Origin: a virus
Virus record (IMG/VR): IMGVR_UViG_3300008259_004660
Span: 64,001 to 128,000 of that record
Length of the DNA: 64,000 nucleotides
Direction: 5' to 3' (one strand)
How positions within the stretch are numbered: position 1 is the first letter of the stretch; every line of letters begins with the position of its first letter. Shown here piece by piece: positions 1 to 64,000 of the stretch. The notes beneath the pieces are model-generated. The model searched no databases, was not told the origin of the DNA, and was given only the letters and a program-made list of their open reading frames with translations. The translations under genes were made by a program, and so were the position numbers.

Positions 1-1
1 C

Positions 2-1084
2 GCGGACAAAGTGAGAAACCCAACATTCATACATCAACACTTCCAAATCATAGCAAAGAACGCATATATAACTGCACCATCTCTAACCAAAGAAATATCT
101 CGTTCACCTGCTATGATTCAATACTTGGATCTAAATAGAAGCGACAAAAAAGCTCCAAATGAAAATTTTGCCAGAGAACTTTTTGAACTGTTTGTGCTTG
201 GAGAGGGAAATTACAACGAGAATGATATCAAAGAATCGGCCAAAGCGTTCACTGGATATAGAACAAAAGGTGGAGACTTTTTCATCAACAATCAACAGCG
301 CGACATGGGAATAAAAAGCATTTTTGAAAACACAGGAAGATTCAGCGGTGATGATGTAATAGATATTGCATATAAACAACCATCCGCAGGAAGATTCTTG
401 CCGCAAGAAATGATAAAGTTCTACCTTACGGACACAGAAATTCCAATACAATATTTGGACGAGATAGCTAAGATATGGAGAAGCAAAAATTACAGTCTGA
501 GGACTTTGCTTGGATTGTTTTTTGGAAGCAATATCTTTTACTCCAAGGAATACAAAAGAAACTATATCAAGAGTCCTATTCATTTTTACTGTGGTCTTGT
601 ACAGGATATGGGAATAAAAGTTTCGCCGCTTCAAAGATTGGTTACACAACCATTAAGATCAATGGGTCAAATGCCATTTTATCCACCAAACGTTCGTGGT
701 TGGGTTGGTGGAACCAATTGGATAAATTCATCAACCATACAAGCAAGAAGACAAACCGTTGAAAATCTTTTCGCCACAATAGATGAAAAGACATTAAATG
801 CCGATGAACAAAAACAATTATCATTGGCAAAGGAAAATGGAACATATGAATTTGTGTTCAACGAAAAATCGTTAGCCGAACTATCAAAGCTATCAAACAA
901 GGAAGCATCTTTTGTTTTATGCCATAGATTCATAAACAATCCTTCAAGAGAAATTCTTTATGGGATTGAGAGATTTTTAGGTACCCCCACCCTCAAAGGA
1001 AAAAAAGACAGCGGCACTCCCACCACAAGATTGAAAAGAGCAATTGTTACGATACTACAATCGCCAGAATATCAACTATGTTAA
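2..1084 (+). CDS. DUF1800 family protein (5'-partial; frame open past window start)
   Basis: NENFARELFELFVLG hallmark, PAMIQYLD, PPNVRGW, SPEYQL; directly upstream of DUF1501. Confidence 0.9.
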   Translation, partial: ADKVRNPTFIHQHFQIIAKNAYITAPSLTKEISRSPAMIQYLDLNRSDKKAPNENFARELFELFVLGEGNYNENDIKESAKAFTGYRTKGGDFFINNQQRDMGIKSIFENTGRFSGDDVIDIAYKQPSAGRFLPQEMIKFYLTDTEIPIQYLDEIAKIWRSKNYSLRTLLGLFFGSNIFYSKEYKRNYIKSPIHFYCGLVQDMGIKVSPLQRLVTQPLRSMGQMPFYPPNVRGWVGGTNWINSSTIQARRQTVENLFATIDEKTLNADEQKQLSLAKENGTYEFVFNEKSLAELSKLSNKEASFVLCHRFINNPSREILYGIERFLGTPTLKGKKDSGTPTTRLKRAIVTILQSPEYQLC

Positions 1085-1088
1085 TACC

Positions 1089-2324
1089 ATGAAAAATCTA
1101 CCACACACACGCAGAGAATTTCTAAAAGTATCATCCACGGGAATTGGACTAATATCACTTGGTCAATTTGCACCGGAATTTCTGGTGCAATCGGCAATGG
1201 CGTCAACTCCGTTGCCAGAAAAAGATAAAAGTATACTTGTAATTGTTCAATTGGCAGGTGGAAATGACGGTCTTAATACTCTTATACCATACGAGGACAG
1301 CAATTATTACAAACTACGTCCGAAAATAGGTATCAAGAAAAAAGATGCAATTGTTATCAATAACACACACGCTCTACATCCTTCAATGGCAAAATTCAAT
1401 CAATTGTTCATTGAAGGAAAAGCTGGCATCATTCAAAATGTTGGTTATCCAAATCCAAACCGCAGCCATTTCAGATCGACTGAAATATGGGAAACCGCCG
1501 TTGACAGCGACAGAACATCAACAACTGGTTGGGTTGGAAGATTCATGGACAATCAATGTTCTGGTGTGCCAATAAATTCAACTGATCCATTGGCTGTGCA
1601 TATGACAAACAACACGCCACAATCTTTTGGAGGAAAAAAACCACATTCAACATTTGGATTTGTCAATAGAATAAACCGAAGAGACAACGAAGACACCAGA
1701 AAAGTATTAGAAACAACATATTTAAATACCAATGGTGAAAATGACAATAGTACATTTCTGAAACAAACACTCATGAACACTTTGCTTACTGAAAGAAAAG
1801 TGCAGCAAAAATTGGATGAATATAAACCATCGCACAATTATCCAAACAGTAATCTTGCTACATCATTGAAGAATGTTGCCGCCATGATAAGAGCAGGATT
1901 TCCAACCAGAGTATATTTCGTATCAATTGGTGGGTTCGACACACACAGCAATCAATTGATAAATCATTCAAACCTTTTGACACAGTTGTCTGATGCACTC
2001 CACGCATTTCAAAAAGACCTTGAAGGTCATAAACTAGACAAACAGGTCACCACAATGACATTCAGCGAGTTTGGTCGCCGCCCAAATGAAAATGAAAGTG
2101 CTGGTACAGATCATGGAACAGCCGCTCCCCTCTTCGTAATTGGATCAAATGTAAAAGGTGGAGTTTATGGCACTGCGCCAAATCTTAATCTGAAGAAAAA
2201 TCAAGATGTTGAATTCAGCACAGACTTCAGACAAGTATACAGTACTATGCTTGAGAAATGGATGAATTGTTCGTCTGAAAGTGTTCTTGGAAGAAAATAC
2301 AATGGTTTGGATATTATCGTTTGA
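1089..2324 (+). CDS. DUF1501 family protein with Tat signal
   Basis: TRREFLK twin-arginine leader, QLAGGNDGLN, NRSHF, GGFDTH, SEFGRR, GTDHG, DFRQVY; start moved to ATG 1089. Confidence 0.9.
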   Translation: MKNLPHTRREFLKVSSTGIGLISLGQFAPEFLVQSAMASTPLPEKDKSILVIVQLAGGNDGLNTLIPYEDSNYYKLRPKIGIKKKDAIVINNTHALHPSMAKFNQLFIEGKAGIIQNVGYPNPNRSHFRSTEIWETAVDSDRTSTTGWVGRFMDNQCSGVPINSTDPLAVHMTNNTPQSFGGKKPHSTFGFVNRINRRDNEDTRKVLETTYLNTNGENDNSTFLKQTLMNTLLTERKVQQKLDEYKPSHNYPNSNLATSLKNVAAMIRAGFPTRVYFVSIGGFDTHSNQLINHSNLLTQLSDALHAFQKDLEGHKLDKQVTTMTFSEFGRRPNENESAGTDHGTAAPLFVIGSNVKGGVYGTAPNLNLKKNQDVEFSTDFRQVYSTMLEKWMNCSSESVLGRKYNGLDIIV

Positions 2325-2355
2325 CAATTAAGGTGAGTAGGAATAAATTCATGAT

Positions 2356-2670
2356 ATGATCATAATCAAAACGATATACAGTGCCGGTGGCGCTTGCCCA
2401 TATCAATTGGAAGCAAAAACAAATGATGGCCAATGGTTTTATCTTAGATATAGGAATGGAATGCTAAGATATGCGATTGCTCCTAGTTCAGAATCTTGGA
2501 TGAAGCGAAAAGGTGATAGCGTATATGATTATAGCAAGAAAATCGGAGATGATCTTGACGGATTTGCCAACCACAATACAATATATCCACACCTCAAAGA
2601 ACTTGTTAAGTTTCCAGAGGACTTTAAAATAGACTCCAACGAGATTATTGACCCACTTGAATTAAAGTGA
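2356..2670 (+). CDS. hypothetical phage protein
   Basis: 104-aa ORF with ACPYQLEA..DGQWFYLRYR motif. Confidence 0.7.
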   Translation: MIIIKTIYSAGGACPYQLEAKTNDGQWFYLRYRNGMLRYAIAPSSESWMKRKGDSVYDYSKKIGDDLDGFANHNTIYPHLKELVKFPEDFKIDSNEIIDPLELK

Positions 2671-2856
2671 TCAAGGAAAATCTTTGCTTCCGCTACTAGG
2701 ATTTGTATATCCTTGATACTCATCAACATCATCTGTAGTGGATGGTGTACTTGGAGTAGGTTGAGGTGTAGGAACAGAATTACTGTTCTTTTTCTTTTTC
2801 AAGAAAAATACTGCTGCGCCGCCAACCAAAATTAATAGTATTATTATCAACATCAT
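2671..2856 (-). CDS. small single-pass membrane protein
   Basis: Hydrophobic N-terminus, KKKKK stop-transfer, short PTPQPTP tract. Confidence 0.55.
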   Translation of the reverse strand: MMLIIILLILVGGAAVFFLKKKKNSNSVPTPQPTPSTPSTTDDVDEYQGYTNPSSGSKDFP

Positions 2857-2921
2857 ATTCAATAAGTATGTAGATTTTTCTATAAAAGTATTGACTTTTG
2901 GTATAAAATAAGTCATAGTTT

Positions 2922-3977
2922 ATGACAATGAATACATTGTCCGTAACTGTAAATGTTGACCAAACTCTACTTAATGCTCTTGAGCCATTTGATTACAAAT
3001 TTGATGGCACAAGTACATTTAGTCTACCATCGTTTGATGCTCCTAAACGCGATGGTAGTTGGGCGATTGGATTGATTGTTGGTCCATCTGGCACAGGTAA
3101 GAGTCAACTTCTAAAAAAGCATTATGGTATTACCTCAGAGCCTATATGGGATGCCAGCAAAGCTATTGCTAGTCAGGTTCAATATCAAAAATTAAGTGCC
3201 GTGGGATTGAATAGTGTACCGTCTTGGTGTCGCCCATATCATGTGTTAAGCAATGGTGAACAATTTAGAGCAAGAATGGCTGCAATGCTTGACAGCAATA
3301 CATCATTCGACGAGTTTACTAGTGTGGTTGATCGTACCATAGCAAAAAGCTGTTCTCACGCTCTTCAACGTCAAATTAGAAATGATAAATTGAATGGTGT
3401 TGTATTTGCCACATGTCATTATGATGTCACCGAGTGGCTGCAACCTGATTGGGTTTTTGATACACTTACACAGTCATTGACTGTGGGGAGGTCTCTTTGG
3501 CGACGCCCCGATGTTCATCTTTCCATCGAACGATGCGACAGTAGTTGGTGGCAAGTTTTTAAAGACCATCACTATTTGAGTGAAAACATAAACAAAGCAT
3601 CGCGCTGCTATATTGCAAAGTGGAACGACAACCCAGTTGGATTTGTATCCGTTCTTCCCATGCCAAGTGGAACTCTCAAGAATGCTTGGCGCGAACATCG
3701 TGTTGTAATTCTTCCAGACTATCAAGGAATTGGCTTGGGAGTAAGACTGAGTGATGCAATTGGACAGATGTATGTTGACGACGGCAAACGCTATTATAGC
3801 AAAACCGCACACCCTCGCATGGGAGAATACAGAAATAAATCCAAAAATTGGAAACCTACCAGCAAAAATATGAAAAACAGACAAGATTATAAAGCTGGTC
3901 ATGATAGGAAATACAGCAGTCAAAAACATGCGGACAGAACTTGCTACAGTCACGAATATATCAACAAAAGTTGTTGA
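2922..3977 (+). CDS. ABC-type ATPase fused to GNAT acetyltransferase
   Basis: Walker A GPSGTGKS, signature LSNGEQ, Walker B FDEF, H-loop ATCH; GNAT motif A RVVILPDYQGIGLG. Confidence 0.85.
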   Translation: MTMNTLSVTVNVDQTLLNALEPFDYKFDGTSTFSLPSFDAPKRDGSWAIGLIVGPSGTGKSQLLKKHYGITSEPIWDASKAIASQVQYQKLSAVGLNSVPSWCRPYHVLSNGEQFRARMAAMLDSNTSFDEFTSVVDRTIAKSCSHALQRQIRNDKLNGVVFATCHYDVTEWLQPDWVFDTLTQSLTVGRSLWRRPDVHLSIERCDSSWWQVFKDHHYLSENINKASRCYIAKWNDNPVGFVSVLPMPSGTLKNAWREHRVVILPDYQGIGLGVRLSDAIGQMYVDDGKRYYSKTAHPRMGEYRNKSKNWKPTSKNMKNRQDYKAGHDRKYSSQKHADRTCYSHEYINKSC

Positions 3978-4035
3978 CAACCGTGAAAAAATCTGCATTA
4001 TGCGGCGAATAATTAAGTAATTTAAAATCTTCGCC

Positions 4036-5028
4036 ATGTCTGAACCAATTGATTTCATCAAAACAAACTTCGAATACAACAATCAATCATTGTATAATCG
4101 ACTTTCAACATGCAGTTTCAGAACATTACTCCTTAATGGAATATGGAGAACGATGAAATCAAACGGCGAACCAGAATATGTCTTGATTGAAGATATGGCA
4201 CCAGATCATATAGCTCGTTCTATCAAAAAAGCAAAAGCAGACAACAACTCTCTTATCATTGATATTCTTGCAAGTGAAGTTGAAAGAAGAAGCAAAAGAG
4301 GAGAAATGGCACTTTCCAAGTTAAACAATAGCAATAACAAAAACACAGAAAAAAACACAATGAGTACAAGCACAAGTAACAACATAGAAACAAACCAACA
4401 CGTTTTCAGATATGCCCTGAATGATGTTTTGCGAGTGGCGGGTAAAGACAACAAAGTACGCGATGTAATCGTTACATTTAGACAGGAAGCCTTGGCTGAA
4501 AATGGATATCGCGCTGCATATAGATACAAGGTAAAGGGAAGCAATGGAGATAACAGTGCATTGTACTCTCAGCGAGATATGATTGAAATGGAAAATCGTG
4601 CTGTTAAATTGGAAAAACGCCGTAGCAAAAAGGCGAGCAAAACAAAGACACAGCGTGATGTATCACAGAAGTTTGAAGTAAATAAGACGTATGGTAGATA
4701 TACCATTGTAAATCACGATGCTGTTATGCGATTTGGAAAGAGAAAAGACGGAACCCTCACGGTTTCAAACTCTGTCACCGGTCACAGATATGATGTTACT
4801 GTTGATGGAGGAAAGACGGTTGTTACATTCACTCAAACAGAACTATCCAAGGCAATTGAAAGAGAAGCAAAAGCAATTGATACAACAAATGCTATTGTGC
4901 AAAGCGAACTTGATTTCAATTCATCCGAAAATTCGCAACTTCGTGCAGAGAATAATGAATTAAAGAGAATGATTGCTGAAATTCACGAAAAGCTTAATAT
5001 GCGAGCGGCCACAACAACTATTCAATAA
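4036..5028 (+). CDS. hypothetical protein with C-terminal coiled coil (start may be ATG 4360)
   Basis: 330-aa ORF; TTGACA at about 3975 upstream. Confidence 0.65.
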   Translation: MSEPIDFIKTNFEYNNQSLYNRLSTCSFRTLLLNGIWRTMKSNGEPEYVLIEDMAPDHIARSIKKAKADNNSLIIDILASEVERRSKRGEMALSKLNNSNNKNTEKNTMSTSTSNNIETNQHVFRYALNDVLRVAGKDNKVRDVIVTFRQEALAENGYRAAYRYKVKGSNGDNSALYSQRDMIEMENRAVKLEKRRSKKASKTKTQRDVSQKFEVNKTYGRYTIVNHDAVMRFGKRKDGTLTVSNSVTGHRYDVTVDGGKTVVTFTQTELSKAIEREAKAIDTTNAIVQSELDFNSSENSQLRAENNELKRMIAEIHEKLNMRAATTTIQ

Positions 5029-5165
5029 TCCTCATGAGTATACTCGGCATTATTCTATGGACATTGGCAATAGTTTGGATAATTGGAATCGCAGTCTTTG
5101 TTTATGGAATAATGACCGCAGAGGACAATGATGACCCAGATGAATGGGAAGGAAAGTAAGAACAT

Positions 5166-5489
5166 ATGAAAAATATATTGACAAAGCTTTTTGGGAAAGA
5201 AGAGCCAAACAACAAGGAAATAATGCCGCCATCTTATATTCCAGAGGCATTATACAACCTTGGTTGGGAGATAAACATCAGTGGCTCCAAAAGAGTATCA
5301 TCTGAATGGCAAAGAGTGAATGAAAAAGATATCAACGAAGCCAAGGAATCGCTGAAGAATCAAGTAGAAGAAATGCACAAGATTCTTGAAAAGGCACATA
5401 CCCAAAAGAAAGAATTCGTTAATCTTGAAAGTAATGTGTTTAGACTAAATGATGTATCATCAGTTACATCATATTGCTACAAAATTTAG
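5166..5489 (+). CDS. hypothetical protein
   Basis: 107-aa ORF; its stop TAG lies inside a TTTAGGTACCC repeat. Confidence 0.65.
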   Translation: MKNILTKLFGKEEPNNKEIMPPSYIPEALYNLGWEINISGSKRVSSEWQRVNEKDINEAKESLKNQVEEMHKILEKAHTQKKEFVNLESNVFRLNDVSSVTSYCYKI

Positions 5490-5514
5490 GTACCCTACCC
5501 CATTATATTCATAT

Positions 5515-5790
5515 ATGCTGCGCTTATCATTCAAAATTCAAAACATATTCTCCAAAGACATATGGTATGATATGTACACATATACCAAACAGCTATCACG
5601 TAACAAATACTTTGAAAGCCAAGTAATATATTCAGACCACAATATATTTGAATTCGTATTAGATCTATCTTGGAATGGTAGAGATCATGTTGGTCCAAAT
5701 ATTGAATTATCATTATTTGGTTACCATATTATTGTAGGAATATATGACAGCAGACATTGGGATTATAAAGAAGGAAAGTGGGCGAGTTAA
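5515..5790 (+). CDS. hypothetical protein
   Basis: ORF from ATG 5515 (MLRLSFK). Confidence 0.6.
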   Translation: MLRLSFKIQNIFSKDIWYDMYTYTKQLSRNKYFESQVIYSDHNIFEFVLDLSWNGRDHVGPNIELSLFGYHIIVGIYDSRHWDYKEGKWAS

Positions 5791-5892
5791 ATACAAAAAA
5801 TAACACAAAAAATATATATAAAAAATGATATATAGATATATGTAACCGTATATATAATATATATCATAGAACAATCAACGAAAGAATAATAT

Positions 5893-6303
5893 ATGGCAAC
5901 AAAGAAACCCAGTTCAAAGAAGGCTGCAAAGAAAAGCAGCAACACAACTAAAAGATCAACAAAGAAAAACAAAAATAACGCGGCAGAAATTATTAACGCT
6001 ACAGAAAATAAAGAGCTTCAAACGCTCGCCGCTCAAGTTGATATAACACCAGTTGTAGAAAATAATAATACAGCAGAAACAGTAGTAGCAGAAACAGCAC
6101 AAGTTGATACAACAGCATCAACAGAACAAACACCGGATACATCGTCATTAGCATCAAGTGCCGCCGCTATACATAAAGACGAAGTTGTTGTTGAAAACGC
6201 ATCATATAACAATATGGTAGTTCCACAAACAAAAGATAATACATATGCGTTTATTATTGGTGGATTTGTTCTACTTATTACTTTGATGTTGTTTTTCATA
6301 TAA
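5893..6303 (+). CDS. Lys-rich N-terminus, C-terminally anchored membrane protein
   Basis: MATKKPSSKKAAKK start; C-terminal AFIIGGFVLLITLMLFFI. Confidence 0.7.
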   Translation: MATKKPSSKKAAKKSSNTTKRSTKKNKNNAAEIINATENKELQTLAAQVDITPVVENNNTAETVVAETAQVDTTASTEQTPDTSSLASSAAAIHKDEVVVENASYNNMVVPQTKDNTYAFIIGGFVLLITLMLFFI

Positions 6304-6329
6304 GAAATAACAAACATAAAAAGGTTATA

Positions 6330-6548
6330 ATGAGCAGAAAGAAAAAAGAAAACAAGGCATTATCCAAAGAAGATGATGCCTTTTTTACATATGAAGAAGA
6401 GAAAAAAGATTTAGGTACCCTATTGCCTAATAAAAATGATACTTCTAATACCAAAAATACCATATATGTGTTTAAAGATAAAAGTACAACAACTGTGTGC
6501 TATGATGGTAAAAATGTAAATTATATCACCGTACATATGAATTCTTGA
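6330..6548 (+). CDS. hypothetical protein
   Basis: 72-aa ORF in gene-dense + strand run. Confidence 0.5.
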   Translation: MSRKKKENKALSKEDDAFFTYEEEKKDLGTLLPNKNDTSNTKNTIYVFKDKSTTTVCYDGKNVNYITVHMNS

Positions 6549-6553
6549 AATAT

Positions 6554-6721
6554 ATGAGTAACAATACTAATAACAATATATCAAATATCAAGTATGATAG
6601 TCTAGAAGCTATGAAGGTAGAATATAGCTATCTAAGCAAAGAAGAAAAAAAGAAGTATATGAATATGCTTACTGAGTGGTATATGCGAGAAAAAGATATT
6701 CTTAGAAATGTTACAAACTGA
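6554..6721 (+). CDS. hypothetical small protein (55 aa, not in ORF track)
   Basis: Hand translation MSNNTNNNISNIKYDSLEAMKVEY...LRNVTN*. Confidence 0.45.
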   Translation: MSNNTNNNISNIKYDSLEAMKVEYSYLSKEEKKKYMNMLTEWYMREKDILRNVTN

Positions 6722-6779
6722 AATATAAAGTTGGGGAAATATACCCATATATACCATCAAATCGTGTATATACAAAAAG

Positions 6780-6814
6780 GTGGGATAGTGTGGGGTGAAA
6801 TGGGGCAATGTGGT
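6780..6814 (+). promoter_or_regulatory. Four (G/A)TGG(G/T) direct repeats at exact 10-bp period (MraZ-box-like)
   Basis: GTGGG-atagt-GTGGG-gtgaa-ATGGG-gcaat-GTGGT. Confidence 0.6.
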
Positions 6815-7035
6815 AACGTAATGATATAAAAAGGTATACTAGAGTATATACAAGAATAAAAAATATATTATACTATACGGAGTAGATAATAGTAGGTATA
6901 TTAGGAGTAGATAGATACTAATGCACGCCGCCCGCTGTCAAGCATTTTATTTTATGAGAAATTTCATATATATCTTGACAAAAAATTTAGGTACCCCCTA
7001 TAGCTAATTTATTCATATGTTGTCAAGATCAAAAT

Positions 7036-7051
7036 TGTTCCACGTGGAACA
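7036..7051. promoter_or_regulatory. parS: parS centromere-type ParB binding site
   Basis: Perfect 16-bp palindrome TGTTCCACGTGGAACA matching the chromosomal parS consensus. Confidence 0.85.
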
Positions 7052-7119
7052 TCTTTTTTGTTGACCTATACAATATAGTATGCCAAGATATTCAACGTTA
7101 AATAAACAACACACAAAAA

Positions 7120-7470
7120 ATGGCTAAGATTGATAACAATACCAACACTAAGAAGAACAGCAATAATATGCCCAAGGGTACAATGCCCAAGGACAAGCTA
7201 ACACGCTTTAAGCTCAAGGGTAATATTGATGAGCCGGGCGAATATAAGCATCGCACAATTGCTGATGTTAAGACAGTTGCTAAGAGTGCGCGTGCTGTTC
7301 ATACGTATAGAATGTATGTTCATGGTTGCACTGAAAAGCGTCTGCCATCTAGTCTTCGTCGTACTGTTCATTATTTCCTTACTCCTATGAGTAGAATGGA
7401 TAGTGATAATAGTAAAGATCGTAAGCCAGTTATTGAAGTTGATAACACACCTGAAACAAATAACACATAA
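7120..7470 (+). CDS. hypothetical basic protein
   Basis: 116-aa ORF behind TTGACC-17-CAAGAT promoter (7061-7089). Confidence 0.65.
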   Translation: MAKIDNNTNTKKNSNNMPKGTMPKDKLTRFKLKGNIDEPGEYKHRTIADVKTVAKSARAVHTYRMYVHGCTEKRLPSSLRRTVHYFLTPMSRMDSDNSKDRKPVIEVDNTPETNNT

Positions 7471-7475
7471 ATTTT

Positions 7476-7667
7476 ATGATTAGCATTTTGGTTGTAATTT
7501 CTGTACTATTCTTCTTGATTGTTGCTGTTTCAATTATTGAAAGCCGCAAGCAAAAAATTGAAGTAGATAAAAATGAATTTGACAAAGCTAATTTAAATAA
7601 ATGTGGCTGCGGCAAAACAAATGATATTGATGGTAACTGCGATGGCAGTCATATGAGCAATAATTGA
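7476..7667 (+). CDS. Membrane-anchored CDGSH [2Fe-2S] protein
   Basis: N-terminal TM helix; CGCGKTNDIDGNCDGSH. Confidence 0.75.
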   Translation: MISILVVISVLFFLIVAVSIIESRKQKIEVDKNEFDKANLNKCGCGKTNDIDGNCDGSHMSNN

Positions 7668-7700
7668 TAATAGTGTAAATTTAAACTATTATAGATTTTT

Positions 7701-7739
7701 ACCCATTATGGTTTTTCATAATTACCATAGTGGGTTTTT
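7701..7739 (+). terminator. intrinsic terminator
   Basis: ACCCATTATGG/CCATAGTGGGT stem plus T tract. Confidence 0.6.
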
Positions 7740-7783
7740 CATTTATATACAATATTTAAATTTTAGGTACCCACCACATCTAA

Positions 7784-7864
7784 ATGATATTGATATTAAT
7801 GTTTAGCGCCTTGATAATTTTGATCATTGCTATTATGATGTATGAGGATCATAAAAAATTTTAG
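7784..7864 (+). CDS. 26-aa hydrophobic micropeptide
   Basis: MILILMFSALIILIIAIMMYEDHKKF*. Confidence 0.4.
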   Translation: MILILMFSALIILIIAIMMYEDHKKF

Positions 7865-7875
7865 GTACCCCACCT

Positions 7876-7947
7876 ATGATAATATTTACACTATTGTTGA
7901 TTTTATTTTTGTGCTATATAGCATTATTGCATTATACAGAAGATTAA
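7876..7947 (+). CDS. 23-aa hydrophobic micropeptide
   Basis: MIIFTLLLILFLCYIALLHYTED*. Confidence 0.4.
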   Translation: MIIFTLLLILFLCYIALLHYTED

Positions 7948-8087
7948 AAATTTAGGTACCCCCCCCCCCTTCTTATATACAACAAAATATTGACAGCTGG
8001 CTAAAAATGTATATAGTACCAAATATCTTAAGCACATAATGTGTTTAGGTATAACATAACGAAAACAAAAAGTAATACGATAAATAT

Positions 8088-8477
8088 ATGAATAATATAT
8101 CATTGGTAGGTAATGTAGTTAAGGATCCAACAACACGTTCTACACCCTCGGGTAAGAATGTATCAACACTGCGTCTTGCGGTCAACAATCCTCTTAATGA
8201 CAAAGAAGTTCTTTTCATTGATGTTGATAGTTGGGACAAGCAGGCAGAATTTGTTGGTAAACATGTTAAGAAGGGCAGCTTGGTCAGTGTAGCTGGCCGA
8301 CTCAAGATGGATGAATGGGTAAAAGATGGTGCAAAGCAAAGCAAGTATTTTGTTGTTGCTGATCGCATCAACTTTGTTGGTGGAAAAAAGAAGGAAGATG
8401 GTGGTGTTTCAAGTGATTCACAAAGTGATGAATTTGATGATGCTGCTTTTGCTGCTGCCGCAGGAATCAAGCAGTAA
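8088..8477 (+). CDS. ssb: single-stranded DNA-binding protein
   Basis: LVGNVVKDP..TPSGKNV..LAVN, KKGSLVSVAGRL, acidic tail. Confidence 0.92.
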   Translation: MNNISLVGNVVKDPTTRSTPSGKNVSTLRLAVNNPLNDKEVLFIDVDSWDKQAEFVGKHVKKGSLVSVAGRLKMDEWVKDGAKQSKYFVVADRINFVGGKKKEDGGVSSDSQSDEFDDAAFAAAAGIKQ

Positions 8478-8489
8478 AATAAAATAAAA

Positions 8490-8511
8490 AATTGGGGAAA
8501 TTTCCCCAATT
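8490..8511. terminator. hairpin terminator after ssb
   Basis: AATTGGGGA/TCCCCAATT stem. Confidence 0.55.
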
Positions 8512-8520
8512 CATAAGTTC

Positions 8521-8565
8521 TTGAGTATCAATGAGTTACAAAGCACATAACTTGTTGATACTCAA
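8521..8565. repeat. Inverted repeat TTGAGTATCAA...TTGATACTCAA
   Basis: 11-bp perfect arms with inner AGTTA/TAACT pairing. Confidence 0.75.
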
Positions 8566-8856
8566 TTACTTACAATAAATTTATTTTTCCTAGCACCATT
8601 TTTTGTCTCGACTTTTTTTATTTTTTGTGCTATACTATTTGAGTCAGGGGGAGTCATTTTTTTTGACACAACCTTGGAATTTGGGTAGCCTTCGGTCCCC
8701 TACCCTTGGGTCACCCTCTCGGGATTCGCCCTGTCTCGGCTTTTCGGAATCTATCTCCTACTTCCACCGTGATACCATTATCGCAGAAATTAAAAAAAAT
8801 GGAAGCCCAACGAATTTTGTAACTCGTTGAGCTGTAACAACCGAACAAAAACCCCC

Positions 8857-9387
8857 TTAGTAGGGATTGTTGCTCTTGATCCATTCCTCAAGGTCAGCCT
8901 CGCTTGGAGGCGTTACGCCGAGCTTCATCACGTTATCCATTGAGGTATAGACCCTTGTGCCGTCCAATAGGCGCAACCCGATGCGATATGAGTTTGGGCG
9001 AAAGCTGTCCCTACCTTTCCAAACCACTTCACCCTTCGTTCCCTTGGCTACCTTGCGGCCCTTGACTACCTCAACCTCGCAGCCAACGTCGATAAACGCA
9101 CGGCGACCCATCAGCACGCTGTACGCCATCTTGGGGCCAACCTCACGGTTCCACCAAGCACGCGCCTTGGCTACCACTTCCTCCGTAGCGTCAGCGCGGT
9201 GATACTTGCTTGGGGCGTATGCGCGAGTGGTGCCGTCATCAATGGTGCGCACGCAACCCTGCTCTTCGTCCCAAACCGTCGCGTAGAAATCCGAGTCGTG
9301 ATAGCCGTTGCGCTCGCTGGTTCCAAGCACGCAACCCGTGAAATCACGGTCATAGTCACAAACCTTGGCTTCAATGATGGTACTCAT
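8857..9387 (-). CDS. hypothetical phage protein with KOW-like segment
   Basis: GYHDSDFYA and VEVVKGRKVAKGTKG; same promoter/GCACTATG cassette on the - strand. Confidence 0.75.
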   Translation of the reverse strand: MSTIIEAKVCDYDRDFTGCVLGTSERNGYHDSDFYATVWDEEQGCVRTIDDGTTRAYAPSKYHRADATEEVVAKARAWWNREVGPKMAYSVLMGRRAFIDVGCEVEVVKGRKVAKGTKGEVVWKGRDSFRPNSYRIGLRLLDGTRVYTSMDNVMKLGVTPPSEADLEEWIKSNNPY

Positions 9388-9665
9388 AGTGCAGCCAGTT
9401 TGATCAAATATTTTTAAAAGGTAAAGAAAAAAATGATGTACATTGAATTTTTCGCATCAACAAAATTTGTGTAGGAGTTGGTGCCCTACTCTTGGAGTTT
9501 CATCTCCTCATCTAGTCTCTTCGGGATCTTGCCCTACTCTCGACTACCAAAACAGTCTAGCAGAGTTTTTAAAAAATACCATCAAATAAACTTTTGTAAG
9601 TCGTTGATGAATTTTCTCAACTTTGTTCTTTACTTTTTTATTTTTTCCATCAAGATGTATGCACA

Positions 9666-9929
9666 ATGAAGACCACATACGGTTCAGCGGTTCCGATCTA
9701 CTGCTCCACCAGTTTTGATTGGAAGGGCAATGTTGGATGGGCGGACGAAAGCAAACTCATCAAACTTGACACATATCATTCTTCTCTTAATTACAATGGA
9801 GTTGGTATCAAAAGCATCAAAACTGGTGAAGTTAAATATTTCGAGCCCATCTATGATGAAGATGGTTATGATGGCGAGTATATGATGTTTGGCTGCGACA
9901 ATATAAGTGTGCAGATTTGGAACTATTAA
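9666..9929 (+). CDS. hypothetical protein
   Basis: 87-aa ORF preceded by promoter cassette. Confidence 0.65.
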   Translation: MKTTYGSAVPIYCSTSFDWKGNVGWADESKLIKLDTYHSSLNYNGVGIKSIKTGEVKYFEPIYDEDGYDGEYMMFGCDNISVQIWNY

Positions 9930-9932
9930 AAA

Positions 9933-10115
9933 ATGAAACATTCTTTGGAACTTAATAAGAACCAACTAGTAGCTACATTGTGTGCGCTAGAATTGTTCTT
10001 GGAGGATTGTGAACGTGAAGAGCATCATGGCAGCAATCCTATTGACCCATCATTCAAGAAGGGTGTAGAACAGACCATCAAGAAGTTGAACAAAGAATAC
10101 AAGAAACTTTCTTGA
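9933..10115 (+). CDS. hypothetical protein
   Basis: 60-aa ORF; stop TGA inside the next -35 box. Confidence 0.6.
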   Translation: MKHSLELNKNQLVATLCALELFLEDCEREEHHGSNPIDPSFKKGVEQTIKKLNKEYKKLS

Positions 10116-10147
10116 CTTTTCATAAATCCTAGATCAACATCTGGACA

Positions 10148-11539
10148 ATGCAAATCGATACCACAGGTTTGCTTGAACCTCAATTCAAGCACGTGCAGAA
10201 GCTCGTAGACTCACTGTATCTTAATGGTCATGCCGTGGATATGAGTGAGACGGGCACCGGAAAGACTTATGCGGCAGCGGCGGTCATTCGCGAAATGAAT
10301 CGTCCATTCGCCGTGATTTGTCCCAAGAGTGTTATTCACCAATGGGAAAAGATTCTGGCCAGCTTCAAACTTAAAGCCACTACACTGATCAACTATGAAA
10401 AGCTTGGTCGTGGAAACACCAAGTATATGAAGTGGAAGAAGTTGCCGGATCCCGTGCGTCCTTATCAGGAGAATGCCACTGCCGAACTTCCTCAGTTCAA
10501 TTTCGATCCCAACACATTAATTGTGGTTGATGAGGGTCACAAGTGCAAAGGTAATAACACCAGCAACAGTTGGATGATGATTGCACTAAAGCTTCAAGGA
10601 TATCGTGTACTGGTATCTTCCGCCACTGTTGCAACGTCTCCTCTTGAGATGCGTGCGTTTGGGTTTTTGACCAATCTCCATGCTCTCTACAACTTCAGAG
10701 ATTTTTGCCGAGTGCATGGTGCGGAATTGCTTCCACAGTATGGCGCGATGAGTTTCAATCTTGCGAGCCAAGCTGCACGCGAGTCTATGCTGAGACTTAA
10801 TGAGTATCTTTTCGATACCAGCAAGTGCGCAAGTCGCATGAAGGTAGAGGATTTTGGCAAGCAGTTTCCAGAGTCCCATATTGTGGCGGAAGCATATGAC
10901 CTTGGGTCCAATGAAGCCAAGATTCAATCCGTTTACGATGATATGGACGCCGAGTTGGCCAAGCTTGAAGAGAAGGCTCAGAACTACAGCGAACACGTGT
11001 TTGCCGTGATGATGGAGGCTCGTCGCAAGGCAGAACTTTGCAAGGTGCCGCTATTCGTTGAAATGGCGGAAGATCTCTACGACGAAGGTAAGAGCGTTGC
11101 GTTGTTTCTCAACTTCACTGATACTGTGGATGCCGTCGTCAAGCGTCTTGAGAAGATGCCGAAATTCAAGGACCAAATTGGCTACATTGTCGGCGGACAA
11201 ACTGACAAGCAGCGCATTTCTGACATTGAGGCATTTCAATCCGACAAGAAGCGAGTGATGGTGATCAATATCGCTGCTGGCGGAACGGGTGTTTCATTGC
11301 ACGACCTCAATGGCAAATTTCCACGCGCCAGCATCATCAGCCCCAATTGGAGCGCATACAATATGCGCCAAGCATTGGGTCGAATCTGGCGCTTGGAAGG
11401 CAAGACCAAGAGTTATCAGCGCATTGTTTACGCTGCCAAGTGCATCGAGGAAAATATCTGCCATCGCGTTCAAGCCAAGTTGCAGTGCCTCGACACGCTC
11501 AACGACGGTGACCTCGCTGAGAGTTTGACTTTGGTGTAA
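10148..11539 (+). CDS. Superfamily II (SNF2/DEAD-like) helicase
   Basis: Walker A ETGTGKT, motif II VVDEGH, motif III SAT, motif VI QALGRIWR. Confidence 0.9.
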   Translation: MQIDTTGLLEPQFKHVQKLVDSLYLNGHAVDMSETGTGKTYAAAAVIREMNRPFAVICPKSVIHQWEKILASFKLKATTLINYEKLGRGNTKYMKWKKLPDPVRPYQENATAELPQFNFDPNTLIVVDEGHKCKGNNTSNSWMMIALKLQGYRVLVSSATVATSPLEMRAFGFLTNLHALYNFRDFCRVHGAELLPQYGAMSFNLASQAARESMLRLNEYLFDTSKCASRMKVEDFGKQFPESHIVAEAYDLGSNEAKIQSVYDDMDAELAKLEEKAQNYSEHVFAVMMEARRKAELCKVPLFVEMAEDLYDEGKSVALFLNFTDTVDAVVKRLEKMPKFKDQIGYIVGGQTDKQRISDIEAFQSDKKRVMVINIAAGGTGVSLHDLNGKFPRASIISPNWSAYNMRQALGRIWRLEGKTKSYQRIVYAAKCIEENICHRVQAKLQCLDTLNDGDLAESLTLV

Positions 11540-11547
11540 ACCATTGG

Positions 11548-11588
11548 AGTGGCGGGGGATGTGAGTGGTATCCATCCCTCGCCACTTT
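11548..11588 (+). terminator. GC-rich intrinsic terminator
   Basis: AGTGGCGGGGGATG/CATCCCTCGCCACT stem plus T's. Confidence 0.7.
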
Positions 11589-11630
11589 ATTCTCGACTTT
11601 TTATAAAACATCAACCATACTGCTTGCACG

Positions 11631-11900
11631 ATGAACAACACCCTCACGTTTCACTCTGACGCTGGTCACGGTTGGCTGGAAGTCTCTGATCGCGATCTGG
11701 CTGATCTTCACGCCACTCCGAAGTACTTCTCTGGTTACAGCTATCGCAAGGGCAACCGCTACTTTCTTGAGGAAGACTGCGATGCGCCGAAGTTCATTGC
11801 CTTGTTCAAAGCTAAGTATGGTGAAAAGCCCACCATTGAAGAGCAGTATCACGATGGTGACTTTGTTGAGGACAACAATCTGAACAGCATCCGATTCTAA
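11631..11900 (+). CDS. hypothetical phage protein (DxGHGWL motif)
   Basis: HSDAGHGWLEV, YFLEEDCDA. Confidence 0.75.
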   Translation: MNNTLTFHSDAGHGWLEVSDRDLADLHATPKYFSGYSYRKGNRYFLEEDCDAPKFIALFKAKYGEKPTIEEQYHDGDFVEDNNLNSIRF

Positions 11901-11901
11901 A

Positions 11902-12183
11902 ATGAAAACATCCACACTTCCTGTAAATTATGTGAACTGCCGATGCGTTACTATGAGCGCATTGGCAGGAATAAGTCGGGATGCTTCTGAAGCAATCAGC
12001 AGCCTGTATATTTCAGACATTGATCTGCATCTTGGACATAATGGAACTGGCACACTTATTTCCAATCGTGCTTTCATTGATCTGTTGGCAAAGGTTGTGC
12101 CAAACAAGCATCTTGGCTACGAGCAAATCATTCAAGCCATCAATGATCTTGACGACGACATTCACATCGACCTTGAGAATTAA
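11902..12183 (+). CDS. hypothetical protein (IDLEN family)
   Basis: Ends HIDLEN, like 17786..18103. Confidence 0.65.
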   Translation: MKTSTLPVNYVNCRCVTMSALAGISRDASEAISSLYISDIDLHLGHNGTGTLISNRAFIDLLAKVVPNKHLGYEQIIQAINDLDDDIHIDLEN

Positions 12184-12223
12184 TCCTTGACTTTTTATAA
12201 ATTATCCCTAGACTGATTGGACG

Positions 12224-12424
12224 ATGAAAACCTACCGCATCTACACTCCTTGGGACAACATCACCATTGAAGCGAAGAACGCCAAGCAGGCTCGCATTGA
12301 AGCTGTGAAGCAACTGCTTTACGAGATTGAGACAGATTGCGGAGCTTCCCTCGACATTGAGGAAGTTGAAGAAGAGACGAATGGATTTGATGGCGTCGGT
12401 GCTGTTGACCAAACTGGCATTTAA
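12224..12424 (+). CDS. hypothetical protein
   Basis: Own promoter; MKTYRI..TIEAKNAKQA. Confidence 0.65.
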   Translation: MKTYRIYTPWDNITIEAKNAKQARIEAVKQLLYEIETDCGASLDIEEVEEETNGFDGVGAVDQTGI

Positions 12425-12464
12425 TCCTTGACTTTTTATAATTCTCTGTTAGAGTATTACCACG

Positions 12465-12701
12465 ATGAAAAACGAACTCGCAATCAAGCTCGTCGCTGCT
12501 GCCGACAAGTATCGTGCAGTTGAGCGTAACTATGAGGGTGCTGCTGAAGTGGTCCAATCAGATTACGAAGACCTCATCAGCATTGCTGGTATGATTGAAA
12601 ACAACGAGAGTAAGAAATCCATATCCAATGCTATGTGGAATCTTGACACTCTTGTGCGCGATGTTATTCCTGATAAAGTTTATAACGCTTACAACCGATG
12701 A
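12465..12701 (+). CDS. hypothetical protein
   Basis: Own promoter; 78 aa. Confidence 0.65.
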   Translation: MKNELAIKLVAAADKYRAVERNYEGAAEVVQSDYEDLISIAGMIENNESKKSISNAMWNLDTLVRDVIPDKVYNAYNR

Positions 12702-12862
12702 AAACATACACGGCTGAAGTTACTGTTCGTCTCAAGATCAACGCGAACAGTGAAGACGATGCGCGTTATGCGCTTCAAGAAATGGATTATTCGTTTGACT
12801 TTATTCAAGACCGCGCCGAAATTACTAGCTCCGAAATCACCGATCAACTCATCAAGGACTAA
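12698..12862 (+). CDS. hypothetical small protein (54 aa, not in track)
   Basis: ATGA overlap; MKTYTAEVTVRLKINANSEDDARY. Confidence 0.6.
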   Translation: MKTYTAEVTVRLKINANSEDDARYALQEMDYSFDFIQDRAEITSSEITDQLIKD

Positions 12863-12864
12863 CA

Positions 12865-13269
12865 ATGGCTAACTATTACGAACAGGCTCGCACCAATTAT
12901 TTCAACGTCAAGGACGCTGCTGCATTCCAAAAGTTTATTGAGACATTCAGAGGTATTGATCTTGTTGTTCAAGAGCAGACTGGACAGTATGCTCTGCTTT
13001 TTGACGAGACTGGCATTCCTTGTTCTATCTACGACGAGGAGACTGATGACCACATTGATGTTGATTTTCCTTACGAAGTTTCACAACATCTGACCGATGA
13101 CAGCATTGCTGTTTTCGAAGCGATTGGTAGTGAAAAGATGCGCTATCTTTGCGGCTATGCCATTGCGGTCAATAGCAAGGGAGAGCGTGAGGACATTAAC
13201 ATCTCTGAAATCTATGCACGCGCCAAGGAAAAGTTTGGCGTGAAAGAAATTGGCGAGGCGAGTTATTGA
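12865..13269 (+). CDS. hypothetical phage protein
   Basis: MANYYEQARTNYFNVKD; EKMRYLCGYA. Confidence 0.7.
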   Translation: MANYYEQARTNYFNVKDAAAFQKFIETFRGIDLVVQEQTGQYALLFDETGIPCSIYDEETDDHIDVDFPYEVSQHLTDDSIAVFEAIGSEKMRYLCGYAIAVNSKGEREDINISEIYARAKEKFGVKEIGEASY

Positions 13270-13309
13270 TCTTGACTTTTTATAAAATCTAACCAAACTA
13301 ACTAATACT

Positions 13310-13843
13310 ATGGGATACACAACTGACTTCAATGGTGACTTTGGTCTTGATAAGGTGCTCGCCCCCGAGCACAAAGCCTACTTGCAAAAGTTTGCTCAAA
13401 CGCGCAGAATGAAGCGCAAGGAAGAGCTTACGCTTGAACGCGAAGACCCTATCCGCGATGCTGCGGAACTTCCCGTCGGCTATGACGGTGCATATTTTGT
13501 CGGTGAATTGGGAGACTTTGGTCAAGGAATCGGACACAATCAAAAAGGCATTCCCGACCTTGTTGACTATAACAATCCTCCGTCTGGTCAGCCAAGTCTG
13601 TGGTGTCAATGGACTCCGAGCGATGATGGTTATTCAATCAAATGGGACGGTGGTGAGAAGTTCTATCATTATGTGGAGTGGATTGAGTATCTCATCGAAC
13701 ACTTCCTTAAGCCGTGGGGTTACACTCTTAACGGCGAGGTGGAGTGGTATGGCGAGGACGCCAATGATCGCGGCATGATTGTTATTGACAACAACGTTGT
13801 TAAGACCAAGATTGCTCGTATTGTTTACGAAGACGCCGAATAA
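13310..13843 (+). CDS. hypothetical phage protein
   Basis: MGYTTDFNG, WCQW, DGGEKFYHYVEW, LNGEVEW. Confidence 0.75.
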   Translation: MGYTTDFNGDFGLDKVLAPEHKAYLQKFAQTRRMKRKEELTLEREDPIRDAAELPVGYDGAYFVGELGDFGQGIGHNQKGIPDLVDYNNPPSGQPSLWCQWTPSDDGYSIKWDGGEKFYHYVEWIEYLIEHFLKPWGYTLNGEVEWYGEDANDRGMIVIDNNVVKTKIARIVYEDAE

Positions 13844-13844
13844 A

Positions 13845-14036
13845 ATGAGCAACAAGCAATACTATACAGACAACAAAGGTAGATGGATTGGTTCTGTCAC
13901 CACCGAAAGCAATGGTCGCAAGACCATTTTGGATAACAAAGGTGCTCTACTCGGTCGAGTGCACGATGGTAAGACACTTGACAACAAAGGAGCATTTTTT
14001 GGACGCGGAGATCAATCACAAAGACTGTTCAAGTAA
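13845..14036 (+). CDS. small beta-repeat protein
   Basis: Three DNKG-x-x-x-G repeats in 63 aa. Confidence 0.6.
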   Translation: MSNKQYYTDNKGRWIGSVTTESNGRKTILDNKGALLGRVHDGKTLDNKGAFFGRGDQSQRLFK

Positions 14037-14039
14037 AAT

Positions 14040-14315
14040 TTGATGACAAACAACGACACCGTAAAAATTCTTATCATTGATAGCGCCAAGACGCCGATTC
14101 ATACAGAGAAGTATGAATTCAATGCCACTGACGCTGATAAAATCAAAGAGACAATTCTTTCATCTCTTAATCGACTTGGCAAAGCAACACATGCATTAAT
14201 CAAGTACAAGAACGAGTATTTTATTGCAGATCATACTGCACAAGGTAAGAATATGTCTGAAACATATTATCGCCACAAGATCAAGTATCATCCGTTTATG
14301 AAGTATTTAGCATGA
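14040..14315 (+). CDS. hypothetical protein
   Basis: 91-aa ORF. Confidence 0.6.
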   Translation: MMTNNDTVKILIIDSAKTPIHTEKYEFNATDADKIKETILSSLNRLGKATHALIKYKNEYFIADHTAQGKNMSETYYRHKIKYHPFMKYLA

Positions 14316-14542
14316 ACATCTATCATCTAGACATCAAAGATAAAGAAGATCATCAGTTTGACATTGATTATCATTTTTCTCATCCTACAAAAGGTGCATC
14401 AAATCTGTATGATGATTTCTACACAGCATATGACAAGGTAAGTGAAAGTGAGAATGATTGGAACATTGTTGACATTTTAAATGAACTTGGTAATATGGGA
14501 TGGACAAAAGTAGATGTTCTAACGGTAGATGTCTTTTATTAA
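14312..14542 (+). CDS. hypothetical protein
   Basis: ATGA overlap; 76 aa. Confidence 0.6.
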   Translation: MNIYHLDIKDKEDHQFDIDYHFSHPTKGASNLYDDFYTAYDKVSESENDWNIVDILNELGNMGWTKVDVLTVDVFY

Positions 14543-14600
14543 AAAATTAAAAAACCATCACTTTTTTCTCGACAAATAGAATATATATGCTAAAGTAGAA

Positions 14601-14617
14601 TTGTTCTTTAAATAACA
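14601..14617 (+). promoter_or_regulatory. boxA-like antitermination element
   Basis: TTGTTCTTTAAATAACA after TG-extended -10; resembles rrn boxA TGCTCTTTAACA. Confidence 0.55.
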
Positions 14618-14619
14618 TA

Positions 14620-14810
14620 GATAGGTAAGCATCCCTTTGATGAACCTACGGTGCGCATATCGCGCCGCCAGAATAATACAAGCTACAGACAGAGATGAAA
14701 GAAGCAAGTAGAGATAATGGTGGAGAGAAAGCGACAAACAAACATAGACAAAGATCATTGCTTGGTTAAATCGTAGGCTGTGGATGGATGGAGAATCAGT
14801 CGGTTTGAAA
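14620..14810 (+). ncRNA. candidate ncRNA leading the fMet-like tRNA
   Basis: Nested CATCC/GGATG and CCTACG/CGTAGG pairings around a purine-rich interior. Confidence 0.35.
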
Positions 14811-14821
14811 AATAATTTTGT

Positions 14822-14896
14822 GGCAGGGTAGAGTATGCGGTAACTCGTCACGCTCATAATGTGAAGCAACGGATTCAAACGCCGTCCCTGCTCCCA
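14822..14896 (+). tRNA. degenerate initiator-like tRNA (CAT)
   Basis: Acceptor GGCAGGG/CCCTGCT, D stem GAGT/ACTC, loop CTCATAA, T loop TTCAAAC, encoded CCA; A.G mismatch in T stem. Confidence 0.7.
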
Positions 14897-14938
14897 ATTT
14901 TGTATGTGTCCTGCGACGGGGCATACAAGAAAAAAAGA

Positions 14939-14971
14939 AAAGACCACGCTCCCGAAGGCGTGGTCTTTTTT
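14939..14971 (+). terminator. intrinsic terminator
   Basis: AAAGACCACGC/GCGTGGTCTTT stem plus T tract. Confidence 0.85.
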
Positions 14972-15010
14972 CTTGACTTTTTTAAAAAAAGTCTCCAAGA
15001 TGTTCGCACG

Positions 15011-15157
15011 ATGAAACCCTGCGTCAAGGTTGGAAACAAACTCATTCCACGCAAAAACGTGGAGTTTATTGATATTGAAGAGTGTCCTCTTACTGGCAGA
15101 GATATCATCACGTTTGAATACAAAGGCAATATTCACAAGTCTTATCTCTTTATCTAA
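15011..15157 (+). CDS. hypothetical small protein
   Basis: Leaderless cassette ATG 15011; MKPCVKVGNKLIPRKNV. Confidence 0.6.
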   Translation: MKPCVKVGNKLIPRKNVEFIDIEECPLTGRDIITFEYKGNIHKSYLFI

Positions 15158-15158
15158 A

Positions 15159-15497
15159 ATGAACATCGACTCTATTAGCATCAATGAGTATGATCTGCCC
15201 ATGATCATTCGCAACAATGTGCGAATTGATTGGGTCAATCTTGGTGAAGGAAATGATGGGGATTATGACCCAACTGACAAGTATGATGAAAACCTTCTTC
15301 GTTTTGATGTTTATCGCTTCGACGGCAAGGAGTGGGAAGCTATTGAAGATGGTAGCTATTGCACTCAAGTAGCTGCTGGTACAGACCAAAAGATTTTGAT
15401 TGAACATCTTCGTCACTTTATGGACACCATCTATGACGATGTTTCCACACACGGCAAAGCAAAGCGACTCTGCGAACAGCTTTCTTGGATTGAATAA
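15159..15497 (+). CDS. hypothetical phage protein
   Basis: GEGNDGDYDP..LLRFDVY..SYCT motif. Confidence 0.7.
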   Translation: MNIDSISINEYDLPMIIRNNVRIDWVNLGEGNDGDYDPTDKYDENLLRFDVYRFDGKEWEAIEDGSYCTQVAAGTDQKILIEHLRHFMDTIYDDVSTHGKAKRLCEQLSWIE

Positions 15498-15537
15498 TTC
15501 TTGACTTTTTATAAAATTAATGTAGGATGGTCGCACG

Positions 15538-16257
15538 ATGAACGAACTACTCCTCGCCAAACTCAAGAAGCTCCTCAATCTCAGCAAGTCCGCCAACATT
15601 CACGAGGCGGAGCTTGCTCTCCAAAAGGCTACGGCAATGGCGGCAGAAGCTGGTATCGACCTTGCGATGGTAACTGCCAAGGCTGACAGCGAGGCTGAGA
15701 AGCTGGAAATGGTGCAGGAGACTGCCTTCAATGGCAAGCGTCTGCCTAGCCTTCAGAAGTATGCCTCTTGGCTCCTAAACAAGCATTTCAATGTCCACGT
15801 GATTTATTCTGGCGGGCGCTACTTTGGTCGCAGCGTCAACATTCTCGGAGACAAGCGTGATGTCGAGTTTGCCAAGTTCGTCAACGAGTTTGTGCAGGAT
15901 GATATGCAGCGCCGTTGGGAGTATTACAAGAAGAGCAACGGTTTGAGCGTGCGCATGAAAGACACTTTCATGTACAACCTTTGGCGTGGGTTGGACAGCA
16001 AGCTGACCGAAGCCAAGGCGGCGGCGGAAACTGCCAAGTTCAACGCTATGCCGCAGGAGCAGGTGGCGGACACCAAAGCTCGTTATGGCATCGTGATTTC
16101 GGACAAGAAGGCGGCGGTGCAGCAGTTCGTCAGCAAGACTTATCCCCGCTTGTCAAGCACAAGAATTTCGGTTCGCAACTTTTCTAACTCGACAGTTGCG
16201 ACGGATGGGTATTCAGTTGGGCGTTCAATGAACATCAGCCGCCCAATCGCATGCTAA
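15538..16257 (+). CDS. DUF2786-domain protein
   Basis: KLKKLLNLSKSANIHEAELALQKA N-terminus. Confidence 0.75.
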   Translation: MNELLLAKLKKLLNLSKSANIHEAELALQKATAMAAEAGIDLAMVTAKADSEAEKLEMVQETAFNGKRLPSLQKYASWLLNKHFNVHVIYSGGRYFGRSVNILGDKRDVEFAKFVNEFVQDDMQRRWEYYKKSNGLSVRMKDTFMYNLWRGLDSKLTEAKAAAETAKFNAMPQEQVADTKARYGIVISDKKAAVQQFVSKTYPRLSSTRISVRNFSNSTVATDGYSVGRSMNISRPIAC

Positions 16258-16736
16258 CCTATCGCCAAAATATCACCCACTACCCACAGTTGGGAGCATA
16301 CAACTGTGGGCCTGTGGCCCTTTCCTGCCTCTTTGACACCTCGTTGGAGCAACTGGAGAAAATGGTGGAATGCGACAAAGACAAGGGCACGTACACCACC
16401 AAGGTGGTTGACGCAATGAAGCGTGAGAAAATTGAGTGCAGCCATATCTCCCTTAATGGTGACGGTGAAAACCATCTGTGGTGGTTGGAGCTTAACTCCT
16501 ACCGTTGGCCCATCTACCTTGGTTGTCACTTCATCGTGCAGGGCAAGCGTGGTCGCCCCAGCAACCACCATCACGCTGTGCTGCTCGCGAATGGTATGAT
16601 CTATGATGGCAACAGCCATCGTGAGGAGCCAATCGGTGCTGTCGCAGAGAAGTTCAACAAGAAGTTTGTTGTGAAAGATGCAATCATCTTCCATCATGAA
16701 TTGAAGGGTTGGAAACAAAATTTGGAAGCCGCATAA
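16251..16736 (+). CDS. papain-fold (C39-like) cysteine peptidase
   Basis: Q..YNCGPVAL, HHAVLL, IYD give a Cys-His-Asp triad. Confidence 0.65.
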   Translation: MLTYRQNITHYPQLGAYNCGPVALSCLFDTSLEQLEKMVECDKDKGTYTTKVVDAMKREKIECSHISLNGDGENHLWWLELNSYRWPIYLGCHFIVQGKRGRPSNHHHAVLLANGMIYDGNSHREEPIGAVAEKFNKKFVVKDAIIFHHELKGWKQNLEAA

Positions 16737-16813
16737 CTTTTTTCACGAAAAATTAAATTTTTTGTTGACTTTGTTTGGAAATAAAATATTTATCGGTGAT
16801 CCCTTTTTCTCCG

Positions 16814-16936
16814 ATGAAGCTCATAATTTCCAGTGGTAAAATTTTAAAGGTCAATCACCCAAATCTTCCTATACCAGCCCCCACGCAATTACCCGCGCCA
16901 AGATTGGTCACAGAAAAAAAAGTGAAAAAGCCTTGA
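16814..16936 (+). CDS. 40-aa Pro/Lys-rich peptide behind a TATTTAT motif
   Basis: MKLIISSGKILKVNHPNLPIPAPTQLPAPRLVTEKKVKKP*; stop lies in the next -35 box. Confidence 0.35.
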   Translation: MKLIISSGKILKVNHPNLPIPAPTQLPAPRLVTEKKVKKP

Positions 16937-16968
16937 CATTTTTTATTTTTTAATCATCCTAATTAGCA

Positions 16969-17142
16969 ATGAACACTTACAAAGTACCTGTTACTTGGAG
17001 AGAGTATGGTCATGTCTTTGTCAAGGCAGACAGTATTGAAGAAGCTATTCAAAAAGCCCACGATGAAGATTTGCCCCACGACAACAGCGAATATCTTGAA
17101 GGTAGTTTTGAAATTGATTACGAGGGCGTTCGCGCAATCTAA
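16969..17142 (+). CDS. hypothetical small protein (57 aa, not in track)
   Basis: MNTYKVPVTWREYGHVFVKADSIEEAIQKA. Confidence 0.65.
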   Translation: MNTYKVPVTWREYGHVFVKADSIEEAIQKAHDEDLPHDNSEYLEGSFEIDYEGVRAI

Positions 17143-17148
17143 CCATAC

Positions 17149-17225
17149 GCGACCGTAGCTCAGTTGGATAGAGCAACAGATTTCTAATCTGTGGGTCGTG
17201 GGTTCGAATCCCACCGGTCGCGCCA
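17149..17225 (+). tRNA. tRNA-Arg(TCT)
   Basis: GCGACCG/CGGTCGC acceptor, loop TTTCTAA, GTTCGAATC, CCA. Confidence 0.97.
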
Positions 17226-17278
17226 TTCTAAAAATAATTCTTGACTTTTTATAAAAATCTGTCAACCTAATCAGCACT

Positions 17279-17746
17279 ATGGGACTAGATATGTATCTCA
17301 GCGCCGAGAAGTATATCTCGGGTTATGACCACGACAAGAATGAGAACTTCGGCAAAGTTCTTGATCTTTTTAATCTAAACGAGGATGATGTTCACAATTC
17401 TATCACGGTCAACATCACCGTTGGTTATTGGCGCAAGGCCAATGCCATTCATAATTGGTTCGTTCAAAATATACAGGATGGTAGGGATGATTGCCAACGC
17501 AGCTATGTTCGCCGCGAAAAACTACTTGAGTTGAAGAGTGAGTGTGAAGCTGCTCTTGCTGCCTACAACAATGGTGACAAGGATACGGCGGAAAACCTAA
17601 TTCCTCCTACTAGTGGATTTTTCTTTGGAAGCACCGAAGTTGATGATTGGTACAAGGCCGATTTGGTTGAAACCATCAAAATCATTAACACGTGTTTGAG
17701 TGATAAGTTAAATGGATTTGGATTTTACTACCAATCCAGTTGGTAA
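17279..17746 (+). CDS. hypothetical phage protein
   Basis: MGLDMYL, YWRKANAIHNWF, GFFFGST, YQSSW. Confidence 0.8.
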   Translation: MGLDMYLSAEKYISGYDHDKNENFGKVLDLFNLNEDDVHNSITVNITVGYWRKANAIHNWFVQNIQDGRDDCQRSYVRREKLLELKSECEAALAAYNNGDKDTAENLIPPTSGFFFGSTEVDDWYKADLVETIKIINTCLSDKLNGFGFYYQSSW

Positions 17747-17785
17747 TACTTGACTTTTCTTAAAAAGTATCCACACTTCTACTCA

Positions 17786-18103
17786 ATGAACGCTACGAAC
17801 ATCGAACCTCAAACCTGCCACTACATCACTGCCAACACGTTGGCAAAGATGAGCAAGAATGCTGCCGAGGCTATTGATGCCTTGTTCAACTCTGATTTGG
17901 ATGTTAGCTTTGGCGATGCTAATCGCACTCTGATCGACATCCCTCATTTCCTACGCCTATTGGAGGATGGTATGGAGCAGCAGGGTATTTTTTGGGTTCC
18001 TCTTGGCCCCGATGATGACGAGACGCACCACGCTGGTTACGAGGAAATCAAGAACGCGCTTGACGAATACACTAACGAAGTTTACATTGATCTCGAAAAC
18101 TGA
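17786..18103 (+). CDS. hypothetical protein (IDLEN family)
   Basis: SFGDANRTLI..EVYIDLEN. Confidence 0.7.
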   Translation: MNATNIEPQTCHYITANTLAKMSKNAAEAIDALFNSDLDVSFGDANRTLIDIPHFLRLLEDGMEQQGIFWVPLGPDDDETHHAGYEEIKNALDEYTNEVYIDLEN

Positions 18104-18115
18104 AATAACACCACG

Positions 18116-18307
18116 ATGAAACTGACGCAATACATCCGCCAACTCCAAGAAATCGCCAAGAAGCAGCCTGACGCAGAAGTGATTTATGCGGCAGACGAAG
18201 AAGGTAATAGTTATTCTCCTGTTTTTTACGAGCCGTCTCTTGGTTATTTTGATGGAGACAGTTTTGACACCACGGCGAAGCCTGTCAACGCCATCTGTAT
18301 CAACTAA
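18116..18307 (+). CDS. hypothetical phage protein
   Basis: EVIYAADEEGNSYSPV, NAICIN. Confidence 0.7.
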   Translation: MKLTQYIRQLQEIAKKQPDAEVIYAADEEGNSYSPVFYEPSLGYFDGDSFDTTAKPVNAICIN

Positions 18308-18316
18308 TTTTAGCTC

Positions 18317-18392
18317 GGGCTGGTAGCTCAACGGTCAGAGCAGAGGACTCATAATCCTTTGGTTAGGGGTTCGAATCCCTTCCGGCCCACCA
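18317..18392 (+). tRNA. tRNA with CAT anticodon (Ile2-like or elongator Met)
   Basis: GGGCTGG/CCGGCCC acceptor with C4-G69, loop CTCATAA, CCA. Confidence 0.93.
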
Positions 18393-18402
18393 CTTTTATC
18401 AT

Positions 18403-18588
18403 ATGAAAACAATAATCAACAAAATAAAGGAGAACTCCACACAACTTATTCAAGGACTGTTTCTTGGTCTTTTTCTAACAATGGGTATTTTCAACATCGT
18501 TGATGGCATTTTCTTTTCAAAGATTATGTGGCAGACGAACTGCGGAGTTAATCAGATCATCATCGGTGCAATCATGTCCAAGATTTAG
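18403..18588 (+). CDS. small two-TM membrane protein
   Basis: Two hydrophobic segments in 61 aa. Confidence 0.55.
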   Translation: MKTIINKIKENSTQLIQGLFLGLFLTMGIFNIVDGIFFSKIMWQTNCGVNQIIIGAIMSKI

Positions 18589-18638
18589 TTCTTGACTTTT
18601 TATAAAGAACAAGTACTCTGTGTCTTGTTCTTTTCAAT

Positions 18639-18713
18639 GGTCTTGTAGCTCAATGGTAGAGCCGTTGACTTTTAATCAATTGGTTGTGGGTTCGAATCCC
18701 ACCGGGACCACCA
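18639..18713 (+). tRNA. tRNA-Lys(TTT)
   Basis: GGTCTTG/CGGGACC, GTTGA-CTTTTAA-TCAAT, CCA. Confidence 0.97.
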
Positions 18714-18718
18714 ATTTC

Positions 18719-18793
18719 GCGATGAACCCAAAGACAAGGAGGGGGTGGGCTCGGTTCCCACAATAGTGCGTGAAAGCTCGCACCATCGCACAA
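18719..18793 (+). ncRNA. tRNA-like cloverleaf RNA with non-canonical loops
   Basis: GCGATG/CATCGC acceptor, GTGGG/CCCAC and GTGCG/CGCAC arms, ACAA end. Confidence 0.55.
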
Positions 18794-18846
18794 TTTTTAT
18801 TGACAATTTAGGTAGGTAAGTCATAGTTATCTTTGTTCTTTTTAAT

Positions 18847-18921
18847 GCCGAGTTAGCACAATGGCGGTGCAACTGTTTTGTAAACAGTAGGTTGTCGGTT
18901 CGAATCCGACACTCGGCTCCA
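18847..18921 (+). tRNA. tRNA-Thr(TGT)
   Basis: GCCGAGT/ACTCGGC, ACTGT-TTTGTAA-ACAGT, CCA. Confidence 0.96.
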
Positions 18922-18930
18922 TTTTTCAGA

Positions 18931-19019
18931 CAGAGGTGCAAGTAAGTCGTCTACATCCTCTGGAGTACTGCATAAGGTGCTTGACAGCAGTAAATAACAG
19001 GGCTCATGATCCTGCCTCT
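18931..19019 (+). ncRNA. three-hairpin structured spacer RNA
   Basis: CAGAGG/CCTCTG, TACTGC/GCAGTA, CAGG/CCTG. Confidence 0.4.
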
Positions 19020-19038
19020 TTATCTGAACATTTTTTAC

Positions 19039-19113
19039 GCCGCTATCGTCTAACGGTTAGGACGCCGGATTTTCATTCCGATAATCGGGGTTCGATTCCC
19101 CGTAGCGGTACCA
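19039..19113 (+). tRNA. tRNA-Glu(TTC)
   Basis: GCCGCTA/TAGCGGT, loop TTTTCAT, GTTCGATTC, CCA. Confidence 0.95.
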
Positions 19114-19118
19114 ATTTT

Positions 19119-19313
19119 ATGAACGATTCTCATTTACTTCCTCCTCAAGCAGACATTGACGCTGCACTTCAGATTGAAAAGAGTGTGAAGCCAAGTGAGC
19201 GTGAGCGTTATTTGGAGTACATGAACAATGTTCCTATGTCTGACCGCAAGACCGCAAGAGAATTGCGTGATGGATGTATCTTGAGCCAACTTTTCAATCG
19301 TTTTCGCAGTTAA
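19119..19313 (+). CDS. hypothetical protein
   Basis: ATG 19119, MNDSHLLPPQ; 64 aa. Confidence 0.55.
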   Translation: MNDSHLLPPQADIDAALQIEKSVKPSERERYLEYMNNVPMSDRKTARELRDGCILSQLFNRFRS

Positions 19314-19357
19314 AGTTCTTGACTTTTTTTAAAATCTGTTCATTCTATCTCTTGTCA

Positions 19358-19539
19358 ATGAGGTTTGGAAGCCGTCAACTGCCTCATCATTAAATTCAGG
19401 TATTGCTGAATGGCGCGGCCCAATTTTTGTTCTTTGTGGCCACAAAAACCGGTGTCAGGGAGCCCACAGGGTTATCCCTTATTGTGGGGAACGCTAGTCC
19501 CACGGCTCCACGGGGAGTCTCCGGAAATCTAGCGCGCCA
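19358..19539 (+). ncRNA. candidate structured ncRNA ending in GCCA
   Basis: Own promoter at 19317; TGGCGCG/CGCGCCA, GGAGC/GCTCC, CCCACA/TGTGGG. Confidence 0.55.
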
Positions 19540-19589
19540 ATTTTCTCTTGACTTTTTTTAAAATCTGTTCATTCTCTTCTTTGTTCTTT

Positions 19590-19814
19590 GGTAGTATCAA
19601 GACAGATAAAAGTCGCCTTGCGCGATGGAATCAAAGTTGAACAGTGATGTGTTCAATGAAAGGGTTTGGATTTATCACCAAATACCTGAGATTTAACCGA
19701 CCAGCGCCACCATTAAAAGCAAAGCCACACGGCATTGATTCGTCGGAAAGAGCAGCTTGAAAGTGTGAAACTCTTGCGGAACAGCAGAATTCCGCTATCT
19801 GTCTTGATATTATC
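19590..19814 (+). ncRNA. candidate ~225-nt multibranch ncRNA
   Basis: 14-bp perfect (19 with G-U) terminal helix; several internal hairpins; own promoter and boxA. Confidence 0.7.
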
Positions 19815-19853
19815 ATTGACTTTCTTTAATTTTTGTTCATTCTCTTCTTTGTT

Positions 19854-19981
19854 CTAGGGTGCATTGCCAATAGGAAGTACTCACGGAACTACAGTAAGCA
19901 ACAGTTAGTGCGGAACTCGTGACGAAGATTCTGATCAAATCCTAGTTAGCGTGATTATGGATCGGCTCCATCGCTGTTGCT
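19854..19981 (+). ncRNA. candidate pseudoknotted ncRNA
   Basis: CTAGG/CCTAG, TCACG/CGTGA, and crossing AGCAACAG/CTGTTGCT. Confidence 0.55.
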
Positions 19982-20005
19982 GAAATCTTTTTTGTTCTTT
20001 TGATT

Positions 20006-20167
20006 TTCTCTCATTATTCCGCAACATTGTAAAAGGTGAAGCGCGTGTATCGAAAAATGTAATGGGAGAATATTTTTTGGCAGGTCGCTCTGCCGGAACT
20101 CTAAAATCTATGCCAAGCGCTAGTGACCCTTGCCGGTATCACACAGGTTGACCTCTGGATTTTAGAG
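20006..20167 (+). ncRNA. two tandem long-stem, large-loop hairpin RNAs
   Basis: 11-bp and 12-bp stems, each ending in GAGAATATTTT. Confidence 0.45.
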
Positions 20168-20178
20168 AATATTTTTAC

Positions 20179-20260
20179 GCAGTGTTGGTGTAGCTGTGCA
20201 ATAAACATAGTTGGCAATCCTGCCAAAAGTCGGGCAGCGCGTCCTGCTCACACTGCTCCA
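20179..20260 (+). ncRNA. anticodon-less tRNA mimic with encoded CCA
   Basis: GCAGTGT/ACACTGC-T-CCA acceptor plus three arms. Confidence 0.7.
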
Positions 20261-20305
20261 ATTTATCTTGACTTTTTTTAATTCTTCAACGACACTATCA
20301 GCAAG

Positions 20306-20470
20306 ATGAAACTTGAATGCTGCGATGTTGAGTTAGATTATGAGAGTGCTGGACGGCGTGACACCGAGACGATTGGTGGATACAGCGTCGAGTATTTTAT
20401 CTGTTCTGAATGCAAGCAGCGTTATGAACTTATCGGAAATAGTTTGTGTATGACTGAAGAAGAGCCTTGA
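20306..20470 (+). CDS. 54-aa Cys-rich (Zn-ribbon-like) protein, not in track
   Basis: MKLECCD...FICSECKQRY; promoter 38 nt upstream. Confidence 0.6.
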   Translation: MKLECCDVELDYESAGRRDTETIGGYSVEYFICSECKQRYELIGNSLCMTEEEP

Positions 20471-20503
20471 CTTTCTTTAAATTTAGTTCAAACTGACTTC
20501 ACG

Positions 20504-20704
20504 ATGAAGCCCGAATATCGCATTCAGATTTACGACAAGCAGTACCTTGAATGGAATACTTTTCCTGATGGATGTTTTGATAGTAAAGAAAAGGCTATTG
20601 CTGAAGCGGTTAAGGTTCTTAAGGGGTGGGGTAAACGCAATCACAAGATTCGTTTGATTGAAGTGTGTGAGAAAGTTATTCGGCTTCCAAGCATCAAGAA
20701 ATAA
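20504..20704 (+). CDS. hypothetical protein
   Basis: Promoter cassette; 66 aa. Confidence 0.65.
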   Translation: MKPEYRIQIYDKQYLEWNTFPDGCFDSKEKAIAEAVKVLKGWGKRNHKIRLIEVCEKVIRLPSIKK

Positions 20705-20709
20705 ATCAT

Positions 20710-20916
20710 ATGGAACACCCTCTATATTATGCCATTGATTATGATCTTAATGTGATCAAGTTGGGTTATTTTGACAACGATCATCTTGCTTGGCTTTATA
20801 CTGAAAAAAAGGAGATTGAGTTTATGAAAATTCTTAATCACGCTGAACTGATTACTCTTTACAACAACATTGATGCTGCCACATCAGATTCATTGGCTGG
20901 ACAACCTTTTGCTTGA
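20710..20916 (+). CDS. hypothetical protein
   Basis: 68 aa; stop in the next -35 box. Confidence 0.6.
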   Translation: MEHPLYYAIDYDLNVIKLGYFDNDHLAWLYTEKKEIEFMKILNHAELITLYNNIDAATSDSLAGQPFA

Positions 20917-20950
20917 CTTTTTTTATTTAGGTCTCCATACTACTCCCATA

Positions 20951-21244
20951 ATGAAAATCAAACTGCAAGAAGCTCTTGACCTTATTCAAGCTGCTGATGT
21001 TGTTCGTGTAACTGATATGGATGGATTTATTGAGCCTATCATCTCATTCAGTGATATTGAAGGCAAGCCAGACAATGAGTTTATGTATATGAGTTGGGAT
21101 GATGAACATGATGAGTTTGGTGCCAGATTTCTTGAAGAAGGCAATGAAGAAGTAGAGCGTGATGGCAACAAGATTGCTATCACCGACAGCGAAGGCAGCG
21201 AGTTTGAGTTTAATCTGTTTCGCCTAGTGCCGATTCTAGCTTGA
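20951..21244 (+). CDS. hypothetical acidic protein
   Basis: ATG 20951 at cassette distance. Confidence 0.65.
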   Translation: MKIKLQEALDLIQAADVVRVTDMDGFIEPIISFSDIEGKPDNEFMYMSWDDEHDEFGARFLEEGNEEVERDGNKIAITDSEGSEFEFNLFRLVPILA

Positions 21245-21328
21245 CTTTTAATACATAGGCGCGTAACCTGACTGCCTATCAACGTGGAGCCAACCAAGCA
21301 CAACTCCACCAATCATTTTAAAAATCAA

Positions 21329-21691
21329 ATGCCTCGTCCAAAGAAGATCAAAGTTGAAGTTCCCAAAGGACCGCCCAAGAAACGTGGGCGCAAACCCAAG
21401 CCAAAGGTTTTGAGCATCAAAACTGAAGAAGGTTACACAGAAATTCCTTTGGATGGTTTGAAATTTCCTTGGACTGGTAATCCAGATTATTTCAAGAGCG
21501 AATCAACTCCATTAAGCATCAGCGAGATGACCAAGGAATCTTGTGCTTATCCCAATCGCTACCTTGATGATCAATGCTTTGGATGTTCCATCTATGATTC
21601 TTGTAGATGTTCTTTGAAGTACAACAAAGAAGATATGAAAAAGCCAGTTGAAAAGGTGAAGATTAAGAAGTTAAGTTCATTCGATTCATAA
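21329..21691 (+). CDS. basic AT-hook-like, Cys-cluster protein
   Basis: KKRGRKPK; CAYP...CFGC...CRC. Confidence 0.65.
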   Translation: MPRPKKIKVEVPKGPPKKRGRKPKPKVLSIKTEEGYTEIPLDGLKFPWTGNPDYFKSESTPLSISEMTKESCAYPNRYLDDQCFGCSIYDSCRCSLKYNKEDMKKPVEKVKIKKLSSFDS

Positions 21692-21787
21692 CTTATTTGA
21701 AATTAAAGTGTTAGAGGACGGGAGAAAAGGGTAAAAAGTTACAATTTTTCTTGATTTTTTTTAAAAATATGTCAGAGTATGGCCAAG

Positions 21788-22117
21788 ATGAACGCCACCA
21801 AGAAAGACACCGTCCAGTACGTCAAGAATCAACTCGCCACCAACAAGGTGTGGGCGCTGAAGGCTCTGATCCGCATCTATCAGGAGAACCAAACTGCCGA
21901 TGAGCAGGCGGCGAAGGTCACCAGTCACGACAACGGCATTGGTTTCAGCGGCTGTGATGCCGAGTTCCTTTCTAGTCTCGCGGAGCAGTATCTGCGCCGT
22001 GGTAACCTGAGCGACAAGCAAATGAGTTTCGTCCACCGCAAGATGCCGAAGTATGCTCGGCAGGTCATCGCGATGAGCGATGCATCCAAGTTGGACGCTA
22101 TGGTCGTAGCGGGGTAA
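21788..22117 (+). CDS. hypothetical phage protein
   Basis: QTADEQ, NGIGFSGCDAEFLSSLA, LSDKQ, KYARQ. Confidence 0.75.
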   Translation: MNATKKDTVQYVKNQLATNKVWALKALIRIYQENQTADEQAAKVTSHDNGIGFSGCDAEFLSSLAEQYLRRGNLSDKQMSFVHRKMPKYARQVIAMSDASKLDAMVVAG

Positions 22118-22197
22118 CCCCTGCTGTGGGGTGCGCACACAAATCACGCACAATAATTCTTGACTTTCTTTAATTTAAAATCCAAGATACTTGCACG

Positions 22198-22422
22198 ATG
22201 AAATACGGAAACATCAGCAACGTGATGGTATTCAAGACCGAGGAAACTTTCAACAAGGCGTTGGCCCTTCTCACGAAGAACGGTCACGGTTTCGAGATGA
22301 GTGGCTATCCTCTTGCTCTCAATTTCTATCCTGAACACCGCCACAGCTATGTTTATGCTCAGATCGATCTGGCGTTGGCTGGCATCAATGACGGAGAAGA
22401 TTATGGAATCAAGTATCGTTAA
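22198..22422 (+). CDS. hypothetical protein
   Basis: Promoter cassette. Confidence 0.65.
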   Translation: MKYGNISNVMVFKTEETFNKALALLTKNGHGFEMSGYPLALNFYPEHRHSYVYAQIDLALAGINDGEDYGIKYR

Positions 22423-22464
22423 TTACTTGACTTGTTTTAAATTTAACACCAACATATCAGCACT

Positions 22465-22650
22465 ATGAACTACGCTTACTTGTCTGGATACCTTCAAAGC
22501 GCATTGGAAAATCTCGCTTATGATGACAAATTTCTTAAGATGAAAAGTGATGATCGTCGTAGGGATTATCTTCGAGAAATGGTTCGTGAGGCTCAACTCA
22601 AGGCAATTGAATTCGAGTCCGAAGTTAATTCCAAGATGATCAAGATCTGA
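22465..22650 (+). CDS. hypothetical protein
   Basis: MNYAYLSGYLQS; promoter cassette. Confidence 0.65.
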   Translation: MNYAYLSGYLQSALENLAYDDKFLKMKSDDRRRDYLREMVREAQLKAIEFESEVNSKMIKI

Positions 22651-22656
22651 AAATTT

Positions 22657-22950
22657 ATGTCGAACAAAACCAAACGCATCAAGTACAACACGCCGCTGAC
22701 ATTTCCTCAGACATTTACTCTGAGGGAACTGCGAAAGGCAAACGCGAACAAGATGAAGCTGATTACCATCTACTCACGTGTGCAGAATGGAATTGAAAAT
22801 GGTACCATTGAAGAGGTTGGTATTCAACAGCCGTCTGTGTCTCGTCGTGGACGCAAGGAGATTGTCTACAAGATTGTGGAGGTGGTAGGTGCCCCTGCAT
22901 GCAACATTGCACCCATCACTGATGGCAACAGTTCAGACAATCCTTTTTGA
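22657..22950 (+). CDS. possible winged-helix-like DNA-binding protein
   Basis: FTLRELRKAN, RRGRKEIVY. Confidence 0.55.
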   Translation: MSNKTKRIKYNTPLTFPQTFTLRELRKANANKMKLITIYSRVQNGIENGTIEEVGIQQPSVSRRGRKEIVYKIVEVVGAPACNIAPITDGNSSDNPF

Positions 22951-22952
22951 AA

Positions 22953-23327
22953 ATGAAGTTAACTAATTTCCAAAAGTGGTATTACACTACACTTCCCAAG
23001 ATCTTTGAATCTGGTGACAATGTCGATGGATGGATCCGATTCGAAAGCAAATATCGAAAAATGGATGCATTTTACAATAAAAGATATGGCACAGTTGTGA
23101 AGCGTCCAAAGTTTATTATGGATAAGCGCACTCCGCTTTATTTGCGCGTACCCACAATCAATTTAGGTGATGGATGGGTTCTTCAGCCAATTGTGAAGAA
23201 AACCAATTTAAAGAAAGCTGTCAATGAAATCAAATCTGCACTCAAGAAGCACTCCGCTATTAATCCAGACATTCACGTTGGAAATGTTGGATGGTATGAA
23301 GGTAAACCATTGATGTTTGATTGGTGA
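22953..23327 (+). CDS. minimal protein-kinase-like fold protein
   Basis: VVKRP, WVLQPIV, DIHVGNVG, LMFDW. Confidence 0.55.
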   Translation: MKLTNFQKWYYTTLPKIFESGDNVDGWIRFESKYRKMDAFYNKRYGTVVKRPKFIMDKRTPLYLRVPTINLGDGWVLQPIVKKTNLKKAVNEIKSALKKHSAINPDIHVGNVGWYEGKPLMFDW

Positions 23328-23371
23328 AATTTTCTTGACTTTAAATAAAAATGAGGTCTTAATAACCCACG

Positions 23372-23596
23372 ATGAAATACGAATACGTTGCTGAAAAAAT
23401 TGCAGTGTTCATTACTGCATTGTGCGTTATTTTTTTGGGATCTTTGGTTCTTGCGCTTCCTTTGCTTTGGCTTTGGAACGCAACAATGCCTGAGTTATTT
23501 GGTCTAAAAGAAATTAGTTGGTGGATGGCTTGGAAGCTTATGCTACTCTCATCCATTCTGTTCAAGAATTTCTTCAGCACATCAAAAAGTTCTTGA
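23372..23596 (+). CDS. small membrane protein
   Basis: Two TMs; LWLWNATMPELFGLKEISWW. Confidence 0.7.
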   Translation: MKYEYVAEKIAVFITALCVIFLGSLVLALPLLWLWNATMPELFGLKEISWWMAWKLMLLSSILFKNFFSTSKSS

Positions 23597-23630
23597 TTTT
23601 TATAAAAATTCTGCGATACTATTCAACATC

Positions 23631-23999
23631 ATGAGCAACACCACCATCGTTGAGAAGCTGAATCTGGATATGCCGCTCACGGATTTCATTCGTGGCGTGA
23701 ACAAGATCATCAATGATCATTGGACCAGTTCTGGGTTTGTCCACAACGATGCTCCGCTTGTGATGGTGGACAGTGTTGGACCCAAATATGCCAAGTTGGC
23801 GGTCTATGAGAAGCGTCCAGCTAAAACTGGTCCGCTTGTGGCGGAGCGGGTGTATTGCTTCTACAATCACACCAACGGCGACCTTCTCAAGGGAAGTTGG
23901 AAGGCTCCTGTGGCCAAGGGTGTGCGTGGCAATGTGAAGGAAACCAATGTGCTGGACAAGTTTGATTGGCACGGCCCCAAGTATCTGCGGGGTCTGTGA
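23631..23999 (+). CDS. hypothetical phage protein
   Basis: GPKYAKL, GDLLKGSWKAPVAKGVRGNV. Confidence 0.75.
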   Translation: MSNTTIVEKLNLDMPLTDFIRGVNKIINDHWTSSGFVHNDAPLVMVDSVGPKYAKLAVYEKRPAKTGPLVAERVYCFYNHTNGDLLKGSWKAPVAKGVRGNVKETNVLDKFDWHGPKYLRGL

Positions 24000-24044
24000 T
24001 TTTCTTCTTTACTTTTTATAAATCTGTGCTAGAGTATACGCACG

Positions 24045-24263
24045 ATGAACAACGAAACTTGGACCGAGTGCTTCAGTCAGTATCGCCTTCTTGGTGGTCT
24101 CACCCAAGCTATGCTGCGCAAGTGGGCGGCGGATTTCTTGGTAGAGCGTGGGTTTGACGAGATTGGATCCTCTGACATCAACCACAGCCTCTTTGATATG
24201 TGGGAGGCGGCGGGCGGCGATTGGCAGAAGGCGATCCTTAACGAGGTAGATGCTCGCAGTTAA
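24045..24263 (+). CDS. hypothetical protein
   Basis: Promoter cassette; GFDEIGSSDINH. Confidence 0.65.
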   Translation: MNNETWTECFSQYRLLGGLTQAMLRKWAADFLVERGFDEIGSSDINHSLFDMWEAAGGDWQKAILNEVDARS

Positions 24264-24310
24264 AATAATTCTTGACTTTACTTAAAACATAAACCAACAT
24301 AAACACCGTT

Positions 24311-24607
24311 ATGATTAATCCTCCCAACACTGTTATCTTCCAATATGTCCGCAATCGGCGGCGGCAGAAGGTCGGCGTCGTTGCCGCTTTGAAGCGAAGC
24401 GACAACACGGTCGGTCTCGGTTATAGTCTTTGCGCTACCAATCGGGGCGACACTTTCAATCCTACCACCGCGCTAAACATCGCGCTTGGTCGGGCTGATA
24501 CCTTCCCCCATTTTGAGTGCAAGGAGATTCCGCAGAGCGTGGAGAAGGACTGGAGCGAGATCTATGATCGCGCCGTCCGCTACTTCAAGGGCTGCGAGAT
24601 CGGTTAA
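24311..24607 (+). CDS. hypothetical phage protein
   Basis: GYSLC..DTFN..ALNIALGRA. Confidence 0.7.
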   Translation: MINPPNTVIFQYVRNRRRQKVGVVAALKRSDNTVGLGYSLCATNRGDTFNPTTALNIALGRADTFPHFECKEIPQSVEKDWSEIYDRAVRYFKGCEIG

Positions 24608-24688
24608 AGTTTCCACGGTGGGGAGCGCATACCAGTTCACGCTCACTTTTTTCTTTACTTTTAATAAAAATCTGTCAGTGTTTGCACC

Positions 24689-24913
24689 ATGAACTCTGCC
24701 ACCATCTCCAACAACGAAGTTGCTGCTGTCTACTCTGCTCGCGATGGACGCGAGTATCTGACCATCGACATTCCCAATGGTTGGGATGATGTCAAGAAGC
24801 TGACCAAGAAGGTGCTGACCTACAACGGCAGCAAGTTCGTGTTCACGGGTTGGAACAGCGACACGCTCAAGTGCTACTTTGTTGGCACAAAGAATGTGGC
24901 GACGATTTCTTAA
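24689..24913 (+). CDS. hypothetical protein
   Basis: Promoter cassette; GWDDVKKL, FTGWNSD. Confidence 0.7.
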   Translation: MNSATISNNEVAAVYSARDGREYLTIDIPNGWDDVKKLTKKVLTYNGSKFVFTGWNSDTLKCYFVGTKNVATIS

Positions 24914-24956
24914 CTTTTTTCTTTACTTTTAATAAAAACCTGTCACTGTATTCACC

Positions 24957-25262
24957 ATGAACTCCACCATTACCTTCGCTGACGCTGGGCTGTTTGCTAT
25001 CGCCGTGACCGCCCTTGAGATGGATGCAACTCCTCCCTACACCGTGGACGAGGACACTCTCACCATCAACGCCGAGGACATTGATGGTGTGGTGGACATT
25101 CTCCACGACAACGGTATCTTCAACTTCATCTGCTATCGCGCCGATGGCGACACGGAGCACGATCAGTTCCGCAGTGATGCGGAGGCTGATGCCGATGCCC
25201 TCGCCTCTGCTGGATTCGGCACTGATGAGGACTATGGCTACTACGGTGGCGACGATGAGTAA
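24957..25262 (+). CDS. hypothetical acidic protein
   Basis: DADALASAGFGTDEDYG. Confidence 0.7.
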   Translation: MNSTITFADAGLFAIAVTALEMDATPPYTVDEDTLTINAEDIDGVVDILHDNGIFNFICYRADGDTEHDQFRSDAEADADALASAGFGTDEDYGYYGGDDE

Positions 25263-25263
25263 G

Positions 25264-25458
25264 ATGGTTGGCCCCGCCAGCTTGGACGACATCCTTAATG
25301 GGCCTCGTCCAAGACTGGTGGGTCGGTTGGTGTTTGACCACAAGACCGCGCCGAGCTTGATGCTCCTCACAGAAGATCAAGCAAAAGCACATGACAAGGC
25401 AACACGCCGAGCAGGTTATGGCACTTGTTTAAAAAGAGTTTCGCCACACCGTTCTTGA
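25264..25458 (+). CDS. hypothetical protein (start uncertain)
   Basis: Stop TGA in the next -35 box. Confidence 0.4.
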   Translation: MVGPASLDDILNGPRPRLVGRLVFDHKTAPSLMLLTEDQAKAHDKATRRAGYGTCLKRVSPHRS

Positions 25459-25491
25459 CTTTAATTAAAAAATAATCATCATTTCATCACA

Positions 25492-25788
25492 ATGAGCTAC
25501 AACATCTCTAGTTGCTTGATCAAGTCGTCTGCGATTACCAGCCATCCTAATGGTGAACTGACCACACGAGCTTTTGTTAATTATTTTGACAATCAGTTTG
25601 TTGGAAAGTTCAGTCCTGTCAAAGTGGAAAAGCTTGATATTACCAATTCAAATGGTGTAAGTTTTTTTAAGCGTGATGCTGATATCAGCGTTTCTGCTCT
25701 TCGCGCCATTGCTGCTGGTTTAATTGAAATTGCCGATAGTGCTGAACAGGCGCATGCTCGTATGGCTGAATTGAACAAGAAGGCTTGA
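25492..25788 (+). CDS. hypothetical protein
   Basis: Promoter cassette; 98 aa. Confidence 0.6.
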   Translation: MSYNISSCLIKSSAITSHPNGELTTRAFVNYFDNQFVGKFSPVKVEKLDITNSNGVSFFKRDADISVSALRAIAAGLIEIADSAEQAHARMAELNKKA

Positions 25789-25821
25789 CATTGGTTAAAA
25801 CAACATTCAATCTATCTACCT

Positions 25822-26511
25822 ATGCCTAATTGGTGCTCAAACACAATCGTTGTTAGTGGTGAAGCTGCTGATGTTGTCGAATTCAATGAGTGGCTTGGCG
25901 ATGGCAAGGCTCTGCTGTCCAAGATCAATCCTACGCCAACACAGTTGACTGAAACTACCGCTGGGTTTCACGGTGATCCTGAAAAGCAAAAAGAGCTTGA
26001 AAAGCAAGAGCAATCTAATCTTGAACAGTTTGGTCACAAGAACTGGTATGATTGGAACATTGCCAATTGGGGAACCAAGTGGGATGTTGATGCTGAAGTG
26101 GATGATGTCAGCAGCATTAATGAACAGATTATTTTTAGTTTTGAAAGTGCTTGGGCTCCACCGCAGCGTGCCATCTCTGCTATTGCTGAAAAGTTCAACA
26201 AGTTGACCATTCGTCATTCTTATCTTGAAGAGGGTGTTGGTTTCGTTGGATATGATTTGTATGAGAAGGGCGAGTTAGCCAACGAAGAATACAATGAGGA
26301 CTCTGATAGTGATGCTTGGAAGCAGCTTGCGCAGGATGAATTTGGTTGGGAGCCTTGGCCCGACGATGATACTGAACTGGAGCAGGTTGAAGTCACGGAA
26401 GTTCCAAAGCCTGCTGAAAAGCCTGCCAAGAAAAAGGTGAAGAAGACTGCTGTCAAAAAGACTTCCAAGAAAACGACAAAGAAAGTCGCAAAGAAGAAAA
26501 AGAAGAAGTAA
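25822..26511 (+). CDS. YubB/DUF1281-like ferredoxin-fold protein with Lys-rich tail
   Basis: MPNWC, WYDWNIANWGTKWD, FESAWAPP; PAKKKVKK tail. Confidence 0.75.
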   Translation: MPNWCSNTIVVSGEAADVVEFNEWLGDGKALLSKINPTPTQLTETTAGFHGDPEKQKELEKQEQSNLEQFGHKNWYDWNIANWGTKWDVDAEVDDVSSINEQIIFSFESAWAPPQRAISAIAEKFNKLTIRHSYLEEGVGFVGYDLYEKGELANEEYNEDSDSDAWKQLAQDEFGWEPWPDDDTELEQVEVTEVPKPAEKPAKKKVKKTAVKKTSKKTTKKVAKKKKKK

Positions 26512-26537
26512 AATTTGGTGAGGTAGGTGTTCATAGT

Positions 26538-26571
26538 GGCGGGGGAGCGTAGTGGCTCCCCCGCCTTTTTT
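26538..26571 (+). terminator. intrinsic terminator (copy 1 of duplicated cassette)
   Basis: GGCGGGGGAGC/GCTCCCCCGCC plus T6. Confidence 0.9.
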
Positions 26572-26610
26572 CTTGACTAACTTTAATTTTTAATCTTTAA
26601 TAAGAGCAAC

Positions 26611-26844
26611 ATGGACACCAAAGAATTTAATCGCGATCAATTGAAAAAATGCTTTCTTGATCTTTCAATACGAGCAAAAGAACTGAATGAACCCTACATC
26701 CAAAGTGTAGCAATGGTTCTTGCCGCATCAATTGCAGAAGAAAGTGATGCTGCTCTTGCTATTTGGGTAGGTGAGTTTGCCAAGATGAGAATTGATGACA
26801 TTGAAGATCAGATATTTGGTGAAGAAGATGAAAATGCGCCTTGA
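26611..26844 (+). CDS. hypothetical protein
   Basis: Promoter cassette; 77 aa. Confidence 0.65.
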   Translation: MDTKEFNRDQLKKCFLDLSIRAKELNEPYIQSVAMVLAASIAEESDAALAIWVGEFAKMRIDDIEDQIFGEEDENAP

Positions 26845-26878
26845 CTTTTGATAAAAAAGAATCATAGTTATCAGCACT

Positions 26879-27013
26879 ATGAAGATGAACACCACTATCA
26901 AGATTCGCAGCCAATTCACCTCTGGTCTTAATTTGGGTGGCTGCACCCACAAGACCAAGAAGGGCAAAGGCAGTTATTCTCGCAAAGCCAAGTATGGCAA
27001 TCGTTGGGAGTAA
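26879..27013 (+). CDS. arfA: ArfA-like ribosome rescue peptide (44 aa, not in track)
   Basis: HKTKKGKGSYSRKAKYGNRWE versus E. coli ArfA [22 protein letters not shown]. Confidence 0.7.
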   Translation: MKMNTTIKIRSQFTSGLNLGGCTHKTKKGKGSYSRKAKYGNRWE

Positions 27014-27033
27014 AATAAATTATTTCAAAGATT

Positions 27034-27309
27034 ATGAAACTGTACATCGCCAAATGGCCCAATGGAACCATCAGCATTCTTAATGCTTCAAGCAAAAAGG
27101 ATCTGTTCTTCAAATTGGACGAAGAAGGTGATCCTAATGAAGCTGAAATCACTTGTTTGAATTTTGAAGATAGCATTCATATCATCACAGAATTCAAAAA
27201 GAATGAAAATGGTATTGTTGAAATCGTGGATGATGTTCACCCAGAATTGAATTGGGATCTTGGTGAAACTAGTATTGATGCCGACGCAAAAATGATTTCA
27301 TTTGCTTGA
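27034..27309 (+). CDS. hypothetical protein
   Basis: WPNGTISI..LFFKLDEEGDP. Confidence 0.65.
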   Translation: MKLYIAKWPNGTISILNASSKKDLFFKLDEEGDPNEAEITCLNFEDSIHIITEFKKNENGIVEIVDDVHPELNWDLGETSIDADAKMISFA

Positions 27310-27343
27310 CTTTCATAAAAATTAGTTCAACCTTACCCAAGTT

Positions 27344-27631
27344 ATGAAAAACACCATCAAGTTCACCACGCCTGTTATATTTGGTTTGTCTACTGTTTTG
27401 GCCGACATCAACTCACTTGAATGTGCCATTGATGTTCAGAACAAGATCATCTACACTAATGATGTGGATGGATTCAAAACTGCATTTGATAATGGCGGTA
27501 TTGACCCCGAGGAATTTATTGTTGAGTCTGCCAACAAAGCAGATTACAACAAATTGATCAAGAAGCTTGAAGCTGAAAAGATCAAGGAAGAACAAGCTAA
27601 TGTAGCGTCTGATCTTGACATTTCAGAATAA
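27344..27631 (+). CDS. hypothetical protein
   Basis: Promoter cassette; 95 aa. Confidence 0.6.
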   Translation: MKNTIKFTTPVIFGLSTVLADINSLECAIDVQNKIIYTNDVDGFKTAFDNGGIDPEEFIVESANKADYNKLIKKLEAEKIKEEQANVASDLDISE

Positions 27632-27650
27632 AATATCATAGTTCAACAAT

Positions 27651-27995
27651 ATGAACATACTAGCACCCTCATTAATCAACAAGAATGCCGTGGTCAATGG
27701 ACCCAAGGTGGGTGATATTCTTTGCAGCACATATGGCTACGATGCTTGCATCGCCCATTTTGCCAAGGTAGTTGAAGTAACCAAGGCTAGTGTGAAGTTG
27801 GAACTGCTTGGTACCATTGATAATTACACAAGCCCAATGACTTGGGACAGCAAGCCAGACATTAATTCGTCTGGCGGCACTGTGGTAACGAAGCGATTCA
27901 AGGCCAATGGTGACAGCTATAAGGTCAAGGATACCAGCTGTGCCACGTTTTATCCTTGGTGCGGCAAGCCCATCAACTGCTACAACTATCATTAA
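27651..27995 (+). CDS. hypothetical phage protein
   Basis: KVGDILCSTYGYD..F.KVVEVT. Confidence 0.7.
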   Translation: MNILAPSLINKNAVVNGPKVGDILCSTYGYDACIAHFAKVVEVTKASVKLELLGTIDNYTSPMTWDSKPDINSSGGTVVTKRFKANGDSYKVKDTSCATFYPWCGKPINCYNYH

Positions 27996-28021
27996 AACAA
28001 TTGGTTAGGGTGTTCATGGAT

Positions 28022-28056
28022 GGCGGGGGAGCGTGGTGGCTCCCCCGCCTTTTTTT
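28022..28056 (+). terminator. intrinsic terminator (copy 2)
   Basis: Same 11-bp stem as 26538. Confidence 0.9.
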
Positions 28057-28102
28057 CAACTTTGTGCTTGAATTATTAAATTAATTTGGTCATAGTATTC
28101 TC

Positions 28103-28351
28103 ATGATGAACACCACCCTCACCGCCGATCAAGTCGCCCTCAATGCCTATCTCGCCGCCAAGAACGCGGAGTTTGAGGCTAAGTGCATTGCCGAGGGTGC
28201 AACGTTTTGGTGCGTCAGCGCCGTCACCGCCGCTGACCTTGCGGAGTATGGGGTATACACCGTTGAGCAATACAAGGTGTGGCGTGAGGAGCAGGATGCT
28301 CTGATTGACGCCAAGGAAGCTCGCAAAGCGAGCTATGGGTGGGGCGAGTAA
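28103..28351 (+). CDS. hypothetical protein
   Basis: Last early-cassette gene; AEYGVYTVEQY. Confidence 0.7.
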   Translation: MMNTTLTADQVALNAYLAAKNAEFEAKCIAEGATFWCVSAVTAADLAEYGVYTVEQYKVWREEQDALIDAKEARKASYGWGE

Positions 28352-28480
28352 GGTAACCCCCATACGGTAGGGGTGGGGGAGTGGGGGTCAAACGCGGCTT
28401 TACCCCCCACCCACCCCCCCGTTAGGTGGGGGTTTAGGTGTCTTCTAGGTGGGGTAAACCCCCCACCCCCCTACCGGGGC
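28352..28480. repeat. G/C-tract imperfect palindrome at the early/late junction
   Basis: Alternating GGGG and CCCC runs; GGTAGGGGTGGGGG mirrored by CCCCCACCCCC(C)TACC. Confidence 0.7.
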
Positions 28481-28854
28481 ATATACGTTTTATTGTCGTG
28501 GTCAATTTTTCATATCCATTTTTCATATATACGTTTTATAGTTTTTTCGTATATTACTTTTTCGCCATATATCCTCTTTTTTCAAATTTTAAAATTTTTG
28601 AATTTTTTGTTGATGGATTTTTGTATATACCATAATTTGTATTATGTGCATATAATTGAACAATTGTTGTATATGTGTTTAATTGTTTGTTCAATTGTTG
28701 TTCTTTGATTTGGTTTTTATTGAATATGTCAAATAAGGTTTTACCTTTTTAAACTTTTTCAATCAGTATGTAAAAATTCAGAATTTGCACAGGCTAAAAA
28801 TTTAGTTAATGAATTTTTGTATATACTATAGAGGATTTATATTTATTATGATAT

Positions 28855-30882
28855 ATGCCTAGTATAGTAACCAGTAGTCTGCAATTATATCTTATAGCTT
28901 CAAATACTGGAAGCTATCCTACTTCTGGTTCTGTATGGACTGATTTAAGTCCTAATGGGTATAGTACAGATATTATTGGTGGCCCATCTTTTAATACTAC
29001 ACATTTTAGTTTTGATGGTAGCGTTGAATATGTTGATACCAATCAAAGTTTAAGTTCTGAAACATTCTCTGTTGGCGCGTGGTTTAGATCATCTGCGGGT
29101 GGTGTAAAGATGATATTGTCCAAAGAGACCACAGGTGGTTGGCCTTGGAATTATCGCATATGGTTGAATGGTGGAACGATTATTGGTGATATTGCTCTTT
29201 CTGGTGGTCAAAGTCAAACTATAAGCAGTACACTTACCAATTACAACAATGGGTCTTGGTATTATGTGATGTTTACCCGAGATGATTCCAATTTATATTT
29301 GTATGTAAATGGCGTCCAAATAAAGACACAAGCGGATACAATGGTGGGTAGCATAACAAATGCTCAAGAATTATGGATTGGTCGCAGCGCATTTACAGCC
29401 GGTGGTGTTAATCCAAATGGAAGTTATCAATATGTTGGTGATATTGCTGAAGTATTCATATATGATTCTATTTTGACATCGGGTGAAGTGTTGCAGAATT
29501 TTGACGCGACTAAACACACATATTATCCGCCAACTCCAACGCCCACACCAACTCCCACGGAAACGCCCACGCCATCACCCACAGCAACCGCCACGCCGCT
29601 TCCAACCGACACACCAACTCCAACACCAACGCCCACGCCATCACCCACAGCAACCGCCACGCCGCTTCCAACCGACACACCAACTCCAACACCAACGTTG
29701 ACAGAAACACCAACGCCCACGCCATCGGCAACTCCGACACCATTACCAACCGACACACCCACTCCCACTCCCACAAATACGGCAACTCCTACTCCTACAC
29801 CAACTCTTACCGCAACACCAACACCTACTCCTACGCCATACATACAACCAACTCCGGGGTGTCCACAAGTAACAAACAGTGGTAGCATATATTTCAATGG
29901 AACTTCATATGCTGAATTTCAATCCAGTAGTATATGGGCAGTAGGAAGAGGAGATTTTACCTTTGAGTGGTATATGAAAATCACAGGATCAGTTGCATCA
30001 CATCCTACTCAAAGTATATTTTACATGGGAGGACCGGGAGATACACTAGGACATCTTAGTGCAAGAATATATGATGGTGACACAATAAGATTTTCAATGA
30101 ATAATAGATATGTGGCAGAGGGGCATCCATTAAACATATATGATAAATGGACACATATGGCAATTTCTCATCGAAATGACAAATTGTATATTTTTCAAGA
30201 TGGTGTTCTGATTAGTGATTATACTTTGAATATAAATGCAAATGTTACCTCATCATTTCATCCGTTTAGTATTGGCGGCGCTTCAAATTTTGCATCAGTA
30301 TTGTATTATCAGGGATTGTTGACAAATTTTCATTACGTAAAAGGAGTTGGATTGTATGAAGGCGCTGGATACAGTATGGGTGACAAGGTTTTTCAAAAAC
30401 CAATGACGCCAATTCAGCCAGTAGAAGGAACAAAATTATTGTTGCTTGCTGATTATAGTTGCGTTCATCTATATAATTCTGCACCAGATACGCATATCAG
30501 TTCATCAAATCATGGCACGGCATATAACACAGCGCATCCTAATTTGAAAAAGTTCAACGTTCCAATCGGAGAATATTTCTTGGAGGGCGTGCCTAAAATG
30601 AATGATCAGAATTATTATTTGTTTGGGCTTGGAAAAGAAAAAGTGTATCCGCTTGAAGGTGGATTTGAATATGGTGAAAATATCGTGATGAACGCCACGG
30701 AAAAGAAATATAGTTTTGATTATTTTGAAATTCACTCTCCTATTACTGTTGTGAGTAGTGATATGTTCTATATTACAGCTTATGGATTTACCGCTTCGTA
30801 TGATCCAAGAACAGAAGTAAAAATGACTATAGATACTGATGTAAGTGGTAGCAACTCACCAATAATTGCCAGATATAGATAA
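28855..30882 (+). CDS. Probable virion protein: two LamG/ConA-like domains joined by a Pro-Thr linker
   Basis: [16 protein letters not shown]; [15 protein letters not shown]; about 100-aa (PT)n. Confidence 0.8.
29562..29697 (+). repeat. 66-bp tandem duplication in the PT linker
   Basis: Units at 29562 and 29628 are identical. Confidence 0.85.
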
Positions 30883-30892
30883 TTATGTATAT

Positions 30893-31069
30893 ATGAATCC
30901 AAATATCAAAGAAATCGGACATGTTATCAAACAGATGCAAGTTTTGGGAGGGTCATCAAAAGCTCCCACTTTTAATCAAGCGGCAGCAAATATTGTGAAG
31001 CAGGGAATTGATCAAAAACGAGAAGAGCAAAAGCAAAATGTTCCACAGAATCATAAACCCCTAAACTGA
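30893..31069 (+). CDS. hypothetical small protein
   Basis: ATG 30893, MNPNIKEIG. Confidence 0.5.
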   Translation: MNPNIKEIGHVIKQMQVLGGSSKAPTFNQAAANIVKQGIDQKREEQKQNVPQNHKPLN

Positions 31070-31112
31070 TTATATTGATGGGGCGTCGTATATTTATATA
31101 TGCGACATTTTT

Positions 31113-32174
31113 ATGGTAAGAACAATTCCACTCAACGGCAATCCAAATGGCCAAGTTTTTGGCACAATTGGTTCATTGATTGAAATGTCGGATGGATTGA
31201 AGTATGTAAAAGTGTCTGACGACTCATTGAATATTGGTTGGGAATCATATAACGCAACTCCGACGCCAACACCAACACCAACTGTTACACCAACACCAAC
31301 TGTTACACCAACACCAACTCCAACTGTTACTCCGGTTTCAACCGCAACACCAACACCAACTCCAACAGGTGCTCCAACATCAACACCAACACCAACTCCA
31401 ACAGTGGGTGGCGGATCAAGAGTTTTGTCATCACTGACTCCTATACAATACGGAAAAAGTTCATGGGATCTTGACGTAGATGGTCCTCTTTATGTTTACA
31501 ACCCAACTCTTATTTTTAGCTCAAGTTTTTGCTATGCAAATTTTGAAATAAATGCGGCATATGGAGGAAATGGTGGAGATGATGATTTCCAAGGAGGACA
31601 AGGAAGCTTTGGAAACAGAATGATATTTGGTGTGATAATGAGTAATTCGGTAGTTTATTCAATATCAAATGGACAAGCTGGTGAAAGTGGCACAACGGGT
31701 ACGGCTAACACCGGCGGAGGGGGTGGAACTACTGGAGCGACTGGTAAAAACGGAGGAGATGGTGGAGATGCTGGACCAGATGGATTTTCGGGTGGAGGTG
31801 GAGGAGGTGGTGGAGCGACTATACTTTTTGGGAATGGGTCTCCGATTGCAATTGTAGGTGGAGGTGGAGGTGGAGGTGGAGGTGGGCAGTATTCACAGGG
31901 ACAAGATGCAAATTGGGGCGTACCATCTTGGAATCCATCTGGGATGGGAGGAACATATTATACTGGAAGTGATGGTGCAGATGCTACCGGAGACGGGGGT
32001 GGTGGTGGAGGCGGTGGCGGATTTGCTGGATCGGGAGGAGCCGGTGGGGGCGACAATGATTTCGGGGGAGAAGCTGGAACAAATGGATATATGTGGACAG
32101 GATCAATAGCGGCACTTGTATCATGGCAAACACCAAGTAGTTCAAGTGGAAATGGGTTTGTTAAAATTTACTAA
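31113..32174 (+). CDS. Probable virion protein: anchor module, PT stalk, glycine-rich domain
   Basis: (PT)n then GGGGG-rich C-terminus ending GNGFVKIY. Confidence 0.75.
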   Translation: MVRTIPLNGNPNGQVFGTIGSLIEMSDGLKYVKVSDDSLNIGWESYNATPTPTPTPTVTPTPTVTPTPTPTVTPVSTATPTPTPTGAPTSTPTPTPTVGGGSRVLSSLTPIQYGKSSWDLDVDGPLYVYNPTLIFSSSFCYANFEINAAYGGNGGDDDFQGGQGSFGNRMIFGVIMSNSVVYSISNGQAGESGTTGTANTGGGGGTTGATGKNGGDGGDAGPDGFSGGGGGGGGATILFGNGSPIAIVGGGGGGGGGGQYSQGQDANWGVPSWNPSGMGGTYYTGSDGADATGDGGGGGGGGGFAGSGGAGGGDNDFGGEAGTNGYMWTGSIAALVSWQTPSSSSGNGFVKIY

Positions 32175-32177
32175 TAT

Positions 32178-33617
32178 ATGTCTAATACAATTGCATCACA
32201 TGGTTATCCAACAGGAAGTGTTTTTGGAAACATTGGAGAAATAATTGGAACAGACGTAGGTCAAGCGTATTATAAACAATTGTTTGATACACAAAATGTG
32301 GGATGGGTCAATCCAAGAACTCCAACGCCAACACCAAGTCCTACACCAACACCAACACCAGTTCCTGCTACTATAAGTAATTTTTTGTGTGAGACACTAC
32401 ACGCGACAGCATCTACAAAATGTAACAACGAATTTAAATTACAATGGTCAACAACAGACGTTTCTGATTTGGTATATTCAGTTGAATGGGGAAGAGCGGC
32501 AACAGCGGCAGACCCAGTTTATATTCTTGGATCATCAGCGACCACAATAACAAGTAGTACATTATTTTCTCCTACACCATTCTTATCGATTCCAAAAGGA
32601 AATTTTGAACTCGGATTCACCAGACCATCTGGTGTTCAGGATACCGCAAAAATATTTGTTTCAACAATTGGTTCAAGAAAAATAGATTCTGCCAGATTAT
32701 ATTCATACAACTCTGGGTCAAACACAGTATATATGGCTGTTGAGAATATATCTGGAAAATATATCTATCATATCAGAAACTCTGACGGAAAGGTTAGCGG
32801 AAGTACTGGAGGATTTATCAGCAGTATTATAAGTGGATCTTCAAGACAAGTAATGTCAGTTACAAATTCTGGTAGAGATACCACTGAATTATTTGAAATA
32901 ATTGAACCGATTGATACATTGTCTTTTGATCCAAGAGAAGTGAAGCCATGTTTTTCAATAGCACCCACGGCAACACCAACACCTACACCAACACCCGCTC
33001 CGACTACCACGCCAACGCCAACCACGACACCAACACCGACGCCGTCACTTACACCGACGCCTACGCCAACGGAAACTGGTGCGCCTACATTTACACCAAC
33101 CCCAACAGGTGCTCCAACTGCAACACCAACGCCAACACCGTCGTTGACCGCAACACCAACGCCAACAACAACGCCAACTCCTACACCAACGGCAGCACCT
33201 TCTCAATTTTTCACTCACTCATTTTGGTTAGACTTTGATAATCTAGGTAGAGCTTCAGCGTCATGGTTGGATGGAAATAATGTGGTGCAAACAAATGCAA
33301 TAACATCAGGTACTCCATTTACAACATGTATAAATGGATCATGCGCAAGACAAGACTCTATTTCAGTAATACATGGAACAAATTACAGAATAGCAAGTAC
33401 TTGTGGTGGGTTAGATCCTCGTTCTGCTTCATTTCAAATTGACGTTCTTACAAATTTGAACGGAGAATATAATTTTACATATAAAGATCCTTATGGAGTA
33501 ACCAGAATTGCATCTGGAGTGGCTTCACCGAGTACAAACACATATTCAGTTGCATGTGGATTCCAAATAGTTTCACAAACACTTGGTGTCGCATCATTGT
33601 CATCTCGTCGCTGCTAA
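32178..33617 (+). CDS. Probable virion protein with PT stalks
   Basis: N-terminus similar to 31113; two PT tracts. Confidence 0.7.
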
Positions 33618-33828
33618 TATTTAAAACAGAAAAATGTTCTGAAAAATCCCTTGATGTAAAACCACGGATTTTTTCTTTGTTGAAGACACCTTCCTATACA
33701 GCGCAGATGTATATAAGCATGCCTAGCTCTATCTGACACTGTAAATCTCATATCGTAATAAATAAATAGTTATTTTTTTATTAAAAAGACATTGACTTTA
33801 CATAAAATGGTGTCATTGTATTTCGCGT

Positions 33829-34020
33829 ATGAGTAATACAACAAACAACAATATTAAACGTGGTCGCGGTCGTCCTCGCAAGGAGTCCACAATTAAAGCC
33901 GCCAATAAAAATGAAAATATTGATACTGGTATTCCTGCGCTCTTGGAACCAAACAGTCACGACATTCACGACGAACTGGCTCGTATGGATAGTTACATTT
34001 ATTCTCAGTACAACGAATAA
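33829..34020 (+). CDS. AT-hook small protein
   Basis: KRGRGRPRK. Confidence 0.6.
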   Translation: MSNTTNNNIKRGRGRPRKESTIKAANKNENIDTGIPALLEPNSHDIHDELARMDSYIYSQYNE

Positions 34021-34028
34021 AAACAAGC

Positions 34029-34220
34029 ATGAATAATAACACTGCTGAAAAAACAGAAACCGCAATGTATGCCGTTTTCCGAAATGGCTTCCGCGTTAGC
34101 GACTCGGAGTATGACTCCAAGCTAGACGCCCAACGAGAGTTGGATTATTGGGGAGGAATTATCAAGCGCCATCCTGATGGTAGTAAGCTTGAGATTCGTC
34201 AACTTAACTATCGTCGATAA
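34029..34220 (+). CDS. hypothetical protein
   Basis: YAVFRNGFRVSDSEY. Confidence 0.6.
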   Translation: MNNNTAEKTETAMYAVFRNGFRVSDSEYDSKLDAQRELDYWGGIIKRHPDGSKLEIRQLNYRR

Positions 34221-34226
34221 AATATT

Positions 34227-34430
34227 ATGACAGGACTAAGACAAAAAATTCTACTAGCTACTTCCGAGGAAGAAGTAAAGAAGCTTGTAGCCGAAGGTAA
34301 AACATACGAATTTGCAAGTGTAAAGACTCGCAATTCGTGGGGAAATGCCGCTCGCAGAAAGTCTGCTGGTGAGAAGTATATTCCCACCAAGGCAGAAAAG
34401 CCCAAGAAGAAAGCTCGACGCAGTCGATAA
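34227..34430 (+). CDS. hypothetical basic protein
   Basis: 67-aa ORF followed by a terminator. Confidence 0.6.
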   Translation: MTGLRQKILLATSEEEVKKLVAEGKTYEFASVKTRNSWGNAARRKSAGEKYIPTKAEKPKKKARRSR

Positions 34431-34436
34431 AAATAT

Positions 34437-34459
34437 GGGGAGCGAAAGCTCCCCTTTTT
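34437..34459 (+). terminator. intrinsic terminator
   Basis: GGGGAGC-GAAA-GCTCCCC-TTTTT. Confidence 0.9.
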
Positions 34460-34463
34460 ATTC

Positions 34464-34922
34464 ATGAAAAAAATTTCCAAGAAAGAAAATGCGGCGATAC
34501 ATTGTGATTTACTTGAAGTGAATCCATTGTTTGGTGCAATGTGGCAAAGCTTTGAGCCGATGATATTTGAAGAAGAAGCGGAGAGTGTTGAATTGGAAAT
34601 ATGCAACAATAATTTCAGAATCGTTGCCAATGAAAACTTTTGGAAAAAGTGTAAGAATAAAAGAAAAATTTTTGTTATTTGTCACGAAATGTGTCATGTG
34701 ATTTTTGGACATTGGCTCATCAATTCAAATTTTGATAGAGAATGGGCAAATATAGCACAAGACATTGTGGTAAATGAATATCTTTCAAAATATTTTGATG
34801 AAAAGATAATTGGAAAAGATGTAGCCAACATTAAAACAGTATTTAAACATAAATCCGATATAGTAGAACGTAGGCTTGATTATGTATATTATTATGATCT
34901 TTTGATGCAATGTAGATCATAG
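34464..34922 (+). CDS. putative HExxH metallopeptidase (DUF2201 N-terminal-like)
   Basis: VICHEMCHV; NIAQDIVVNE. Confidence 0.65.
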   Translation: MKKISKKENAAIHCDLLEVNPLFGAMWQSFEPMIFEEEAESVELEICNNNFRIVANENFWKKCKNKRKIFVICHEMCHVIFGHWLINSNFDREWANIAQDIVVNEYLSKYFDEKIIGKDVANIKTVFKHKSDIVERRLDYVYYYDLLMQCRS

Positions 34923-34931
34923 TTATTTGAT

Positions 34932-35153
34932 ATGATGGTAGAGATCAAAGAGGACGAGCTTAAAACCAGAAAATTAAATGCTGGTGTGTTTATTTGCAAG
35001 TCGTGCAAAGACAACAAAGGAAAAATCGTTATGGTACAATATAAAACCAACGCGGAACCCGGAGTTTATTATCAATTTTGCGACGATTGTATGAAACTTA
35101 TGGGTACATGTGTACCATGTAAATCCAAATTGCCACCTAAGCCCCAACGCTGA
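34932..35153 (+). CDS. Cys-rich hypothetical protein
   Basis: CKSC, CDDC, CVPC. Confidence 0.6.
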   Translation: MMVEIKEDELKTRKLNAGVFICKSCKDNKGKIVMVQYKTNAEPGVYYQFCDDCMKLMGTCVPCKSKLPPKPQR

Positions 35154-35415
35154 TTGGACCCCATCTTGGTGGCTTATCTGGACACTGTGAATGTGGCATA
35201 TATAGTTTCATAGTACTGCATCCACACAACATGCATTTACCTATGTTGTTGTATCCTGTTTTATCCCAATTAGGACAAGCCAAGCATATATCTTTTCTTT
35301 GTTGAAATTGTTCGTCTGAAACTTTCTGGAATCCATCTTTTGTTGCCCAATTAACTGCGGCAGTTCCTAGACTTTTTGCTTTGTCTATCAAATTTGGTTC
35401 TTTGCTTATATCCAT
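35137..35415 (-). CDS. Cys-rich hypothetical protein (DUF6171-like)
   Basis: RKDICLACP, CMLCGC, KLYM..SQCP..W. Confidence 0.65.
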   Translation of the reverse strand: MDISKEPNLIDKAKSLGTAAVNWATKDGFQKVSDEQFQQRKDICLACPNWDKTGYNNIGKCMLCGCSTMKLYMPHSQCPDKPPRWGPISVGA

Positions 35416-35429
35416 AATACTTATATGTA

Positions 35430-35822
35430 GTGTTTGACCAAAATAAAAAATTAAACATACCTAAAAATTTTATCCTATTCGGACATAAGTATACTGTTGT
35501 TATAAAAAAAGATCTGTTTGAAACAGAAGGATGTTATGGAAATGCGGACGAAGATTTGAAATTAATCCAGCTACAGGGCGAAGGTGTGGTAAAAAGAAAA
35601 TACGAGGAAAATGGAAACACCTTTGAATCTGACATGACTATAACAAATGAAATGGTTATAGAAACATTCTTCCACGAGGTTATGCATATTGTGTTTGATG
35701 CAATGGGTGAAGAAGAACTGTCCGAGAATGAAAAGTTGGTGAATATATTAGGGAAAGCGTGGTTGGAGATATATTTATCTTCAGTATATGATCAAAAAGA
35801 CTCCGAAAAAAAAGAAGTCTAA
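35430..35822 (+). CDS. small HExxH protein
   Basis: ETFFHEVMH; GTG start. Confidence 0.65.
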   Translation: MFDQNKKLNIPKNFILFGHKYTVVIKKDLFETEGCYGNADEDLKLIQLQGEGVVKRKYEENGNTFESDMTITNEMVIETFFHEVMHIVFDAMGEEELSENEKLVNILGKAWLEIYLSSVYDQKDSEKKEV

Positions 35823-36159
35823 TTCAAAGGTCACAGTAAAACACGAAGTTGTTGAACTTCCTTCCAACAACAAGGAGATGGAAGATTATGTTCTCTCCAA
35901 TCGGTTAGAAATAAATGAAAAAATATTAGATAACATAGAGTTTGCATTAAAAAATAAACTCGGTGGCGTTGAAATGTTTTGTTTCAAAAATTCAAATTTT
36001 GTTGTGGTATTGAATCGTAGAGACTTCAAGGAAAGTCTGCAAAACATATACGAATTTAGTATGAGTAACGAAAAATTTGAGGTCTGTATAAGAGTTAAAA
36101 ATCTTATCGACCTTGCTGATAAGTTCGGGTTCATCTATAACTACAAAACCAAAAAATAA
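35788..36159 (+). CDS. hypothetical protein
   Basis: 123-aa ORF; EKFEVC motif. Confidence 0.65.
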   Translation: MIKKTPKKKKSNSKVTVKHEVVELPSNNKEMEDYVLSNRLEINEKILDNIEFALKNKLGGVEMFCFKNSNFVVVLNRRDFKESLQNIYEFSMSNEKFEVCIRVKNLIDLADKFGFIYNYKTKK

Positions 36160-36161
36160 AT

Positions 36162-36932
36162 ATGTCAAAAAAGAAAAGACTACAAAATAGGAAGATAAAA
36201 CAAGAAGAACAAATCAAATCTCAAATACCACCAAAAGACAAAAGTCCAGTAGTCCATCAACGAAACAAAATAGAACATTATTTGACAATATTACACAGAG
36301 AACTTACAGAGAAACAAAAAAAATTTATTGAATTAGCGTTAGACAAAAAAGTAAAATTGCTATTAGTATCGGGACCAGCGGGATCAACAAAAACATATCT
36401 TTCAGTTCTTGCAGCGTTGCTGTTAATGAATGAAAAGAAGATCAGCGACATTGTTTATGTTCGTAGTATCGTTGAAAGTGCCGACGTTAAAATGGGAACA
36501 TTACCCGGAGAAGCTGACGACAAATTATCTCCATATAAACGTCCACTTATCGATAAACTTGACGAACTTCTTCCAAAAGAAGACATTCAATATTTGATCA
36601 AAGATAACCGCATAGAAGGATTGCCAATTGGATATTTGCGCGGTCTTAACTGGAATGCAAAGGCAATCGTGGCAGATGAAATGCAAAATTGTACAAAGAA
36701 AGAGTTGGTTACGCTTATGACAAGAACGGGCGAATTTAGTAAAGTATTTGTGTGCGGCGACCCACAACAATCAGACATCAACGGAAGAAGTGGATTTCAA
36801 AGCATTTTCAATTTGTTCAATGACGATGAAAGTAAAGAGCATGGCATATATACATTTGAATTTACAGAGGACGACATATTAAGAAGTGCGCTAGTGAAAT
36901 TCATAGTGCAAAAAATCAAAAATCTAGGATAA
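36162..36932 (+). CDS. phoH: PhoH-family ATPase
   Basis: GPAGSTKTY, GTLPG, YLRG, DEMQN, GDPQQSD. Confidence 0.9.
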   Translation: MSKKKRLQNRKIKQEEQIKSQIPPKDKSPVVHQRNKIEHYLTILHRELTEKQKKFIELALDKKVKLLLVSGPAGSTKTYLSVLAALLLMNEKKISDIVYVRSIVESADVKMGTLPGEADDKLSPYKRPLIDKLDELLPKEDIQYLIKDNRIEGLPIGYLRGLNWNAKAIVADEMQNCTKKELVTLMTRTGEFSKVFVCGDPQQSDINGRSGFQSIFNLFNDDESKEHGIYTFEFTEDDILRSALVKFIVQKIKNLG

Positions 36933-37017
36933 TACATATAATAACTGCTTTTTTATAAAAGCCATCCAAATGGTATATATTTTTCTATTTGGGTGATATT
37001 TATAATGAAAAGATACT

Positions 37018-39525
37018 ATGTCCAATCAGAAAACAACCCAACTTCGTAGAGTCAGTGGCAGTCAACTTGTTTTTGGCGACTTGATTCCGTTGGTTGATAT
37101 TTCTGAAAATACATCTCCTACCGGAGAAACAAAAGCAATTTATGCTGGCGAGTTGGCCCAGTATATCATTTCTGGTGGACTTTTGAATGTTGCACTACCA
37201 AGACAGCCATACCAAACAACAAATGGTTTGGCTTTTAGTCAATCATCCAGCTACACTCCGGGATCAGGAACATCAAGTTATAATCTTCGTTGTTATGGAA
37301 ATTTTCCACAAGTGGGATCAAATTTCAGTTTGATGGTTCGCGGATTTATACCATCAACAATTTTGACAGAAGCAAATCCAAGAGTTTTGTTTGGTGTTGG
37401 AAATTCTCCTGACAATATAACATCGGGTGGACAGTCTGCATATATTGGCATTGAAGATTATGACTTGATTGGATATACAGACGATGGTGTTGCAACTAAG
37501 AAAATCATATTCAGCGATTTCATTGACAATTATTCTGACAGAGTATTTGAAGCTGTATTGACCAGAGATTCTTCAAGCTTGTTGAATTTGTATGTAAACA
37601 ATTCAAAGATTGGAGTTGGACTCAGTGGATCTGCCAGCACTATTACAAGTTCATATATCACATTAGGAAATGGTGACCAAACATTGCCAAACATTGAATG
37701 TACAATTTATGAGGCACATGTTTTTAATAAAGCACTTACTCAAGCTGAAGTAAATACATTGTTTTATGGTGGAGTAAGAAATTCTGATCCATATTTAGTA
37801 TCTTCATATACTCCAGTGAATTTGAATCCGGGTCCAACACAATGGTTGGATTCAAAAAGTTCAAATCACCTTCTACTTCCTACCAGCGGAGCAAAAGCAA
37901 CAAATCCAGATAAAGAATTCAGTTTAAGATTTGCAAATGATGGTACATCCAGTTTTCTTGGAAATGGAACCGAGCGAGCAATTCTTCCAGAAGGTTATGT
38001 TTTAACGGATGCGTTTGTATATTCTTCTGGCTCTCCACTTTTATCCATTGGGTCTACATCATCAGCCGCGCCGGTTGGAGCAAGTGGAATATATTCTTGG
38101 AACAACAACAGAGTTGCTTTGACAGAAGCAAAATACAGCAGAAATAATTTGCAACTTCTAGAATTGGGCGTCGCGCATAAAGACAGAAGTATATTCGTAT
38201 ATTACAGCGCAAGTGCGGCACCATGCACATTTAGTTTTGAAGGATATGTCGCAGAATATGGAGAGATTGTTTATTATCCACCAACACCTACACCAACGCC
38301 TACTCCAACTTTAACCGCAACACCAACGCCTACTCCAACTTTAACCGCAACACCAACGCCTACTCTAACTCTTACACCAACACCAACACCAACGGTTGGA
38401 CCTACACCAACACCAACACCAACGGGTGCGCCTACTTCAACGCCAACACCAACACCAACAACTGCTCCTACGGCAACTCCAACTCCGACACCAACATCAA
38501 CACCGCCCGGAGCACCAACTGCGACACCAACTCCAACTCCTACTCTGGGAATTCCATCAGTAGATGTTGCTCCTCAAGGAAGTGTTCCTGCTTACATAAA
38601 TATTCCATTTAATATAACAAGTACCGGAGCTTCAAATAATCTTAACAACATAACTTCTCACACAATATATGAGAGAAGTGGACCAACAGATCCTCCGACC
38701 GGAGGATGGGTGTCTTCTACGCTTACTAATCAGAGCCAAACTTCTTTACCATCAACAACATCAACCCGAGTTGATAGATACGACAACCCAGCACCAAGCA
38801 TAGCGGGTTATTATCAATTCAAAGCCGAGATTGTTGTCAACTCGGTTACATACACATCTATTTTATCGTCTGTATATTACATAGCAGCTGCACCAACGGC
38901 GACACCAACACCAACGGCAACTGTAGCAACGGCGACACCAACACCAACGCCGACCGCAACTGGAAACCCAACAAACACACCAACACCAACACCAACTGCT
39001 ACAATAGCACAAACAAACACACCAACACCAACACCAACTGCTACAATAGCACAAACAGACACGCCAACACCAACACCGACTGCTACAATAGCACAAACAG
39101 ACACGCCAACACCAACACCGACTGCTACAATAGCGCCGGACTGTGCATGCTATGATCTTGTCTGTAATTCAAACGGTGACTTTTCTGGAACCCACTACGA
39201 TTGCAGTACAGGAAATGCAGTAAGTGTAACTGATACAGGAAACGCGCCGGGACAAGTTATCCAATCGGTGTGTGCAAGATCTTCAAATCCAGCTGCACCT
39301 AATGCGTCGGTAGGATCTTATACACAAGTTTGGCCGGCATGCCCATGCCCGGGTGCAACAAGTACACCAACGCCAACGCCAACAATTGGAGCAACCAATA
39401 CCCCAACACCTACACCAACAGAAGCGCCGACGCCAACGCCGACCCCGACAACATACGGTGGGTTTGCACCTCCACCCGAAGGGGAGGACATAGGAGCAAA
39501 CTCACAAAACGTACCTTTCCCATAA
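37018..39525 (+). CDS. Large probable virion protein: LamG-like domain, long PT tracts, Cys-containing tip
   Basis: [19 protein letters not shown]; three (PT)n tracts. Confidence 0.75.
38975..39135 (+). repeat. 42-bp tandem units encoding [13 protein letters not shown](N/D)
   Basis: About four copies containing ACTGCTACAATAGC. Confidence 0.75.
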
Positions 39526-39532
39526 TATTTAA

Positions 39533-39751
39533 ATGAAAGAATATATAAACAGAAGTTTTAGTATAGTTACTGAAAATTTACTCAAGTGTAAAGCTGAGAA
39601 TTTCAAGGTGTTTTATGAGAACGAATTAAATCAATCATTCGAAATTGGTGGATATATGATAAATGGAGATTATACTTTTGTAAAAATGAAAGAAGCTGGA
39701 AACTTTTTCAGAATAAAAGACAACGAAAAGATATACATTCTTCGCAATTAA
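39533..39751 (+). CDS. hypothetical protein
   Basis: 72-aa ORF. Confidence 0.5.
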   Translation: MKEYINRSFSIVTENLLKCKAENFKVFYENELNQSFEIGGYMINGDYTFVKMKEAGNFFRIKDNEKIYILRN

Positions 39752-39897
39752 TTTTTCGTTGTTTATAATGGTTTTAAAAATAATAGTATAGACAAGCATT
39801 ACTAAAAATGTAGATATAATATCTACTATGCAAAATAATACGATTTAATTTATTATTGCTTGCATATATATGATAAAAGTCTATAATACAAAGTTAT

Positions 39898-41157
39898 ATG
39901 AAAAAAAATAATGATCTAATATTCGTGCAGATAGCATCATATCGTGATCCAGAATTGGTTCCTACCATCAAGGACATGATTGCCAAAGCGAAACATCCAG
40001 AAAAATTAACATTTGGTATTTGTTGGCAAAAAGATGAAACGGAAAATCTTGATGAATTCATCGACAATCCAAATTTCAGAATTGAAACATATCATTATTC
40101 AGAAAGCCAAGGACTGGGTTGGGCTAGAAACATAACAAACAAGTTGTATCGTGGGGAAAAATACACCTTGCAGATTGATAGTCACCATCGTTTTGTTCAA
40201 GATTGGGATGCAATGATTCTTGAAGATTATGATCAGGCTTTGTCGGTTGCAAAAAAACCAATCATAAGCACATATTGTACACCATTTGACACTGCGTTGC
40301 CGATTGAAAAAGCAAGCCCAGTACCATGCTTGATGTCACAATATGAATTTAGCAATGACAAACTTTTGATGAGCATGCCTCATTACATTGGAGATTATGA
40401 GAAGCGAACCAAAATTATTCGCGCTCGCACGTTGAGTGGACATTTCTTTTTTGTTGCTGGAAAATTTATTGAAGAAGTACCATATGATCCAGACATTTAT
40501 TTTGGTGGATACACTGAAGAAACAACTATGAGTGTTCGTGCATATACACATGGATATGATTTCTTCAGCCCATACAGAATGATTATGTGGCATGAATATA
40601 CTCGCAAATATCGTCCAAAGCATTGGGATGATCACGGCAAGGAAAGTGCCACAAAGAAGACAAGTGGTGAGAGAGATATTTATGCAAGAAAGAAAACTCG
40701 CCAATTGTTCGGACAAGAAGAACATGGAATTGATATGGGAATTTATGGATTAGGAAAGGTTCGCTCTTTGCATGATTATGAAGTATACGGAGGTTTTAAT
40801 TTCAAAGCATGTAAAATACAAGATTATACTCTATTGGTAAAAGAACCACCGAATCCACCTGATTGGGAGGCGCAATTCAAAAAAGAAAGACTCAAAATGA
40901 ATGTTGCATGGGATGTAGGACATTTCATGGAAGAAGACACTGGAGATTTTGAATTCATCACATTTGGCGTCGTTGACAAATATGACACAAATTTGTTCAG
41001 AGTTGATTTCAAACCATCAACTCATCCTGAAATATTCACATACAAGAAAAGTTCAATTGATGTAGAGATAATTTCAGATAACAAGCCAGACAGAGTAATA
41101 ATGTATTCTTTTAGCAAATCAAAACAGTGGGGTAAGCGTTACGAGAAAAAACTATGA
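39898..41157 (+). CDS. GT60-type polypeptide/Skp1 alpha-GlcNAc transferase (GlcNAc family)
   Basis: IFVQIASYRDPEL, LQIDSHHRF, GHFFF, YDP..YFGG..EE, RAYTHGYD. Confidence 0.8.
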   Translation: MKKNNDLIFVQIASYRDPELVPTIKDMIAKAKHPEKLTFGICWQKDETENLDEFIDNPNFRIETYHYSESQGLGWARNITNKLYRGEKYTLQIDSHHRFVQDWDAMILEDYDQALSVAKKPIISTYCTPFDTALPIEKASPVPCLMSQYEFSNDKLLMSMPHYIGDYEKRTKIIRARTLSGHFFFVAGKFIEEVPYDPDIYFGGYTEETTMSVRAYTHGYDFFSPYRMIMWHEYTRKYRPKHWDDHGKESATKKTSGERDIYARKKTRQLFGQEEHGIDMGIYGLGKVRSLHDYEVYGGFNFKACKIQDYTLLVKEPPNPPDWEAQFKKERLKMNVAWDVGHFMEEDTGDFEFITFGVVDKYDTNLFRVDFKPSTHPEIFTYKKSSIDVEIISDNKPDRVIMYSFSKSKQWGKRYEKKL

Positions 41158-42332
41158 GAATATTGTTCACTGTTTTAGGAAACAGTCGTCGTAGTAATTA
41201 TCTTGACGGAGAAACATTAAGATATGGAAACGGCGGTGGATCTGGGACTGATACCAGTTCAATAATAGTTGCTGAACAACTCGCCGCACAAGGCCACGAT
41301 GTGGTGTTTTGTTCAGACAAACTAGAACCACTGTTGGAAGAGTCTTATGCCAAAAAAGGAATTGTATTTAATGCAGGAAAGAAAGTTCGTGGTGTAATAT
41401 ACACGAACTTTCAGTTGGATAATGTTGAAAACAAAACATTTGATGTGTTGGTAAACAGTCTATGGTTCAGTAAGTACAAAGAGTTACCAGTCAAAATCAC
41501 AAAGGCTGTAATCTATTGGTGTCATATGCAATGGATTTATGGAATTGGCGAGATGATTGAGTATGTCAAGGAAAACAACCTAACCCTCGGATTTGTTCAT
41601 ATTTCAGAATGGGAAAAGAGCATGACAAATCCAGTTGTACAGGATGCTTGTAACAAATTGCCAAATACAAAGGTTGTTACGATACCAAATCCTATAATGG
41701 ATGACATGATTGAAGAAGTGTTGAGTGAGAAGATAGAAAAGAAAAGCGGGTCATTTATTTTTCATCCACTTTGGGCAAGAGGAGGAAATGTGGCAGTACA
41801 AGCGGTACGTGAACTTGATTTTCCAGAAAAAGAATTCAACGCATTTGATTATCTCATGTGCATTCATGGTCACACTGATCCATTCTTTAGAAATCATAAT
41901 GGTGTGGACAAGAAAACCTTGTTCAGATGTTTGGCAAAGAGTGACTATTTCATTTATCCACTGTATACTCCATACAAGGATGTTCACAAAGATACATTTT
42001 CGTGTGTTGTTGCAGAGGCAATTGCTATGGGCGTAACTGTAGTAACATACCCATTAGGTGCATTACATGATAACTTTGATGGATATTGCGCATGGTTAGA
42101 TTTTCCACCAGATACTGATCCTATAAAGATGCAAAAGGAACAATTGTCAAAGGACGAAGAAGGCAAGTTCAATTACACAAAGAACATAGTTGAAAAGGTC
42201 AAATATTTGGAAGCCAATACTGAATTTAAAAACAAAGTAAGAACCCAAGGCAAAGATTTCATATTTGAGAAATTTAATTCCAACAAAGTAGGACTGATGT
42301 GGCGCGATTTTATTTCACAGTTAACATCATAA
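41154..42332 (+). CDS. GT-B (GT4-like) glycosyltransferase, paralog A
   Basis: GGSGTDTS..AEQLAAQGHDV; DTFSCVVAEAIAMG. Confidence 0.75.
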   Translation: MRILFTVLGNSRRSNYLDGETLRYGNGGGSGTDTSSIIVAEQLAAQGHDVVFCSDKLEPLLEESYAKKGIVFNAGKKVRGVIYTNFQLDNVENKTFDVLVNSLWFSKYKELPVKITKAVIYWCHMQWIYGIGEMIEYVKENNLTLGFVHISEWEKSMTNPVVQDACNKLPNTKVVTIPNPIMDDMIEEVLSEKIEKKSGSFIFHPLWARGGNVAVQAVRELDFPEKEFNAFDYLMCIHGHTDPFFRNHNGVDKKTLFRCLAKSDYFIYPLYTPYKDVHKDTFSCVVAEAIAMGVTVVTYPLGALHDNFDGYCAWLDFPPDTDPIKMQKEQLSKDEEGKFNYTKNIVEKVKYLEANTEFKNKVRTQGKDFIFEKFNSNKVGLMWRDFISQLTS

Positions 42333-42336
42333 TATC

Positions 42337-43515
42337 ATGAGAATAGCAATCATAGTAATAGGAAACAGCAGACGAAACAATTATCTGAACGGTCATAATC
42401 TCAGATATGATGGTGGAGGGGCATCTGGCACAGACACTAGTTCAATGCTTGTTGCTGAATATTTGGCAAGCAAAGGACATGAGGTTGTAATGACTGTGGA
42501 TGAATTGGAGCCATTACTTGAAGAGAAACTACAAAAGCAGGGAAAGAAGTTTGTGCCCGGAGCAAAAAGTTATGGTGTTTCATACACAAATAAAAACTTC
42601 GACGGTATTGAGAATAAAACTTTTGATGTATTGATAAACATGCTTTGGTTTCAAGACTATGACAAGCTTCCTATTACAGTAACCAAGAGTTTGATTTATT
42701 GGTGTCATATGCAATGGGTATATGGGATAGATGCACATATGGCATATGCAAGAAAACACAATCTTACTCTCGGAATGGTTAATGTTTCGACTTGGCAAGC
42801 TAGTGTGTCACAGAATGTTATAAATCATGTCAAAGCCAATTACGAAAAAACAAAGCAATTCCTAATTTCAAATCCAATTTTTGATGAAATGATCAGAGAG
42901 GTTGAGCAGGAACCAATTCAAAAGAAGAAAGGTAAGTTTATATTTCACGCCACATGGCCAACGGGTGGAGATGTTGCAATGCAGGCAGTCAGAGAGTTGG
43001 ATATGCCAGAAAAACAGTTTCATGCATTTGATTATTTCATAACGGTGCATGGTCATACTGAGTCATATTTCCACAACCATCAAGCGGTGGATAGAAAAAC
43101 ACTTTACAAACACTTGGCTGAAAGTGAATATTTCATATATCCATTGTATACCATACACAAGGTTTTGAGAAAAGATACATTTGCATGCACTGTTGCAGAG
43201 GCTCTTGCTTTTAACACAATTGTATTAACATATCCACTTGGTGCATTGCCAACTGTGTTTGGTGACAAGTGTGTTTGGTTGGATGCCCCTCCGGGCACTA
43301 ACCTCGATGAGCTTCAACGTGCTGATTTGGCAAGAGACGAAGAAGGAAAGTTCAAATATACAAAAAATATCGTGGATAAGATAAACTATCTTGAAGCTAA
43401 CCCAGAGATAAAGGAAAAATATAGAACTGGTGGAAGACAATATGTGCTTGAAAATTTTAATATTAACAAGATTGGAAAAATGTGGGAGGATTGCTTGGAG
43501 GAATTGACAAAATGA
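42337..43515 (+). CDS. GT-B (GT4-like) glycosyltransferase, paralog B
   Basis: GASGTDTS..AEYLASKGHEV; DTFACTVAEALAF. Confidence 0.75.
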   Translation: MRIAIIVIGNSRRNNYLNGHNLRYDGGGASGTDTSSMLVAEYLASKGHEVVMTVDELEPLLEEKLQKQGKKFVPGAKSYGVSYTNKNFDGIENKTFDVLINMLWFQDYDKLPITVTKSLIYWCHMQWVYGIDAHMAYARKHNLTLGMVNVSTWQASVSQNVINHVKANYEKTKQFLISNPIFDEMIREVEQEPIQKKKGKFIFHATWPTGGDVAMQAVRELDMPEKQFHAFDYFITVHGHTESYFHNHQAVDRKTLYKHLAESEYFIYPLYTIHKVLRKDTFACTVAEALAFNTIVLTYPLGALPTVFGDKCVWLDAPPGTNLDELQRADLARDEEGKFKYTKNIVDKINYLEANPEIKEKYRTGGRQYVLENFNINKIGKMWEDCLEELTK

Positions 43516-44210
43516 AAATAGAAAATTTCTTTGAAAAAGGATACTATATAAATCTGGACAGAAGAACAGACAGAAACGAGCTTTTTCGTAAAGAAATGGA
43601 TAGAGTTGGGTTGCTATCTTTTTTTGAAAGAGTTTCCGCTGAAGATGGTATAAATGAACCAGATCCAATGAAGAGGCATGCGTACTGTGCATATACTTAT
43701 CACAAATTATTCAAGAAAATATACGATCTCGGATATGAAAGAGTGCTGATTTTTGAAGATGATGCATTTTTCTATGACAGACCAGAAATATCAGGAAGAG
43801 ATTTGGCGGAAAAAGCATTGGACGATCTAAAATATTTTCCAAATTGGGACATGGTTTTGTTTGGAGGAAGACCCGTGGATACAGTTGGACCTCTGCAAAT
43901 AATGACAGACAATCTTTTCAGATCACAAATGGTTCTAGGAACTCACGCCGTTGGATACAGAAGAAAAGTTATCAAGAAGGTACTTGATGAATATGTTCCA
44001 TTTCAAGATGGTACGATTGATGGTTGGTATGGTAATGTTCCTGTCATAGAAAAATATCTGGTAAACCCCCTCGCATGTGGAGCTATGCCCGTTAAAAGTG
44101 ATTTGGACGGCAATGGCTATATATCAAACGTTAAAGATGATATCATTTGCTATGATAGAGTGCCAAAAATAGACAAACGCCATGAAACACAAAGTAATAA
44201 GCCTGTATAA
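43512..44210 (+). CDS. GT25 family glycosyltransferase
   Basis: YYINLDRRTDR, VLIFEDDA, GTHAVG. Confidence 0.8.
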   Translation: MKIENFFEKGYYINLDRRTDRNELFRKEMDRVGLLSFFERVSAEDGINEPDPMKRHAYCAYTYHKLFKKIYDLGYERVLIFEDDAFFYDRPEISGRDLAEKALDDLKYFPNWDMVLFGGRPVDTVGPLQIMTDNLFRSQMVLGTHAVGYRRKVIKKVLDEYVPFQDGTIDGWYGNVPVIEKYLVNPLACGAMPVKSDLDGNGYISNVKDDIICYDRVPKIDKRHETQSNKPV

Positions 44211-44871
44211 ATCGGATATTGACTATACGATAGTTGAATTGCAAAAGAAAGTTTTTGATTATTTTTCAATTCCTCTTGAGCAAATTTCATTCGATGGCAT
44301 GCATTCTACTGCCATTGAAAAATATGTGAAAAATAACAATGATTGGGACAGTATAACCATATTTGATGTTGATTGCATTCCCATCACACATGATTGTGTA
44401 TCAAGAGCAATCAAGGAAATATCAGACAATAATACCATCTATGGGAATGGACAGGCTTCCAACTCAATATTTCCAACAACACCAAGAACTCCTCCTTTTA
44501 TAGCACCAAGTTTTCTAAGCTTCAGCAGAGATTTATGGGAAAGATCTCCATTCAAGAATTTTGATTTTCAAAGATATCCAAATCCAGAAGGAATTTCTAT
44601 GGAAGCTGATGTGGCGGAGGTATTCACCAGAGAAAATGAAAAAGCTGGAAGAAGAATAGCTATGAATTATCCAACCAGATGTTTAACTGGTATAGCATGG
44701 AATTATTTCGGCGGATATGGCTATAAGGAATTTGGTTTTGGAATTGCAACGGAGTTTGAAAGCGGAACATATCATAATTTTCAAATCAGATTGCCAGAGA
44801 AACAAAAATACTTCTTTGATTATTGCGACAAATTGATGCGCGGAGAAAAAATTGAAAGTTTTGTATCATGA
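44182..44871 (+). CDS. putative GT-A glycosyltransferase
   Basis: DxD motif FDVDCIP; position within the GT operon. Confidence 0.55.
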   Translation: MKHKVISLYKSDIDYTIVELQKKVFDYFSIPLEQISFDGMHSTAIEKYVKNNNDWDSITIFDVDCIPITHDCVSRAIKEISDNNTIYGNGQASNSIFPTTPRTPPFIAPSFLSFSRDLWERSPFKNFDFQRYPNPEGISMEADVAEVFTRENEKAGRRIAMNYPTRCLTGIAWNYFGGYGYKEFGFGIATEFESGTYHNFQIRLPEKQKYFFDYCDKLMRGEKIESFVS

Positions 44872-45692
44872 AGGAAATGACCAGCAATTATATCACTTGC
44901 AGACTGCAAGGCAGAACAGGAAACATAATGTTTCAGATAGCAAACGGCTACGCTCAGTCGTTAAAACATAATAGACAGTTTGTTGTTCCGTCAAAAGAAT
45001 CAACAACCAGTCATTTGGAAAAAGGATTGTTCAGAAAATTTGACTTTAGAATAAACACTATCCCGTCAAACAATATTGCACATCATATTTGGGCACCTTT
45101 TACATACAAAGAATTTGCTCCAGCAGAAGACAGACCCACGGCTTTCTGTGGATGGTATCAATCTGAAAAATACTTTGGAAACTATAAAGAAGTAATAAGA
45201 GATGCATTTAGTCCAACTACGGAATTTGTAATAAAAGCAACAAAAGAATTTCCGTTTTTAAATTCAGCCAGAGTTGCCGCCATAAATGTAAGAAGAGGAG
45301 ATTATCTCACCCAACCAAGACATCATCCAGTTGTGACATTGGATTATATAGAAGAAGCAAGAAAACTTCTGCCACAACATGATTATCTAATGGTTCTTAG
45401 TGATGATTTTGAATGGTGTAAGAACAACATCAAAGGAAATAACATCATATTTCCAAGCAACTATGTTGATCAGGATGCTATGTGGCTATTATCAATGTGT
45501 GATGATTTTATTATTTCAAACTCTACATTCAGTTGGTGGGGTGCATTCTTATCAAGAACAAAAAACAAGGTGGTTATATCTCCATCCACGTGGTTTGGAC
45601 CAGACATACATGAAGATCCTTCTGATGTTTGGTGTGAAGGTTGGATAAAAGTTCCAACAAAATGGAAAGACGGTTTTATTGTAATGGAATAA
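44868..45692 (+). CDS. GT11 alpha-1,2-fucosyltransferase
   Basis: GRTGNIMFQ, GWYQSEKYF, NVRRGDY, SNSTFSWWGA. Confidence 0.85.
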   Translation: MKEMTSNYITCRLQGRTGNIMFQIANGYAQSLKHNRQFVVPSKESTTSHLEKGLFRKFDFRINTIPSNNIAHHIWAPFTYKEFAPAEDRPTAFCGWYQSEKYFGNYKEVIRDAFSPTTEFVIKATKEFPFLNSARVAAINVRRGDYLTQPRHHPVVTLDYIEEARKLLPQHDYLMVLSDDFEWCKNNIKGNNIIFPSNYVDQDAMWLLSMCDDFIISNSTFSWWGAFLSRTKNKVVISPSTWFGPDIHEDPSDVWCEGWIKVPTKWKDGFIVME

Positions 45693-45693
45693 T

Positions 45694-46803
45694 ATGTACG
45701 ACTATCTAATAGTAGGAGCAGGATTTTTTGGAAGCATATGCGCTTATGAACTAAACAAGATTGGAAAGAAAGTCTTGGTGATTGATGTGCGCAATCATAT
45801 TGGTGGAAATTGCTATAGCGAAAATAGGGATAATATCAACCTACATGTTTATGGTCCACATATATTTCATACTTCAGACGAAGAGGTTTGGAAGTGGATC
45901 AATCAGTTTACATCGTTTAATAACTTCATATACACCCCCGTGGCTAATTATGATGGAGAGTTGTATTCTTTACCATTTAACATGTGGACGTTTTATCAGC
46001 TATGGGGAGTGCAAAGTGAAGAAGAAGTAAAAGCAATAATAGCCAAACAATCGGCCCATATTGGTGAGCCAAAAAATCTTGAAGAACAAGCAATCAAGTT
46101 GGTTGGTAGAGATGTGTATGAAACATTGATCAAAGGGTACACGGAAAAACAGTGGCGCAAAAAGGCGACAGAGTTGCCAAAAGAGATTATCAAGAGACTG
46201 CCAGTAAGATACACTTTTAACAACAACTATTTCAATGATAAGTATCAAGGTATTCCAATTGGTGGATACACTCAGATATTTGAAAAGCTTTTAAAAGGAA
46301 TAGATGTCAAAACTGGTGTTGATTATTTCAAGGACGAATTGCCGCCTCATGACAGAGTGATATACACAGGTCCGATTGATAAATTCTATGGATACAAATA
46401 TGGACATCTCGAATACAAGACTGTTTCGTTAGATCATATGAGAATGGAAACTCCAAATTATCAGGGAGTCGCCGCTATAAATTACACAAGTGAAAAAGTT
46501 CCATTCACTCGCACCATAGAACATAAACATTTCGAAAATTCACAGAGTGATGTGACTTGGGTAAGTTGGGAAACGCCAATCCAATATGTTCCAGAAAAAA
46601 CAGAGCCATATTATCCTGTAAATGATGCTGCCAATATGGAAATATTGAAAAAGTACAAGGAAGAATCATCAAAGCAAGACAAAGTGATATTCGGTGGTAG
46701 ACTTGGTGAATACAAATATTATGACATGCACCAAGTTATACGCAGTGCGTTGGATTGTGCAAATCATCTCAAATATTTGGAAGTTTGGCATCCAAAAGTG
46801 TGA
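45694..46803 (+). CDS. glf: UDP-galactopyranose mutase
   Basis: IVGAGFFG, HIGGNC, YGPHIFHT, EPYYP, GRLGEYKYYDM. Confidence 0.95.
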   Translation: MYDYLIVGAGFFGSICAYELNKIGKKVLVIDVRNHIGGNCYSENRDNINLHVYGPHIFHTSDEEVWKWINQFTSFNNFIYTPVANYDGELYSLPFNMWTFYQLWGVQSEEEVKAIIAKQSAHIGEPKNLEEQAIKLVGRDVYETLIKGYTEKQWRKKATELPKEIIKRLPVRYTFNNNYFNDKYQGIPIGGYTQIFEKLLKGIDVKTGVDYFKDELPPHDRVIYTGPIDKFYGYKYGHLEYKTVSLDHMRMETPNYQGVAAINYTSEKVPFTRTIEHKHFENSQSDVTWVSWETPIQYVPEKTEPYYPVNDAANMEILKKYKEESSKQDKVIFGGRLGEYKYYDMHQVIRSALDCANHLKYLEVWHPKV

Positions 46804-46888
46804 CATATGGCACATATACTGTGTCACAATATCACAAATTGATTTTTGATTCTTAACACTGTCAGAGGTAAACTCTGGAAAATCTGAT

Positions 46889-46904
46889 TGGCACAATTAT
46901 TGAT
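46889..46904 (+). promoter_or_regulatory. sigma54-like -24/-12 element
   Basis: TGGCAC-AATTA-TTGAT upstream of hsp20. Confidence 0.45.
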
Positions 46905-46959
46905 ATAGTGTATCTGTCGGTGTCCATAATGGAGCCGATATAAACAAAGGATACAAAAC

Positions 46960-47406
46960 ATGAGTACACTAAGTAGATATACACGGGATGAGTTTCTCAC
47001 CCCATTTGATCGTCTATTTGACGATGTCTTCAATAACTTCGGCGTAACACCTTACGCTGGGTCTTATACCAAGAACAGCTATCCAAAAGTAGATGTTGTT
47101 GAGTATGATGACAGGTATGTGCTTGAAGCGGATGTTGCTGGATTGAACAAGGAAGAAGTTTCCGTGGATCTTGAAGGCGATACACTAGTAATCAAAGGAG
47201 GCAAAAGAACAAACCATGAAAATACAAATAAAGGAAAATATCTGTATAAAGAAATTAAGCGTTCTAGTTTCACACGCTCGTTTAGTGTGGGAGAAGGTAT
47301 TGACAAAAATAAAATCAAAGCCGACTTCGCAAACGGAACAATAAAAGTTGATCTTCCTAAACTGAAGATTGAAGAACAAAAGCCAAAAACATTGAGGCTC
47401 CTATAA
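46960..47406 (+). CDS. Hsp20/alpha-crystallin small heat shock protein
   Basis: YPKVDV, DVAGL, SFTRSF, ANGTIKVDLPK. Confidence 0.92.
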   Translation: MSTLSRYTRDEFLTPFDRLFDDVFNNFGVTPYAGSYTKNSYPKVDVVEYDDRYVLEADVAGLNKEEVSVDLEGDTLVIKGGKRTNHENTNKGKYLYKEIKRSSFTRSFSVGEGIDKNKIKADFANGTIKVDLPKLKIEEQKPKTLRLL

Positions 47407-47411
47407 AATAG

Positions 47412-47452
47412 TTGACAATGTTTGGGGCTAGGTTTATTCTTAGCCCCAAACA
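47412..47452 (+). promoter_or_regulatory. sigma70 promoter overlapped by a 12-bp inverted repeat
   Basis: TTGACA-17-TATTCT; TGTTTGGGGCTA/TAGCCCCAAACA. Confidence 0.65.
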
Positions 47453-47464
47453 TATTATAAATTT

Positions 47465-49324
47465 ATGACTAAATCAAATGACATTGTTATTGGTATTGAC
47501 CTTGGCACGACGAATTCGTGCGTGGCTGTATGGCAAGCGGGTGAAGCTACAGTAATTACCAACTCGGAAGGTGCTCGTACTACCCCTTCGGTTGTTGCTT
47601 TTACAAAAAGCGGGGAAAGACTTGTTGGTCAAGCTGCTAAGAGACAGGCGGTGACCAATCCAAAGAATACAATTTTTTCGGCCAAGAGACTTATTGGTCG
47701 CAAGTTCAACGAAGTGCAGGAAGAAATCAAGAATCTTCCATACAAGGTCGTTGAAGGTCCAAATGGAGATGCTTGGATCGAAGTAACAGAGAACGGAGAA
47801 GCTAAGAAATATTCTCCTCAACAGATTGGCGCATTTGTTCTTGGAAAGATCAAAACCGATGCCGAATCATATTTGGGACAATCTGTGAAGAAGGCGGTTA
47901 TCACAGTACCTGCGTATTTTAATGATTCTCAACGTCAAGCTACCAAGGATGCTGGCACTATTGCCGGTTTGGAAGTTCTGCGTATTATCAACGAACCTAC
48001 CGCAGCATCCTTAGCCTATGGTCTAGACAAGAAGAAAGACGAGAAAATTGCCGTCTTTGACCTTGGCGGTGGTACGTTTGACGTTACCGTTCTCGAAATT
48101 GGGGACGGTGTATTTGAAGTTAAAGCCACCAATGGTGATACGCATCTTGGTGGTGATGATTGGGACAGAGCAATCATGGACCACATGGTTGCGGAATTCA
48201 AAAAAGAAAATGGTATTGACTTGTCCAAAGATAATATGGCTTTACAGCGTCTACGCGAAGAAGCCGAAAAAACCAAGATTGCTTTGTCTTCTGCAACATC
48301 ATATGATGTAAATCTCCCGTTTATCACGGCGGATGCATCTGGCCCAAAGCATTTGAATATGACAATTTCTCGTTCAAAAATGGAACAAATCTGCGAGAAG
48401 TTGTTTGAAAGAATGGATGCTCCATATAAGAACTGTTTGAAGGATGCTGGTGTATCAAATAGTGAACTCAATGAGCTTGTGCTTGTTGGTGGCATGACAA
48501 GAATGCCAAAGGTTGTTGATTATGCCAAGAAGTTCGGTGGTAAAGTTCCAAATCAAGGTGTAAATCCAGATGAAGTTGTGGCAGTCGGTGCCGCTGTACA
48601 AGGTGGTGTATTGAAGGGTGAGGTCAACGACGTATTGTTGCTTGACGTTACTCCGCTGACCCTTGCGATTGAAACCGCAGGAAATGTTGCGACGGCAATG
48701 ATTCCTCGTAACACAACAATTCCTGCTAAGAAGTCACAAGTGTTCTCCACATACAGCGACAATCAGCCTTCCGTTGATATTGTTGTATTACAGGGTGAGC
48801 GCCCAATGAGCAAAGACAATAAGCGTCTTGGAAACTTCAAACTGGACGGCATTCCGCCAGCACCAAGAGGCACTCCTCAAATTGAAGTGACGTTTGACAT
48901 TGACGTAAACGGCATTCTTCATGTCTCTGCAAAAGATCTTGGAACGGGCAAAGCTCAAGATATCACCATTCAAGGTTCATCTGGTCTTTCAAAGGAAGAA
49001 GTTGAAAGAATGAAGCAAGAAGCTGAAGCAAATGCTGATAAAGACAAAGAACTCAAGGAAAATCTTGAGACCAAGAATTCTCTTGACAATATTATCTATG
49101 GTTGGGAAAAACAACTAAAGGATGGTAACTTTGAAGATTCTGTCAAAACCGAAATTCAAAAAGGTATTGACAAAGGCAAAGAAGTGTTACAGAGTGGTGA
49201 TGTTGGAAAAATGAAAGATACTATCTCTGAACTTAGCAAACTCGGAGAACTTGTTTATAAGAACAAGTCTAATGGTGGGAAAGGAACTCCAGAAGATCCA
49301 ATCGAACCAGAAGTAGTAAGCTAA
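47465..49324 (+). CDS. dnaK: Hsp70 chaperone DnaK
   Basis: [39 protein letters not shown]. Confidence 0.98.
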
Positions 49325-49388
49325 AAAGGTTATGGTTGTCAGTTGTCCCATAAACTGACTGGTGGAGGATGGTGAATTCATCATCCCT

Positions 49389-49421
49389 AACAACCCCCAA
49401 GAAATTGGGGGTTGTTTTTTG
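49389..49421 (+). terminator. intrinsic terminator
   Basis: AACAACCCCCA/TGGGGGTTGTT plus T tract. Confidence 0.85.
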
Positions 49422-49442
49422 TATATACGATATTTATAATAC

Positions 49443-50990
49443 ATGACATTTTTCGCATTTCTAGTGCTTTTAAGCGCAATAGCCATTTCTGCTTGTGGTG
49501 CATATTTTAGCATTATTGGTCTTAAAATGTTGTTTATTGGGGGAGGAGTATCAATCATAGTGATGGGAACCGCGCTTGAAATTGGAAAACTTATCACCGC
49601 CACCTTCTTGAAACAAAAATGGAACGAGATTGGATTTCTTCTGAAAACATATCTTGTTATCGCCACAATATTTTTGATGGGTATAACTTCTATAGGAATA
49701 TATGGGTATTTGAGTGCAGGATACACTTCAACAAATATTGCAGTAAAAGGATATGAGCAACAAATAGAATCAAACAATATAAAGATAGTTGATCTTGAGA
49801 AAGAAATAGAAACACTCAAGAAGACAGAATACAATGTGGTGGAAATAGGAGCGGCTGAAGATAATAGGAAAAAAACAATAGAGCAAAAATTACAACTGAT
49901 TGCTCAAAGAAATCAACGTATAGAAGCTATAAGAAAATCATCAAACACAAATCAAGACGCATCTGGTGATATTTTAGCAGCCAAGCAAGCATTGGAATTA
50001 TCAAAGTCTTCAACAGATAACGATATCTCAAGAGAACTTGAGCAAATAAAGCTGTATAATTCAAGATTAGAAATTTTAGATAAGGAAGTACAGAAATGGA
50101 TAGATCAAGGAACAGGAAATTTATTCAGAAAAAGCGGGTTGGACCAAGCAAGAATTGTAAAGGAAGGACAGGAAAAGGAACGCTCCGATATAGATGCACA
50201 AATTAAATCTTCACAGGACAGAATATCAAAATTAAGAGATCAATATTCATCCCAAGTAAAAGAATACAACAGTCGTGTAGCTGAAATAGAAGGTAGAAGT
50301 AAATCACAAAGAGGAGAAATAGAATCCAATGTAAAAAATCTTGAAAAAGAAATAACGGAAATAGAAGCATCTATAGTATCATACAATAAGGAAGTGGATG
50401 AAAAGATTTCATTGCTTAACAAGAACAAAGAAGAATCCGCCGAAAAAGGAAAAAATAAAATTTCAGAATATCAAGAAAACATAAAAGTTCTTAGAGTTCA
50501 AAACACCGAGATACAGGAAAAAATTATTGGGACTGACGTTGGTACATTTAAATTCATCGCAAATAGTCTTGGAATACCATTGGAAAAGGCTGTAAATTAT
50601 TTCATATGGTCTATTATGGCCGTGTTTGATCCATTGGCTATATGTTTAATCCTAGCATTTAATTCGTTGATGATAGATAGTAAAAACAAAAAATCAAAAA
50701 ATAATGATAAAGAACTTAACGTAGTTGAAATTTTACCTACGTTGGAACACACGCCCACACCAACTCCTACACCAACTCCTACACCAACTCCAACGCCAAC
50801 TCCAACGCCAACTTATATACCTTCTCCAACGCCGACATATGTTCCATCTAACACTCCAACACCAACGCCAACCGAAATACCAATTCAAGTCGAGTCTACA
50901 AATGAAGATATAAATGTTGCCGCGCCACTTCCCCCACCAATTGCTATACCTCACGCAATATCAAATGGAAAATTGCATCCAAGACAATAA
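49443..50990 (+). CDS. membrane protein with long coiled coil and C-terminal PT tract
   Basis: Three N-terminal TMs, about 300-aa coiled coil, VFDPLAI TM, (PT)n. Confidence 0.75.
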   Translation: MTFFAFLVLLSAIAISACGAYFSIIGLKMLFIGGGVSIIVMGTALEIGKLITATFLKQKWNEIGFLLKTYLVIATIFLMGITSIGIYGYLSAGYTSTNIAVKGYEQQIESNNIKIVDLEKEIETLKKTEYNVVEIGAAEDNRKKTIEQKLQLIAQRNQRIEAIRKSSNTNQDASGDILAAKQALELSKSSTDNDISRELEQIKLYNSRLEILDKEVQKWIDQGTGNLFRKSGLDQARIVKEGQEKERSDIDAQIKSSQDRISKLRDQYSSQVKEYNSRVAEIEGRSKSQRGEIESNVKNLEKEITEIEASIVSYNKEVDEKISLLNKNKEESAEKGKNKISEYQENIKVLRVQNTEIQEKIIGTDVGTFKFIANSLGIPLEKAVNYFIWSIMAVFDPLAICLILAFNSLMIDSKNKKSKNNDKELNVVEILPTLEHTPTPTPTPTPTPTPTPTPTPTYIPSPTPTYVPSNTPTPTPTEIPIQVESTNEDINVAAPLPPPIAIPHAISNGKLHPRQ

Positions 50991-51053
50991 ATTATTTATT
51001 ATACATTGACAAAAATAAATTTATGCATATATATGTAAGCCTCAATCATATAT

Positions 51054-51668
51054 ATGAGTTACAAAATTGTCAAAAACAAGGATTATCTACACAAGAAGAC
51101 TGAACCAGTAGCGTCGATTGAAGAAGGCGAAGCAATTGCGAAGCAACTAATAGAAGCACTGGACCAGCTATCAAACGGACTTGGTTTATCCGCCAATCAA
51201 ATTGGAATATCAAAGTCGGTTTCTGTCATAAGAGTTAAGAAGGACAAAGATCCATTGATTCTTATGAATCCAACAATAACGGAATATAGTAAAGAAAAGC
51301 TTGTATTCACCGAAGGCTGTTTGAGTTTGCCCGGAAAACTTACAAACACGGTTCGTTCAACAAAAGTTACAGTATCAACATTAAATCATGCCAATCCAAT
51401 TCCATTCGGACCAGAGGTCGAGCCAATCACACAAGAATCTGTGAGAAGTGACTATGGGATATTAGAAGCGGTGTGTGTACAGCACGAGATAGATCATCTA
51501 AATGGTGTTCTTATGACCGACGACGGTGTAAGATACAGCCCTCCACCAGAAAAAAAAGTAAAATATGGAAGAAATGACAAGGTGATGGTAGAAAAAAATG
51601 GAGAAACTCAATATATAAAATACAAGAAAGCCGAAGAGCTTTTAGCCGATGGATGGAAAATACTATAA
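51054..51668 (+). CDS. def: peptide deformylase
   Basis: GLGLSANQIG, EGCLS, QHEIDHLNG. Confidence 0.93.
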   Translation: MSYKIVKNKDYLHKKTEPVASIEEGEAIAKQLIEALDQLSNGLGLSANQIGISKSVSVIRVKKDKDPLILMNPTITEYSKEKLVFTEGCLSLPGKLTNTVRSTKVTVSTLNHANPIPFGPEVEPITQESVRSDYGILEAVCVQHEIDHLNGVLMTDDGVRYSPPPEKKVKYGRNDKVMVEKNGETQYIKYKKAEELLADGWKIL

Positions 51669-51676
51669 AACAAAAC

Positions 51677-51841
51677 ATGAATATCAATACTGATAATCTT
51701 GAGGAAATAAAGCAATTACTAGAATATGCTCTTGAATACCGTAGTTGGCCCAGTGTTGAAGATGCACTGGCCATTCTCAATGAAGAATTGGGATACGAAA
51801 ACGAAGAGGATACAGATGAGGAAGAAATAGACGAGGAATAA
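51677..51841 (+). CDS. acidic small protein
   Basis: ATG 51677; acidic tail. Confidence 0.55.
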   Translation: MNINTDNLEEIKQLLEYALEYRSWPSVEDALAILNEELGYENEEDTDEEEIDEE

Positions 51842-51845
51842 AATT

Positions 51846-52100
51846 ATGTGGATACTATGGACGTTGTTGGTTATATTTTTCATCGCCGCTTGTGCGTTCG
51901 GCTATGCGTGTTACAACATGGTTAAGAAAATAGAAACCTATGAAGAATGGTTAGAATTCTTCAGAGGCGAAGTAGACGATGTGTACAACAGAATGAAGGC
52001 TGTGGACGATAGAAATTTATTTGAAAAAGACGACGACGTTGGGTTTGTATTCACAGAACTAGTAAGAATATCAAAAGAGTTCAACGAACGCATCAAATAA
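51846..52100 (+). CDS. single-pass membrane protein
   Basis: N-terminal TM; FEKDDDVGFVF. Confidence 0.65.
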   Translation: MWILWTLLVIFFIAACAFGYACYNMVKKIETYEEWLEFFRGEVDDVYNRMKAVDDRNLFEKDDDVGFVFTELVRISKEFNERIK

Positions 52101-52103
52101 CAT

Positions 52104-52994
52104 ATGAAGAAACGCAAAAAAATTGTTAGATCGACTAAAAAGTCGATCAAAAAGATAAAATTGATCAAAAAGATAAAAAAGATACAGAAGAAAAAAGTTG
52201 TTAAAATACATACACTTCCTACTGAATTTTCTCAAGTACAAGATCCGCTCACAAGACGACGCGGTAGACCAAAAGGAAGAAAAAACAAGAATACACTCGA
52301 CGGTGCTCCCAAAAAAACTTCAAATGTATACTTCACAAAAGACACCGAGGATGCTATTGTGGCGTACAACGAAACTGAAGACCCTAGGGAAAAAGATCGC
52401 ATCTACAATGACAAGATACAAGCTGCTTTTTCAAAGATTGCAGAAAACGTTTATAACACGTTCAAATTCAGTTACGCTGATGTAAGCCCACTTGAAATTC
52501 AAAAGCAGGCTATATCGCATATGGTGGCTAATATAGCCAAGTATGAGAAAGGAAAAGGAAAAGCATTCAGCTATTTTAGTATCGTGGCAAAGCATTGGTT
52601 TATTTTGGATAATAACACCACATATCGTCGTTTTAAAAAGCATGTTGAAATATGTGAGCAAGTGGGCGAGTCTGGTGAGTTTGTTATTGAACCAGAACAT
52701 GAGAAGCAAGAAAGTGAGACTCGTGAATTTATAAAGCTCATGGTTGAATATTGGGATAAAAATGTAGGTAAGCATTTTACCAAAGAACGTGATCTAAAAA
52801 TAGCTAATGCTGTGATTGAGATTTTTAGAAACTCAGATCGAATTGATGTATTCAATAAAAAAGCACTATATTTGTATATACGTGAAATAGCAGATTGCCA
52901 AACTCAACATATTACGAAAGTAATTAATCGCATGGCAAAGCCACAGTCAGATATAAAAAGTGAATATTTGAACCGTGGTACCATTGTTATCTAA
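52104..52994 (+). CDS. gp55-like (late) RNA polymerase sigma factor
   Basis: YFTKDTEDAI and region-2-like KYEKGKGKAFSYFSIVAK; upstream of structural genes. Confidence 0.7.
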   Translation: MKKRKKIVRSTKKSIKKIKLIKKIKKIQKKKVVKIHTLPTEFSQVQDPLTRRRGRPKGRKNKNTLDGAPKKTSNVYFTKDTEDAIVAYNETEDPREKDRIYNDKIQAAFSKIAENVYNTFKFSYADVSPLEIQKQAISHMVANIAKYEKGKGKAFSYFSIVAKHWFILDNNTTYRRFKKHVEICEQVGESGEFVIEPEHEKQESETREFIKLMVEYWDKNVGKHFTKERDLKIANAVIEIFRNSDRIDVFNKKALYLYIREIADCQTQHITKVINRMAKPQSDIKSEYLNRGTIVI

Positions 52995-53023
52995 AACATA
53001 TATATTCAGACTATTTATAGTGT

Positions 53024-53404
53024 ATGGAAACTTCCGAGTATGAATTGTATAAGGGAAAAAGCTTTGCTTCACTGTGCAAAGATATTGTCAGCAATTCTGA
53101 AGAAAAGAAGCAGCAATTAGATGTTTTGATTACAGATCTTCGTGAAATGATTAAAACAGTAAACGATGCTGTTACAATTGTACCACTATTAAAGGAATAT
53201 TTTGACGCTGGTATAAGAAACGACGAACAATTAATTAAACTGGCTGCAATTGTTCAAAGACTCATGGCAGATAGAGCAGGTGCAGAATCAGATTCCAACA
53301 GTGGTATATTGACGGACGACGAAAAGAAACAGTTGATGAGTGTTATAGAAGAGGCGGCAAAGCCTGTTCAAAAAATTAAACAACCAACCGACGAAAGATC
53401 ATAA
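53024..53404 (+). CDS. hypothetical protein
   Basis: NDEQLIKLAAIVQR; precedes baseplate genes. Confidence 0.7.
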   Translation: METSEYELYKGKSFASLCKDIVSNSEEKKQQLDVLITDLREMIKTVNDAVTIVPLLKEYFDAGIRNDEQLIKLAAIVQRLMADRAGAESDSNSGILTDDEKKQLMSVIEEAAKPVQKIKQPTDERS

Positions 53405-54861
53405 TGGCATATGTAAATGCAGAACGTCGCAGTGATCTTAATGTAAAACAAGACGATTTGCTTGCGTCGAAACGTTTTGTGTTGGAAAGAAAACCGGATA
53501 GTTCATTTTTTTACGAGTTGGAAGAAGCTGTAGTATTGGATGTGGTGATGGACGAAAACCATCCATTGGTAAAAAATAATGCAGTTTTGGTTGGGGCCAT
53601 GCCACCTAACATAGATGGTAGTGAAGTACAAGAAGGAACAGAAGATTACGGTAGAATTGGATGCATCAAGTTCAGATTCTTGAATTCGGAAAGAAACAAG
53701 AAAAAAGAACAACTTAATTGGGCATATCCAATAGAATGTACAGGAATAACAGAATGGCCGCTCATGAATGAAACGGTTATTGTTGGTGTATATTTGGGCA
53801 AGTTCTATTACAGTAGGAAATTGAATTTCAATTCCATCATAAATTCAAATGCTTCTTTCATAACAGAGAGAGTTGTTGGAAAAGTTGACGAAAACATAAA
53901 TGAATATACGGAAAAACCATATGAGGGTCCAAGATCACAGTTGAATTATTACGGAGGACCAAATTATACGGGAGTTCTTGGTCAATATTTCAAGTTTAAT
54001 CCTAAAATCAGAGGATTGAAACGATATGAAGGAGACACTATTTTAGAATCAAGATTTGGTTCATCGGTGCGATTTGGCGCATATGATGATAATCGTACAA
54101 ATGACAGCGGGCTGAATGATTATTCTGATGGTGGTGGAAATCCGATGATATTGATCAGAAATAGACAAGCGCCGATAAAAAATCCAGAAGGACAAACCGC
54201 AAGAGGGTACACGCGAGAAGACATAAACAAAGATGGATCTTCAATTCATATTACATCTGGGAAAACAATTTCAAAATTTGCCCCAGAGACAAAAAATGCA
54301 ATAATAAGTGGAAATAAGCCTGTACAGCTTCCTAAATTTGACGGAGATCAAATTGTAATCAACAGTGATAGATTGGTATTTTCTTCTAAGTCAAATGAAA
54401 TGTTTTTCTTTTCCAAGAAAAAAATTGGAATGACAAGTGATGACACTATTTCCATTTCATGCCCAAACACGTTGACTTTGACTTCATTAAAGGTTGCTAC
54501 AATAAATTCTCCACAAATATTTTTGGGAGATCATGCAAAAATATATGAGCCTGCATTACTGGGACGTTCTACAGTGGCTTGGATGTATGCGATGTGCGAT
54601 TGGATGCTTTTGAATGTAAACACGCAAATACAAATATTGACCACATTGATTTCATTTGCCACACCGGGAACGGGCCATAGTCACATCGGAAACATGGGAA
54701 AACCTACTCCAATATTTCCACCATCTGTTGTGGCTCCTCTTGCTCTTTGGGCAGAGCAATTACAATCTTTACAAGCATCTCAAATTAGTTTGTTGGCACT
54801 TCGTTCGCAGTTAAGTGAGCTTATGAGTAGTAGAGTGTTTGTATCAGGAGGATCGGATTAA
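53404..54861 (+). CDS. probable baseplate hub/gp5-like protein
   Basis: EGDTILESRFGSSVRF, GSSIHITS, QIVINSDRL; context. Confidence 0.55.
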   Translation: MAYVNAERRSDLNVKQDDLLASKRFVLERKPDSSFFYELEEAVVLDVVMDENHPLVKNNAVLVGAMPPNIDGSEVQEGTEDYGRIGCIKFRFLNSERNKKKEQLNWAYPIECTGITEWPLMNETVIVGVYLGKFYYSRKLNFNSIINSNASFITERVVGKVDENINEYTEKPYEGPRSQLNYYGGPNYTGVLGQYFKFNPKIRGLKRYEGDTILESRFGSSVRFGAYDDNRTNDSGLNDYSDGGGNPMILIRNRQAPIKNPEGQTARGYTREDINKDGSSIHITSGKTISKFAPETKNAIISGNKPVQLPKFDGDQIVINSDRLVFSSKSNEMFFFSKKKIGMTSDDTISISCPNTLTLTSLKVATINSPQIFLGDHAKIYEPALLGRSTVAWMYAMCDWMLLNVNTQIQILTTLISFATPGTGHSHIGNMGKPTPIFPPSVVAPLALWAEQLQSLQASQISLLALRSQLSELMSSRVFVSGGSD

Positions 54862-54867
54862 TAGCCT

Positions 54868-55734
54868 ATGGAATTTCCAAAATTTACAGCACCAACAATA
54901 TCAATCAGTTCACAAACATCACTGAGTAGTATTGCAAAATCGTCTATACCTTCCATTAGTTCTCCAACAGGGCCGATCAACATAAGTGGTGTATCTAGTC
55001 AATTGTCTTTGTCTTCTATAGCTTCAAATGCCAAGGTACCGACTTCATTATCAGGGGCGGCAAGTTCTTTGGGAGTACCAACGACCGTCGGTGGTATATC
55101 CTCCGCATTGGGAGGACCAACTTCGCTATCGGCGGGATTGAGTTCCGCTGGCATTCCTACTACTTTACCAAATATATCGGCAGCAATACCTAATTTTTCA
55201 GCCACTTTACCGACACTCCCTACATTAAAATTGACACCAATTTCAAATTTTCCGGGACTAGATCAAGCTGGGATTTTACTTGGGGCTGGACCAAAATTTG
55301 CTGCTGAAAAAATTGCTAAACTAAAATCGATTGTTCCTCCATTTGCGCCGGGACTAAAGTTGAATATGGGAATGGTTGCCGGTGCATTATCGGTTATCAA
55401 AGCAATATCTTCGGCAAATCCATCAGAATTATTGAAGCAAATAACTTCAAGTATTGCCGAAGACATAAAAGGTCAAGTTGGAGATGTTGCAAAGAGTGCA
55501 TTAGATAGTACAGGAATTTCTAATATTCAAGGCCAAATACAAGGATTACAGAGTAGCGTAGAATCCACAGTATCTGGTGTTACGGGTGCAGTACAGGAAA
55601 ACATATCCACTGTTACAGGGGCTGCACAGGATGCGGCTGCTTCTGTAACAAACCCTATACAAGAAACCGTATCTAATACAACATCGACGGTTAATGACAA
55701 AATAAGTGCTCTCAGCTTCCCACCATCGGGATAA
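54868..55734 (+). CDS. Ser/Ala-rich hypothetical structural protein
   Basis: Low-complexity 288-aa ORF in the baseplate operon. Confidence 0.6.
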   Translation: MEFPKFTAPTISISSQTSLSSIAKSSIPSISSPTGPINISGVSSQLSLSSIASNAKVPTSLSGAASSLGVPTTVGGISSALGGPTSLSAGLSSAGIPTTLPNISAAIPNFSATLPTLPTLKLTPISNFPGLDQAGILLGAGPKFAAEKIAKLKSIVPPFAPGLKLNMGMVAGALSVIKAISSANPSELLKQITSSIAEDIKGQVGDVAKSALDSTGISNIQGQIQGLQSSVESTVSGVTGAVQENISTVTGAAQDAAASVTNPIQETVSNTTSTVNDKISALSFPPSG

Positions 55735-55774
55735 TTATCAAAAATACATTATATTTATATAAGGAACCATATAT

Positions 55775-56221
55775 ATGAAAAAGCAGGAACTTGTAGAAAT
55801 TATAAGAACTCTAGTAAAAGAAGAAGTTAATAATGCACTTCCACATCTTCTTATGGAAGTTTTGGCAGAAAAAATGGTGCAAAATTCAAACTCTTTGTTG
55901 GAAACAAAAAAGCCAACAGAGCAGCTTCCAAAAAGAACACCAAATGTTTCTTTTGAAGCAACTCCAAAACAGTCACCAGTTCAAGCGCCAAAAACGTTCA
56001 CAACAAACCCAATTTTGAATCAAGTGCTCAATGAAACTGTTGGAGGGATTCCACAAGAAGAATCTTCTGGTACACCATCCGCAATAGATGCACTTCAAAG
56101 TCTTCCAAAACAAGTATTGGCGGAAAACAAAGAAGTTGCAGCGGTCGCATCTGCAATGACAAGAGACTATTCTCAACTATTGAAAGCAATTGACACGAAA
56201 GCAAAAGCTAAAAGACCATAA
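55775..56221 (+). CDS. hypothetical protein
   Basis: ILNQVLNET, AMTRDYS; TATTTAT upstream. Confidence 0.7.
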   Translation: MKKQELVEIIRTLVKEEVNNALPHLLMEVLAEKMVQNSNSLLETKKPTEQLPKRTPNVSFEATPKQSPVQAPKTFTTNPILNQVLNETVGGIPQEESSGTPSAIDALQSLPKQVLAENKEVAAVASAMTRDYSQLLKAIDTKAKAKRP

Positions 56222-56628
56222 TGGCAACACAAAACGCACAACCTTATGGAATAACTCTACCCATAACACATGGGCCAAGTGGATATTTTAATCAAAGTTA
56301 TAGCGTGGGAGAACAAATTAAAAGTAATCTAAACTTATTGCTGAGAACAAAAAAGGGAGAAAGAAGAATGAATCCTGATTTTGGTTCTGGATTATGGAGC
56401 GTGTTGTTCGAGAATAATGTGGAGGAAATTGGTCAAATTGTTGAATCCACTATCAGAAAAGATATATCAAGATGGATGAATTATGTGAATGTCGAATCTG
56501 TTGATGTTGATAGAACAAGTGATAGTTCGCAACACAGAATAAATGTTTCCGTAGTATACACTGTCCCAGTTGTTGGAATAACAAACGAGCAAGTATTACA
56601 AGTTGACATGAACACAACCAACGTATGA
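56221..56628 (+). CDS. baseplate wedge protein, gp25/GPW family
   Basis: QIKSNLNLLLRTKKGERRMNPDFGSGL. Confidence 0.9.
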   Translation: MATQNAQPYGITLPITHGPSGYFNQSYSVGEQIKSNLNLLLRTKKGERRMNPDFGSGLWSVLFENNVEEIGQIVESTIRKDISRWMNYVNVESVDVDRTSDSSQHRINVSVVYTVPVVGITNEQVLQVDMNTTNV

Positions 56629-58580
56629 TATTAGACACACCAAAATCATTTCTACCGGGCAAAAAAGATGTCAAATATCTTAACAAGGATTTTTCCCAAC
56701 TAAAATCCAGCTTGATTGAATTTGCCAAAACATATTATCCAAATACATATAAGGATTTCAGTGATGCATCAACAGGAATGATGTACATAGAAATGGCGGC
56801 GTATGTTGGAGATGTGCTTTCATACTATATTGATTATCAGTTCAAGGAATCGATGTTAGTAAATGCAGAAGAGCGCCAAAACATTATTGATGCGGCAAGA
56901 TCTGTTGGTTACAAAACAAAGCCAAGCACACCAAGTTTCACAAAATTGGATGTATATCAACTTATTCCTTCAAAAATAAATGAAGATGGCAGTATATCTC
57001 CAGACATGAAATATGCTCAGATTATAAAGCCGGGCATGGCGTGCAGCAGCGACTCTGGCATACCGTTTCTTACTAGTGTTCCCGTTGATTTTACTGTTGA
57101 TACCAAGAATGATCCGTTGGAAATTTCCGTTTATCAAAGAAACGCTGCTGGTCAACCTGAATTTTATGTATTGAAAAAGACAGTAAGTGCATTTTCTGGT
57201 CAAATATCCACTGCCACAATTTCGGTTTCTTCTCCTGTTCCATTTTTCAAAGTTACTCTTTCAGATACAAATGTTATTGAAGTTATGGATGTATATGACT
57301 CCGATGGCAACAGATGGTATGAGACAGATTATCTTGCACAAGATCTTGTTCCTATTGAAAGTGAAAACATATTCAAGAATGATTCTGCATTATCAACATA
57401 TCGTGATACTGTTCCTTTCCTATTAAGATATCTGAGAACACCGAAAAGATTTGTCACGGGGGTTGGTGCCGACAACACAACATTTTTGGAATTTGGATCT
57501 GGAACCAATGTTTCAGACGACGAAGTTATTATTCCAAATGTGTATACAGTGAACAGAGTTTCAACTTTTAGAAATGAAACTGCCACATATGATCCATCAA
57601 ATTTCTTGTCATCAAGAGCATTTGGTCAAGCACCTTCAAATACTTCATTGACAGTTCGTTATGTTGTTGGTGGCGGAATAACCAGCAATGTTAACGCAAA
57701 TTCAATAAAGAACGTAACAGCGGTTGATTTCTTCGGTGATATAACAGAACTTCCTGTTTTTGAACAGAATTTGACCACATTGGTAAGAAAGTCCATAAAA
57801 GTCAATAATCCATCTCCAGCGACAGGTGGTCGTAACGCCGAAACAAATGATGAAATACGAAATAATGCTCTTGCTAGTGTAGCAGCACAAGGTAGAGCAG
57901 TAACACAAAAAGATTATGTTATACGAGCATATGCGATGCCTTCAAAATTTGGATCGGTTGCAAAAGCATGGGCAGTGTCGGATGCACAATTGAATCCACA
58001 AAATATCCAAGCACAGCCGCAGTCAGATGTAACAAGTTCACTTTCTCCATCAGCAACAAATAACAAAACATTGCAGGCTGCAAACTCATTTGCGATAAAT
58101 CTTTATTTGCTTGGTTATAACACAAATCAGAACTTGATTGCAACAAACGAGGCAATTCGTCAAAATCTCAAAAACTATTTGAATCAGTATCGTATGTTGA
58201 CCGACAGTGTTAATCTTCTTGATGGATATATCATCAACATTGGTGTCGATTTTACGATCATTGCATACAAGAATTACAACAAGAGAGAAGTGTTGGCAAA
58301 CTGCATATCACTTGTTCAGAAATTCTTTGATATCAATAATATTCAATTCTGCCAACCAATCAATTTAAGCAGACTTGAATTGGAAATTGCAAAGGTGGAC
58401 GGAGTTCAGTCTGTATCATCATTGAAGATAAAGAATCTTACACTGCGTGATGGCGATTATTCTCCATATGAGTATGATATTGAAAAAGCGACTATGGACA
58501 AAGTGGTATATCCTTCCATAGATCCTAGCGTGTTTGAGGTTAAATTCCCATCAAAGGATATAGTAGGCCGCGTAAGTTGA
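56625..58580 (+). CDS. baseplate wedge protein, gp6/baseplate-J-like
   Basis: YLNKDFSQLK, AYVGDVLSYY, GGRNAET, RAVTQKDY. Confidence 0.88.
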   Translation: MILDTPKSFLPGKKDVKYLNKDFSQLKSSLIEFAKTYYPNTYKDFSDASTGMMYIEMAAYVGDVLSYYIDYQFKESMLVNAEERQNIIDAARSVGYKTKPSTPSFTKLDVYQLIPSKINEDGSISPDMKYAQIIKPGMACSSDSGIPFLTSVPVDFTVDTKNDPLEISVYQRNAAGQPEFYVLKKTVSAFSGQISTATISVSSPVPFFKVTLSDTNVIEVMDVYDSDGNRWYETDYLAQDLVPIESENIFKNDSALSTYRDTVPFLLRYLRTPKRFVTGVGADNTTFLEFGSGTNVSDDEVIIPNVYTVNRVSTFRNETATYDPSNFLSSRAFGQAPSNTSLTVRYVVGGGITSNVNANSIKNVTAVDFFGDITELPVFEQNLTTLVRKSIKVNNPSPATGGRNAETNDEIRNNALASVAAQGRAVTQKDYVIRAYAMPSKFGSVAKAWAVSDAQLNPQNIQAQPQSDVTSSLSPSATNNKTLQAANSFAINLYLLGYNTNQNLIATNEAIRQNLKNYLNQYRMLTDSVNLLDGYIINIGVDFTIIAYKNYNKREVLANCISLVQKFFDINNIQFCQPINLSRLELEIAKVDGVQSVSSLKIKNLTLRDGDYSPYEYDIEKATMDKVVYPSIDPSVFEVKFPSKDIVGRVS

Positions 58581-58591
58581 TTTATAACACC

Positions 58592-59917
58592 ATGCACTAT
58601 TTCTTATATCCAACCAAAGACGCATACATAAGCAACGACCCAGCATATATCACCAAGAATACTGGGCTGGATGAAATCTTGGAAGTTGAAAAGAGAATTT
58701 CATTCACAAGTTGTGCCAGTTTAGGTTCATATATCATAGAAGTTGGATATACCAGTTCAAGTATTGAACTTTTAAGTGGATCAATGTCATCTTCATATGA
58801 CTCTGGATCAACAGATCCAAGAGTAGTATCAAGTTCATATGTGTACAAAAATTCTCCATCGGCTGGTGCAGTTTTGTCAAGAGCACTTCTTCATTTCGAT
58901 CTATCAACCATTTCGGCATCACTGGCATCAAGTGATGCAAATAAGCCAGTAAATCCAAGATTTTATCTTAATCTCAAGATTTGTGAAAGTACGGAAGTAC
59001 CTACCAAGTATTCATTGGCGGCATATCCAATATCTCAATCATGGTTGATGGGAACTGGTTACAAGTATGATGGAACAACAGCACCAGACGGTGTAACATG
59101 GAAATTTTCAGATGGATATATTGAAAAGTGGGTAAGTGGATCTTTGATTGATTGTACAGGCGGCGGAAATTGGTGGATATCATCAAGTCTAGTCAGCGGT
59201 TCTGCGGTTGGAATTGTTGGTAGTGGATCTGGCTATGTTCAACCATCATATGAAAATTGGTATTTTACATCAAGCACGGTTCCTACCACTGGATCATATG
59301 GATCGGGCCAAACCTTTGATTATGAAAGTGGAGATGTCAGAATGGATGTCTCCAATATGGTATATGCTTGGCTAAGTGGATCATTGGTTAATAACGGATT
59401 GATTCTTATGCATGGCGATGAATCAAGTTCTATTGACTATGGATCACTGAAATTCTTCAGTAAGGAAACCAATACTGTATATTCTCCATATTTGGATATG
59501 TGTTGGCATGATTCTGTATTCATTACGGGAAGTACGGACCCGATTCAGATCAGAGATTCTGTAGTGAATATGAAAAATATGGCATCTGAATATAAGTTTG
59601 GATCTATTGTACGAATGGATGTTACCGCAAGAAAGCGTTATCCAGTAAAAACATTCACCAACAAAGCATCGGATTATTTGTTCCCATATTACTTACCATC
59701 ATCAAGCTATTATCAGATCAAGGACGCAGAAAGCGAAGAAACAATAATTCCATATGATGATTACACCAGACTAAGCTTTGACGGTAGTGGAAATTATTTT
59801 ATGTTGGACACCAGCGGTCTTCCAATGGAAAGATATTTCAAAGTAGAAATTCGCACGGAACAAAGCGGTTCTGTTTTGACCTTTCCAGTTCCAACCGCAT
59901 TCAAAGTTTCTAGATGA
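58592..59917 (+). CDS. putative virion structural protein
   Basis: YFLYPTKDAYI, SRALLHFD, KFFSKET; in baseplate operon. Confidence 0.65.
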   Translation: MHYFLYPTKDAYISNDPAYITKNTGLDEILEVEKRISFTSCASLGSYIIEVGYTSSSIELLSGSMSSSYDSGSTDPRVVSSSYVYKNSPSAGAVLSRALLHFDLSTISASLASSDANKPVNPRFYLNLKICESTEVPTKYSLAAYPISQSWLMGTGYKYDGTTAPDGVTWKFSDGYIEKWVSGSLIDCTGGGNWWISSSLVSGSAVGIVGSGSGYVQPSYENWYFTSSTVPTTGSYGSGQTFDYESGDVRMDVSNMVYAWLSGSLVNNGLILMHGDESSSIDYGSLKFFSKETNTVYSPYLDMCWHDSVFITGSTDPIQIRDSVVNMKNMASEYKFGSIVRMDVTARKRYPVKTFTNKASDYLFPYYLPSSSYYQIKDAESEETIIPYDDYTRLSFDGSGNYFMLDTSGLPMERYFKVEIRTEQSGSVLTFPVPTAFKVSR

Positions 59918-60135
59918 ACGCCAATCCATATCTATCAGGATATAATCAAGATGACATACAAAAGCTATATCAGAGTGGTTCAATCATTCCGAATATAGAC
60001 GAGTATGGTAATTTGATCATTCAAAACGTAAAAGGCCAGCTTTATTCTTCTTCCATAACAATTCCTTTGGAAAACGTAGTATATAATCCAGTAAAAGTGG
60101 AAACAAAGTATACAGTAACATTCAGCGAACTATGA
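59914..60135 (+). CDS. hypothetical protein
   Basis: Overlapping start/stop in operon. Confidence 0.6.
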   Translation: MNANPYLSGYNQDDIQKLYQSGSIIPNIDEYGNLIIQNVKGQLYSSSITIPLENVVYNPVKVETKYTVTFSEL

Positions 60136-63100
60136 ACCTTGAAGACATGAAGTATATTTCGGCATCTTCCTCGTCACTCGGGGTTGGTTCCGACATGACT
60201 AAAGAAGATTTGATGTTTTTCACGGACGGACTAAAGTCTCAAAATTTTCCATTTGGCAAAACCGAGGATGACTTTATAAAGTTCAGCGTATATAACTTTG
60301 ATAATACCTTGGTAACAGAGTCGATGATATATCCGAGCGGATCATATCGTAATTACACACAGTCATATTACGATCCTACAAACAGATATATTACATATTC
60401 GTATTCAAAATTTGATGGAACGGCTCCTATATTAGTTGGTGAAACAAGCTCTTTGTTTATTGATGTTTCATCGGAAATGAGAAATCTCAATGTACCGGAT
60501 GGAAATTATAGAATAACGGTAGAATTAATGAGAAACATCGTTGGATCCAATTCTTCATCTGAAGATAAGTTGATGATATACCAGATATCAACCAACAGAG
60601 ATGAAGTGGCATTGATTCCAAAAAATTTGGCAGGATCAACCGAAAAAATAAACACGCAAGTTGATGTGTTTGGAACAAACAAGGTTTTTGTAAGTGATAT
60701 TGCAGATAGTATAATAGAATCAATAGCATCTCCTGAGATTTATAATGTATACTACACTGCAAAGAATGAAAATCCTTCTGGTGCGGAGTTGTTGAAATTC
60801 TATTATGGATTTACCAACAGAGAAAACGAAACCAATAATGATATAGATGTAATTTCATTCGTCACCGATTTGTATTATGGTGTAAGGAAAGGTGGAACCA
60901 GAAACAATGGTCAAATTGCAGTAAATGACATCTTGGGAATATATGATCAATTTAAGAATTGGTTGTATAGCAATTATGATTCAGGGTCAACTTTTAGGGA
61001 TATTCAGGATTATTACTACAGCTTGTTCAGATTTGTGATTGATCAGGAGTTGAACAGAATCACAAACAAAAAGCCAGCGGAGTATGATCAAATAGTTGCA
61101 TTCTTGCAAAAAATTTATTACGATCTTACCTTTTATCCGCAATTCTATTTTCTTCAACTGAAATACAACATCGATTTGTCTGGGTATTTCAAGAATATTT
61201 TGAATCATTCGGGTGGATACGTTTCAATTACAAATAAGAAATTGGTATTGTCCGAGGATCCTAGATACCAAAATAAGTTGGTCTTGAAACTTTCTGAGCC
61301 ACTTCCACAGTCTGTTCAAAACGGAGATGATGTTTGGATAACAAACAATTTTGGATTTTTACCAATTGTTCAAAATGTATATTACTTTACTTCAAATGTA
61401 ATACAGACCATACCTTTGCGTGGTCCTAATTTCTTGGTTAGAATTGAAAGTCAGGGAAATTCCACAGAAGCACTATCAATGGAGCAATTAATTGCTCAAA
61501 CTGGAAGTGCATATAATGAAGTTCTTTCCAAGATTCTCACACCTTCTCAAACCGTAGTAGATAATACCAACTACAGAAGTTTTGAAAACTTCATAAACTT
61601 TTCTTCCGCTAAATTGAGAGTTGACGCATTCACTGTAAAGAAAACAAAAATAGATGACTTGTATCAGACCATTGCAGAGTTGCAGCAGAAAATTGATGCC
61701 AATCCAAATGATCAGTTCTATATCAAGGAAAAAACAGACGCCAATACTGAAATAGATAATTTGGAAAATTCAATGGATGGTTATGAAAAATTCCTATACA
61801 ACAATCCTTCTTGGTATACTGATCATAACGCATCATCCTCATTATTTGACAGAGATAATGGTAACTCGCTGATCAACAATCTTCCACAGTTCATATTGGA
61901 GGATATGGAACAAAATCAGGACTATATCCTATTCGTTGGAATGATAGGACACTTCTTCGATAACATATCGTTGTTGATCAGGCAGATCACAGAAAAGAAC
62001 AATTATTCAAGTAGTCCAAACTATGGAATATCTGTTGATATTGTGGAAGATATGTTGGCTTCACTTGGTTGGGATGCGGAAATATCAAAGGAAAATCTTC
62101 CATTGCTTCTTTCCAATTTTTCTCAAAATGATTTCGACACAAACAGCAACCTTTATGATCTTTCCAGAACAATTTCTGAAAAGCAAAGAAATCAGATAAT
62201 ATGGAAGAGAATACTAAACACTCTTCCTTACATATACAAGACCAAGGGTACAGAAGCATCACTGTCTTCACTATTAAGTTGTTTTGGCGTTCCAAAGAAT
62301 ATTATCAAGCTCAAGGAATATGGTGGAATACAAGACGTTCATAATCTTCAGGACACAACATTGTATGTTTTGGATGAAGTAAAATACGAACCATATTTCA
62401 GTGGAAGCGGAGAATATTTCAAGTTCAATTGGACAGGAAGCGCACAAACACTGGAACTCAATTTCTCATTCGATCCAAACAAGACAAGCACAGTTGGAAA
62501 TGTGTTCAGACTTGTAAACTGCCCAAATAGTTGGGTGGTTGGAGTGTACAGAGACAAAGGCAAGGATTGGGGAAGATTATTCTTTAGCATTGATAACGGA
62601 AGTGGTAGTGTAAAAACGATAATGACGGACAAAGCTCCGTTCTTTGATGGTAATTCATACCACGCAATGCTTCGTAGAAATGATGCCACGGTAAATTATT
62701 CAATGTATGGATTCACCGAAAGTCAAATTGACGAGTATCCTATAAAGTATGATATAATTGCACAACGTGCAGAGGATGCTAGAATCACATTTGAAGCAAC
62801 CTCCAGCCAGTATTTAAGTGGAAGCTACAATACTCAATTCAGATCTGGTTCGTATGTTTATGTAGGAAATTACAATCAAAATACCGCATCATTGAATATT
62901 GACCCAGAGGCATTTTTTGGAAACATTGACGAAATAAAGTTGTGGGAACTTCCGTTGGACGATGGTAGATTTGAAAGTCATACATTATATCAAAATGCAT
63001 ATGACGGAAATTCGCCAGAAAAAATGATAGCGGAAAATCTGGTTAGAATTTCATTTGAAAGACCAACCGATTTGCATGATTCAAGTACAAGTGCATCATT

Positions 63101-64000
63101 GAATAATCTTGCATTTAGAAAAGACTTCCCAACATTCACAGCAGTTAATTTCCCAGAGAGTCTTGTAGCTACAGTACAAAATTCAGAATGCGACCCTTCA
63201 ATGGTGGCCGGATTCCCATATCAGTTTAGTAGAAAAGACACTCGGCAAACTGTAAAACTTCCTGATTATGGATCCAGCAAGTTCAGAAGCAACAAAATCA
63301 ATTATGTTGATCAGGAACTTGCCGCGCCATTATCTTCAACTGAAAGATCTTCGCTTCAATCGAGTGAACTTGTTTCCGTCGATTCAAATAGATTGGGTTT
63401 ATTCTTCTCGCCGTCCGATATTCAAAACACAGAAATCATAAAGTTCTTTGGAGAATATCCACTAAGTGAACTGATTGGGGATCCTTCAACAGTGTATGAA
63501 TCATCATATGCAAGATTTGAAAAGTTCAGACAGATATTCTACGATCAAGGTTTTGGAAACATAGATTATCAGTTCTTCATGAACGTTGTTCGATTCTATT
63601 TTGACAAGGCGATGTTCAAATATATTCGTTCAATTGTACCAGCAAGAGCAACACTTGTTGATGGTATACTTGTTGAGCCTTCCATACTCGAACGTCCGAA
63701 GATTGCACTTAAACCATTGGTAAGAGAAAATATTCCACAGAAGGAAGCACCAATCGATGCCAACAGAAATATTGTGGCAACCCAATCTCCAAAATTGGAA
63801 GATTCATTGGATGTAAGAACATCGGGTAGATCAATATTGAACGATGTTAATCAAGTATTCTTCCCAACCGATGAAGACCAATATGGATTCGCCGTGTATT
63901 CAGATAATGGAATAACATACTACAACGGAGATTATTATCGCGCCGATGTATTGACCATCAAGAAGCAATATCAAATACACAACAAATATAATCTTCCCAC
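60132..64000 (+). CDS. Large baseplate wedge (gp7-like) protein, 3'-partial, absent from ORF track
   Basis: ATGA overlap; same frame open where spot-checked at 60.1, 62.0, 62.2 and 63.95 kb; EDMLASLGW, IWKRILNTLPYIYKTKGT, KEYGG. Confidence 0.75.
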   Translation, partial: MNLEDMKYISASSSSLGVGSDMTKEDLMFFTDGLKSQNFPFGKTEDDFIKFSVYNFDNTLVTESMIYPSGSYRNYTQSYYDPTNRYITYSYSKFDGTAPILVGETSSLFIDVSSEMRNLNVPDGNYRITVELMRNIVGSNSSSEDKLMIYQISTNRDEVALIPKNLAGSTEKINTQVDVFGTNKVFVSDIADSIIESIASPEIYNVYYTAKNENPSGAELLKFYYGFTNRENETNNDIDVISFVTDLYYGVRKGGTRNNGQIAVNDILGIYDQFKNWLYSNYDSGSTFRDIQDYYYSLFRFVIDQELNRITNKKPAEYDQIVAFLQKIYYDLTFYPQFYFLQLKYNIDLSGYFKNILNHSGGYVSITNKKLVLSEDPRYQNKLVLKLSEPLPQSVQNGDDVWITNNFGFLPIVQNVYYFTSNVIQTIPLRGPNFLVRIESQGNSTEALSMEQLIAQTGSAYNEVLSKILTPSQTVVDNTNYRSFENFINFSSAKLRVDAFTVKKTKIDDLYQTIAELQQKIDANPNDQFYIKEKTDANTEIDNLENSMDGYEKFLYNNPSWYTDHNASSSLFDRDNGNSLINNLPQFILEDMEQNQDYILFVGMIGHFFDNISLLIRQITEKNNYSSSPNYGISVDIVEDMLASLGWDAEISKENLPLLLSNFSQNDFDTNSNLYDLSRTISEKQRNQIIWKRILNTLPYIYKTKGTEASLSSLLSCFGVPKNIIKLKEYGGIQDVHNLQDTTLYVLDEVKYEPYFSGSGEYFKFNWTGSAQTLELNFSFDPNKTSTVGNVFRLVNCPNSWVVGVYRDKGKDWGRLFFSIDNGSGSVKTIMTDKAPFFDGNSYHAMLRRNDATVNYSMYGFTESQIDEYPIKYDIIAQRAEDARITFEATSSQYLSGSYNTQFRSGSYVYVGNYNQNTASLNIDPEAFFGNIDEIKLWELPLDDGRFESHTLYQNAYDGNSPEKMIAENLVRISFERPTDLHDSSTSASLNNLAFRKDFPTFTAVNFPESLVATVQNSECDPSMVAGFPYQFSRKDTRQTVKLPDYGSSKFRSNKINYVDQELAAPLSSTERSSLQSSELVSVDSNRLGLFFSPSDIQNTEIIKFFGEYPLSELIGDPSTVYESSYARFEKFRQIFYDQGFGNIDYQFFMNVVRFYFDKAMFKYIRSIVPARATLVDGILVEPSILERPKIALKPLVRENIPQKEAPIDANRNIVATQSPKLEDSLDVRTSGRSILNDVNQVFFPTDEDQYGFAVYSDNGITYYNGDYYRADVLTIKKQYQIHNKYNLP

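Follow-up and report, generated by a model that had tools for sequence, protein, structure and literature searches.

The window analysed here is a stretch of 64,000 nt, bases 64,001–128,000 of an IMG/VR virus record that is linear, 184,824 bp long, ~78% complete and 38.6% G+C. The virus is a large tailed phage of the myovirus type, and the window encodes baseplate-wedge genes, Hsp70, SSB, a helicase and six tRNAs. Judged by a baseplate protein, its nearest cultured relatives are Microcystis phage Mel-JY01 (45%) and Flavobacterium phage immuto (37%). A DNA search of cultured phages with the intergenic hub described below gave zero matches.

The hub lies in a 398-bp gap (6722–7119, 31% GC) that separates a 58-codon ORF (6545–6721) from a 116-codon ORF. 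It contains TGTTCCACGTGGAACA, a perfect 16-bp palindrome that agrees with the chromosomal parS consensus at 16 of 16 positions. The same string serves as parS2 and parS3 in P. aeruginosa (PMC4368675) and as parS in P. putida (PMC7022226). In the window it is the sole match to the 16-mer when up to three mismatches are allowed, and the whole record has a single TGTTNCACGTGNAACA, which is this copy. The preliminary description had claimed a perfect chromosomal-type parS in an AT-rich intergenic control region with no parB in the window, and on each of these points it was right. The absence of partition genes extends to the whole record (~78% complete), in which ParB_N, HTH_ParB, AAA_31 and CbiA/ParA-type ATPases were searched for and none was found. 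One PHROG match to a 'partition protein', at 47465–49324, was rejected as Hsp70/DnaK. This gene is full-length (Pfam E = 4e-259) and shares 52–61% identity with copies of very large uncultured phages.

Table 1. Features of the hub and the gene downstream of it, in window coordinates
Feature	Position	Strand	Remarks
AAATTTAGGTACCCCC element	6983..6998	+	conserved part of the hub; flanked by TTGACAA (6975–6981) and TTGTCAA (7020–7026)
15-codon open frame MLSRSKLFHVEHLFC	7017..7064	+	runs across the palindrome; resembles the remnant of a ~47-aa membrane micro-ORF
Imperfect inverted repeat, 47 nt	7020..7066	+	surrounds the palindrome; outer arms GTCAA/TTGAC, then A-run/T-run, then parS stem
parS-type palindrome, CC/GG variant	7036..7051	.	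identical to P. aeruginosa parS2/3 and to sites in candidate-host genomes
T-run TCTTTTTTG	7052..7060	+	3' of the stem; with the 6-bp stem and ACGT loop, a weak intrinsic-terminator-like site
Putative early promoter of the 116-aa gene	7061..7089	+	TTGACC (7061–7066), 17-nt spacer, CAAGAT (7084–7089); predicted from sequence
116-aa gene	7120..7470	+	conserved, downstream of the hub; anchor for orthology

An exact copy of the 16-mer is expected by chance 2.6e-5 to 9.9e-5 times in this genome (Markov order 0–2), and any of the 16 N-variants of the parS consensus 1.2e-3 times. Perfect palindromes of 16 bp are in themselves nothing unusual in this genome (7 observed vs ~3.9 expected). The parS match is thus improbable in one genome, and a few such accidents are expected over a scan of very many windows. 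The half-site GTGGAACA is 2.6-fold enriched genome-wide, with ~30 copies on one strand at genome positions 174,700–184,800, beyond the window. This excess was rejected as a signal of ParB sites, as the copies are Gly-Gly-Thr codons of a collagen-like fibre gene. The earlier suggestion that the hub might be origin-proximal found no backing in the GC skew of either the window or the whole genome: cumulative skew rises steadily over all 185 kb and does not turn close to the hub (~71 kb), although this is a weak test, nearly all genes being transcribed from one strand.

The inverted repeat around the palindrome folds at −14.5 kcal/mol (z = −3.5), and none of 200 shuffles folded as well. At the palindrome itself the hairpin has 6 pairs, 3 of them G-C, and a loop of 4 (ACGT); its terminator-like score is weak, on both strands. 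The hairpin is positioned 315 nt past the last clear ORF, within the 15-codon remnant frame. An Rfam scan of 5500–9500 gave no match close to the palindrome. Elsewhere, at 8491–8510, directly after the SSB gene, is the longest perfect palindrome in the genome, the 20-bp ATTGGGGAAATTTCCCCAAT, which is likely a bidirectional terminator.

Only 9 bp separate the end of the palindrome from the TTGACC −35 box. We infer that TTGACC-N17-CAAGAT is the early promoter of the 116-aa gene because relatives show TTGACC-N16-TATAGT or TATATT at the aligned place. The 116-aa protein has at least 90 homologues at 48–91% identity, none with a Pfam domain. Considered as a possible partner or regulator, it returned zero Pfam, PDB-sequence, Atlas and fold matches, and its structure model is mediocre (pLDDT 70).

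The AAATTTAGGTACCCCC element is present in nine genome copies, every one on the + strand, and stands upstream of the 116-aa gene or of a micro-ORF in 23 of the 26 relatives examined. In the form AAATTTAGGTACCC(C), the copies lie at window positions 6983–6998, 973, 5482, 6407, 7759, 7857 and 7948 and at genome positions 49806 and 60596. All nine fall within genome 49.8–72 kb, often 5–10 nt upstream of an ATG. Since the element is an invariant block in the alignment of the hub with relatives, AAATTTAGGTACCC(C) is a candidate for a promoter or start signal specific to the phage. A G-rich block at 6760–6830, with TGGGG-type repeats at ~10-bp spacing, is common to one relative, L002, and in part to L003 and L004.

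The same position in related phages

The relatives compared were 3 viral and 25 lake-metagenome loci, with 55–88% protein identity in the 116-aa anchor gene. The preliminary description had tied its proposal, that the phage recruits host ParB, to conservation of the site in relatives; at the orthologous spot upstream of the 116-aa gene, the 16-mer is found in 0 of the 28. The closest of those examined, L125 (88% aa), has a deletion at the parS place, between the conserved A-run and T-run. In L131 (79%) the sequence is TGTTCATCGTAGAACA, which keeps the stem TGTTC/GAACA and the T-run and has lost the CACGTG core. This is the best of the 28 relatives against parS, with 3 mismatches, all in the core. 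The outer arms (GTCAAG/TTGACC) and the A/T runs are common to the window, L125 and L131, while the centre differs. L002 (78%) shows unrelated bases at the parS position, and the other relatives have unrelated sequence or a micro-ORF. Three relatives (G001–G003; 6.6, 30.9 and 138 kb) were scanned over their entire records, and these too have no parS with up to two mismatches. Taken on its sequence, the 7036–7051 site is a genuine perfect host-type parS and a lineage-specific singleton.

In most relatives the parS position is occupied by a micro-ORF of ~47 codons for a membrane peptide. The tree of the anchor gene has it in 19 of its 26 rows, in both main clades, and not in the neighbours of the window. 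The carriers are L003, L126 and L132–L147 (e.g. L003:3790–3935); their peptide ends in ...DIEW(T/S), and the stop codon falls inside the next TTGACA −35 box. The subclade of the window has lost the micro-ORF, and the window itself retains a piece, GTCAAGATCAAAA... (compare L126). Because the 15-codon frame also left there runs through the palindrome, the palindrome appears to lie in a young, decaying spacer. Its flanks agree with those of host and other phage parS sites at 13 of 24 positions at best (mean 6.8). Import of the site from a host or from another phage was rejected on this lack of likeness, and the site therefore seems to have arisen in place.

The hairpin could instead be a selected intrinsic terminator or attenuator that stops transcripts of the TTTAGGTACCCC unit upstream before they reach the following promoter; the resemblance to parS would then be pure coincidence. 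The combination of stem, loop and T-run, the z-score of the fold and the retention of stem and T-run around a different loop in L131 are consistent with such a role, and palindromic terminators do occur elsewhere in this phage, as after the SSB gene. The arrangement is also like that of Rho-independent terminators between phage early units, in which a short stem-loop and a T-run directly precede the next promoter. Unlike those terminators, however, this stem is short, G+C-poor and unconserved in most relatives. Only 3 of its 6 base pairs are G-C; no hairpin occupies the parS position in L125, L002 and most other relatives, and the best 34-nt hairpin at the site (−7.2 kcal/mol) is inside the range of the relatives upstream of the gene (−3 to −8.5). 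We consider this explanation unlikely.

Candidate host and the phi29 precedent

A DUF1501 protein encoded at 1044–2324 has its best cellular relatives, at 54–62%, in Opitutaceae, Opitutales and Verrucomicrobia MAGs. From this one transferred gene, the host may tentatively be placed as an Opitutales-type bacterium. All four candidate-host genomes encode ParB. Two of the four (G004 and G007) hold the exact 16-mer as a single copy inside mnmG/gidA, and a third has a version with one mismatch. The perfect sites within the mnmG/gidA coding sequence are at L159:1501–1516 and L160:1501–1516 (Opitutaceae/Opitutales MAGs). Across the order of G007 ('Opitutales bacterium'), 49 of 61 sampled genomes have 1–3 consensus matches, and nearly all of these are spelled exactly TGTTCCACGTGGAACA. 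As the order in which the host-derived gene has its best relatives uses the same spelling as the phage, binding by the predicted host ParB is plausible; if the host is from that group, its ParB should, going by what is established for ParB–parS pairs, recognise the phage site.

There is a precedent for such use. The virulent Bacillus phage phi29 has five host-type parS sites, and host Spo0J is used for entry of its genome into the spore, according to PMC2731898, which summarises Meijer et al. 2005, and PMC9437464. Like phi29, the lake phage has no ParB of its own and bears a parS of host-chromosome type, here in the spelling of the candidate host. The two differ in that phi29 has five sites, with genetic evidence for host Spo0J and for genome trapping in spores, whereas the lake phage has one unconserved site known from its sequence. 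They also differ in that the lake phage is at least 185 kb and of the myovirus type, and its probable host is non-sporulating. A capture of the phi29 type would be expected to show more than one site in each genome, common to the family of the phage; here there is one site, and the relatives lack it. Beyond phi29, our search of the literature found no report of lytic phages using host ParB. The 16 bp are likewise identical to chromosomal parS of P. aeruginosa, P. putida and Opitutales-type genomes. Chromosomal sites, however, are near the origin, often in small clusters, and kept across species, whereas the phage site is solitary, intergenic and lineage-specific.

These parallels raise the possibility that a large myovirus-type lake phage of Verrucomicrobia (Opitutales) recently wrote the exact centromere of its host into a hub that holds an early promoter. 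As the phage DNA comes in, ParB-CTP clamps of the host would load on it beside that promoter, and SMC or ParA might follow. For the phage, the benefit could be that its DNA is positioned or compacted, that it is inherited in cells that grow slowly or are in a carrier state, or that ParB is titrated away from the host origin. The perfect 16/16 match is situated in intergenic sequence rich in A+T, the least likely place for it to arise by chance, and the spelling common in the Opitutales-type order, the ParB genes of the candidate genomes and the phi29 example all point in this direction. Against it are the missing site in the 28 relatives and in the 138-kb relative, the single copy where phi29 has five, and a host call that depends on one transferred gene at 54–62% identity, with 39% GC in the phage vs 48–65% in the candidate-host loci. 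A capture of the phi29 type is possible in this phage, though less likely than not.

Orphan parS sites across IMG/VR

The exact 16-mer is found in at least 120 IMG/VR contigs. Three controls, palindromes with the base composition of parS, were found in 3, 66 and 12 contigs, so that total parS counts are only moderately raised. The first control alone (3 matches) was rejected as a baseline, since it would overstate the enrichment, and the intergenic contrast was used instead. Among the matches listed (loci L005–L124), 29 of 123 parS sites have no open frame of at least 80 codons across them. For the control palindromes the corresponding figures are 0/3, 2/66 (both artefacts at locus ends) and 1/12, or about 1 in 81 (L166–L246). 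The intergenic parS sites away from locus ends number 25 among the matches listed and form 19 groups by shared neighbouring proteins. A ParB-like ORF is nearby in 4 of the 120 loci, again among the matches listed. Of the AT-rich records with an intergenic site, 12 of 14 lack ParB_N, including a complete 60-kb phage with terminal repeats. The neighbours of the intergenic sites are true phage genes, i.e. tail tube and sheath, major head, portal and primase-helicase. Because their frequency is far above that of the three control palindromes, orphan intergenic parS sequences in phages, as a class, are not accidental. This enrichment over controls, in records that mostly lack ParB_N and among phage genes, also favours the use of host ParB at 7036–7051.

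One myovirus lineage keeps parS in a diverged spacer between phages with 81% identical tube proteins, which likewise speaks for that use. At the same spot in 80 relatives of this tail-tube lineage, the site is perfect in 9, differs by one base in 1 and by two in 23, and is missing in the other 47. The centre is variable (ACGT, ACGC, ACAA, ACAT, ACGA), whereas the stem GTTCC/GGAAC is constant. A conserved hairpin would fit this pattern at least as well as a ParB site, and probably better, which weakens the lineage as support for capture of host ParB. The tail-tube family has at least 600 IMG/VR matches, with a parS-like hairpin ~250–340 nt upstream of the tail-tube gene (L247–L326; examples at L247:955 and L300:885) and CTGGAAC repeats nearby.

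In a further set of phages, of 32–49% G+C, a terminator precedes a perfect parS and a ribosome-binding site follows it, with the parS 15–28 nt before the start codon (L044:6483, L036:1509, L039:4628, L116:5993 and L097:2640). The gene downstream is unannotated in L036, L039, L044 and L116 and is a major head gene in L097. Such placement of the same 16-mer by unrelated phages, before structural genes or between terminator and ribosome-binding site, suggests regulatory use. At 7036–7051 the perfect dyad just upstream of the −35 box could accordingly be an operator, at about −45 to −60, through which another phage- or host-encoded DNA-binding protein would tune the promoter of the 116-aa gene. 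There is, however, no second copy or half-site cluster nearby, the GTGGAACA excess belonging to fibre-gene codons; the downstream gene is conserved in its 90 or more homologues and the dyad is not; and a search for a candidate regulator turned up none. We regard an operator as very unlikely.

Origin and meaning of the palindrome

The reading we prefer, at a probability of about 0.5, is that the 16-mer is a young, lineage-specific, incidental palindrome and not a maintained part of the control region of this phage family. On this view, the conserved TTTAGGTACCCC element and the early promoter of the 116-aa gene once had a small gene for a membrane peptide between them; its decay left a fast-changing spacer, and the palindrome arose there in place. 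Once transcribed, the palindrome would fold into a small stem-loop with a U-run behind it, whose role would not go beyond weak termination or insulation ahead of the promoter that follows. The match to parS would most likely be coincidental or very recent. If the host is of the Opitutales type, ParB-CTP would be expected to load on the site during infection, perhaps without consequence. Both a terminator role and ParB binding are here predictions from what the palindrome resembles.

The incidental reading is favoured by the lack of orthologous sites (0/28) and of sites in the three whole records, the loss of the micro-ORF, the dissimilar flanks, the terminator-like hairpin that folds better than shuffles, the single copy, and the absence of partition genes and of a skew signal. 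The chance expectation of 3e-5 to 1e-4, the intergenic enrichment in IMG/VR and the spelling shared with the candidate host order tell against it. So does the weakness of the hairpin, a 6-bp stem that L125 does not keep. The prior for a meaningful site is raised by the class-level enrichment and the identical candidate-host spelling, and it is lowered by a similar factor because the site is unconserved in 28 relatives, is present in single copy and lies in a decaying spacer. As a type of mechanism, the proposed use of ParB is plausible and not without precedent; in this family of phages, however, it does not pass the test of conservation.

If the site works, borrowing of ParB would not be peculiar to phi29 and spore formers: large phages of lytic type that infect environmental bacteria would do it too, and the 16-mer would be a sequence-only clue to the host. 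If capture is true, a device known from phi29 would reach further, to T4-like phages and to a host that does not sporulate, and the present phage would be one case of a widespread, fast-turnover carriage of orphan host parS by ParB-less phages. For 7036–7051 the evidence points the other way, since the site is a singleton without conservation. The general result is more useful: in IMG/VR, perfect parS sites in the intergenic DNA of phage contigs without ParB far exceed control palindromes in number, and any single case therefore needs a conservation test before it is believed.

What the first reader, a model, noticed from the sequence alone, without database searches (positions are those of the whole stretch)
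18600..20265. Island of stable non-coding RNAs interleaved with tRNAs (candidate RNA-decoy system)
Seen: among and after tRNA-Lys/Thr/Glu lie about seven structured non-coding segments. Three start from near-identical ~40-bp promoters (19317, 19546, 19814: TTGACT..AAATCTGTTCATTCT). They share the TTGTTCTTT leader and T-rich flanks of the real tRNAs, and two or three end in CCA-like acceptor ends. Established: T4 species 1/2 RNAs and T5 tRNA-region RNAs are stable phage RNAs of unknown function, and anticodon nucleases (PrrC, PARIS AriB) target tRNA. Inference: this is an early-expressed RNA arsenal of decoys or sponges for tRNA-targeting defence, RNase P/CCA enzymes or regulators.
Basis: partly seen in the sequence, partly recalled or inferred. 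Interest (0 to 1): 0.88.

Follow-up and report, generated by a model that had tools for sequence, protein, structure and literature searches.

The report
Phage array of tRNA-like RNA genes
An uncultured large freshwater phage carries, next to its real tRNA genes, a fast-changing array of small structured RNA genes that match no known family; several are tRNA-shaped but cannot decode, base pairing in five families is kept by compensating mutations, and their function is unknown.

Summary
Window 18590-20270 contains tRNA-Lys, tRNA-Thr and tRNA-Glu, one 64-aa ORF and nine ORF-free segments, which I call A to I.

- **Supported structures.** A, B, F, H and I have homologues in related uncultured phages, with compensatory base changes in their helices.
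  - I: 10 variants, 97.7% of cells paired.
  - A: 8 variants.
  - F: 6 variants.
- **tRNA likeness.** A, F and I are cloverleaf-like. I keeps a 7-bp acceptor stem and an encoded NCCA in all ten variants aligned, but has a 4-6 nt loop where the anticodon loop should be. None matches Rfam, tRNA included.
- **Weaker segments.**
  - D recurs at 99% identity in a different genomic context.
  - G has weak support.
  - E (227 nt, 20-bp closing stem, z -5.3) has no diverged homologue.
  - C is a recombination scar.
- **Cassette behaviour.** Segments are present, absent, duplicated or reordered between close relatives. They are better conserved than the flanking genes.
- **Promoters.** The three near-identical promoters belong to a 27-copy early promoter family, so they are not specific to the RNAs.

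The closest analogue is T4 species I/II RNA (rnaC, rnaD), but there is no sequence homology. The decoy or anti-defence function is untested, and I obtained no expression data.

First readers of this scan noted this same stretch elsewhere in this genome. The scan holds no look-alike on other DNA.

The parts
18591..18638 (+). Early promoter (TTGACT at 18592) plus the TTGTTCTTT leader of the tRNA-Lys unit
   Evidence: Member of the 27-copy promoter family; leader motif at 18625.
18639..18713 (+). tRNA-Lys(UUU) with encoded CCA
   Evidence: ARAGORN; Rfam 74.2 bits.
18719..18793 (+). Module A: 4-helix cloverleaf-like RNA with tRNA-like connector lengths (2, 1 and 4 nt), no D/T-loop consensus, and 3' tail ACAA
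   Evidence: 8 distinct homologues, 93.4% of cells paired, 7 pairs with changes on both sides (3/500 shuffles), score 0.299 vs 0.152. No Rfam hit.
18800..18846 (+). Promoter (TTGACA at 18800) plus the TTGTTCTTT leader of the tRNA-Thr unit
18847..18921 (+). tRNA-Thr(UGU), discriminator U plus CCA
   Evidence: It is one of the top-scoring hits of the I model outside family I (24 bits).
18926..19030 (+). Module B: about 105-nt RNA with a closing stem and three internal hairpins
   Evidence: 3 homologues, 96.3% paired, 8 pairs with changes on both sides (0/500 shuffles). 92% identical in L011, where the helicase gene is only 65% identical.
19039..19113 (+). tRNA-Glu(UUC) with encoded CCA
19119..19313 (+). 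64-aa ORF of no known family, inside the island
   Evidence: 19 homologues at 70-94% identity.
19318..19347 (+). Promoter P1
   Evidence: The 29 bases 19318-19346 are identical to P2 19547-19575 (28-nt pattern, plus the preceding C).
19354..19422 (+). Segment C: probable recombination scar. It has an ATG 39 nt after the -35 hexamer (an 11-codon mini-ORF) and a 3' remnant of an I-type module's T-like arm
   Evidence: Fold z-score -0.19. Its 3' TGGCGCGGCCCA aligns to the I-type copy upstream of D in L074, with a 14-nt deletion.
19436..19539 (+). Module D: two-domain structured RNA ending GCGCGCCA
   Evidence: 99% identical in L072 and L074, in a different order (F, I-type copy, D, A), where orf64 is only 75% identical. 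Fold z-score -1.56. There is too little variation to test covariation.
19547..19576 (+). Promoter P2, followed by the TTGTTCTTT leader at 19581
19589..19815 (+). Module E: 227-nt multibranch RNA closed by a 20-bp helix
   Evidence: MFE -73.3 kcal/mol, z-score -5.32, 0 of 200 shuffles fold as well. Found only as identical copies in three other assemblies. No diverged homologue. No Rfam hit.
19815..19845 (+). Promoter P3
   Evidence: 1 mismatch to the family consensus.
19854..19896 (+). F0: 5' extension of F, present in L025, L030, L079 and L074 but absent in L009
19897..19981 (+). Module F: 85-nt RNA with an 8-bp closing stem, a 4-bp arm with a 7-nt CUGAUCA loop, and a 5-bp hairpin
   Evidence: 6 homologues, 95.8% paired vs 77.7% shuffled, 8 pairs with changes on both sides, score 0.540 vs 0.207 (0/500). 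ARAGORN calls it tRNA-Ile(GAU) only at an 80% threshold. No Rfam tRNA hit.
20006..20070 (+). Module G: hairpin-closed RNA with a 12-bp stem
   Evidence: z-score -1.87. 93% identical homologues in L079 and L081; 3 of the 5 substitutions lie in the stem and all keep pairing.
20076..20172 (+). Module H: 5' hairpin, then a 12-bp stem around a core whose central ~33 nt are invariant
   Evidence: 3 homologues, 97% paired, 5 pairs with changes on both sides (4/500 shuffles).
20179..20260 (+). Module I: tRNA-shaped RNA with a 7-bp acceptor stem, a D-like arm, a 5-bp arm closing a 4-6 nt loop (no anticodon), a 6-bp T-like arm without the T-loop consensus, discriminator U and encoded CCA
   Evidence: 10 distinct homologues, 97.7% paired vs 83.8% shuffled, 9 pairs and 29 cells with changes on both sides, score 0.498 vs 0.213 (0/500). 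No Rfam tRNA hit.

Best explanation
The island is a cassette array of small structured RNA genes, embedded among tRNA genes in the early region of a large (at least 185 kb) uncultured freshwater phage.

**Shown**
- Modules A, B, F, H and I are discrete units whose + strand helices are maintained by compensatory substitutions.
- They are as conserved as the phage tRNAs, and more conserved than neighbouring protein genes.
- They are gained, lost, duplicated and reordered between relatives.
- A, F and I have a cloverleaf-like layout. I keeps an acceptor stem plus NCCA but has no anticodon loop, and apart from two further I-like elements the only other sequences its covariance model finds are the phages' own tRNA genes, chiefly tRNA-Thr.

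**Inferred**
- The units are transcribed by host RNA polymerase from sigma-70-type early promoters, either as their own units or together with tRNAs.
- They are cut out by the host tRNA-maturation enzymes: RNase P at the 5' side after the U-rich UGUUCUUU leader, and RNase E plus 3' exonucleases at the (CCA)AUUUU trailers.
- They accumulate as stable RNAs because their ends are paired.
- Cassettes move by recombination between the repeated promoter, leader and trailer sequences, possibly helped by the HNH homing endonucleases found in relatives' islands.

**Speculative**
- The tRNA-shaped members act in trans by occupying host proteins that recognise tRNA shape, while the others bind other partners.

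C is a scar, not a gene. E is a candidate supported only by folding energy.
For: **Covariation**
- I.
- A.
- F.
- B.
- H.
- In every case, controls with the 3' partner slid by 1-3 columns collapse to 26-59% of cells paired (26-54% for I, F, B and H).

**Strand.** Helices contain many G-U pairs, which would be A-C mismatches on the other strand.

**Conservation above background.** Between the window and L011 the helicase gene is 65% identical at nucleotide level. A is 96%, B 92%, H 85% and tRNA-Lys 95% identical.

**Cassette behaviour**
- L025, which is 84-100% identical over shared parts, has only F and I between orf64 and orf54.
- L079 has G directly followed by I, without H, and carries two I copies.
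- L074 has the order F, I-type copy, D, A.
- Module order differs in L009, L010, L011 and L030.

**Not an assembly artefact.** The island is 100% identical in three independent assemblies.

**tRNA likeness**
- The 5' flank UUUUUAC is shared by I and tRNA-Glu, and CCA+AUUU trailers are shared with the tRNAs.
- Hits of the I model outside family I are tRNA-Thr (five times), tRNA-Glu, two further I-like elements and one noise hit at E 0.53.
- Relaxed ARAGORN modes draw A, F and I as cloverleaves.

**Not coding.** Indels of 1-2 nt occur within families, and no ORF pattern is conserved.

**Mobility.** HNH endonuclease genes sit inside relatives' islands.

**Precedent.** The T4 tRNA cluster is transcribed as one precursor of eight tRNAs plus species I and II RNAs (PMC2330249). 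T4 rnaC has a T-arm and an end-pairing stem, and rnaD ends in GCACCA.
Against:
- Each family has only 3-10 sequences from a few lineages, and the A and I alignments were fitted to the models, which biases pair counts upward.
- E and D have no informative variation.
- A natural variant (L064) deletes F0 and half of F, so at least F is dispensable.
- A's 3' tail is not conserved, so A is not a CCA-ending RNA.
- T-like loops lack the T-loop consensus that RNase P uses to bind the tRNA elbow, so efficient RNase P processing is not assured.
- The genome (78% complete) shows no CCA-adding enzyme and no RtcB, and only a sub-threshold RNA-ligase match. Nothing links the island to a phage tRNA-repair pathway.
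Confidence: 0.6

Rival explanations
1. Anti-defence RNA arsenal. The tRNA-shaped, non-decoding RNAs (I, A, F) act as decoys or competitive inhibitors for tRNA-targeting immune nucleases such as PrrC, PARIS AriB, retron-associated PtuAB or Septu. The other modules sponge other host factors.
For: - The RNAs have tRNA shape without decoding capacity.
- Rapid gain and loss resembles accessory, arms-race genes.
- They sit next to tRNA-Lys(UUU) and tRNA-Glu(UUC); from my own knowledge these are classic anticodon-nuclease targets.
- Phage tRNAs are shown to defeat retron and other defences (PMC11555353).
- Septu cleaves tRNA-Tyr, and the homing endonuclease SegB amplifies anti-defence loci (PMC13096335).
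Against: - No defence system, host or target is known for this phage.
- Nucleases that read the anticodon loop would not be expected to bind an RNA lacking that loop.
- My literature searches found no phage tRNA-mimic decoy.
Confidence: 0.15
2. Decaying tRNA pseudogenes and recombination scars with no function of their own, kept only because they lie between useful tRNA genes.
For: - C is such a scar.
- L025 has a 6-bp minihelix plus UCCA that copies the tRNA-Thr 3' end.
- L064 carries a deletion in F.
- Modules are present or absent between close relatives.
Against: - Compensatory changes keep 93-100% of helix cells paired across 6-10 variants.
- Loops and junctions are invariant while stems vary.
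- Modules are far better conserved than flanking genes.
- D and I occur at 99-100% identity in genomes whose neighbouring ORF is 75-86% identical.
Confidence: 0.1
3. Cis-acting elements of the tRNA transcription units: processing spacers, RNase III or RNase E entry sites, attenuators, or antitermination and insulator structures that tune tRNA output.
For: - The boxA-like UGUUCUUU motif lies 5' of the units.
- E has a 20-bp stem of the length RNase III cuts.
- Modules always abut tRNAs or each other.
Against: - P2 with E, P3 with F-G-H-I, and P1 with C-D contain no tRNA at all, so there is nothing to regulate in cis.
- Modules keep their sequence when moved to other neighbours.
- The scan found no excess of terminator-like sites.
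Confidence: 0.1
4. Base-pairing small regulatory RNAs that target host or phage mRNAs through their conserved loops.
For: Loop sequences are invariant across diverged relatives, for example AAUAG and GUGAAAGCU in A and about 33 invariant nt in the core of H. An SD-like AAGGAGG lies in A.
Against: The host is unknown and no target search was possible. The compact multi-helix folds with paired ends are unlike typical Hfq-dependent sRNAs (my own knowledge).
Confidence: 0.07
5. Small protein-coding or DNA-level elements: mini-ORFs on leaderless transcripts, or, for E, a miniature inverted-repeat transposable element.
For: - C begins with an ATG at the leaderless-start distance (39 nt from the -35, against 37-38 for neighbouring ORFs).
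- A starts with a conserved ATGAAC, and an SD-like motif precedes it in L011 and L074.
- E has 19-20 nt terminal inverted repeats and is absent from all relatives.
Against: - Frame-breaking 1-2 nt indels occur within A, I and F.
- Peptide sequences differ completely between variants while the nucleotides stay conserved.
- Both mismatches in E's inverted repeat are G-U compatible on the + strand.
- E has no second copy in the genome.
Confidence: 0.04

Closest known systems
Phage T4 species I and II stable RNAs (rnaC, rnaD) in the tRNA gene cluster
   Same: - Small stable RNAs of unknown function that lie directly after tRNA genes and are co-transcribed with them (PMC2330249; annotation).
- They have tRNA-like ends: rnaC has a GGTTCGAATCC T-arm and paired termini, and rnaD ends in GCACCA.
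- They are absent from Rfam.
- A homing endonuclease (segB) sits in the same cluster.
   Different: - No sequence similarity to any module.
- This window holds nine segments, and I counted at least 12 recurring module types across the clade by eye.
- Many modules have their own promoter, and content differs between close relatives.
- Members such as I lack the T-loop consensus.
Canonical tRNA (Rfam RF00005)
   Same: - I has a 7-bp acceptor stem, a discriminator base, encoded CCA, four helices in cloverleaf order and the same flanks as the phage tRNAs.
- A has tRNA-like connector lengths and a 7-nt loop on a 5-bp stem.
   Different: - No RF00005 hit, even when about 100 nt is searched alone at E up to 10.
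- I has a 4-6 nt loop in place of the anticodon loop.
- There is no T-loop consensus.
- The T-like arm is 6 bp with a 6-nt loop.
Other tRNA-like non-coding RNAs: bacterial Y-RNA-like YrlA, the tmRNA tRNA-like domain, mammalian mascRNA
   Same: Non-decoding RNAs that borrow tRNA shape and are, or may be, processed by tRNA enzymes (my own knowledge).
   Different: No Rfam match to YrlA, tmRNA or mascRNA in the modules. No Ro-binding stem or tag reading frame is present.
Promoter-early stem-loop (PeSL) cassettes that shuffle genes in T4-type phages (from my own knowledge; no paper read here)
   Same: Repeated early promoters flank small cassettes whose presence and order vary between related phages. 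Here, three promoter copies bracket C-D and E, where L025 has a single promoter.
   Different: Here the cargo is non-coding RNA. The recombination mechanism is inferred from sequence comparison only.
Phage tRNAs used against tRNA-targeting defence (PMC11555353; PMC13096335)
   Same: The same genomic neighbourhood, and a plausible selective pressure on tRNA-region content.
   Different: Those are functional, decoding tRNAs that replace cleaved host tRNAs. The modules here cannot decode.

Membership tests
tRNA (RF00005) | Scores above the Rfam gathering threshold (29 bits) with the tRNA covariance model | tested here: not met
   No RF00005 hit at E up to 10 for I, A, or E and F. The six real tRNAs score 42-75 bits.
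tRNA (RF00005) | 7-bp acceptor stem, discriminator base and 3' CCA | tested here: met
   Met for I: the acceptor is 100% paired in 10 variants, 4 of 7 pairs covary, and NCCA is kept in every variant inspected. Not met for A: 6-bp stem and a variable tail.
tRNA (RF00005) | 5-bp anticodon stem with a 7-nt loop containing U33 and an anticodon | tested here: not met
   I has loops of 4-6 nt (AUCC, AUUCCC, AAACC, UUCC). A has a 7-nt CUCGGUU loop in window-type copies but a 5-nt loop in L009-type copies.
tRNA (RF00005) | T-arm with the GTTCRANYC loop and a D-loop with GG, forming the elbow | tested here: not met
   The T-like loop of I is CGCGUC, CGUGUU or CGCGGC on a 6-bp stem. That of A is UGAAAGCU (8 nt).
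T4 species I/II-type stable RNAs | Located within or directly after a phage tRNA cluster, on the same strand | tested here: met
   for the window; for T4.
T4 species I/II-type stable RNAs | Sequence or profile homology to rnaC or rnaD | tested here: not met
   blastn with short words finds only T-loop matches to real tRNAs and an 11-nt chance match.
T4 species I/II-type stable RNAs | Accumulates as a discrete stable RNA processed from a tRNA precursor | not testable with these tools
6S RNA, Y RNA/YrlA, tmRNA, RNase P RNA, group I intron (candidates for E) | Match to the Rfam covariance model | tested here: not met
   Only noise hits below 18 bits in 19585-19995 and in 14000-21500.
rrn/lambda-type boxA antitermination site | UGCUCUUUAACAA-like motif near the start of an untranslated transcript, bound by NusB-NusE | tested here: inconclusive
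   UGUUCUUU matches 7 of the first 8 boxA bases (consensus quoted from my own knowledge). It is enriched 5' of RNA units. It also occurs between modules that have no promoter. Binding cannot be tested and the host is unknown.

The most novel reading that the evidence does not exclude
A clade of large freshwater phages maintains a hypervariable, horizontally exchanged set of at least a dozen RNA families. Some are derived from tRNA genes that lost decoding but kept the acceptor stem and CCA. They serve as RNA-based counter-defence or host-takeover factors that mimic tRNA to trap tRNA-recognising host proteins. This would give a function to the class of phage tRNA-cluster RNAs that has been unexplained since T4 species I/II were described.
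Probability: 0.15. Interest if true: 0.9.

Novelty: new variant of a known kind. Interest (0 to 1): 0.68.

Why it matters
Stable RNAs of unknown function in phage tRNA clusters have been known since T4 species I and II, but T4 has only two. Here a whole clade offers many RNA families with natural variants, covariation-supported folds and clear presence/absence differences between near-identical phages. That makes the question approachable by comparison and by simple genetics.

The tRNA-shaped RNA that keeps acceptor stem and CCA but has no anticodon loop (I) is a concrete candidate for a phage-encoded tRNA mimic. If these RNAs target host tRNA-binding proteins or immune nucleases, they would be a new class of RNA-based phage countermeasure.

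None of these families matches Rfam release 15.

Tried and rejected
- **Rfam.** Searched at gathering and at permissive thresholds on the window, on small slices and on eight relatives' loci. Only tRNAs were found.
- **Cultured phages.** blastn of the island hit only tRNA genes. tblastn with two window proteins found nothing.
- **Exact-pattern scans of viral contigs.**
  - The promoter pattern gave nothing.
  - An internal hairpin of E gave nothing.
  - A's conserved core gave only the three relatives already known.
- **Protein-based locus search.** The search with the 239-aa ORF found no relatives. The helicase search did work.
- **Orphan segments.** BLAST of C, D, E and G against three relatives' whole records found only promoter matches. 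D and G homologues turned up later through orf64 homologues. E stayed an orphan.
- **Rejected: joint fold of C and D as one RNA**. D occurs without C in L072 and L074, and C's 3' end is an I-type remnant.
Its P1 and P2 involve F0, which L009 lacks. Its 'crossing' 8-bp helix is the conserved, covarying closing stem of F.
- **Uninformative checks.**
  - GC content does not distinguish the island.
  - The terminator scan showed no excess.
  - ARAGORN's mitochondrial mode gave 23 calls in 1.7 kb, so it is not evidence.
- **Genome searches.** CCA-adding enzyme and RtcB were negative, and RNA ligase scored below cut-off.
Full report
**Context.** The window is bases 64001-128000 of a single 184,824-bp IMG/VR virus contig with 38.6% GC, estimated 78% complete. 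No cultured phage resembles it, either in island DNA or in two window proteins. From 8.6 to 27.3 kb the + strand carries 27 copies of one sigma-70-like promoter, CTTGACTTTYTTTAA (0.83 expected by chance). Most sit just upstream of small ORFs. This looks like a host-polymerase early region.

**Anatomy of the island.**
- The order is: promoter, tRNA-Lys, A, promoter, tRNA-Thr, B, tRNA-Glu, a 64-aa ORF, promoter P1, C, D, promoter P2, E, promoter P3, F0-F, G, H, I, then the promoter of a 54-aa ORF.
- P1 and P2 share 29 identical bases (the 28-nt pattern plus the preceding C). P3 is a variant.
- TTGTTCTTT lies a few bases 5' of tRNA-Lys, tRNA-Thr, D, E and G. Genome-wide, 6 of its 9 + strand copies are at RNA units.
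- Every unit is followed by a T-run. tRNA-Lys, tRNA-Glu, C, D and I are followed by CCA+ATTT.
- The stretch 19314-20305 is among the longest ORF-free + strand gaps in the genome (992 nt), just behind the one holding a tmRNA gene.

**Relatives.**
- A helicase gene 7 kb upstream retrieved three IMG/VR contigs and 35 metagenome contigs, by their record names mostly lake samples, at 63-97% amino-acid identity.
- The exact 54-aa ORF occurs in 163 blocks of the assembly collection. Homologues of the 64-aa ORF gave further contexts.
- Three independent assemblies carry the island at 100% identity, so it is not an assembly artefact.

**Comparative evidence that the segments are RNA genes.**
- **Family I.** Ten distinct sequences; 97.7% of helix cells pair against 83.8% after shuffling. 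Nine pairs and 29 cells changed on both sides (29 cells vs 7.9 in shuffles, 0/500). The covariation score is 0.498 against 0.213. The acceptor, the anticodon-like arm and the T-like arm are 100% paired. Sliding the 3' partners by 1-3 columns drops pairing to 28-46%.
- **Family A.** Eight sequences, 93.4% paired, seven pairs changed on both sides (3/500), score 0.299 against 0.152. Its third helix is replaced in some relatives by an equally long hairpin shifted by one base.
- **Family F.** Six sequences, 95.8% against 77.7% paired, eight pairs changed on both sides. There are three different versions of the 8-bp closing stem, all fully paired.
- **Families B and H.** Three sequences each, 96-97% paired, with eight and five double changes.
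- **G.** Differs from its homologues at five positions. Three lie in the stem and all keep pairing.
- **Caveats.** The numbers of sequences and lineages are small. The A and I alignments were fitted to covariance models, which leans towards the structure. The unfitted MAFFT alignments gave the same picture.
- **Strand and coding.** Many helix positions are G-U, so the structure belongs to the + strand transcript. Indels of one or two bases within families argue against coding.

**Conservation.**
- Between the window and L011 the helicase gene is 65% identical at nucleotide level. A is 96%, B 92%, H 85% and tRNA-Lys 95% identical.
- D is 99% identical in L072 and L074, where the adjacent ORF is 75% identical.
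- I is 100% identical in L079, where that ORF is 86% identical.
- This indicates either strong purifying selection or recent exchange of cassettes, probably both.

**Cassette dynamics.**
- L025 is 84-100% identical over shared genes, but it has one promoter, F0-F and I between the two small ORFs. It lacks C, D, E, G and H, and it holds other modules after tRNA-Lys and tRNA-Glu.
- L079 has G directly followed by I, two I copies, and further modules.
- L074 has the order F, I-type copy, D, A.
- L009, L010, L011, L030 and L041 each show a different order and extra modules.
- By eye, at least a dozen module types recur across the clade. None matches Rfam.
- HNH homing endonuclease genes lie on the opposite strand inside the islands of L010 and L041. 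This echoes segB in the T4 tRNA cluster.
- The window's three promoter copies bracket C-D and E where L025 has one promoter. That suggests insertion by recombination at the repeated promoter.

**What the modules look like.**
- **I.** Acceptor stem (7 bp), two unpaired bases, a 4-bp D-like arm with a CAAUAAA-type loop, a 5-bp arm closing only 4-6 nt, a 6-bp T-like arm stacked directly on the acceptor, discriminator U and CCA. In L011 and L041 the D-like arm carries an insertion of about 62 nt.
- **I and the phage tRNAs.** The I covariance model's other hits across 223 kb are the phages' own tRNA-Thr genes (five, 16-24 bits), one tRNA-Glu, two further unannotated I-like elements and one noise hit at E 0.53. 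I and tRNA-Glu share the 5' flank UUUUUAC. I therefore read I as a tRNA-derived RNA that kept the acceptor end and lost decoding.
- **A.** It has four helices with connector lengths of 2, 1 and 4 nt, as in tRNA, but its tail varies (ACAA, ACCA, ACUA and others).
- **F.** ARAGORN calls it tRNA-Ile only at an 80% threshold.
- **Rfam.** The tRNA model does not detect any of A, F or I, even on slices of about 100-400 nt.

**Weak members.**
- **C.** It folds no better than shuffled sequence. Its 3' CCA-like end aligns with the T-like arm of an I-type copy that precedes D in L074, minus 14 nt. It starts with an ATG at the leaderless-start distance. I treat it as a scar.
- **E.** It has the strongest single-sequence signal: -73.3 kcal/mol, z -5.32, and a 20-bp closing helix whose two imperfections are G-U on the + strand. 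However, it occurs only in identical copies. No diverged homologue was found in relatives' whole records, in related loci or by an exact-pattern scan.

**Comparison with the known.**
- T4 rnaC and rnaD follow tRNA-Arg in the T4 cluster. They are part of one precursor together with eight tRNAs (PMC2330249).
- rnaC ends in a canonical T-arm and an end-pairing stem, and rnaD ends in GCACCA. Neither is in Rfam, and neither resembles any module in sequence.
- The island is therefore the same kind of thing in position and design, but not homologous. It is much richer and more variable.
- A 2023 survey predicted thousands of structured RNAs in IMG/VR, including tRNA-like ones (PMC10690425). I could not check whether these families are among them.

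**Function.**
- Nothing here tests it. The decoy idea fits the tRNA shape, the accessory-like turnover and recent work showing that tRNA regions of phages are shaped by tRNA-targeting defences (PMC11555353, PMC13096335). However, no target, host or defence system is known for this phage.
- The genome shows no CCA-adding enzyme or RtcB.
- I give about 0.15 to an anti-defence role.
- I give about 0.6 to the broader statement that these are processed, stable, trans-acting RNAs excised by the tRNA-maturation machinery.

Noticed in passing
Genome 8603-8996 and 754-2276 (outside the window): The phage also encodes a tmRNA (tag peptide AKRNLAKVSFLSVRKNADVEMLAAA by ARAGORN) and three tRNA-Leu genes.
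   Followed up: no
Window 14558-14970: A promoter-like site plus TTGTTCTTT (14601) is followed by about 210 nt of ORF-free leader, then tRNA-Met (14822-14896) and two hairpins. This may be another RNA unit. In relative L072 an I-like tRNA mimic (991-1067) sits right before the homologous tRNA-Met.
   Followed up: partly
Window 28330-28860: Near the downstream end of the promoter-rich block (last promoter copy at 27.3 kb) lie G-run and C-run repeats (GGGGTGGGGG, CCCCCCACCC) at 28330-28480. An extremely AT-rich 380 nt follows.
   Followed up: no
L079 2540-2807: A tRNA-Met(CAU)-like gene appears split in its anticodon loop by an insert of about 200 nt, possibly an intron. Rfam gives no group I intron hit.
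   Followed up: partly
L030 19306-19380; L074 1767-1878: L030 has a tRNA-Glu(UUC)-like gene with a non-canonical T-loop (GGCAGCA) that neither ARAGORN nor Rfam calls. L074 has a 112-nt tRNA-like element with two T-arm-like hairpins, ending ACGCCACCA.
   Followed up: no
L010 19261-19707 (-); L041 8918-9415 (-): HNH homing endonuclease genes (phrog_2255, E 1.7e-16 and 2.1e-29) are inserted on the opposite strand inside relatives' tRNA/RNA islands.
   Followed up: yes
L064 5600-5630: A natural variant otherwise identical to the window carries a deletion of about 90 nt that removes F0 and the 5' half of F.
   Followed up: yes
Window 18740-18750; L011 18130-18172; L074 2826-2868: A Shine-Dalgarno-like AAGGAGG lies in A's D-like loop. 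It occurs twice in a hairpin just 5' of A in two relatives, in a phage whose early mRNAs appear leaderless.
   Followed up: no
Window 47465-49324; 39898-41157: The phage encodes a full-length Hsp70/DnaK homologue (861 bits) and a GlcNAc-type glycosyltransferase.
   Followed up: no
Genome 53196-53729 (outside the window): A 389-aa ORF gives a sub-threshold match to the RNA_ligase family (PF09414, 22.7 bits against a cut-off of 27).
   Followed up: no

Follow-up and report, generated by a model that had tools for sequence, protein, structure and literature searches.

A Candidate Noncoding RNA Closed by a 20-bp Terminal Helix in the tRNA Island of a Freshwater Jumbo Phage

INTRODUCTION

Bacteriophage T4 encodes, within its tRNA gene cluster, two small stable RNAs named species 1 and species 2, which are made early in infection, are released by host processing enzymes, and have no known function. 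Y-like RNAs are found in some actinophages. Phage accessory genes are nearly always regarded as proteins.

Here we describe unit B, a candidate noncoding RNA unit of ~230 bases (window positions 19583 to 19815, + strand) that belongs, as a kind, with the phage stable RNAs found beside tRNAs. Like the T4 RNAs, it is a non-tRNA unit lying among phage tRNA genes. The T4 species, however, are cotranscribed with the tRNAs and have tRNA-like 3' ends, whereas unit B is provided with a promoter of its own and a 20-bp end-to-end stalk and lacks a CCA-like end, and there is no sequence relationship between them.

RESULTS

An RNA gene island in a region of repeated promoters. The stretch of DNA analyzed here, referred to as the window, comprises 64,000 nucleotides (bases 64001 to 128000) of a 184.8-kb IMG/VR virus contig (IMGVR_UViG_3300008259_004660) with a CheckV completeness of 78%. 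The contig has the traits of a jumbo phage, with DnaK, helicase, and baseplate genes (the full-length DnaK is encoded at window positions 47465 to 49324), and near-identical DNA is present in many metagenomes of lakes and fresh water, obtained in several studies; the source is a freshwater jumbo phage. Aquatic jumbo "moraphages" that encode DnaK/DnaJ and for which Bacteroidota hosts are predicted have been described (PMC12619734, 2025).

From ~10100 to 27600, almost all small genes stand behind a promoter of the form CTTGAC(T)-N16/17-yAnnnT, and the start codon of these small-gene cassettes lies 37 to 40 nt past the promoter C, a fixed spacing which implies that the mRNAs are close to leaderless. 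Within this region lies an RNA gene island (18600 to 20265) in which ARAGORN recognized tRNA-Lys, tRNA-Thr, and tRNA-Glu, followed by four noncoding units, namely, A (19355 to 19546), B (19583 to 19815), C (19850 to 20000), and D (20000 to 20265). All genes of the island region are on the + strand. The island as a whole is a more interesting object than unit B alone.

Unit B has its own promoter and an RNA-type leader. In the sequence-only reading that drew attention to the element, a dedicated promoter and a boxA had been assigned to it. The promoter is borne out: CTTGACT-N16-CATTCT at 19547 to 19575 (+ strand), with the -35 hexamer TTGACT at 19548 to 19553, a 16-nt spacer, and the -10 hexamer CATTCT at 19570 to 19575, is one of a family of ~35 early promoters. 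A generic sigma-70 scan did not call it because its -10 hexamer is weak. From the promoter geometry, transcription is predicted to start at about G19583, so that the RNA would begin with GUUCUUUGG. The boxA, a signal which in rrn-type antitermination is bound by NusB-NusE in the leader RNA, comes down to a resemblance between TTGTTCTTT (19581 to 19589, + strand) and the boxA consensus.

This leader motif nevertheless marks a class of cassettes. It occurs as nine exact + strand copies in the 185-kb contig, five of them within 18625 to 19992, and each of these five stands directly before a tRNA or a structured unit. Unit C is preceded by a variant, and the leader is also found before tRNAs in the related loci L003 and L079. 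Its position before RNA genes indicates that unit B belongs to the RNA class of cassettes. A similar promoter and leader (...cataggcgcg...cctatcaacgtgg.gccaaccaagc) are also found at window positions 21240 to 21300 and at L079 5985 to 6065, where they precede a 135-amino-acid ORF in the window and a tRNA-Leu in L079.

The island promoters are repeated in tandem at 19317 to 19346, 19546 to 19575, and 19816 to 19855, the first two being identical over 30 nt. The first 30 nt of the unit B promoter match the copy at 19317 to 19346, and its last 23 nt match 19833 to 19855, the promoter of unit C; judged from these matches, it looks chimeric, with a 5' part from the first copy and a 3' part from the third. 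The tandem copies appear to be recombination substrates for the gain and loss of cassettes. A consensus scan found no intrinsic terminator between the island units.

Unit B lacks a convincing open reading frame. On the + strand, unit B holds only ORFs of 38 and 40 amino acids with GTG/TTG starts, and on the - strand, it holds one of 61 amino acids. The existence of these ORFs is what speaks for a small protein as the product of the unit, a reading that we regard as the least credible of those considered here. None of the ORFs had a Pfam match, the 61-amino-acid ORF had no homologue among 5.8 billion proteins and runs on the - strand in a region where every gene is on the + strand, and gene callers left the region empty on two independent contigs (L086 and L088). 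Moreover, the ATG that is found at the fixed distance of +37 to 40 in the ~35 ORF cassettes of the window is, unlike in those cassettes, absent after the unit B promoter.

The predicted ends of the unit are joined by a 20-bp helix. The exact 14-nt inverted repeat (19595 to 19608 and 19796 to 19809) was located where it had been reported, and the helix around it, which had been put at 19 bp, is one pair longer, with 20 contiguous pairs between a 5' arm at 19589 to 19608 and a 3' arm at 19796 to 19815 (+ strand; pair probability, 0.99). On the + strand, 18 of the pairs are Watson-Crick and two are G-U (G19591-U19813 and G19594-U19810); on the - strand, both G-U pairs turn into A-C mismatches, and the fold of that strand is therefore weaker. 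The 5' arm begins ~6 nt past the predicted transcription start, and the 3' arm extends up to the base that precedes the next -35 hexamer (TTGACT, 19816 to 19821). These positions between two promoter copies indicate that the helix joins both predicted ends of one transcription unit.

An exact 14-mer inverted repeat within 300 nt is by itself not rare (0.45 expected per contig, two seen). Runs of at least 18 Watson-Crick pairs, in contrast, were not produced by any of 60 Markov shuffles of the 185-kb contig, where the longest run had 16; in the real contig, the closing helix is the top local helix. When G-U pairs were allowed without limit, runs of at least 20 pairs arose in 2 of 30 shuffles, and hence it is the Watson-Crick content that makes the closing helix exceptional. 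Further long local helices are found at window positions 7662 to 7902, 37272 to 37469, and 8317 to 8830, with 19, 18, and 16 pairs, respectively.

An RNase III stalk consists of about two turns (at least 20 bp) of near-perfect double-stranded RNA formed by the flanks, and the closing helix offers 20 contiguous pairs. Judged from this length, processing of the stalk by RNase III is plausible. The phage contig (78% complete) encodes no RNase III, double-stranded RNA binding domain (dsRBD), or RtcB protein, which points to host enzymes for any such processing. Neither these genes nor a Ro/TROVE or reverse transcriptase gene is there to hint at a phage-encoded partner of the RNA, a point against a functional RNA.

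The fold of unit B is stable, with a stalk and apical hairpins predicted. The + strand RNA has a predicted folding energy of -75.9 kcal/mol (z = -5.4 versus shuffles), compared to a z of -3.4 for the - strand. Against real 236-nt windows of the phage, its GC-corrected energy ranks 9th of 542 (-2.15 standard deviations; about the top 2%), so that the overall stability is good but not extreme, and it is the long closing helix, rather than overall stability, that is the exceptional feature. Windows at 8379, 25135, and 28203 also fold more strongly than their GC content predicts.

The element had been described as a multibranch noncoding RNA. Its noncoding character and the strongly closed + strand structure were upheld; the multibranch interior is a single-sequence prediction, and the ensemble prefers a stalk of ~41 bp in its place. 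Each of the interior helices named in that description can be found in the sequence, and four of them are well represented among predicted pairs (GAATCAA/TTGATTC, pair probability of 0.69; TTGAACA/TGTTCAA, 0.95; GTTTGG/CCAAAT, 0.86; and GCGGAA/TTCCGC, 0.94), with AAGAG/CTCTT appearing solely in the minimum-energy fold, which departs from the ensemble in the mid-region.

In the ensemble fold, the ~41-pair stalk, extension included, carries an apical three-way region on top. The extension is predicted, from this single sequence, to pair 19610 to 19634 with 19735 to 19758 (+ strand; P = 0.69 to 0.85) through five short helices with 1-nt bulges and small internal loops between them. Above it, apical hairpin 1 (19636 to 19657) has an 8-bp stem and the loop GUGAUG (P = 0.95), and apical hairpin 2 (19661 to 19687) has nine pairs, one bulge, and an 8-nt loop (P = 0.84 to 0.86). 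The 47-nt C/A-rich segment that follows (19688 to 19734) is mostly unpaired according to its pair probabilities, which allow just a 3-bp GCC/GGC hairpin and a weak 2-bp pairing, and may be regarded as a candidate interaction surface. On the 3' side, the basal hairpin GCGGAA/UUCCGC (19776 to 19795, + strand; P = 0.94) directly abuts the closing helix and was scored as weakly terminator-like in the consensus scan. The interior remains a prediction because homologues are absent.

Two side observations concern short motifs. The GUGAU of the hairpin 1 loop (19644 to 19648) is complementary to AUCAC at 19674 to 19678, in and beside the hairpin 2 loop, and a kissing or intermolecular contact between the two loops is possible, at an estimated chance level of ~0.06 to 0.1. 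The hexamer CGGAAC is found at 19777, 19884, 19911, and 20094, so that units B, C, and D together contain it four times; this 16-fold enrichment is not significant once it is corrected for the 4,096 hexamers; GCGGAAC is highly repeated in genes at ~169 to 185 kb of the contig, beyond the window.

Unit B does not fall into a known RNA class. A search of Rfam, which had been proposed as a check on the element, returned no family at gathering thresholds or at an E value of ≤10. The likeness to a 6S-type closing stem that had been remarked upon did not hold, as RF00013 and its relatives gave no + strand match at an E value of ≤10 and the predicted fold is not a rod with a central bubble; we therefore rejected 6S RNA. 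A tRNA or tmRNA was likewise rejected, since ARAGORN and Rfam found no cloverleaf or tRNA-like domain in unit B and placed tRNAs only at 14822 to 19113. Unit B shares with Y RNAs the paired 5'/3' end stem (the 20-bp helix; P = 0.99). An assignment to Y RNA/YrlA was nonetheless rejected: the tRNA-like T-loop module, an Rfam match, and a TROVE partner were all not found, the GTTCAA of unit B sitting within a stem and not in a loop and the Ro/TROVE domain (PF05731) having no match in the 185-kb contig (78% complete). A retron msr-msd was rejected since the contig encodes no reverse transcriptase (PF00078).

Unit B is a strain-specific cassette. Related loci were gathered in three ways, by means of the flanking proteins, by exact look-up of the downstream 54-amino-acid protein, and by means of six alleles (73 to 94% identity) of the upstream 64-amino-acid protein. 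Outside the window, only three metagenome contigs among them (L086, L087, and L088) carry unit B, and the four copies thus known show 100% identity to one another. The closest strain that has diverged (L085/L089/L090; 82 to 96% DNA identity) has the sequence corresponding to 19119 to 19331 joined directly to that of 19813 to 19992, so that units A and B are missing, and the junction falls within the repeated promoter. Loss of A and B together, with a junction in a repeated promoter, is the behavior expected of a modular cassette. Other strains carry units A2, C, and D in different orders and never B, and L003 and L079 have similar islands with other small units. One of the contigs with unit B, L088, which is otherwise identical to the window, lacks 90 nt at 3626/3627 (window 19842 to 19931), a stretch that takes in the -10 region as well as half of unit C, on its 5' side; the gap marks either a genuine deletion variant or an artifact of assembly.

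Using blastn and nhmmer, only the identical copies of unit B were recovered from 82 loci of relatives and 31 strain loci, and the covariance model R1 had no hit in 1.13 Mb of related loci (best E value, 2.2) or in five whole contigs of relatives (best E value, 0.3). A blastn search of INPHARED with 19300 to 20100 gave no match. In IMG/VR, a stem-gap-stem pattern scan did not find unit B, and an 18-mer scan gave two chance hits with no further similarity; two mixed exact/R-Y patterns found nothing in JGI metagenomes or in GTDB genomes. For all of these pattern scans, near-identical records may lie outside the scan results. A scan of all loci for units with the leader and a long stem yielded a single comparable helix, at L083 2160 to 2426. 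This 20-bp inverted repeat spans the intergenic region of two divergent genes together with their start codons, and a TTGACT promoter and a structured, GC-rich stretch lie in between. Since what it surrounds is a divergent promoter region with two start codons, it was rejected as a counterpart of unit B.

Unit B is thus an orphan and a singleton and should not be called a conserved RNA family. The copies are identical and diverged homologues number zero in the collections searched, so that there is no covariation and no proof of selection on its structure, and, as it is restricted to one strain lineage, any function is conjectural.

The pattern of terminal inverted repeats of 14 to 20 bp around ~190 bp, polymorphic in presence and absence, recalls a MITE-like element inserted behind a promoter. 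We consider such an origin very improbable: the element is present as a single copy in the contig and was found in none of the IMG/VR, JGI metagenome, or GTDB scans, no target site duplication or direct repeat lies beside the arms, and the indel between related strains comprises A plus B between promoter repeats and not B alone.

Neighboring units of the island show conservation. Units A2, C, and D are conserved, in shuffled order, from strain to strain. In unit C, an ATGGA/TCCAT hairpin has undergone one compensatory change, from T-A to G-C, which indicates that the island does hold RNAs under structural selection. The invariant core of unit C reads AGTTAGTGCGGAACTCGT...GCGTGATT...GGATCG.CTCC in an alignment (A2) of window positions 19850 to 20000, L085 3723 to 3875, L103 3233 to 3380, L003 10676 to 10792, and others; the L003 copy is without the 5' half. 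Two further small noncoding units are common to L003 (10985 to 11140) and L079 (4562 to 4735), where they stand in opposite order. One of these reads ...ttggttgagatagaatagtctattaaagatgg... and the other has a gcgcgtgaaagctcgcgc hairpin, and both are seemingly absent from the window. In addition, L003 10870 to 10955 looks tRNA-like, with a GTTCGAATC T-loop, and was not called by ARAGORN.

Metatranscriptome contigs map to the island. Four metatranscriptome runs, from rivers and other sources, that share words with 19000 to 20500 were mapped on 18500 to 20700; these data are assembled contigs, and their depth and ends are weak evidence. In one river run (X19), a 166-nt contig with a depth of 3.3 matches 19636 to 19801 with no mismatches and lies entirely within unit B. 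As to whether the helix belongs to a transcript, this one low-depth contig is a weak hint, with DNA carry-over possible. Runs X15, X16, and X17 gave contigs on units C and D (19897 to 20000; 20052 to 20267, 20081 to 20264, and 20079 to 20251) and no cover on unit B, and unit A was covered in no run, which does not imply absence. Unit D, a tRNA-mimic region, is covered by three runs, and two of its contigs stop at 20264 to 20267, at the next promoter. No phage-specific contig of the RNA libraries lies on the flanking ORFs, a hint that the island RNAs are more abundant than the neighboring mRNAs, with the same reservation about DNA carry-over.

The X19 contig also bears on two readings in which unit B would have no function as an RNA of its own. 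In the first, unit B acts purely in cis, as an RNase III site or as a weak terminator made of the basal hairpin and a U-rich tract, which would keep the transcripts of the promoters at 19318 and 19547 apart from the next unit, the interior being functionless. The missing intrinsic terminators between the units, a 20-bp helix (~41 bp with the predicted extension) that is long enough for RNase III, the terminator-like score of the basal hairpin, and the dispensability of unit B in related strains all agree with a cis role. A processing site, however, needs neither a 187-nt insert nor its own promoter nor three stable hairpins, the other unit boundaries of the island are without such a stalk, and the RNA contig spans the interior. 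A purely cis-acting element seems to us rather improbable.

The second of these readings takes unit B to be a neutral by-product at the DNA level, with a repeat produced by template switching or by recombination as cassettes were shuffled and an insert that is captured junk behind a duplicated promoter. We rate this as unlikely, if less so than an exclusively cis-acting role. An orphan known from one lineage and from identical copies alone is what such an origin would leave, the chimeric-looking 19547 promoter shows that recombination is active here, and the strand specificity of the helix rests on two G-U pairs, for which the random chance was estimated at ~0.1. Against a neutral origin, the ends of the helix fall no more than a few bases from those of the transcription unit, the hairpins of the interior are stable too (P = 0.85 to 0.95), the phage contains no source copy elsewhere, and the RNA contig falls inside unit B.

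DISCUSSION

On balance, we lean towards the view that unit B is a real, independently transcribed noncoding RNA whose ends are defined by its stalk and which is carried as a strain-specific cassette, an "RNA moron." Host RNA polymerase would start at about G19583, at the standard early promoter of the phage, and the transcript would open with the U-rich TTGTTCTTT leader, as do the neighboring tRNAs. Its first and last 20 nt would pair, and the pairing probably extends into the imperfect ~41-bp stalk. As no intrinsic terminator separates the units, the stalk would be the feature that defines the RNA: host RNase III may excise the RNA at the stalk from read-through transcripts, or the paired ends may block exonucleases. 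The apical hairpins and the 47-nt C/A-rich strand would then be the likely functional surface, and we infer that the RNA could act in trans on a host or phage factor to which it binds. Recombination between the repeated promoters would bring the cassette into a genome or remove it.

A broader reading, which we hold only tentatively, is that the island is a swap shop of promoter-plus-RNA cassettes traded via identical promoters and that unit B is a trans-acting decoy or sponge RNA of an undescribed class, its paired ends serving stability. The decoy or sponge could, for example, be directed against a host RNA-binding defense or against a takeover target.

It is in this island, where small RNAs and tRNAs shuffle in the same manner, that we find a noncoding RNA behaving like a moron. 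Provided that the RNA is stable and trans-acting, RNA cargo would join the strain-level weapons of phages, and at ~230 nt and with known ends, unit B would be a tractable example. At present, as a singleton candidate without comparative support, unit B is of value mostly as part of the larger island.

In comparison with known systems, unit B recalls 6S RNA in its size of ~200 nt and its long end-to-end closing stem. In 6S RNA, however, a central bubble lies between two helices, whereas unit B is predicted to have a stalk, apical branches, and a one-sided 47-nt single strand. Bacterial Y RNA (YrlA), the partner of Ro/Rsr, similarly has a long stem of its 5' and 3' ends topped by a structured module. 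Unit B, however, has neither a T-loop nor a tRNA-like module and is matched by no Rfam family, and the contig lacks a TROVE protein.

The nearest analogues by function and context are the T4 stable RNAs, rRNA processing stalks, and phage morons, with no membership by sequence in any of them. As in the rRNA precursor stalks that are cut by RNase III, the flanks of unit B pair over at least 20 bp around a whole RNA and a boxA-like motif stands in the leader; the insert of unit B, however, is 187 nt long and is not rRNA, and its cleavage is a prediction. As with phage morons, unit B forms a transcription unit of its own that some strains have and close relatives lack. It differs from morons in that its cargo is a noncoding RNA, no terminator follows it, and gain and loss proceed via the repeated promoter.

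Follow-up and report, generated by a model that had tools for sequence, protein, structure and literature searches.

A tRNA-shaped, probably non-decoding small RNA conserved in the tRNA cluster of an uncultivated phage

The closest known kind of RNA for the 82-nt RNA presented in this work is the pair of stable RNAs encoded in the tRNA cluster of phage T4, RNAC and RNAD. The roles of these molecules, also named species 1 and species 2, are still unknown (PMC3014915, PMC9697503), and the function of these two stable cluster RNAs has stayed unsolved for 50 years (PMC3014915). The 82-nt RNA resembles them in being a small non-coding RNA that lies in a T4-type tRNA cluster, on the strand of the tRNAs, and that carries fragments of tRNA anatomy; a few bases separate RNAC and RNAD from tRNAs. 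The T4 record shows a canonical T arm within rnaC and an encoded CCA at the end of rnaD. However, RNAC and RNAD are 119 and 139 nt in length and are not cloverleaves, whereas the 82-nt RNA has a 7-bp acceptor stem and a four-way junction. Our covariance model of this RNA (R2) gave no match in the T4 tRNA region (69000-74000), and thus no homology to rnaC or rnaD.

The nearest functional analogy is offered by the staphylococcal non-proteogenic tRNA-Gly NP1-3, which are paralogues of tRNA-Gly(UCC) used outside translation; they have no TTC in their T loop, bind EF-Tu and the ribosome poorly, and are charged by GlyRS (PMC7826273). The 82-nt RNA is also devoid of TTC, lacks the GG of the D loop, and has an acceptor end matching the glycine determinants as well as a UCC triplet. 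These tRNAs are nevertheless cellular, otherwise canonical cloverleaves with a normal UCC anticodon, and have Fem transferases as partners, whereas the 82-nt RNA is viral, has a loop of 4-6 nt and a rewired core, and no Fem-type enzyme was found in its record. The tRNA-like domain of tmRNA, an RNA that is processed by RNase P and charged, likewise associates an acceptor stem, a T arm and a CCA end with the absence of an anticodon. In tmRNA, however, G3-U70 serves as the alanine determinant, the T loop is canonical and the mRNA-like part exceeds 300 nt, whereas the 82-nt RNA has A-U or G-C at pair 3 and a non-canonical T-like loop. Further non-decoding tRNA-like RNAs with a CCA end, the vtRNAs of murid gammaherpesvirus 68 and mascRNA, are excised by tRNA enzymes. 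They are eukaryotic, of Pol III or lncRNA origin, and receive their CCA post-transcriptionally; vtRNAs were reported to be uncharged, and the sequences of these RNAs are unrelated to that of the 82-nt RNA. The canonical tRNAs of the phage itself share with the 82-nt RNA the same island, strand, leader and trailer, the 7-bp acceptor stem and the encoded CCA, but the latter fails the ARAGORN and Rfam models and lacks the 7-nt loop, the TΨC and GG motifs and the 2-nt linker of positions 8-9. Searching the literature for an anticodon-less tRNA mimic of phages, we came across no description of this RNA.

Conservation and structure of the 82-nt RNA

The stretch analysed here (the window) comprises 64,000 nt (64001-128000) of an IMG/VR virus record that is 184.8 kb long and has an estimated completeness of 78%. 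A baseplate wedge match marks the record as that of a myovirus, and its source is a large uncultivated freshwater phage, probably a distant relation of T4. ARAGORN detected in the window a cluster of six tRNA genes on the + strand (14822-19113), in the order Met-Arg-Met-Lys-Thr-Glu. Outside the window, ARAGORN also reported a tmRNA whose tag has 25 residues (genome 8603-8996) and three genes for tRNA-Leu (genome 754-2276). The 82-nt RNA lies downstream of the cluster, and the coordinates of its parts are given in Table 1.

Table 1. The 82-nt RNA, its parts, flanks and sequence types (positions in the window)
Feature	Position or occurrence	Strand	Basis or remark
tRNA-Glu	19039-19113	+	ARAGORN
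Nearest promoter-motif copy upstream of the 82-nt RNA	19816-19844	+	Motif family
Upstream small-RNA units (~19897-19985, 20000-20079, 20080-20170)	19897-20170	+	Homologues in L002 and/or L085
T-rich 5' leader TTTTTAC (types B and C: TTTTTAT)	20172-20178	+	Matches leader of tRNA-Glu
Whole tRNA-shaped RNA gene, 82 nt, encoded UCCA at the 3' end	20179-20260	+	Sequence and covariance-model matches
Acceptor stem, 5' strand (partner 20250-20256)	20179-20185	+	7/7 pairs in all 6 distinct sequences
Linker and D-like region, no supported fold	20186-20210	+	Pair counts, RNAalifold
Middle arm, 5 conserved pairs, loop A-(A/U)-U-C-C-(U/C/A)	20211-20226	+	Alignment; sixth A-U pair in the window type only
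Variable-region-like linker, 5 nt in the window, 4 nt in types B and C	20227-20231	+	Alignment
T-like arm, 6 bp and 6-nt loop C-G-Y-G-W-Y, without TΨC	20232-20249	+	100% paired, one compensatory pair
Acceptor 3' strand (20250-20256), discriminator U (20257), CCA (20258-20260)	20250-20260	+	U and CCA identical in all copies reaching the 3' end
Trailer ATTT abutting CCA	20261-20264	+	Also after tRNA-Lys, tRNA-Glu and T4 tRNA-Gly
Type A	Window and seven contigs		One contig copy cut at contig end; one base differs in the T-like loop
Type B	L002		
Type C	Five contigs		One copy cut at contig end

The minimum-energy fold returned by RNAfold is the cloverleaf that had been drawn in the first-pass annotation, with a folding z-score of -1.53. 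Perfect 7-bp stems followed by NCCA at a distance of 70-95 nt occur 18 times in the 185-kb genome, compared with 12.7 +/- 3.3 in shuffled sequences. In view of this z-score and of the chance rate of such acceptor/NCCA pairs, the single sequence proves nothing: taken alone, the 82-nt RNA, which is single-copy in the window according to model R2, does not rise above chance.

Its conservation does. We found 13 further copies, one in a related virus record (L002) and 12 in JGI metagenome contigs, which fall into three sequence types. The route to L002 went through a neighbouring 155-aa protein, which led to 76 IMG/VR loci; L002 is the closest of them (61% protein identity) and holds a full-length copy with 76% identity. 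The 12 contig copies came from one scan of the JGI metagenome contigs with a degenerate pattern, followed by the covariance model. The model scores were 90-108 bits for the 10 full-length copies elsewhere, and 72 and 37 bits for the two copies cut at contig ends. In every contig long enough, the 82-nt RNA lies from a few hundred nt to ~1 kb 3' of tRNA-Glu, on the same strand and behind the same Met-Arg-Met-Lys-Thr-Glu cluster, while its immediate neighbours vary between phages; since these neighbours differ and the position in the cluster stays, the RNA is an independent module.

Beyond these copies, the searches were negative. Across the 76 loci, covariance model R1 matched L002 only, besides a weak match to a true tRNA-Asp, and a broader model found no copy in 24 other related virus records. 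Megablast and blastn searches with the region against 50,697 GenBank phage records returned nothing similar; in IMG/VR, searches with an exact 21-mer and with two degenerate patterns led to the L002 contig alone. Two degenerate-pattern matches in GTDB genomes were rejected as chance (model scores of 14-17 bits) and gave no clue to the host; the neighbouring DUF7168 protein yielded no related loci. The 82-nt RNA is confined to a narrow clade.

Base pairing was counted on six distinct sequences from the three types; with only three types, the compensatory changes trace back to two or three lineage splits. Among these sequences 97.3% of cells pair, a share that falls to 24-51% upon sliding the 3' partners by 1-3 columns; at six pairs both bases change and pairing is kept, and none of 500 shuffles reached the observed paired fraction or covariation score. 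In the acceptor stem, pair 3 (A-U or G-C) and pair 5 (U-A or A-U) show compensatory changes, and pairs 1 and 4 change from G-C to a G-U wobble. Pairing in the middle arm is complete (100%); two of its pairs vary in a compensatory way (one from U-A to C-G, the other among G-C, A-U and G-U), and the U-C-C in its loop is invariant. The compensatory pair of the T-like arm changes from A-U to C-G. RNAalifold independently recovers these three helices. Moreover, a variant contig from a river metatranscriptome carries 20209 A>G and 20215 C>T, by which two pairs become G-U wobbles. The types also differ by two 1-nt indels located 20 nt apart; as these indels break the frame, a coding reading of the RNA is excluded. 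Given 13 further copies with compensatory changes in three helices, conservation places the RNA beyond chance, and we consider it highly probable that the 82-nt stretch is a real, conserved RNA gene.

The first-pass annotation, made from the window sequence alone, had described most of this architecture. The acceptor stem GCAGTGT/ACACTGC followed by T and CCA is present with seven perfect pairs and is kept in all copies, and the T-like arm (20232-20237/20244-20249, loop CGCGTC without TTC) was confirmed, with a helix that covaries. The middle arm (20211-20216/20221-20226) does have six pairs around an ATCC loop in the window, but the relatives lose the sixth pair and the conserved form has 5 bp and a 6-nt loop. 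The letters proposed for a D-like arm (20194-20198/20206-20210) are there, but as drawn this arm is not backed by the relatives: three of its pairs are invariant and one is broken in 4/6 distinct sequences, and RNAalifold prefers in this region a 4-bp hairpin joining alignment columns 11-14 with 19-22. The conservation of stems that had been predicted thus holds for the acceptor, middle and T-like helices and fails for the D-like arm. BLASTN had been named there as a way to covarying homologues; it came up empty among GenBank phages, but L002 and the metagenome contigs provided them. The agreement of the flanks TTTTTAC and ATTT with those of tRNA-Glu was verified. More generally, the idea that a tRNA-like shape is kept is borne out by the covarying acceptor/T-like stack and by the CCA, leader and trailer, which accompany the copies as they do true tRNAs.

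The linker that follows the acceptor stem has 7-8 nt, compared with 2 nt (positions 8-9) in a tRNA. Column 10 of the alignment, position 20188 of the window, is G or A and covaries, through one event only, with column 62, position 20240 of the T-like loop, which is C or U. This single event could reflect a 3-bp pseudoknot between linker and loop replacing the tRNA elbow.

Proposed transcription and maturation

About 30 copies of one promoter motif are present between 9400 and 28000 of the window, reading TTGACTTT and then a T/A-rich stretch. In the genes behind this motif, ~37 nt separate the -35 box from the ATG and a Shine-Dalgarno sequence is lacking; these are leaderless or near-leaderless early genes. 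Behind the copies at 19319, 19548 and 19816 there are stem-closed units and no ORF. Since no ORF follows it, the 19816 copy was assigned to a small-RNA transcript; it probably drives a polycistronic transcript that ends with the 82-nt RNA, the last unit before the next promoter copy (starting at 20268), and that the upstream units of Table 1 probably share. A sigma-70-like match at 20148-20175 was considered as a promoter of its own for the 82-nt RNA and rejected: it is part of the core that is conserved in the upstream unit, and its start would fall inside the acceptor stem.

In three RNA libraries, each from a different study, contigs span 20052-20267 (216 nt, identical to the window), 20081-20264 and 20079-20251. 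These contigs bridge the upstream unit and the 82-nt RNA, although they carry no 5' or 3' ends or levels and DNA carry-over is possible; as they span both units, a common precursor fits. Cover from RNA libraries is absent at 19112-19879 and 20328-20500, which is no sign of silence, the relatives present in these samples differing in these flanks. At 20079-20081 lies the start of two RNA contigs, which come from two studies; we did not draw a 5' end there since no DNA run crosses this point. Runs X2-X4 and X8-X23, in which small shares of the words of the sequence occur, were left out of the analysis.

The phage encodes an RNase Z homologue of 283 aa outside the window (genome 47721-48572; L105 1420-2271). 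Among the NCBIfam models, that of the Thermotoga maritima type (TIGR02650) matches it best, over the full length and with E 9e-37, at a score below the curated equivalog cut-off. Where pre-tRNAs have an encoded CCA, RNase Z of the T. maritima type cleaves them precisely behind it (PMC1540738). Such an enzyme would suit a phage in which all tRNAs and tRNA-like RNAs read CCA-ATTT. The upper half of a tRNA is the part read by maturation enzymes, by the CCA enzyme, by several synthetases and by EF-Tu. In the 82-nt RNA this half, made of the 7-bp acceptor stem stacked on the 6-bp T-like stem with U73 and CCA, is kept under selection; the lower half is rewired. In our scheme, the 82-nt RNA would be transcribed within the polycistronic small-RNA precursor and excised like a tRNA, with an RNase P cut before G1; host enzymes and/or the Thermotoga-type RNase Z homologue of the phage would generate its 3' end right at the encoded CCA. 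We regard such a tRNA-type maturation as reasonably likely.

With moderate confidence, we favor as the best overall explanation a small, stable, tRNA-derived RNA, cut out like a tRNA, that does not decode and acts in trans as a tRNA look-alike. The strongest competitor, which we nevertheless consider rather improbable, is a processing or stability cassette with no function in trans, where RNase P and RNase Z would be recruited to free the neighbouring small RNAs and to give them exonuclease-resistant CCA ends. Such arrangements have parallels in the tRNA punctuation of mitochondrial transcripts and in the tRNA-like handles of the murid herpesvirus tRNA-miRNA transcripts. The location of the 82-nt RNA inside a multi-unit small-RNA transcript is in line with this possibility, as are several other units of the relatives that end in CCA and a T-rich spacer, and the best-conserved parts of the RNA, the acceptor and T-like helices, are those that processing enzymes read. 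However, the middle arm, for which these enzymes have no need, is kept through two compensatory changes and has an invariant U-C-C in its loop, and the long linker is nearly invariant. Moreover, the neighbouring units possess their own closing stems and T-rich spacers, and in L002 the unit preceding the RNA has its own CCA; such neighbours should not need a handle. If the RNA were nonetheless a mere processing handle, a bacterial virus would be using tRNA punctuation to build small-RNA operons.

Decoding capacity, identity and possible role

Regarding the favored tRNA look-alike, the question arises whether it could still decode. ARAGORN made no tRNA and no tmRNA call at the 82-nt RNA; at a 65% threshold it was called 'tRNA-Ala', among about 16 spurious calls. 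Rfam gave no match to the tRNA clan (RF00005) even at E up to 10. Of the canonical features, the 7-bp acceptor stem, the discriminator and the 3' CCA are there. No copy has a 7-nt anticodon loop, the loop having 6 nt, or 4 nt if the A-U pair of the window closes, and in type A an A replaces U33 and a U replaces the purine at 37. The elbow is also lacking, with no TΨC (UUCRANY) in the T-like loop and no GG in the D-like loop. Because of the 7-8 nt linker, the missing GG/TΨC elbow and the 4- to 6-nt 'anticodon' loop, the RNA is not a normal decoder, and it is very likely non-decoding. The first-pass annotation had stated that it has no anticodon and cannot decode, and the absence of a 7-nt loop, of U33/R37 (type A), of TΨC/GG and of any ARAGORN or Rfam call agrees with this statement.

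An opposite possibility is that of a working but highly aberrant tRNA-Gly(UCC) that would read GGA for the phage, which appears very unlikely. The tRNAs of the phage serve AGA, AAA, ACA, GAA, UUA and CUA, all A-ending, and UUG, which ends in G; GGA, the commonest glycine codon of the phage (45% of its glycine codons), would fit the preference of these tRNAs for A-ending codons, and no canonical tRNA-Gly was found in the 185-kb record, which is 78% complete, so that a normal one may be elsewhere, in the remaining part. The type C loop corresponds to U33-U34-C35-C36-A37 minus one base, and the acceptor end is of the glycine type. In opposition to this, no copy has 7 nt in the loop, which is of 6 nt; in the window type, positions 33 and 37 are A and U and the loop can be reduced to a tetraloop. 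There is no T-loop/D-loop elbow, and 7-8 nt follow the acceptor stem. In addition, ARAGORN can report anticodon loops of 6 and 8 nt and yet rejects this RNA.

Glycine identity in bacteria depends on U73, G1-C72, C2-G71, C35 and C36, of which U73 together with G71 is described as peculiar to tRNA-Gly (PMC9976931). All copies of the 82-nt RNA have G1-C72 (G-U in one), C2-G71 and U73, and types B and C also have G3-C70, where the window type has A3-U70. The equivalents of C35 and C36 belong to the U-C-C that is invariant in the middle loop, and the loop of type C, A-U-U-C-C-A, is that of a tRNA-Gly(UCC) minus one base; these equivalents lie inside a loop of 6 or 4 nt, so short that a synthetase may be unable to read them. 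Here the acceptor signature is not specific to glycine, since the same set (G1-C72, C2-G71, U73) is found in all 8 distinct tRNA-Thr(UGU) of these phages. In a global alignment against 60 distinct phage tRNAs, the top scores were 55-56, compared with a shuffled maximum of ~44.6 +/- 3.2, so that they exceed shuffled sequences by a few SD. The best-scoring isotype in this alignment differs between two sequence types of the RNA, and naming an isotype ancestor by sequence similarity was rejected because the top isotypes disagree between types. From the acceptor end and the U-C-C of the loop we infer that the RNA, probably a descendant of a tRNA, is a mimic derived from tRNA-Gly(UCC) or from tRNA-Thr. 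That it is charged, most likely with glycine, is suggested only tentatively by its acceptor end.

Could this descendant of a tRNA be a decaying, functionless pseudogene, kept by recent common descent alone? We judge this extremely unlikely. The clade is narrow, canonical tRNA motifs are lacking and tRNA-derived debris is common around phage tRNA clusters; yet at ~76% identity between types, all changes in the three helices keep pairing (six double changes, plus wobbles), the CCA, the discriminator and the flanks are identical across copies, and the RNA has stayed intact while the flanking modules were reshuffled. A chance fold, a DNA-level signal or a part of a small ORF would be in keeping with the ~13 acceptor/NCCA pairs expected per genome, the MFE z-score of -1.5 and the ORFs of 32-52 aa that overlap the RNA, but has a negligible probability in the face of covariation, of frame-breaking indels among homologues and of a conserved position and strand in the tRNA cluster.

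The tRNA look-alike acting in trans is the reading that we favor. The first-pass annotation had suggested either a decoy or a non-ribosomal aminoacyl carrier. The 82-nt RNA might still be charged, with glycine as the most likely amino acid, and be kept off the ribosome. In trans, it would most likely act as decoy or sponge and occupy a host factor directed against tRNA acceptor ends or aminoacyl-tRNA; a role as an amino-acid donor would be less likely. Searches for the aminoacyl-tRNA transferases FemAB (PF02388), Acetyltransf_6 (PF13480) and LPG_synthase_C (PF09924) found none in the 78%-complete record, although an enzyme of the host might take this part; PolyA_pol/CCA enzyme, RtcB and the synthetase core tRNA-synt_2b were likewise not found in this record. 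As no phage-encoded partner was found there, a carrier run by the phage is less likely than a decoy or sponge, or than a plain processing role.

A more far-reaching and, in our opinion, unlikely version would make the 82-nt RNA the first viral 'non-proteogenic' tRNA: chargeable, most likely with glycine, abundant and off the ribosome, it would soak up immunity or toxin enzymes of the host that attack the acceptor ends of tRNAs or aminoacyl-tRNA, or feed a non-ribosomal glycyl transfer. Candidate targets could then be CapRel-type pyrophosphokinases, MenT/AbiEii nucleotidyltransferases and TacT-type acetyltransferases. For the latter, U73 and G71 are the determinants of Gly-tRNA. Were this version true, the whole island of CCA-ended small RNAs would be a battery of decoys.

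Whichever function is involved, the phages of this clade, probably distant relations of T4, maintain a whole set of such cluster RNAs, and at least the 82-nt RNA is a clean, selectable case: it has retained the top half of a tRNA and lost the decoding half. It makes the question of these RNAs testable, since it is short, its ends can be predicted clearly, and there are candidates for the synthetase and for a 3' processing enzyme encoded by the phage. Phages are known to counter defence by replacing cleaved host tRNAs; if the 82-nt RNA proved to be charged or to bind a defence protein, RNA decoys of tRNA would join this repertoire.

Other units of the small-RNA island

The island contains other units of interest. 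A unit with an 8-bp closing stem at 19898-19981 of the window was called 'tRNA-Ile(gat)' by ARAGORN at the 85% threshold. It has homologues in L002 (~12680-12775, ending in A-CCA and a T-rich spacer) and in L085, whose closing-stem sequences differ, and it is a second tRNA-derived module. Directly 3' of tRNA-Lys, a 75-nt unit (18718-18795) is closed by a stem of 6 bp and terminates with A-CAA, not CCA; it is kept in L002 (~13045-13130) and L085, with a change from G-C to A-U in the closing stem. Further, an RNA of ~227 nt at 19589-19815, with its own promoter copy at 19548 and no ORF, is closed by a 20-nt inverted repeat (90% complementary) and has no match in Rfam.

In the relatives with type C (L085 oriented 4385-4460, L099 and L080), a tRNA-like gene follows the 82-nt RNA by ~200-400 nt. 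The T arm of this gene is good, its anticodon stem is mispaired, its loop has 8 nt and no CCA is encoded; ARAGORN reported the gene as 'tRNA-?(Gly|Trp)(gcca)'. In L002, the sequence right after the 82-nt RNA copy (12880-12960) shows a canonical T arm (5 bp and TTCGAAT) enclosed by a closing stem of 6-7 bp, without CCA.

Elsewhere in the window, the phage encodes a full-length Hsp70/DnaK homologue at 47465-49324 (PF00012, E 4e-259).

Finally, the unit at 20080-20170 has a 5' hairpin with the loop GGTCGCT, and the unit at 18925-19030 contains the 10-mer GTAAGTCGTC. In T4 rnaD (L104 2054-2172), GGTCGCT and GTAAGTCGTC adjoin, the chance of finding the 10-mer in the window being ~0.1. These shared motifs hint that parts of the island might be related to T4 RNAD.
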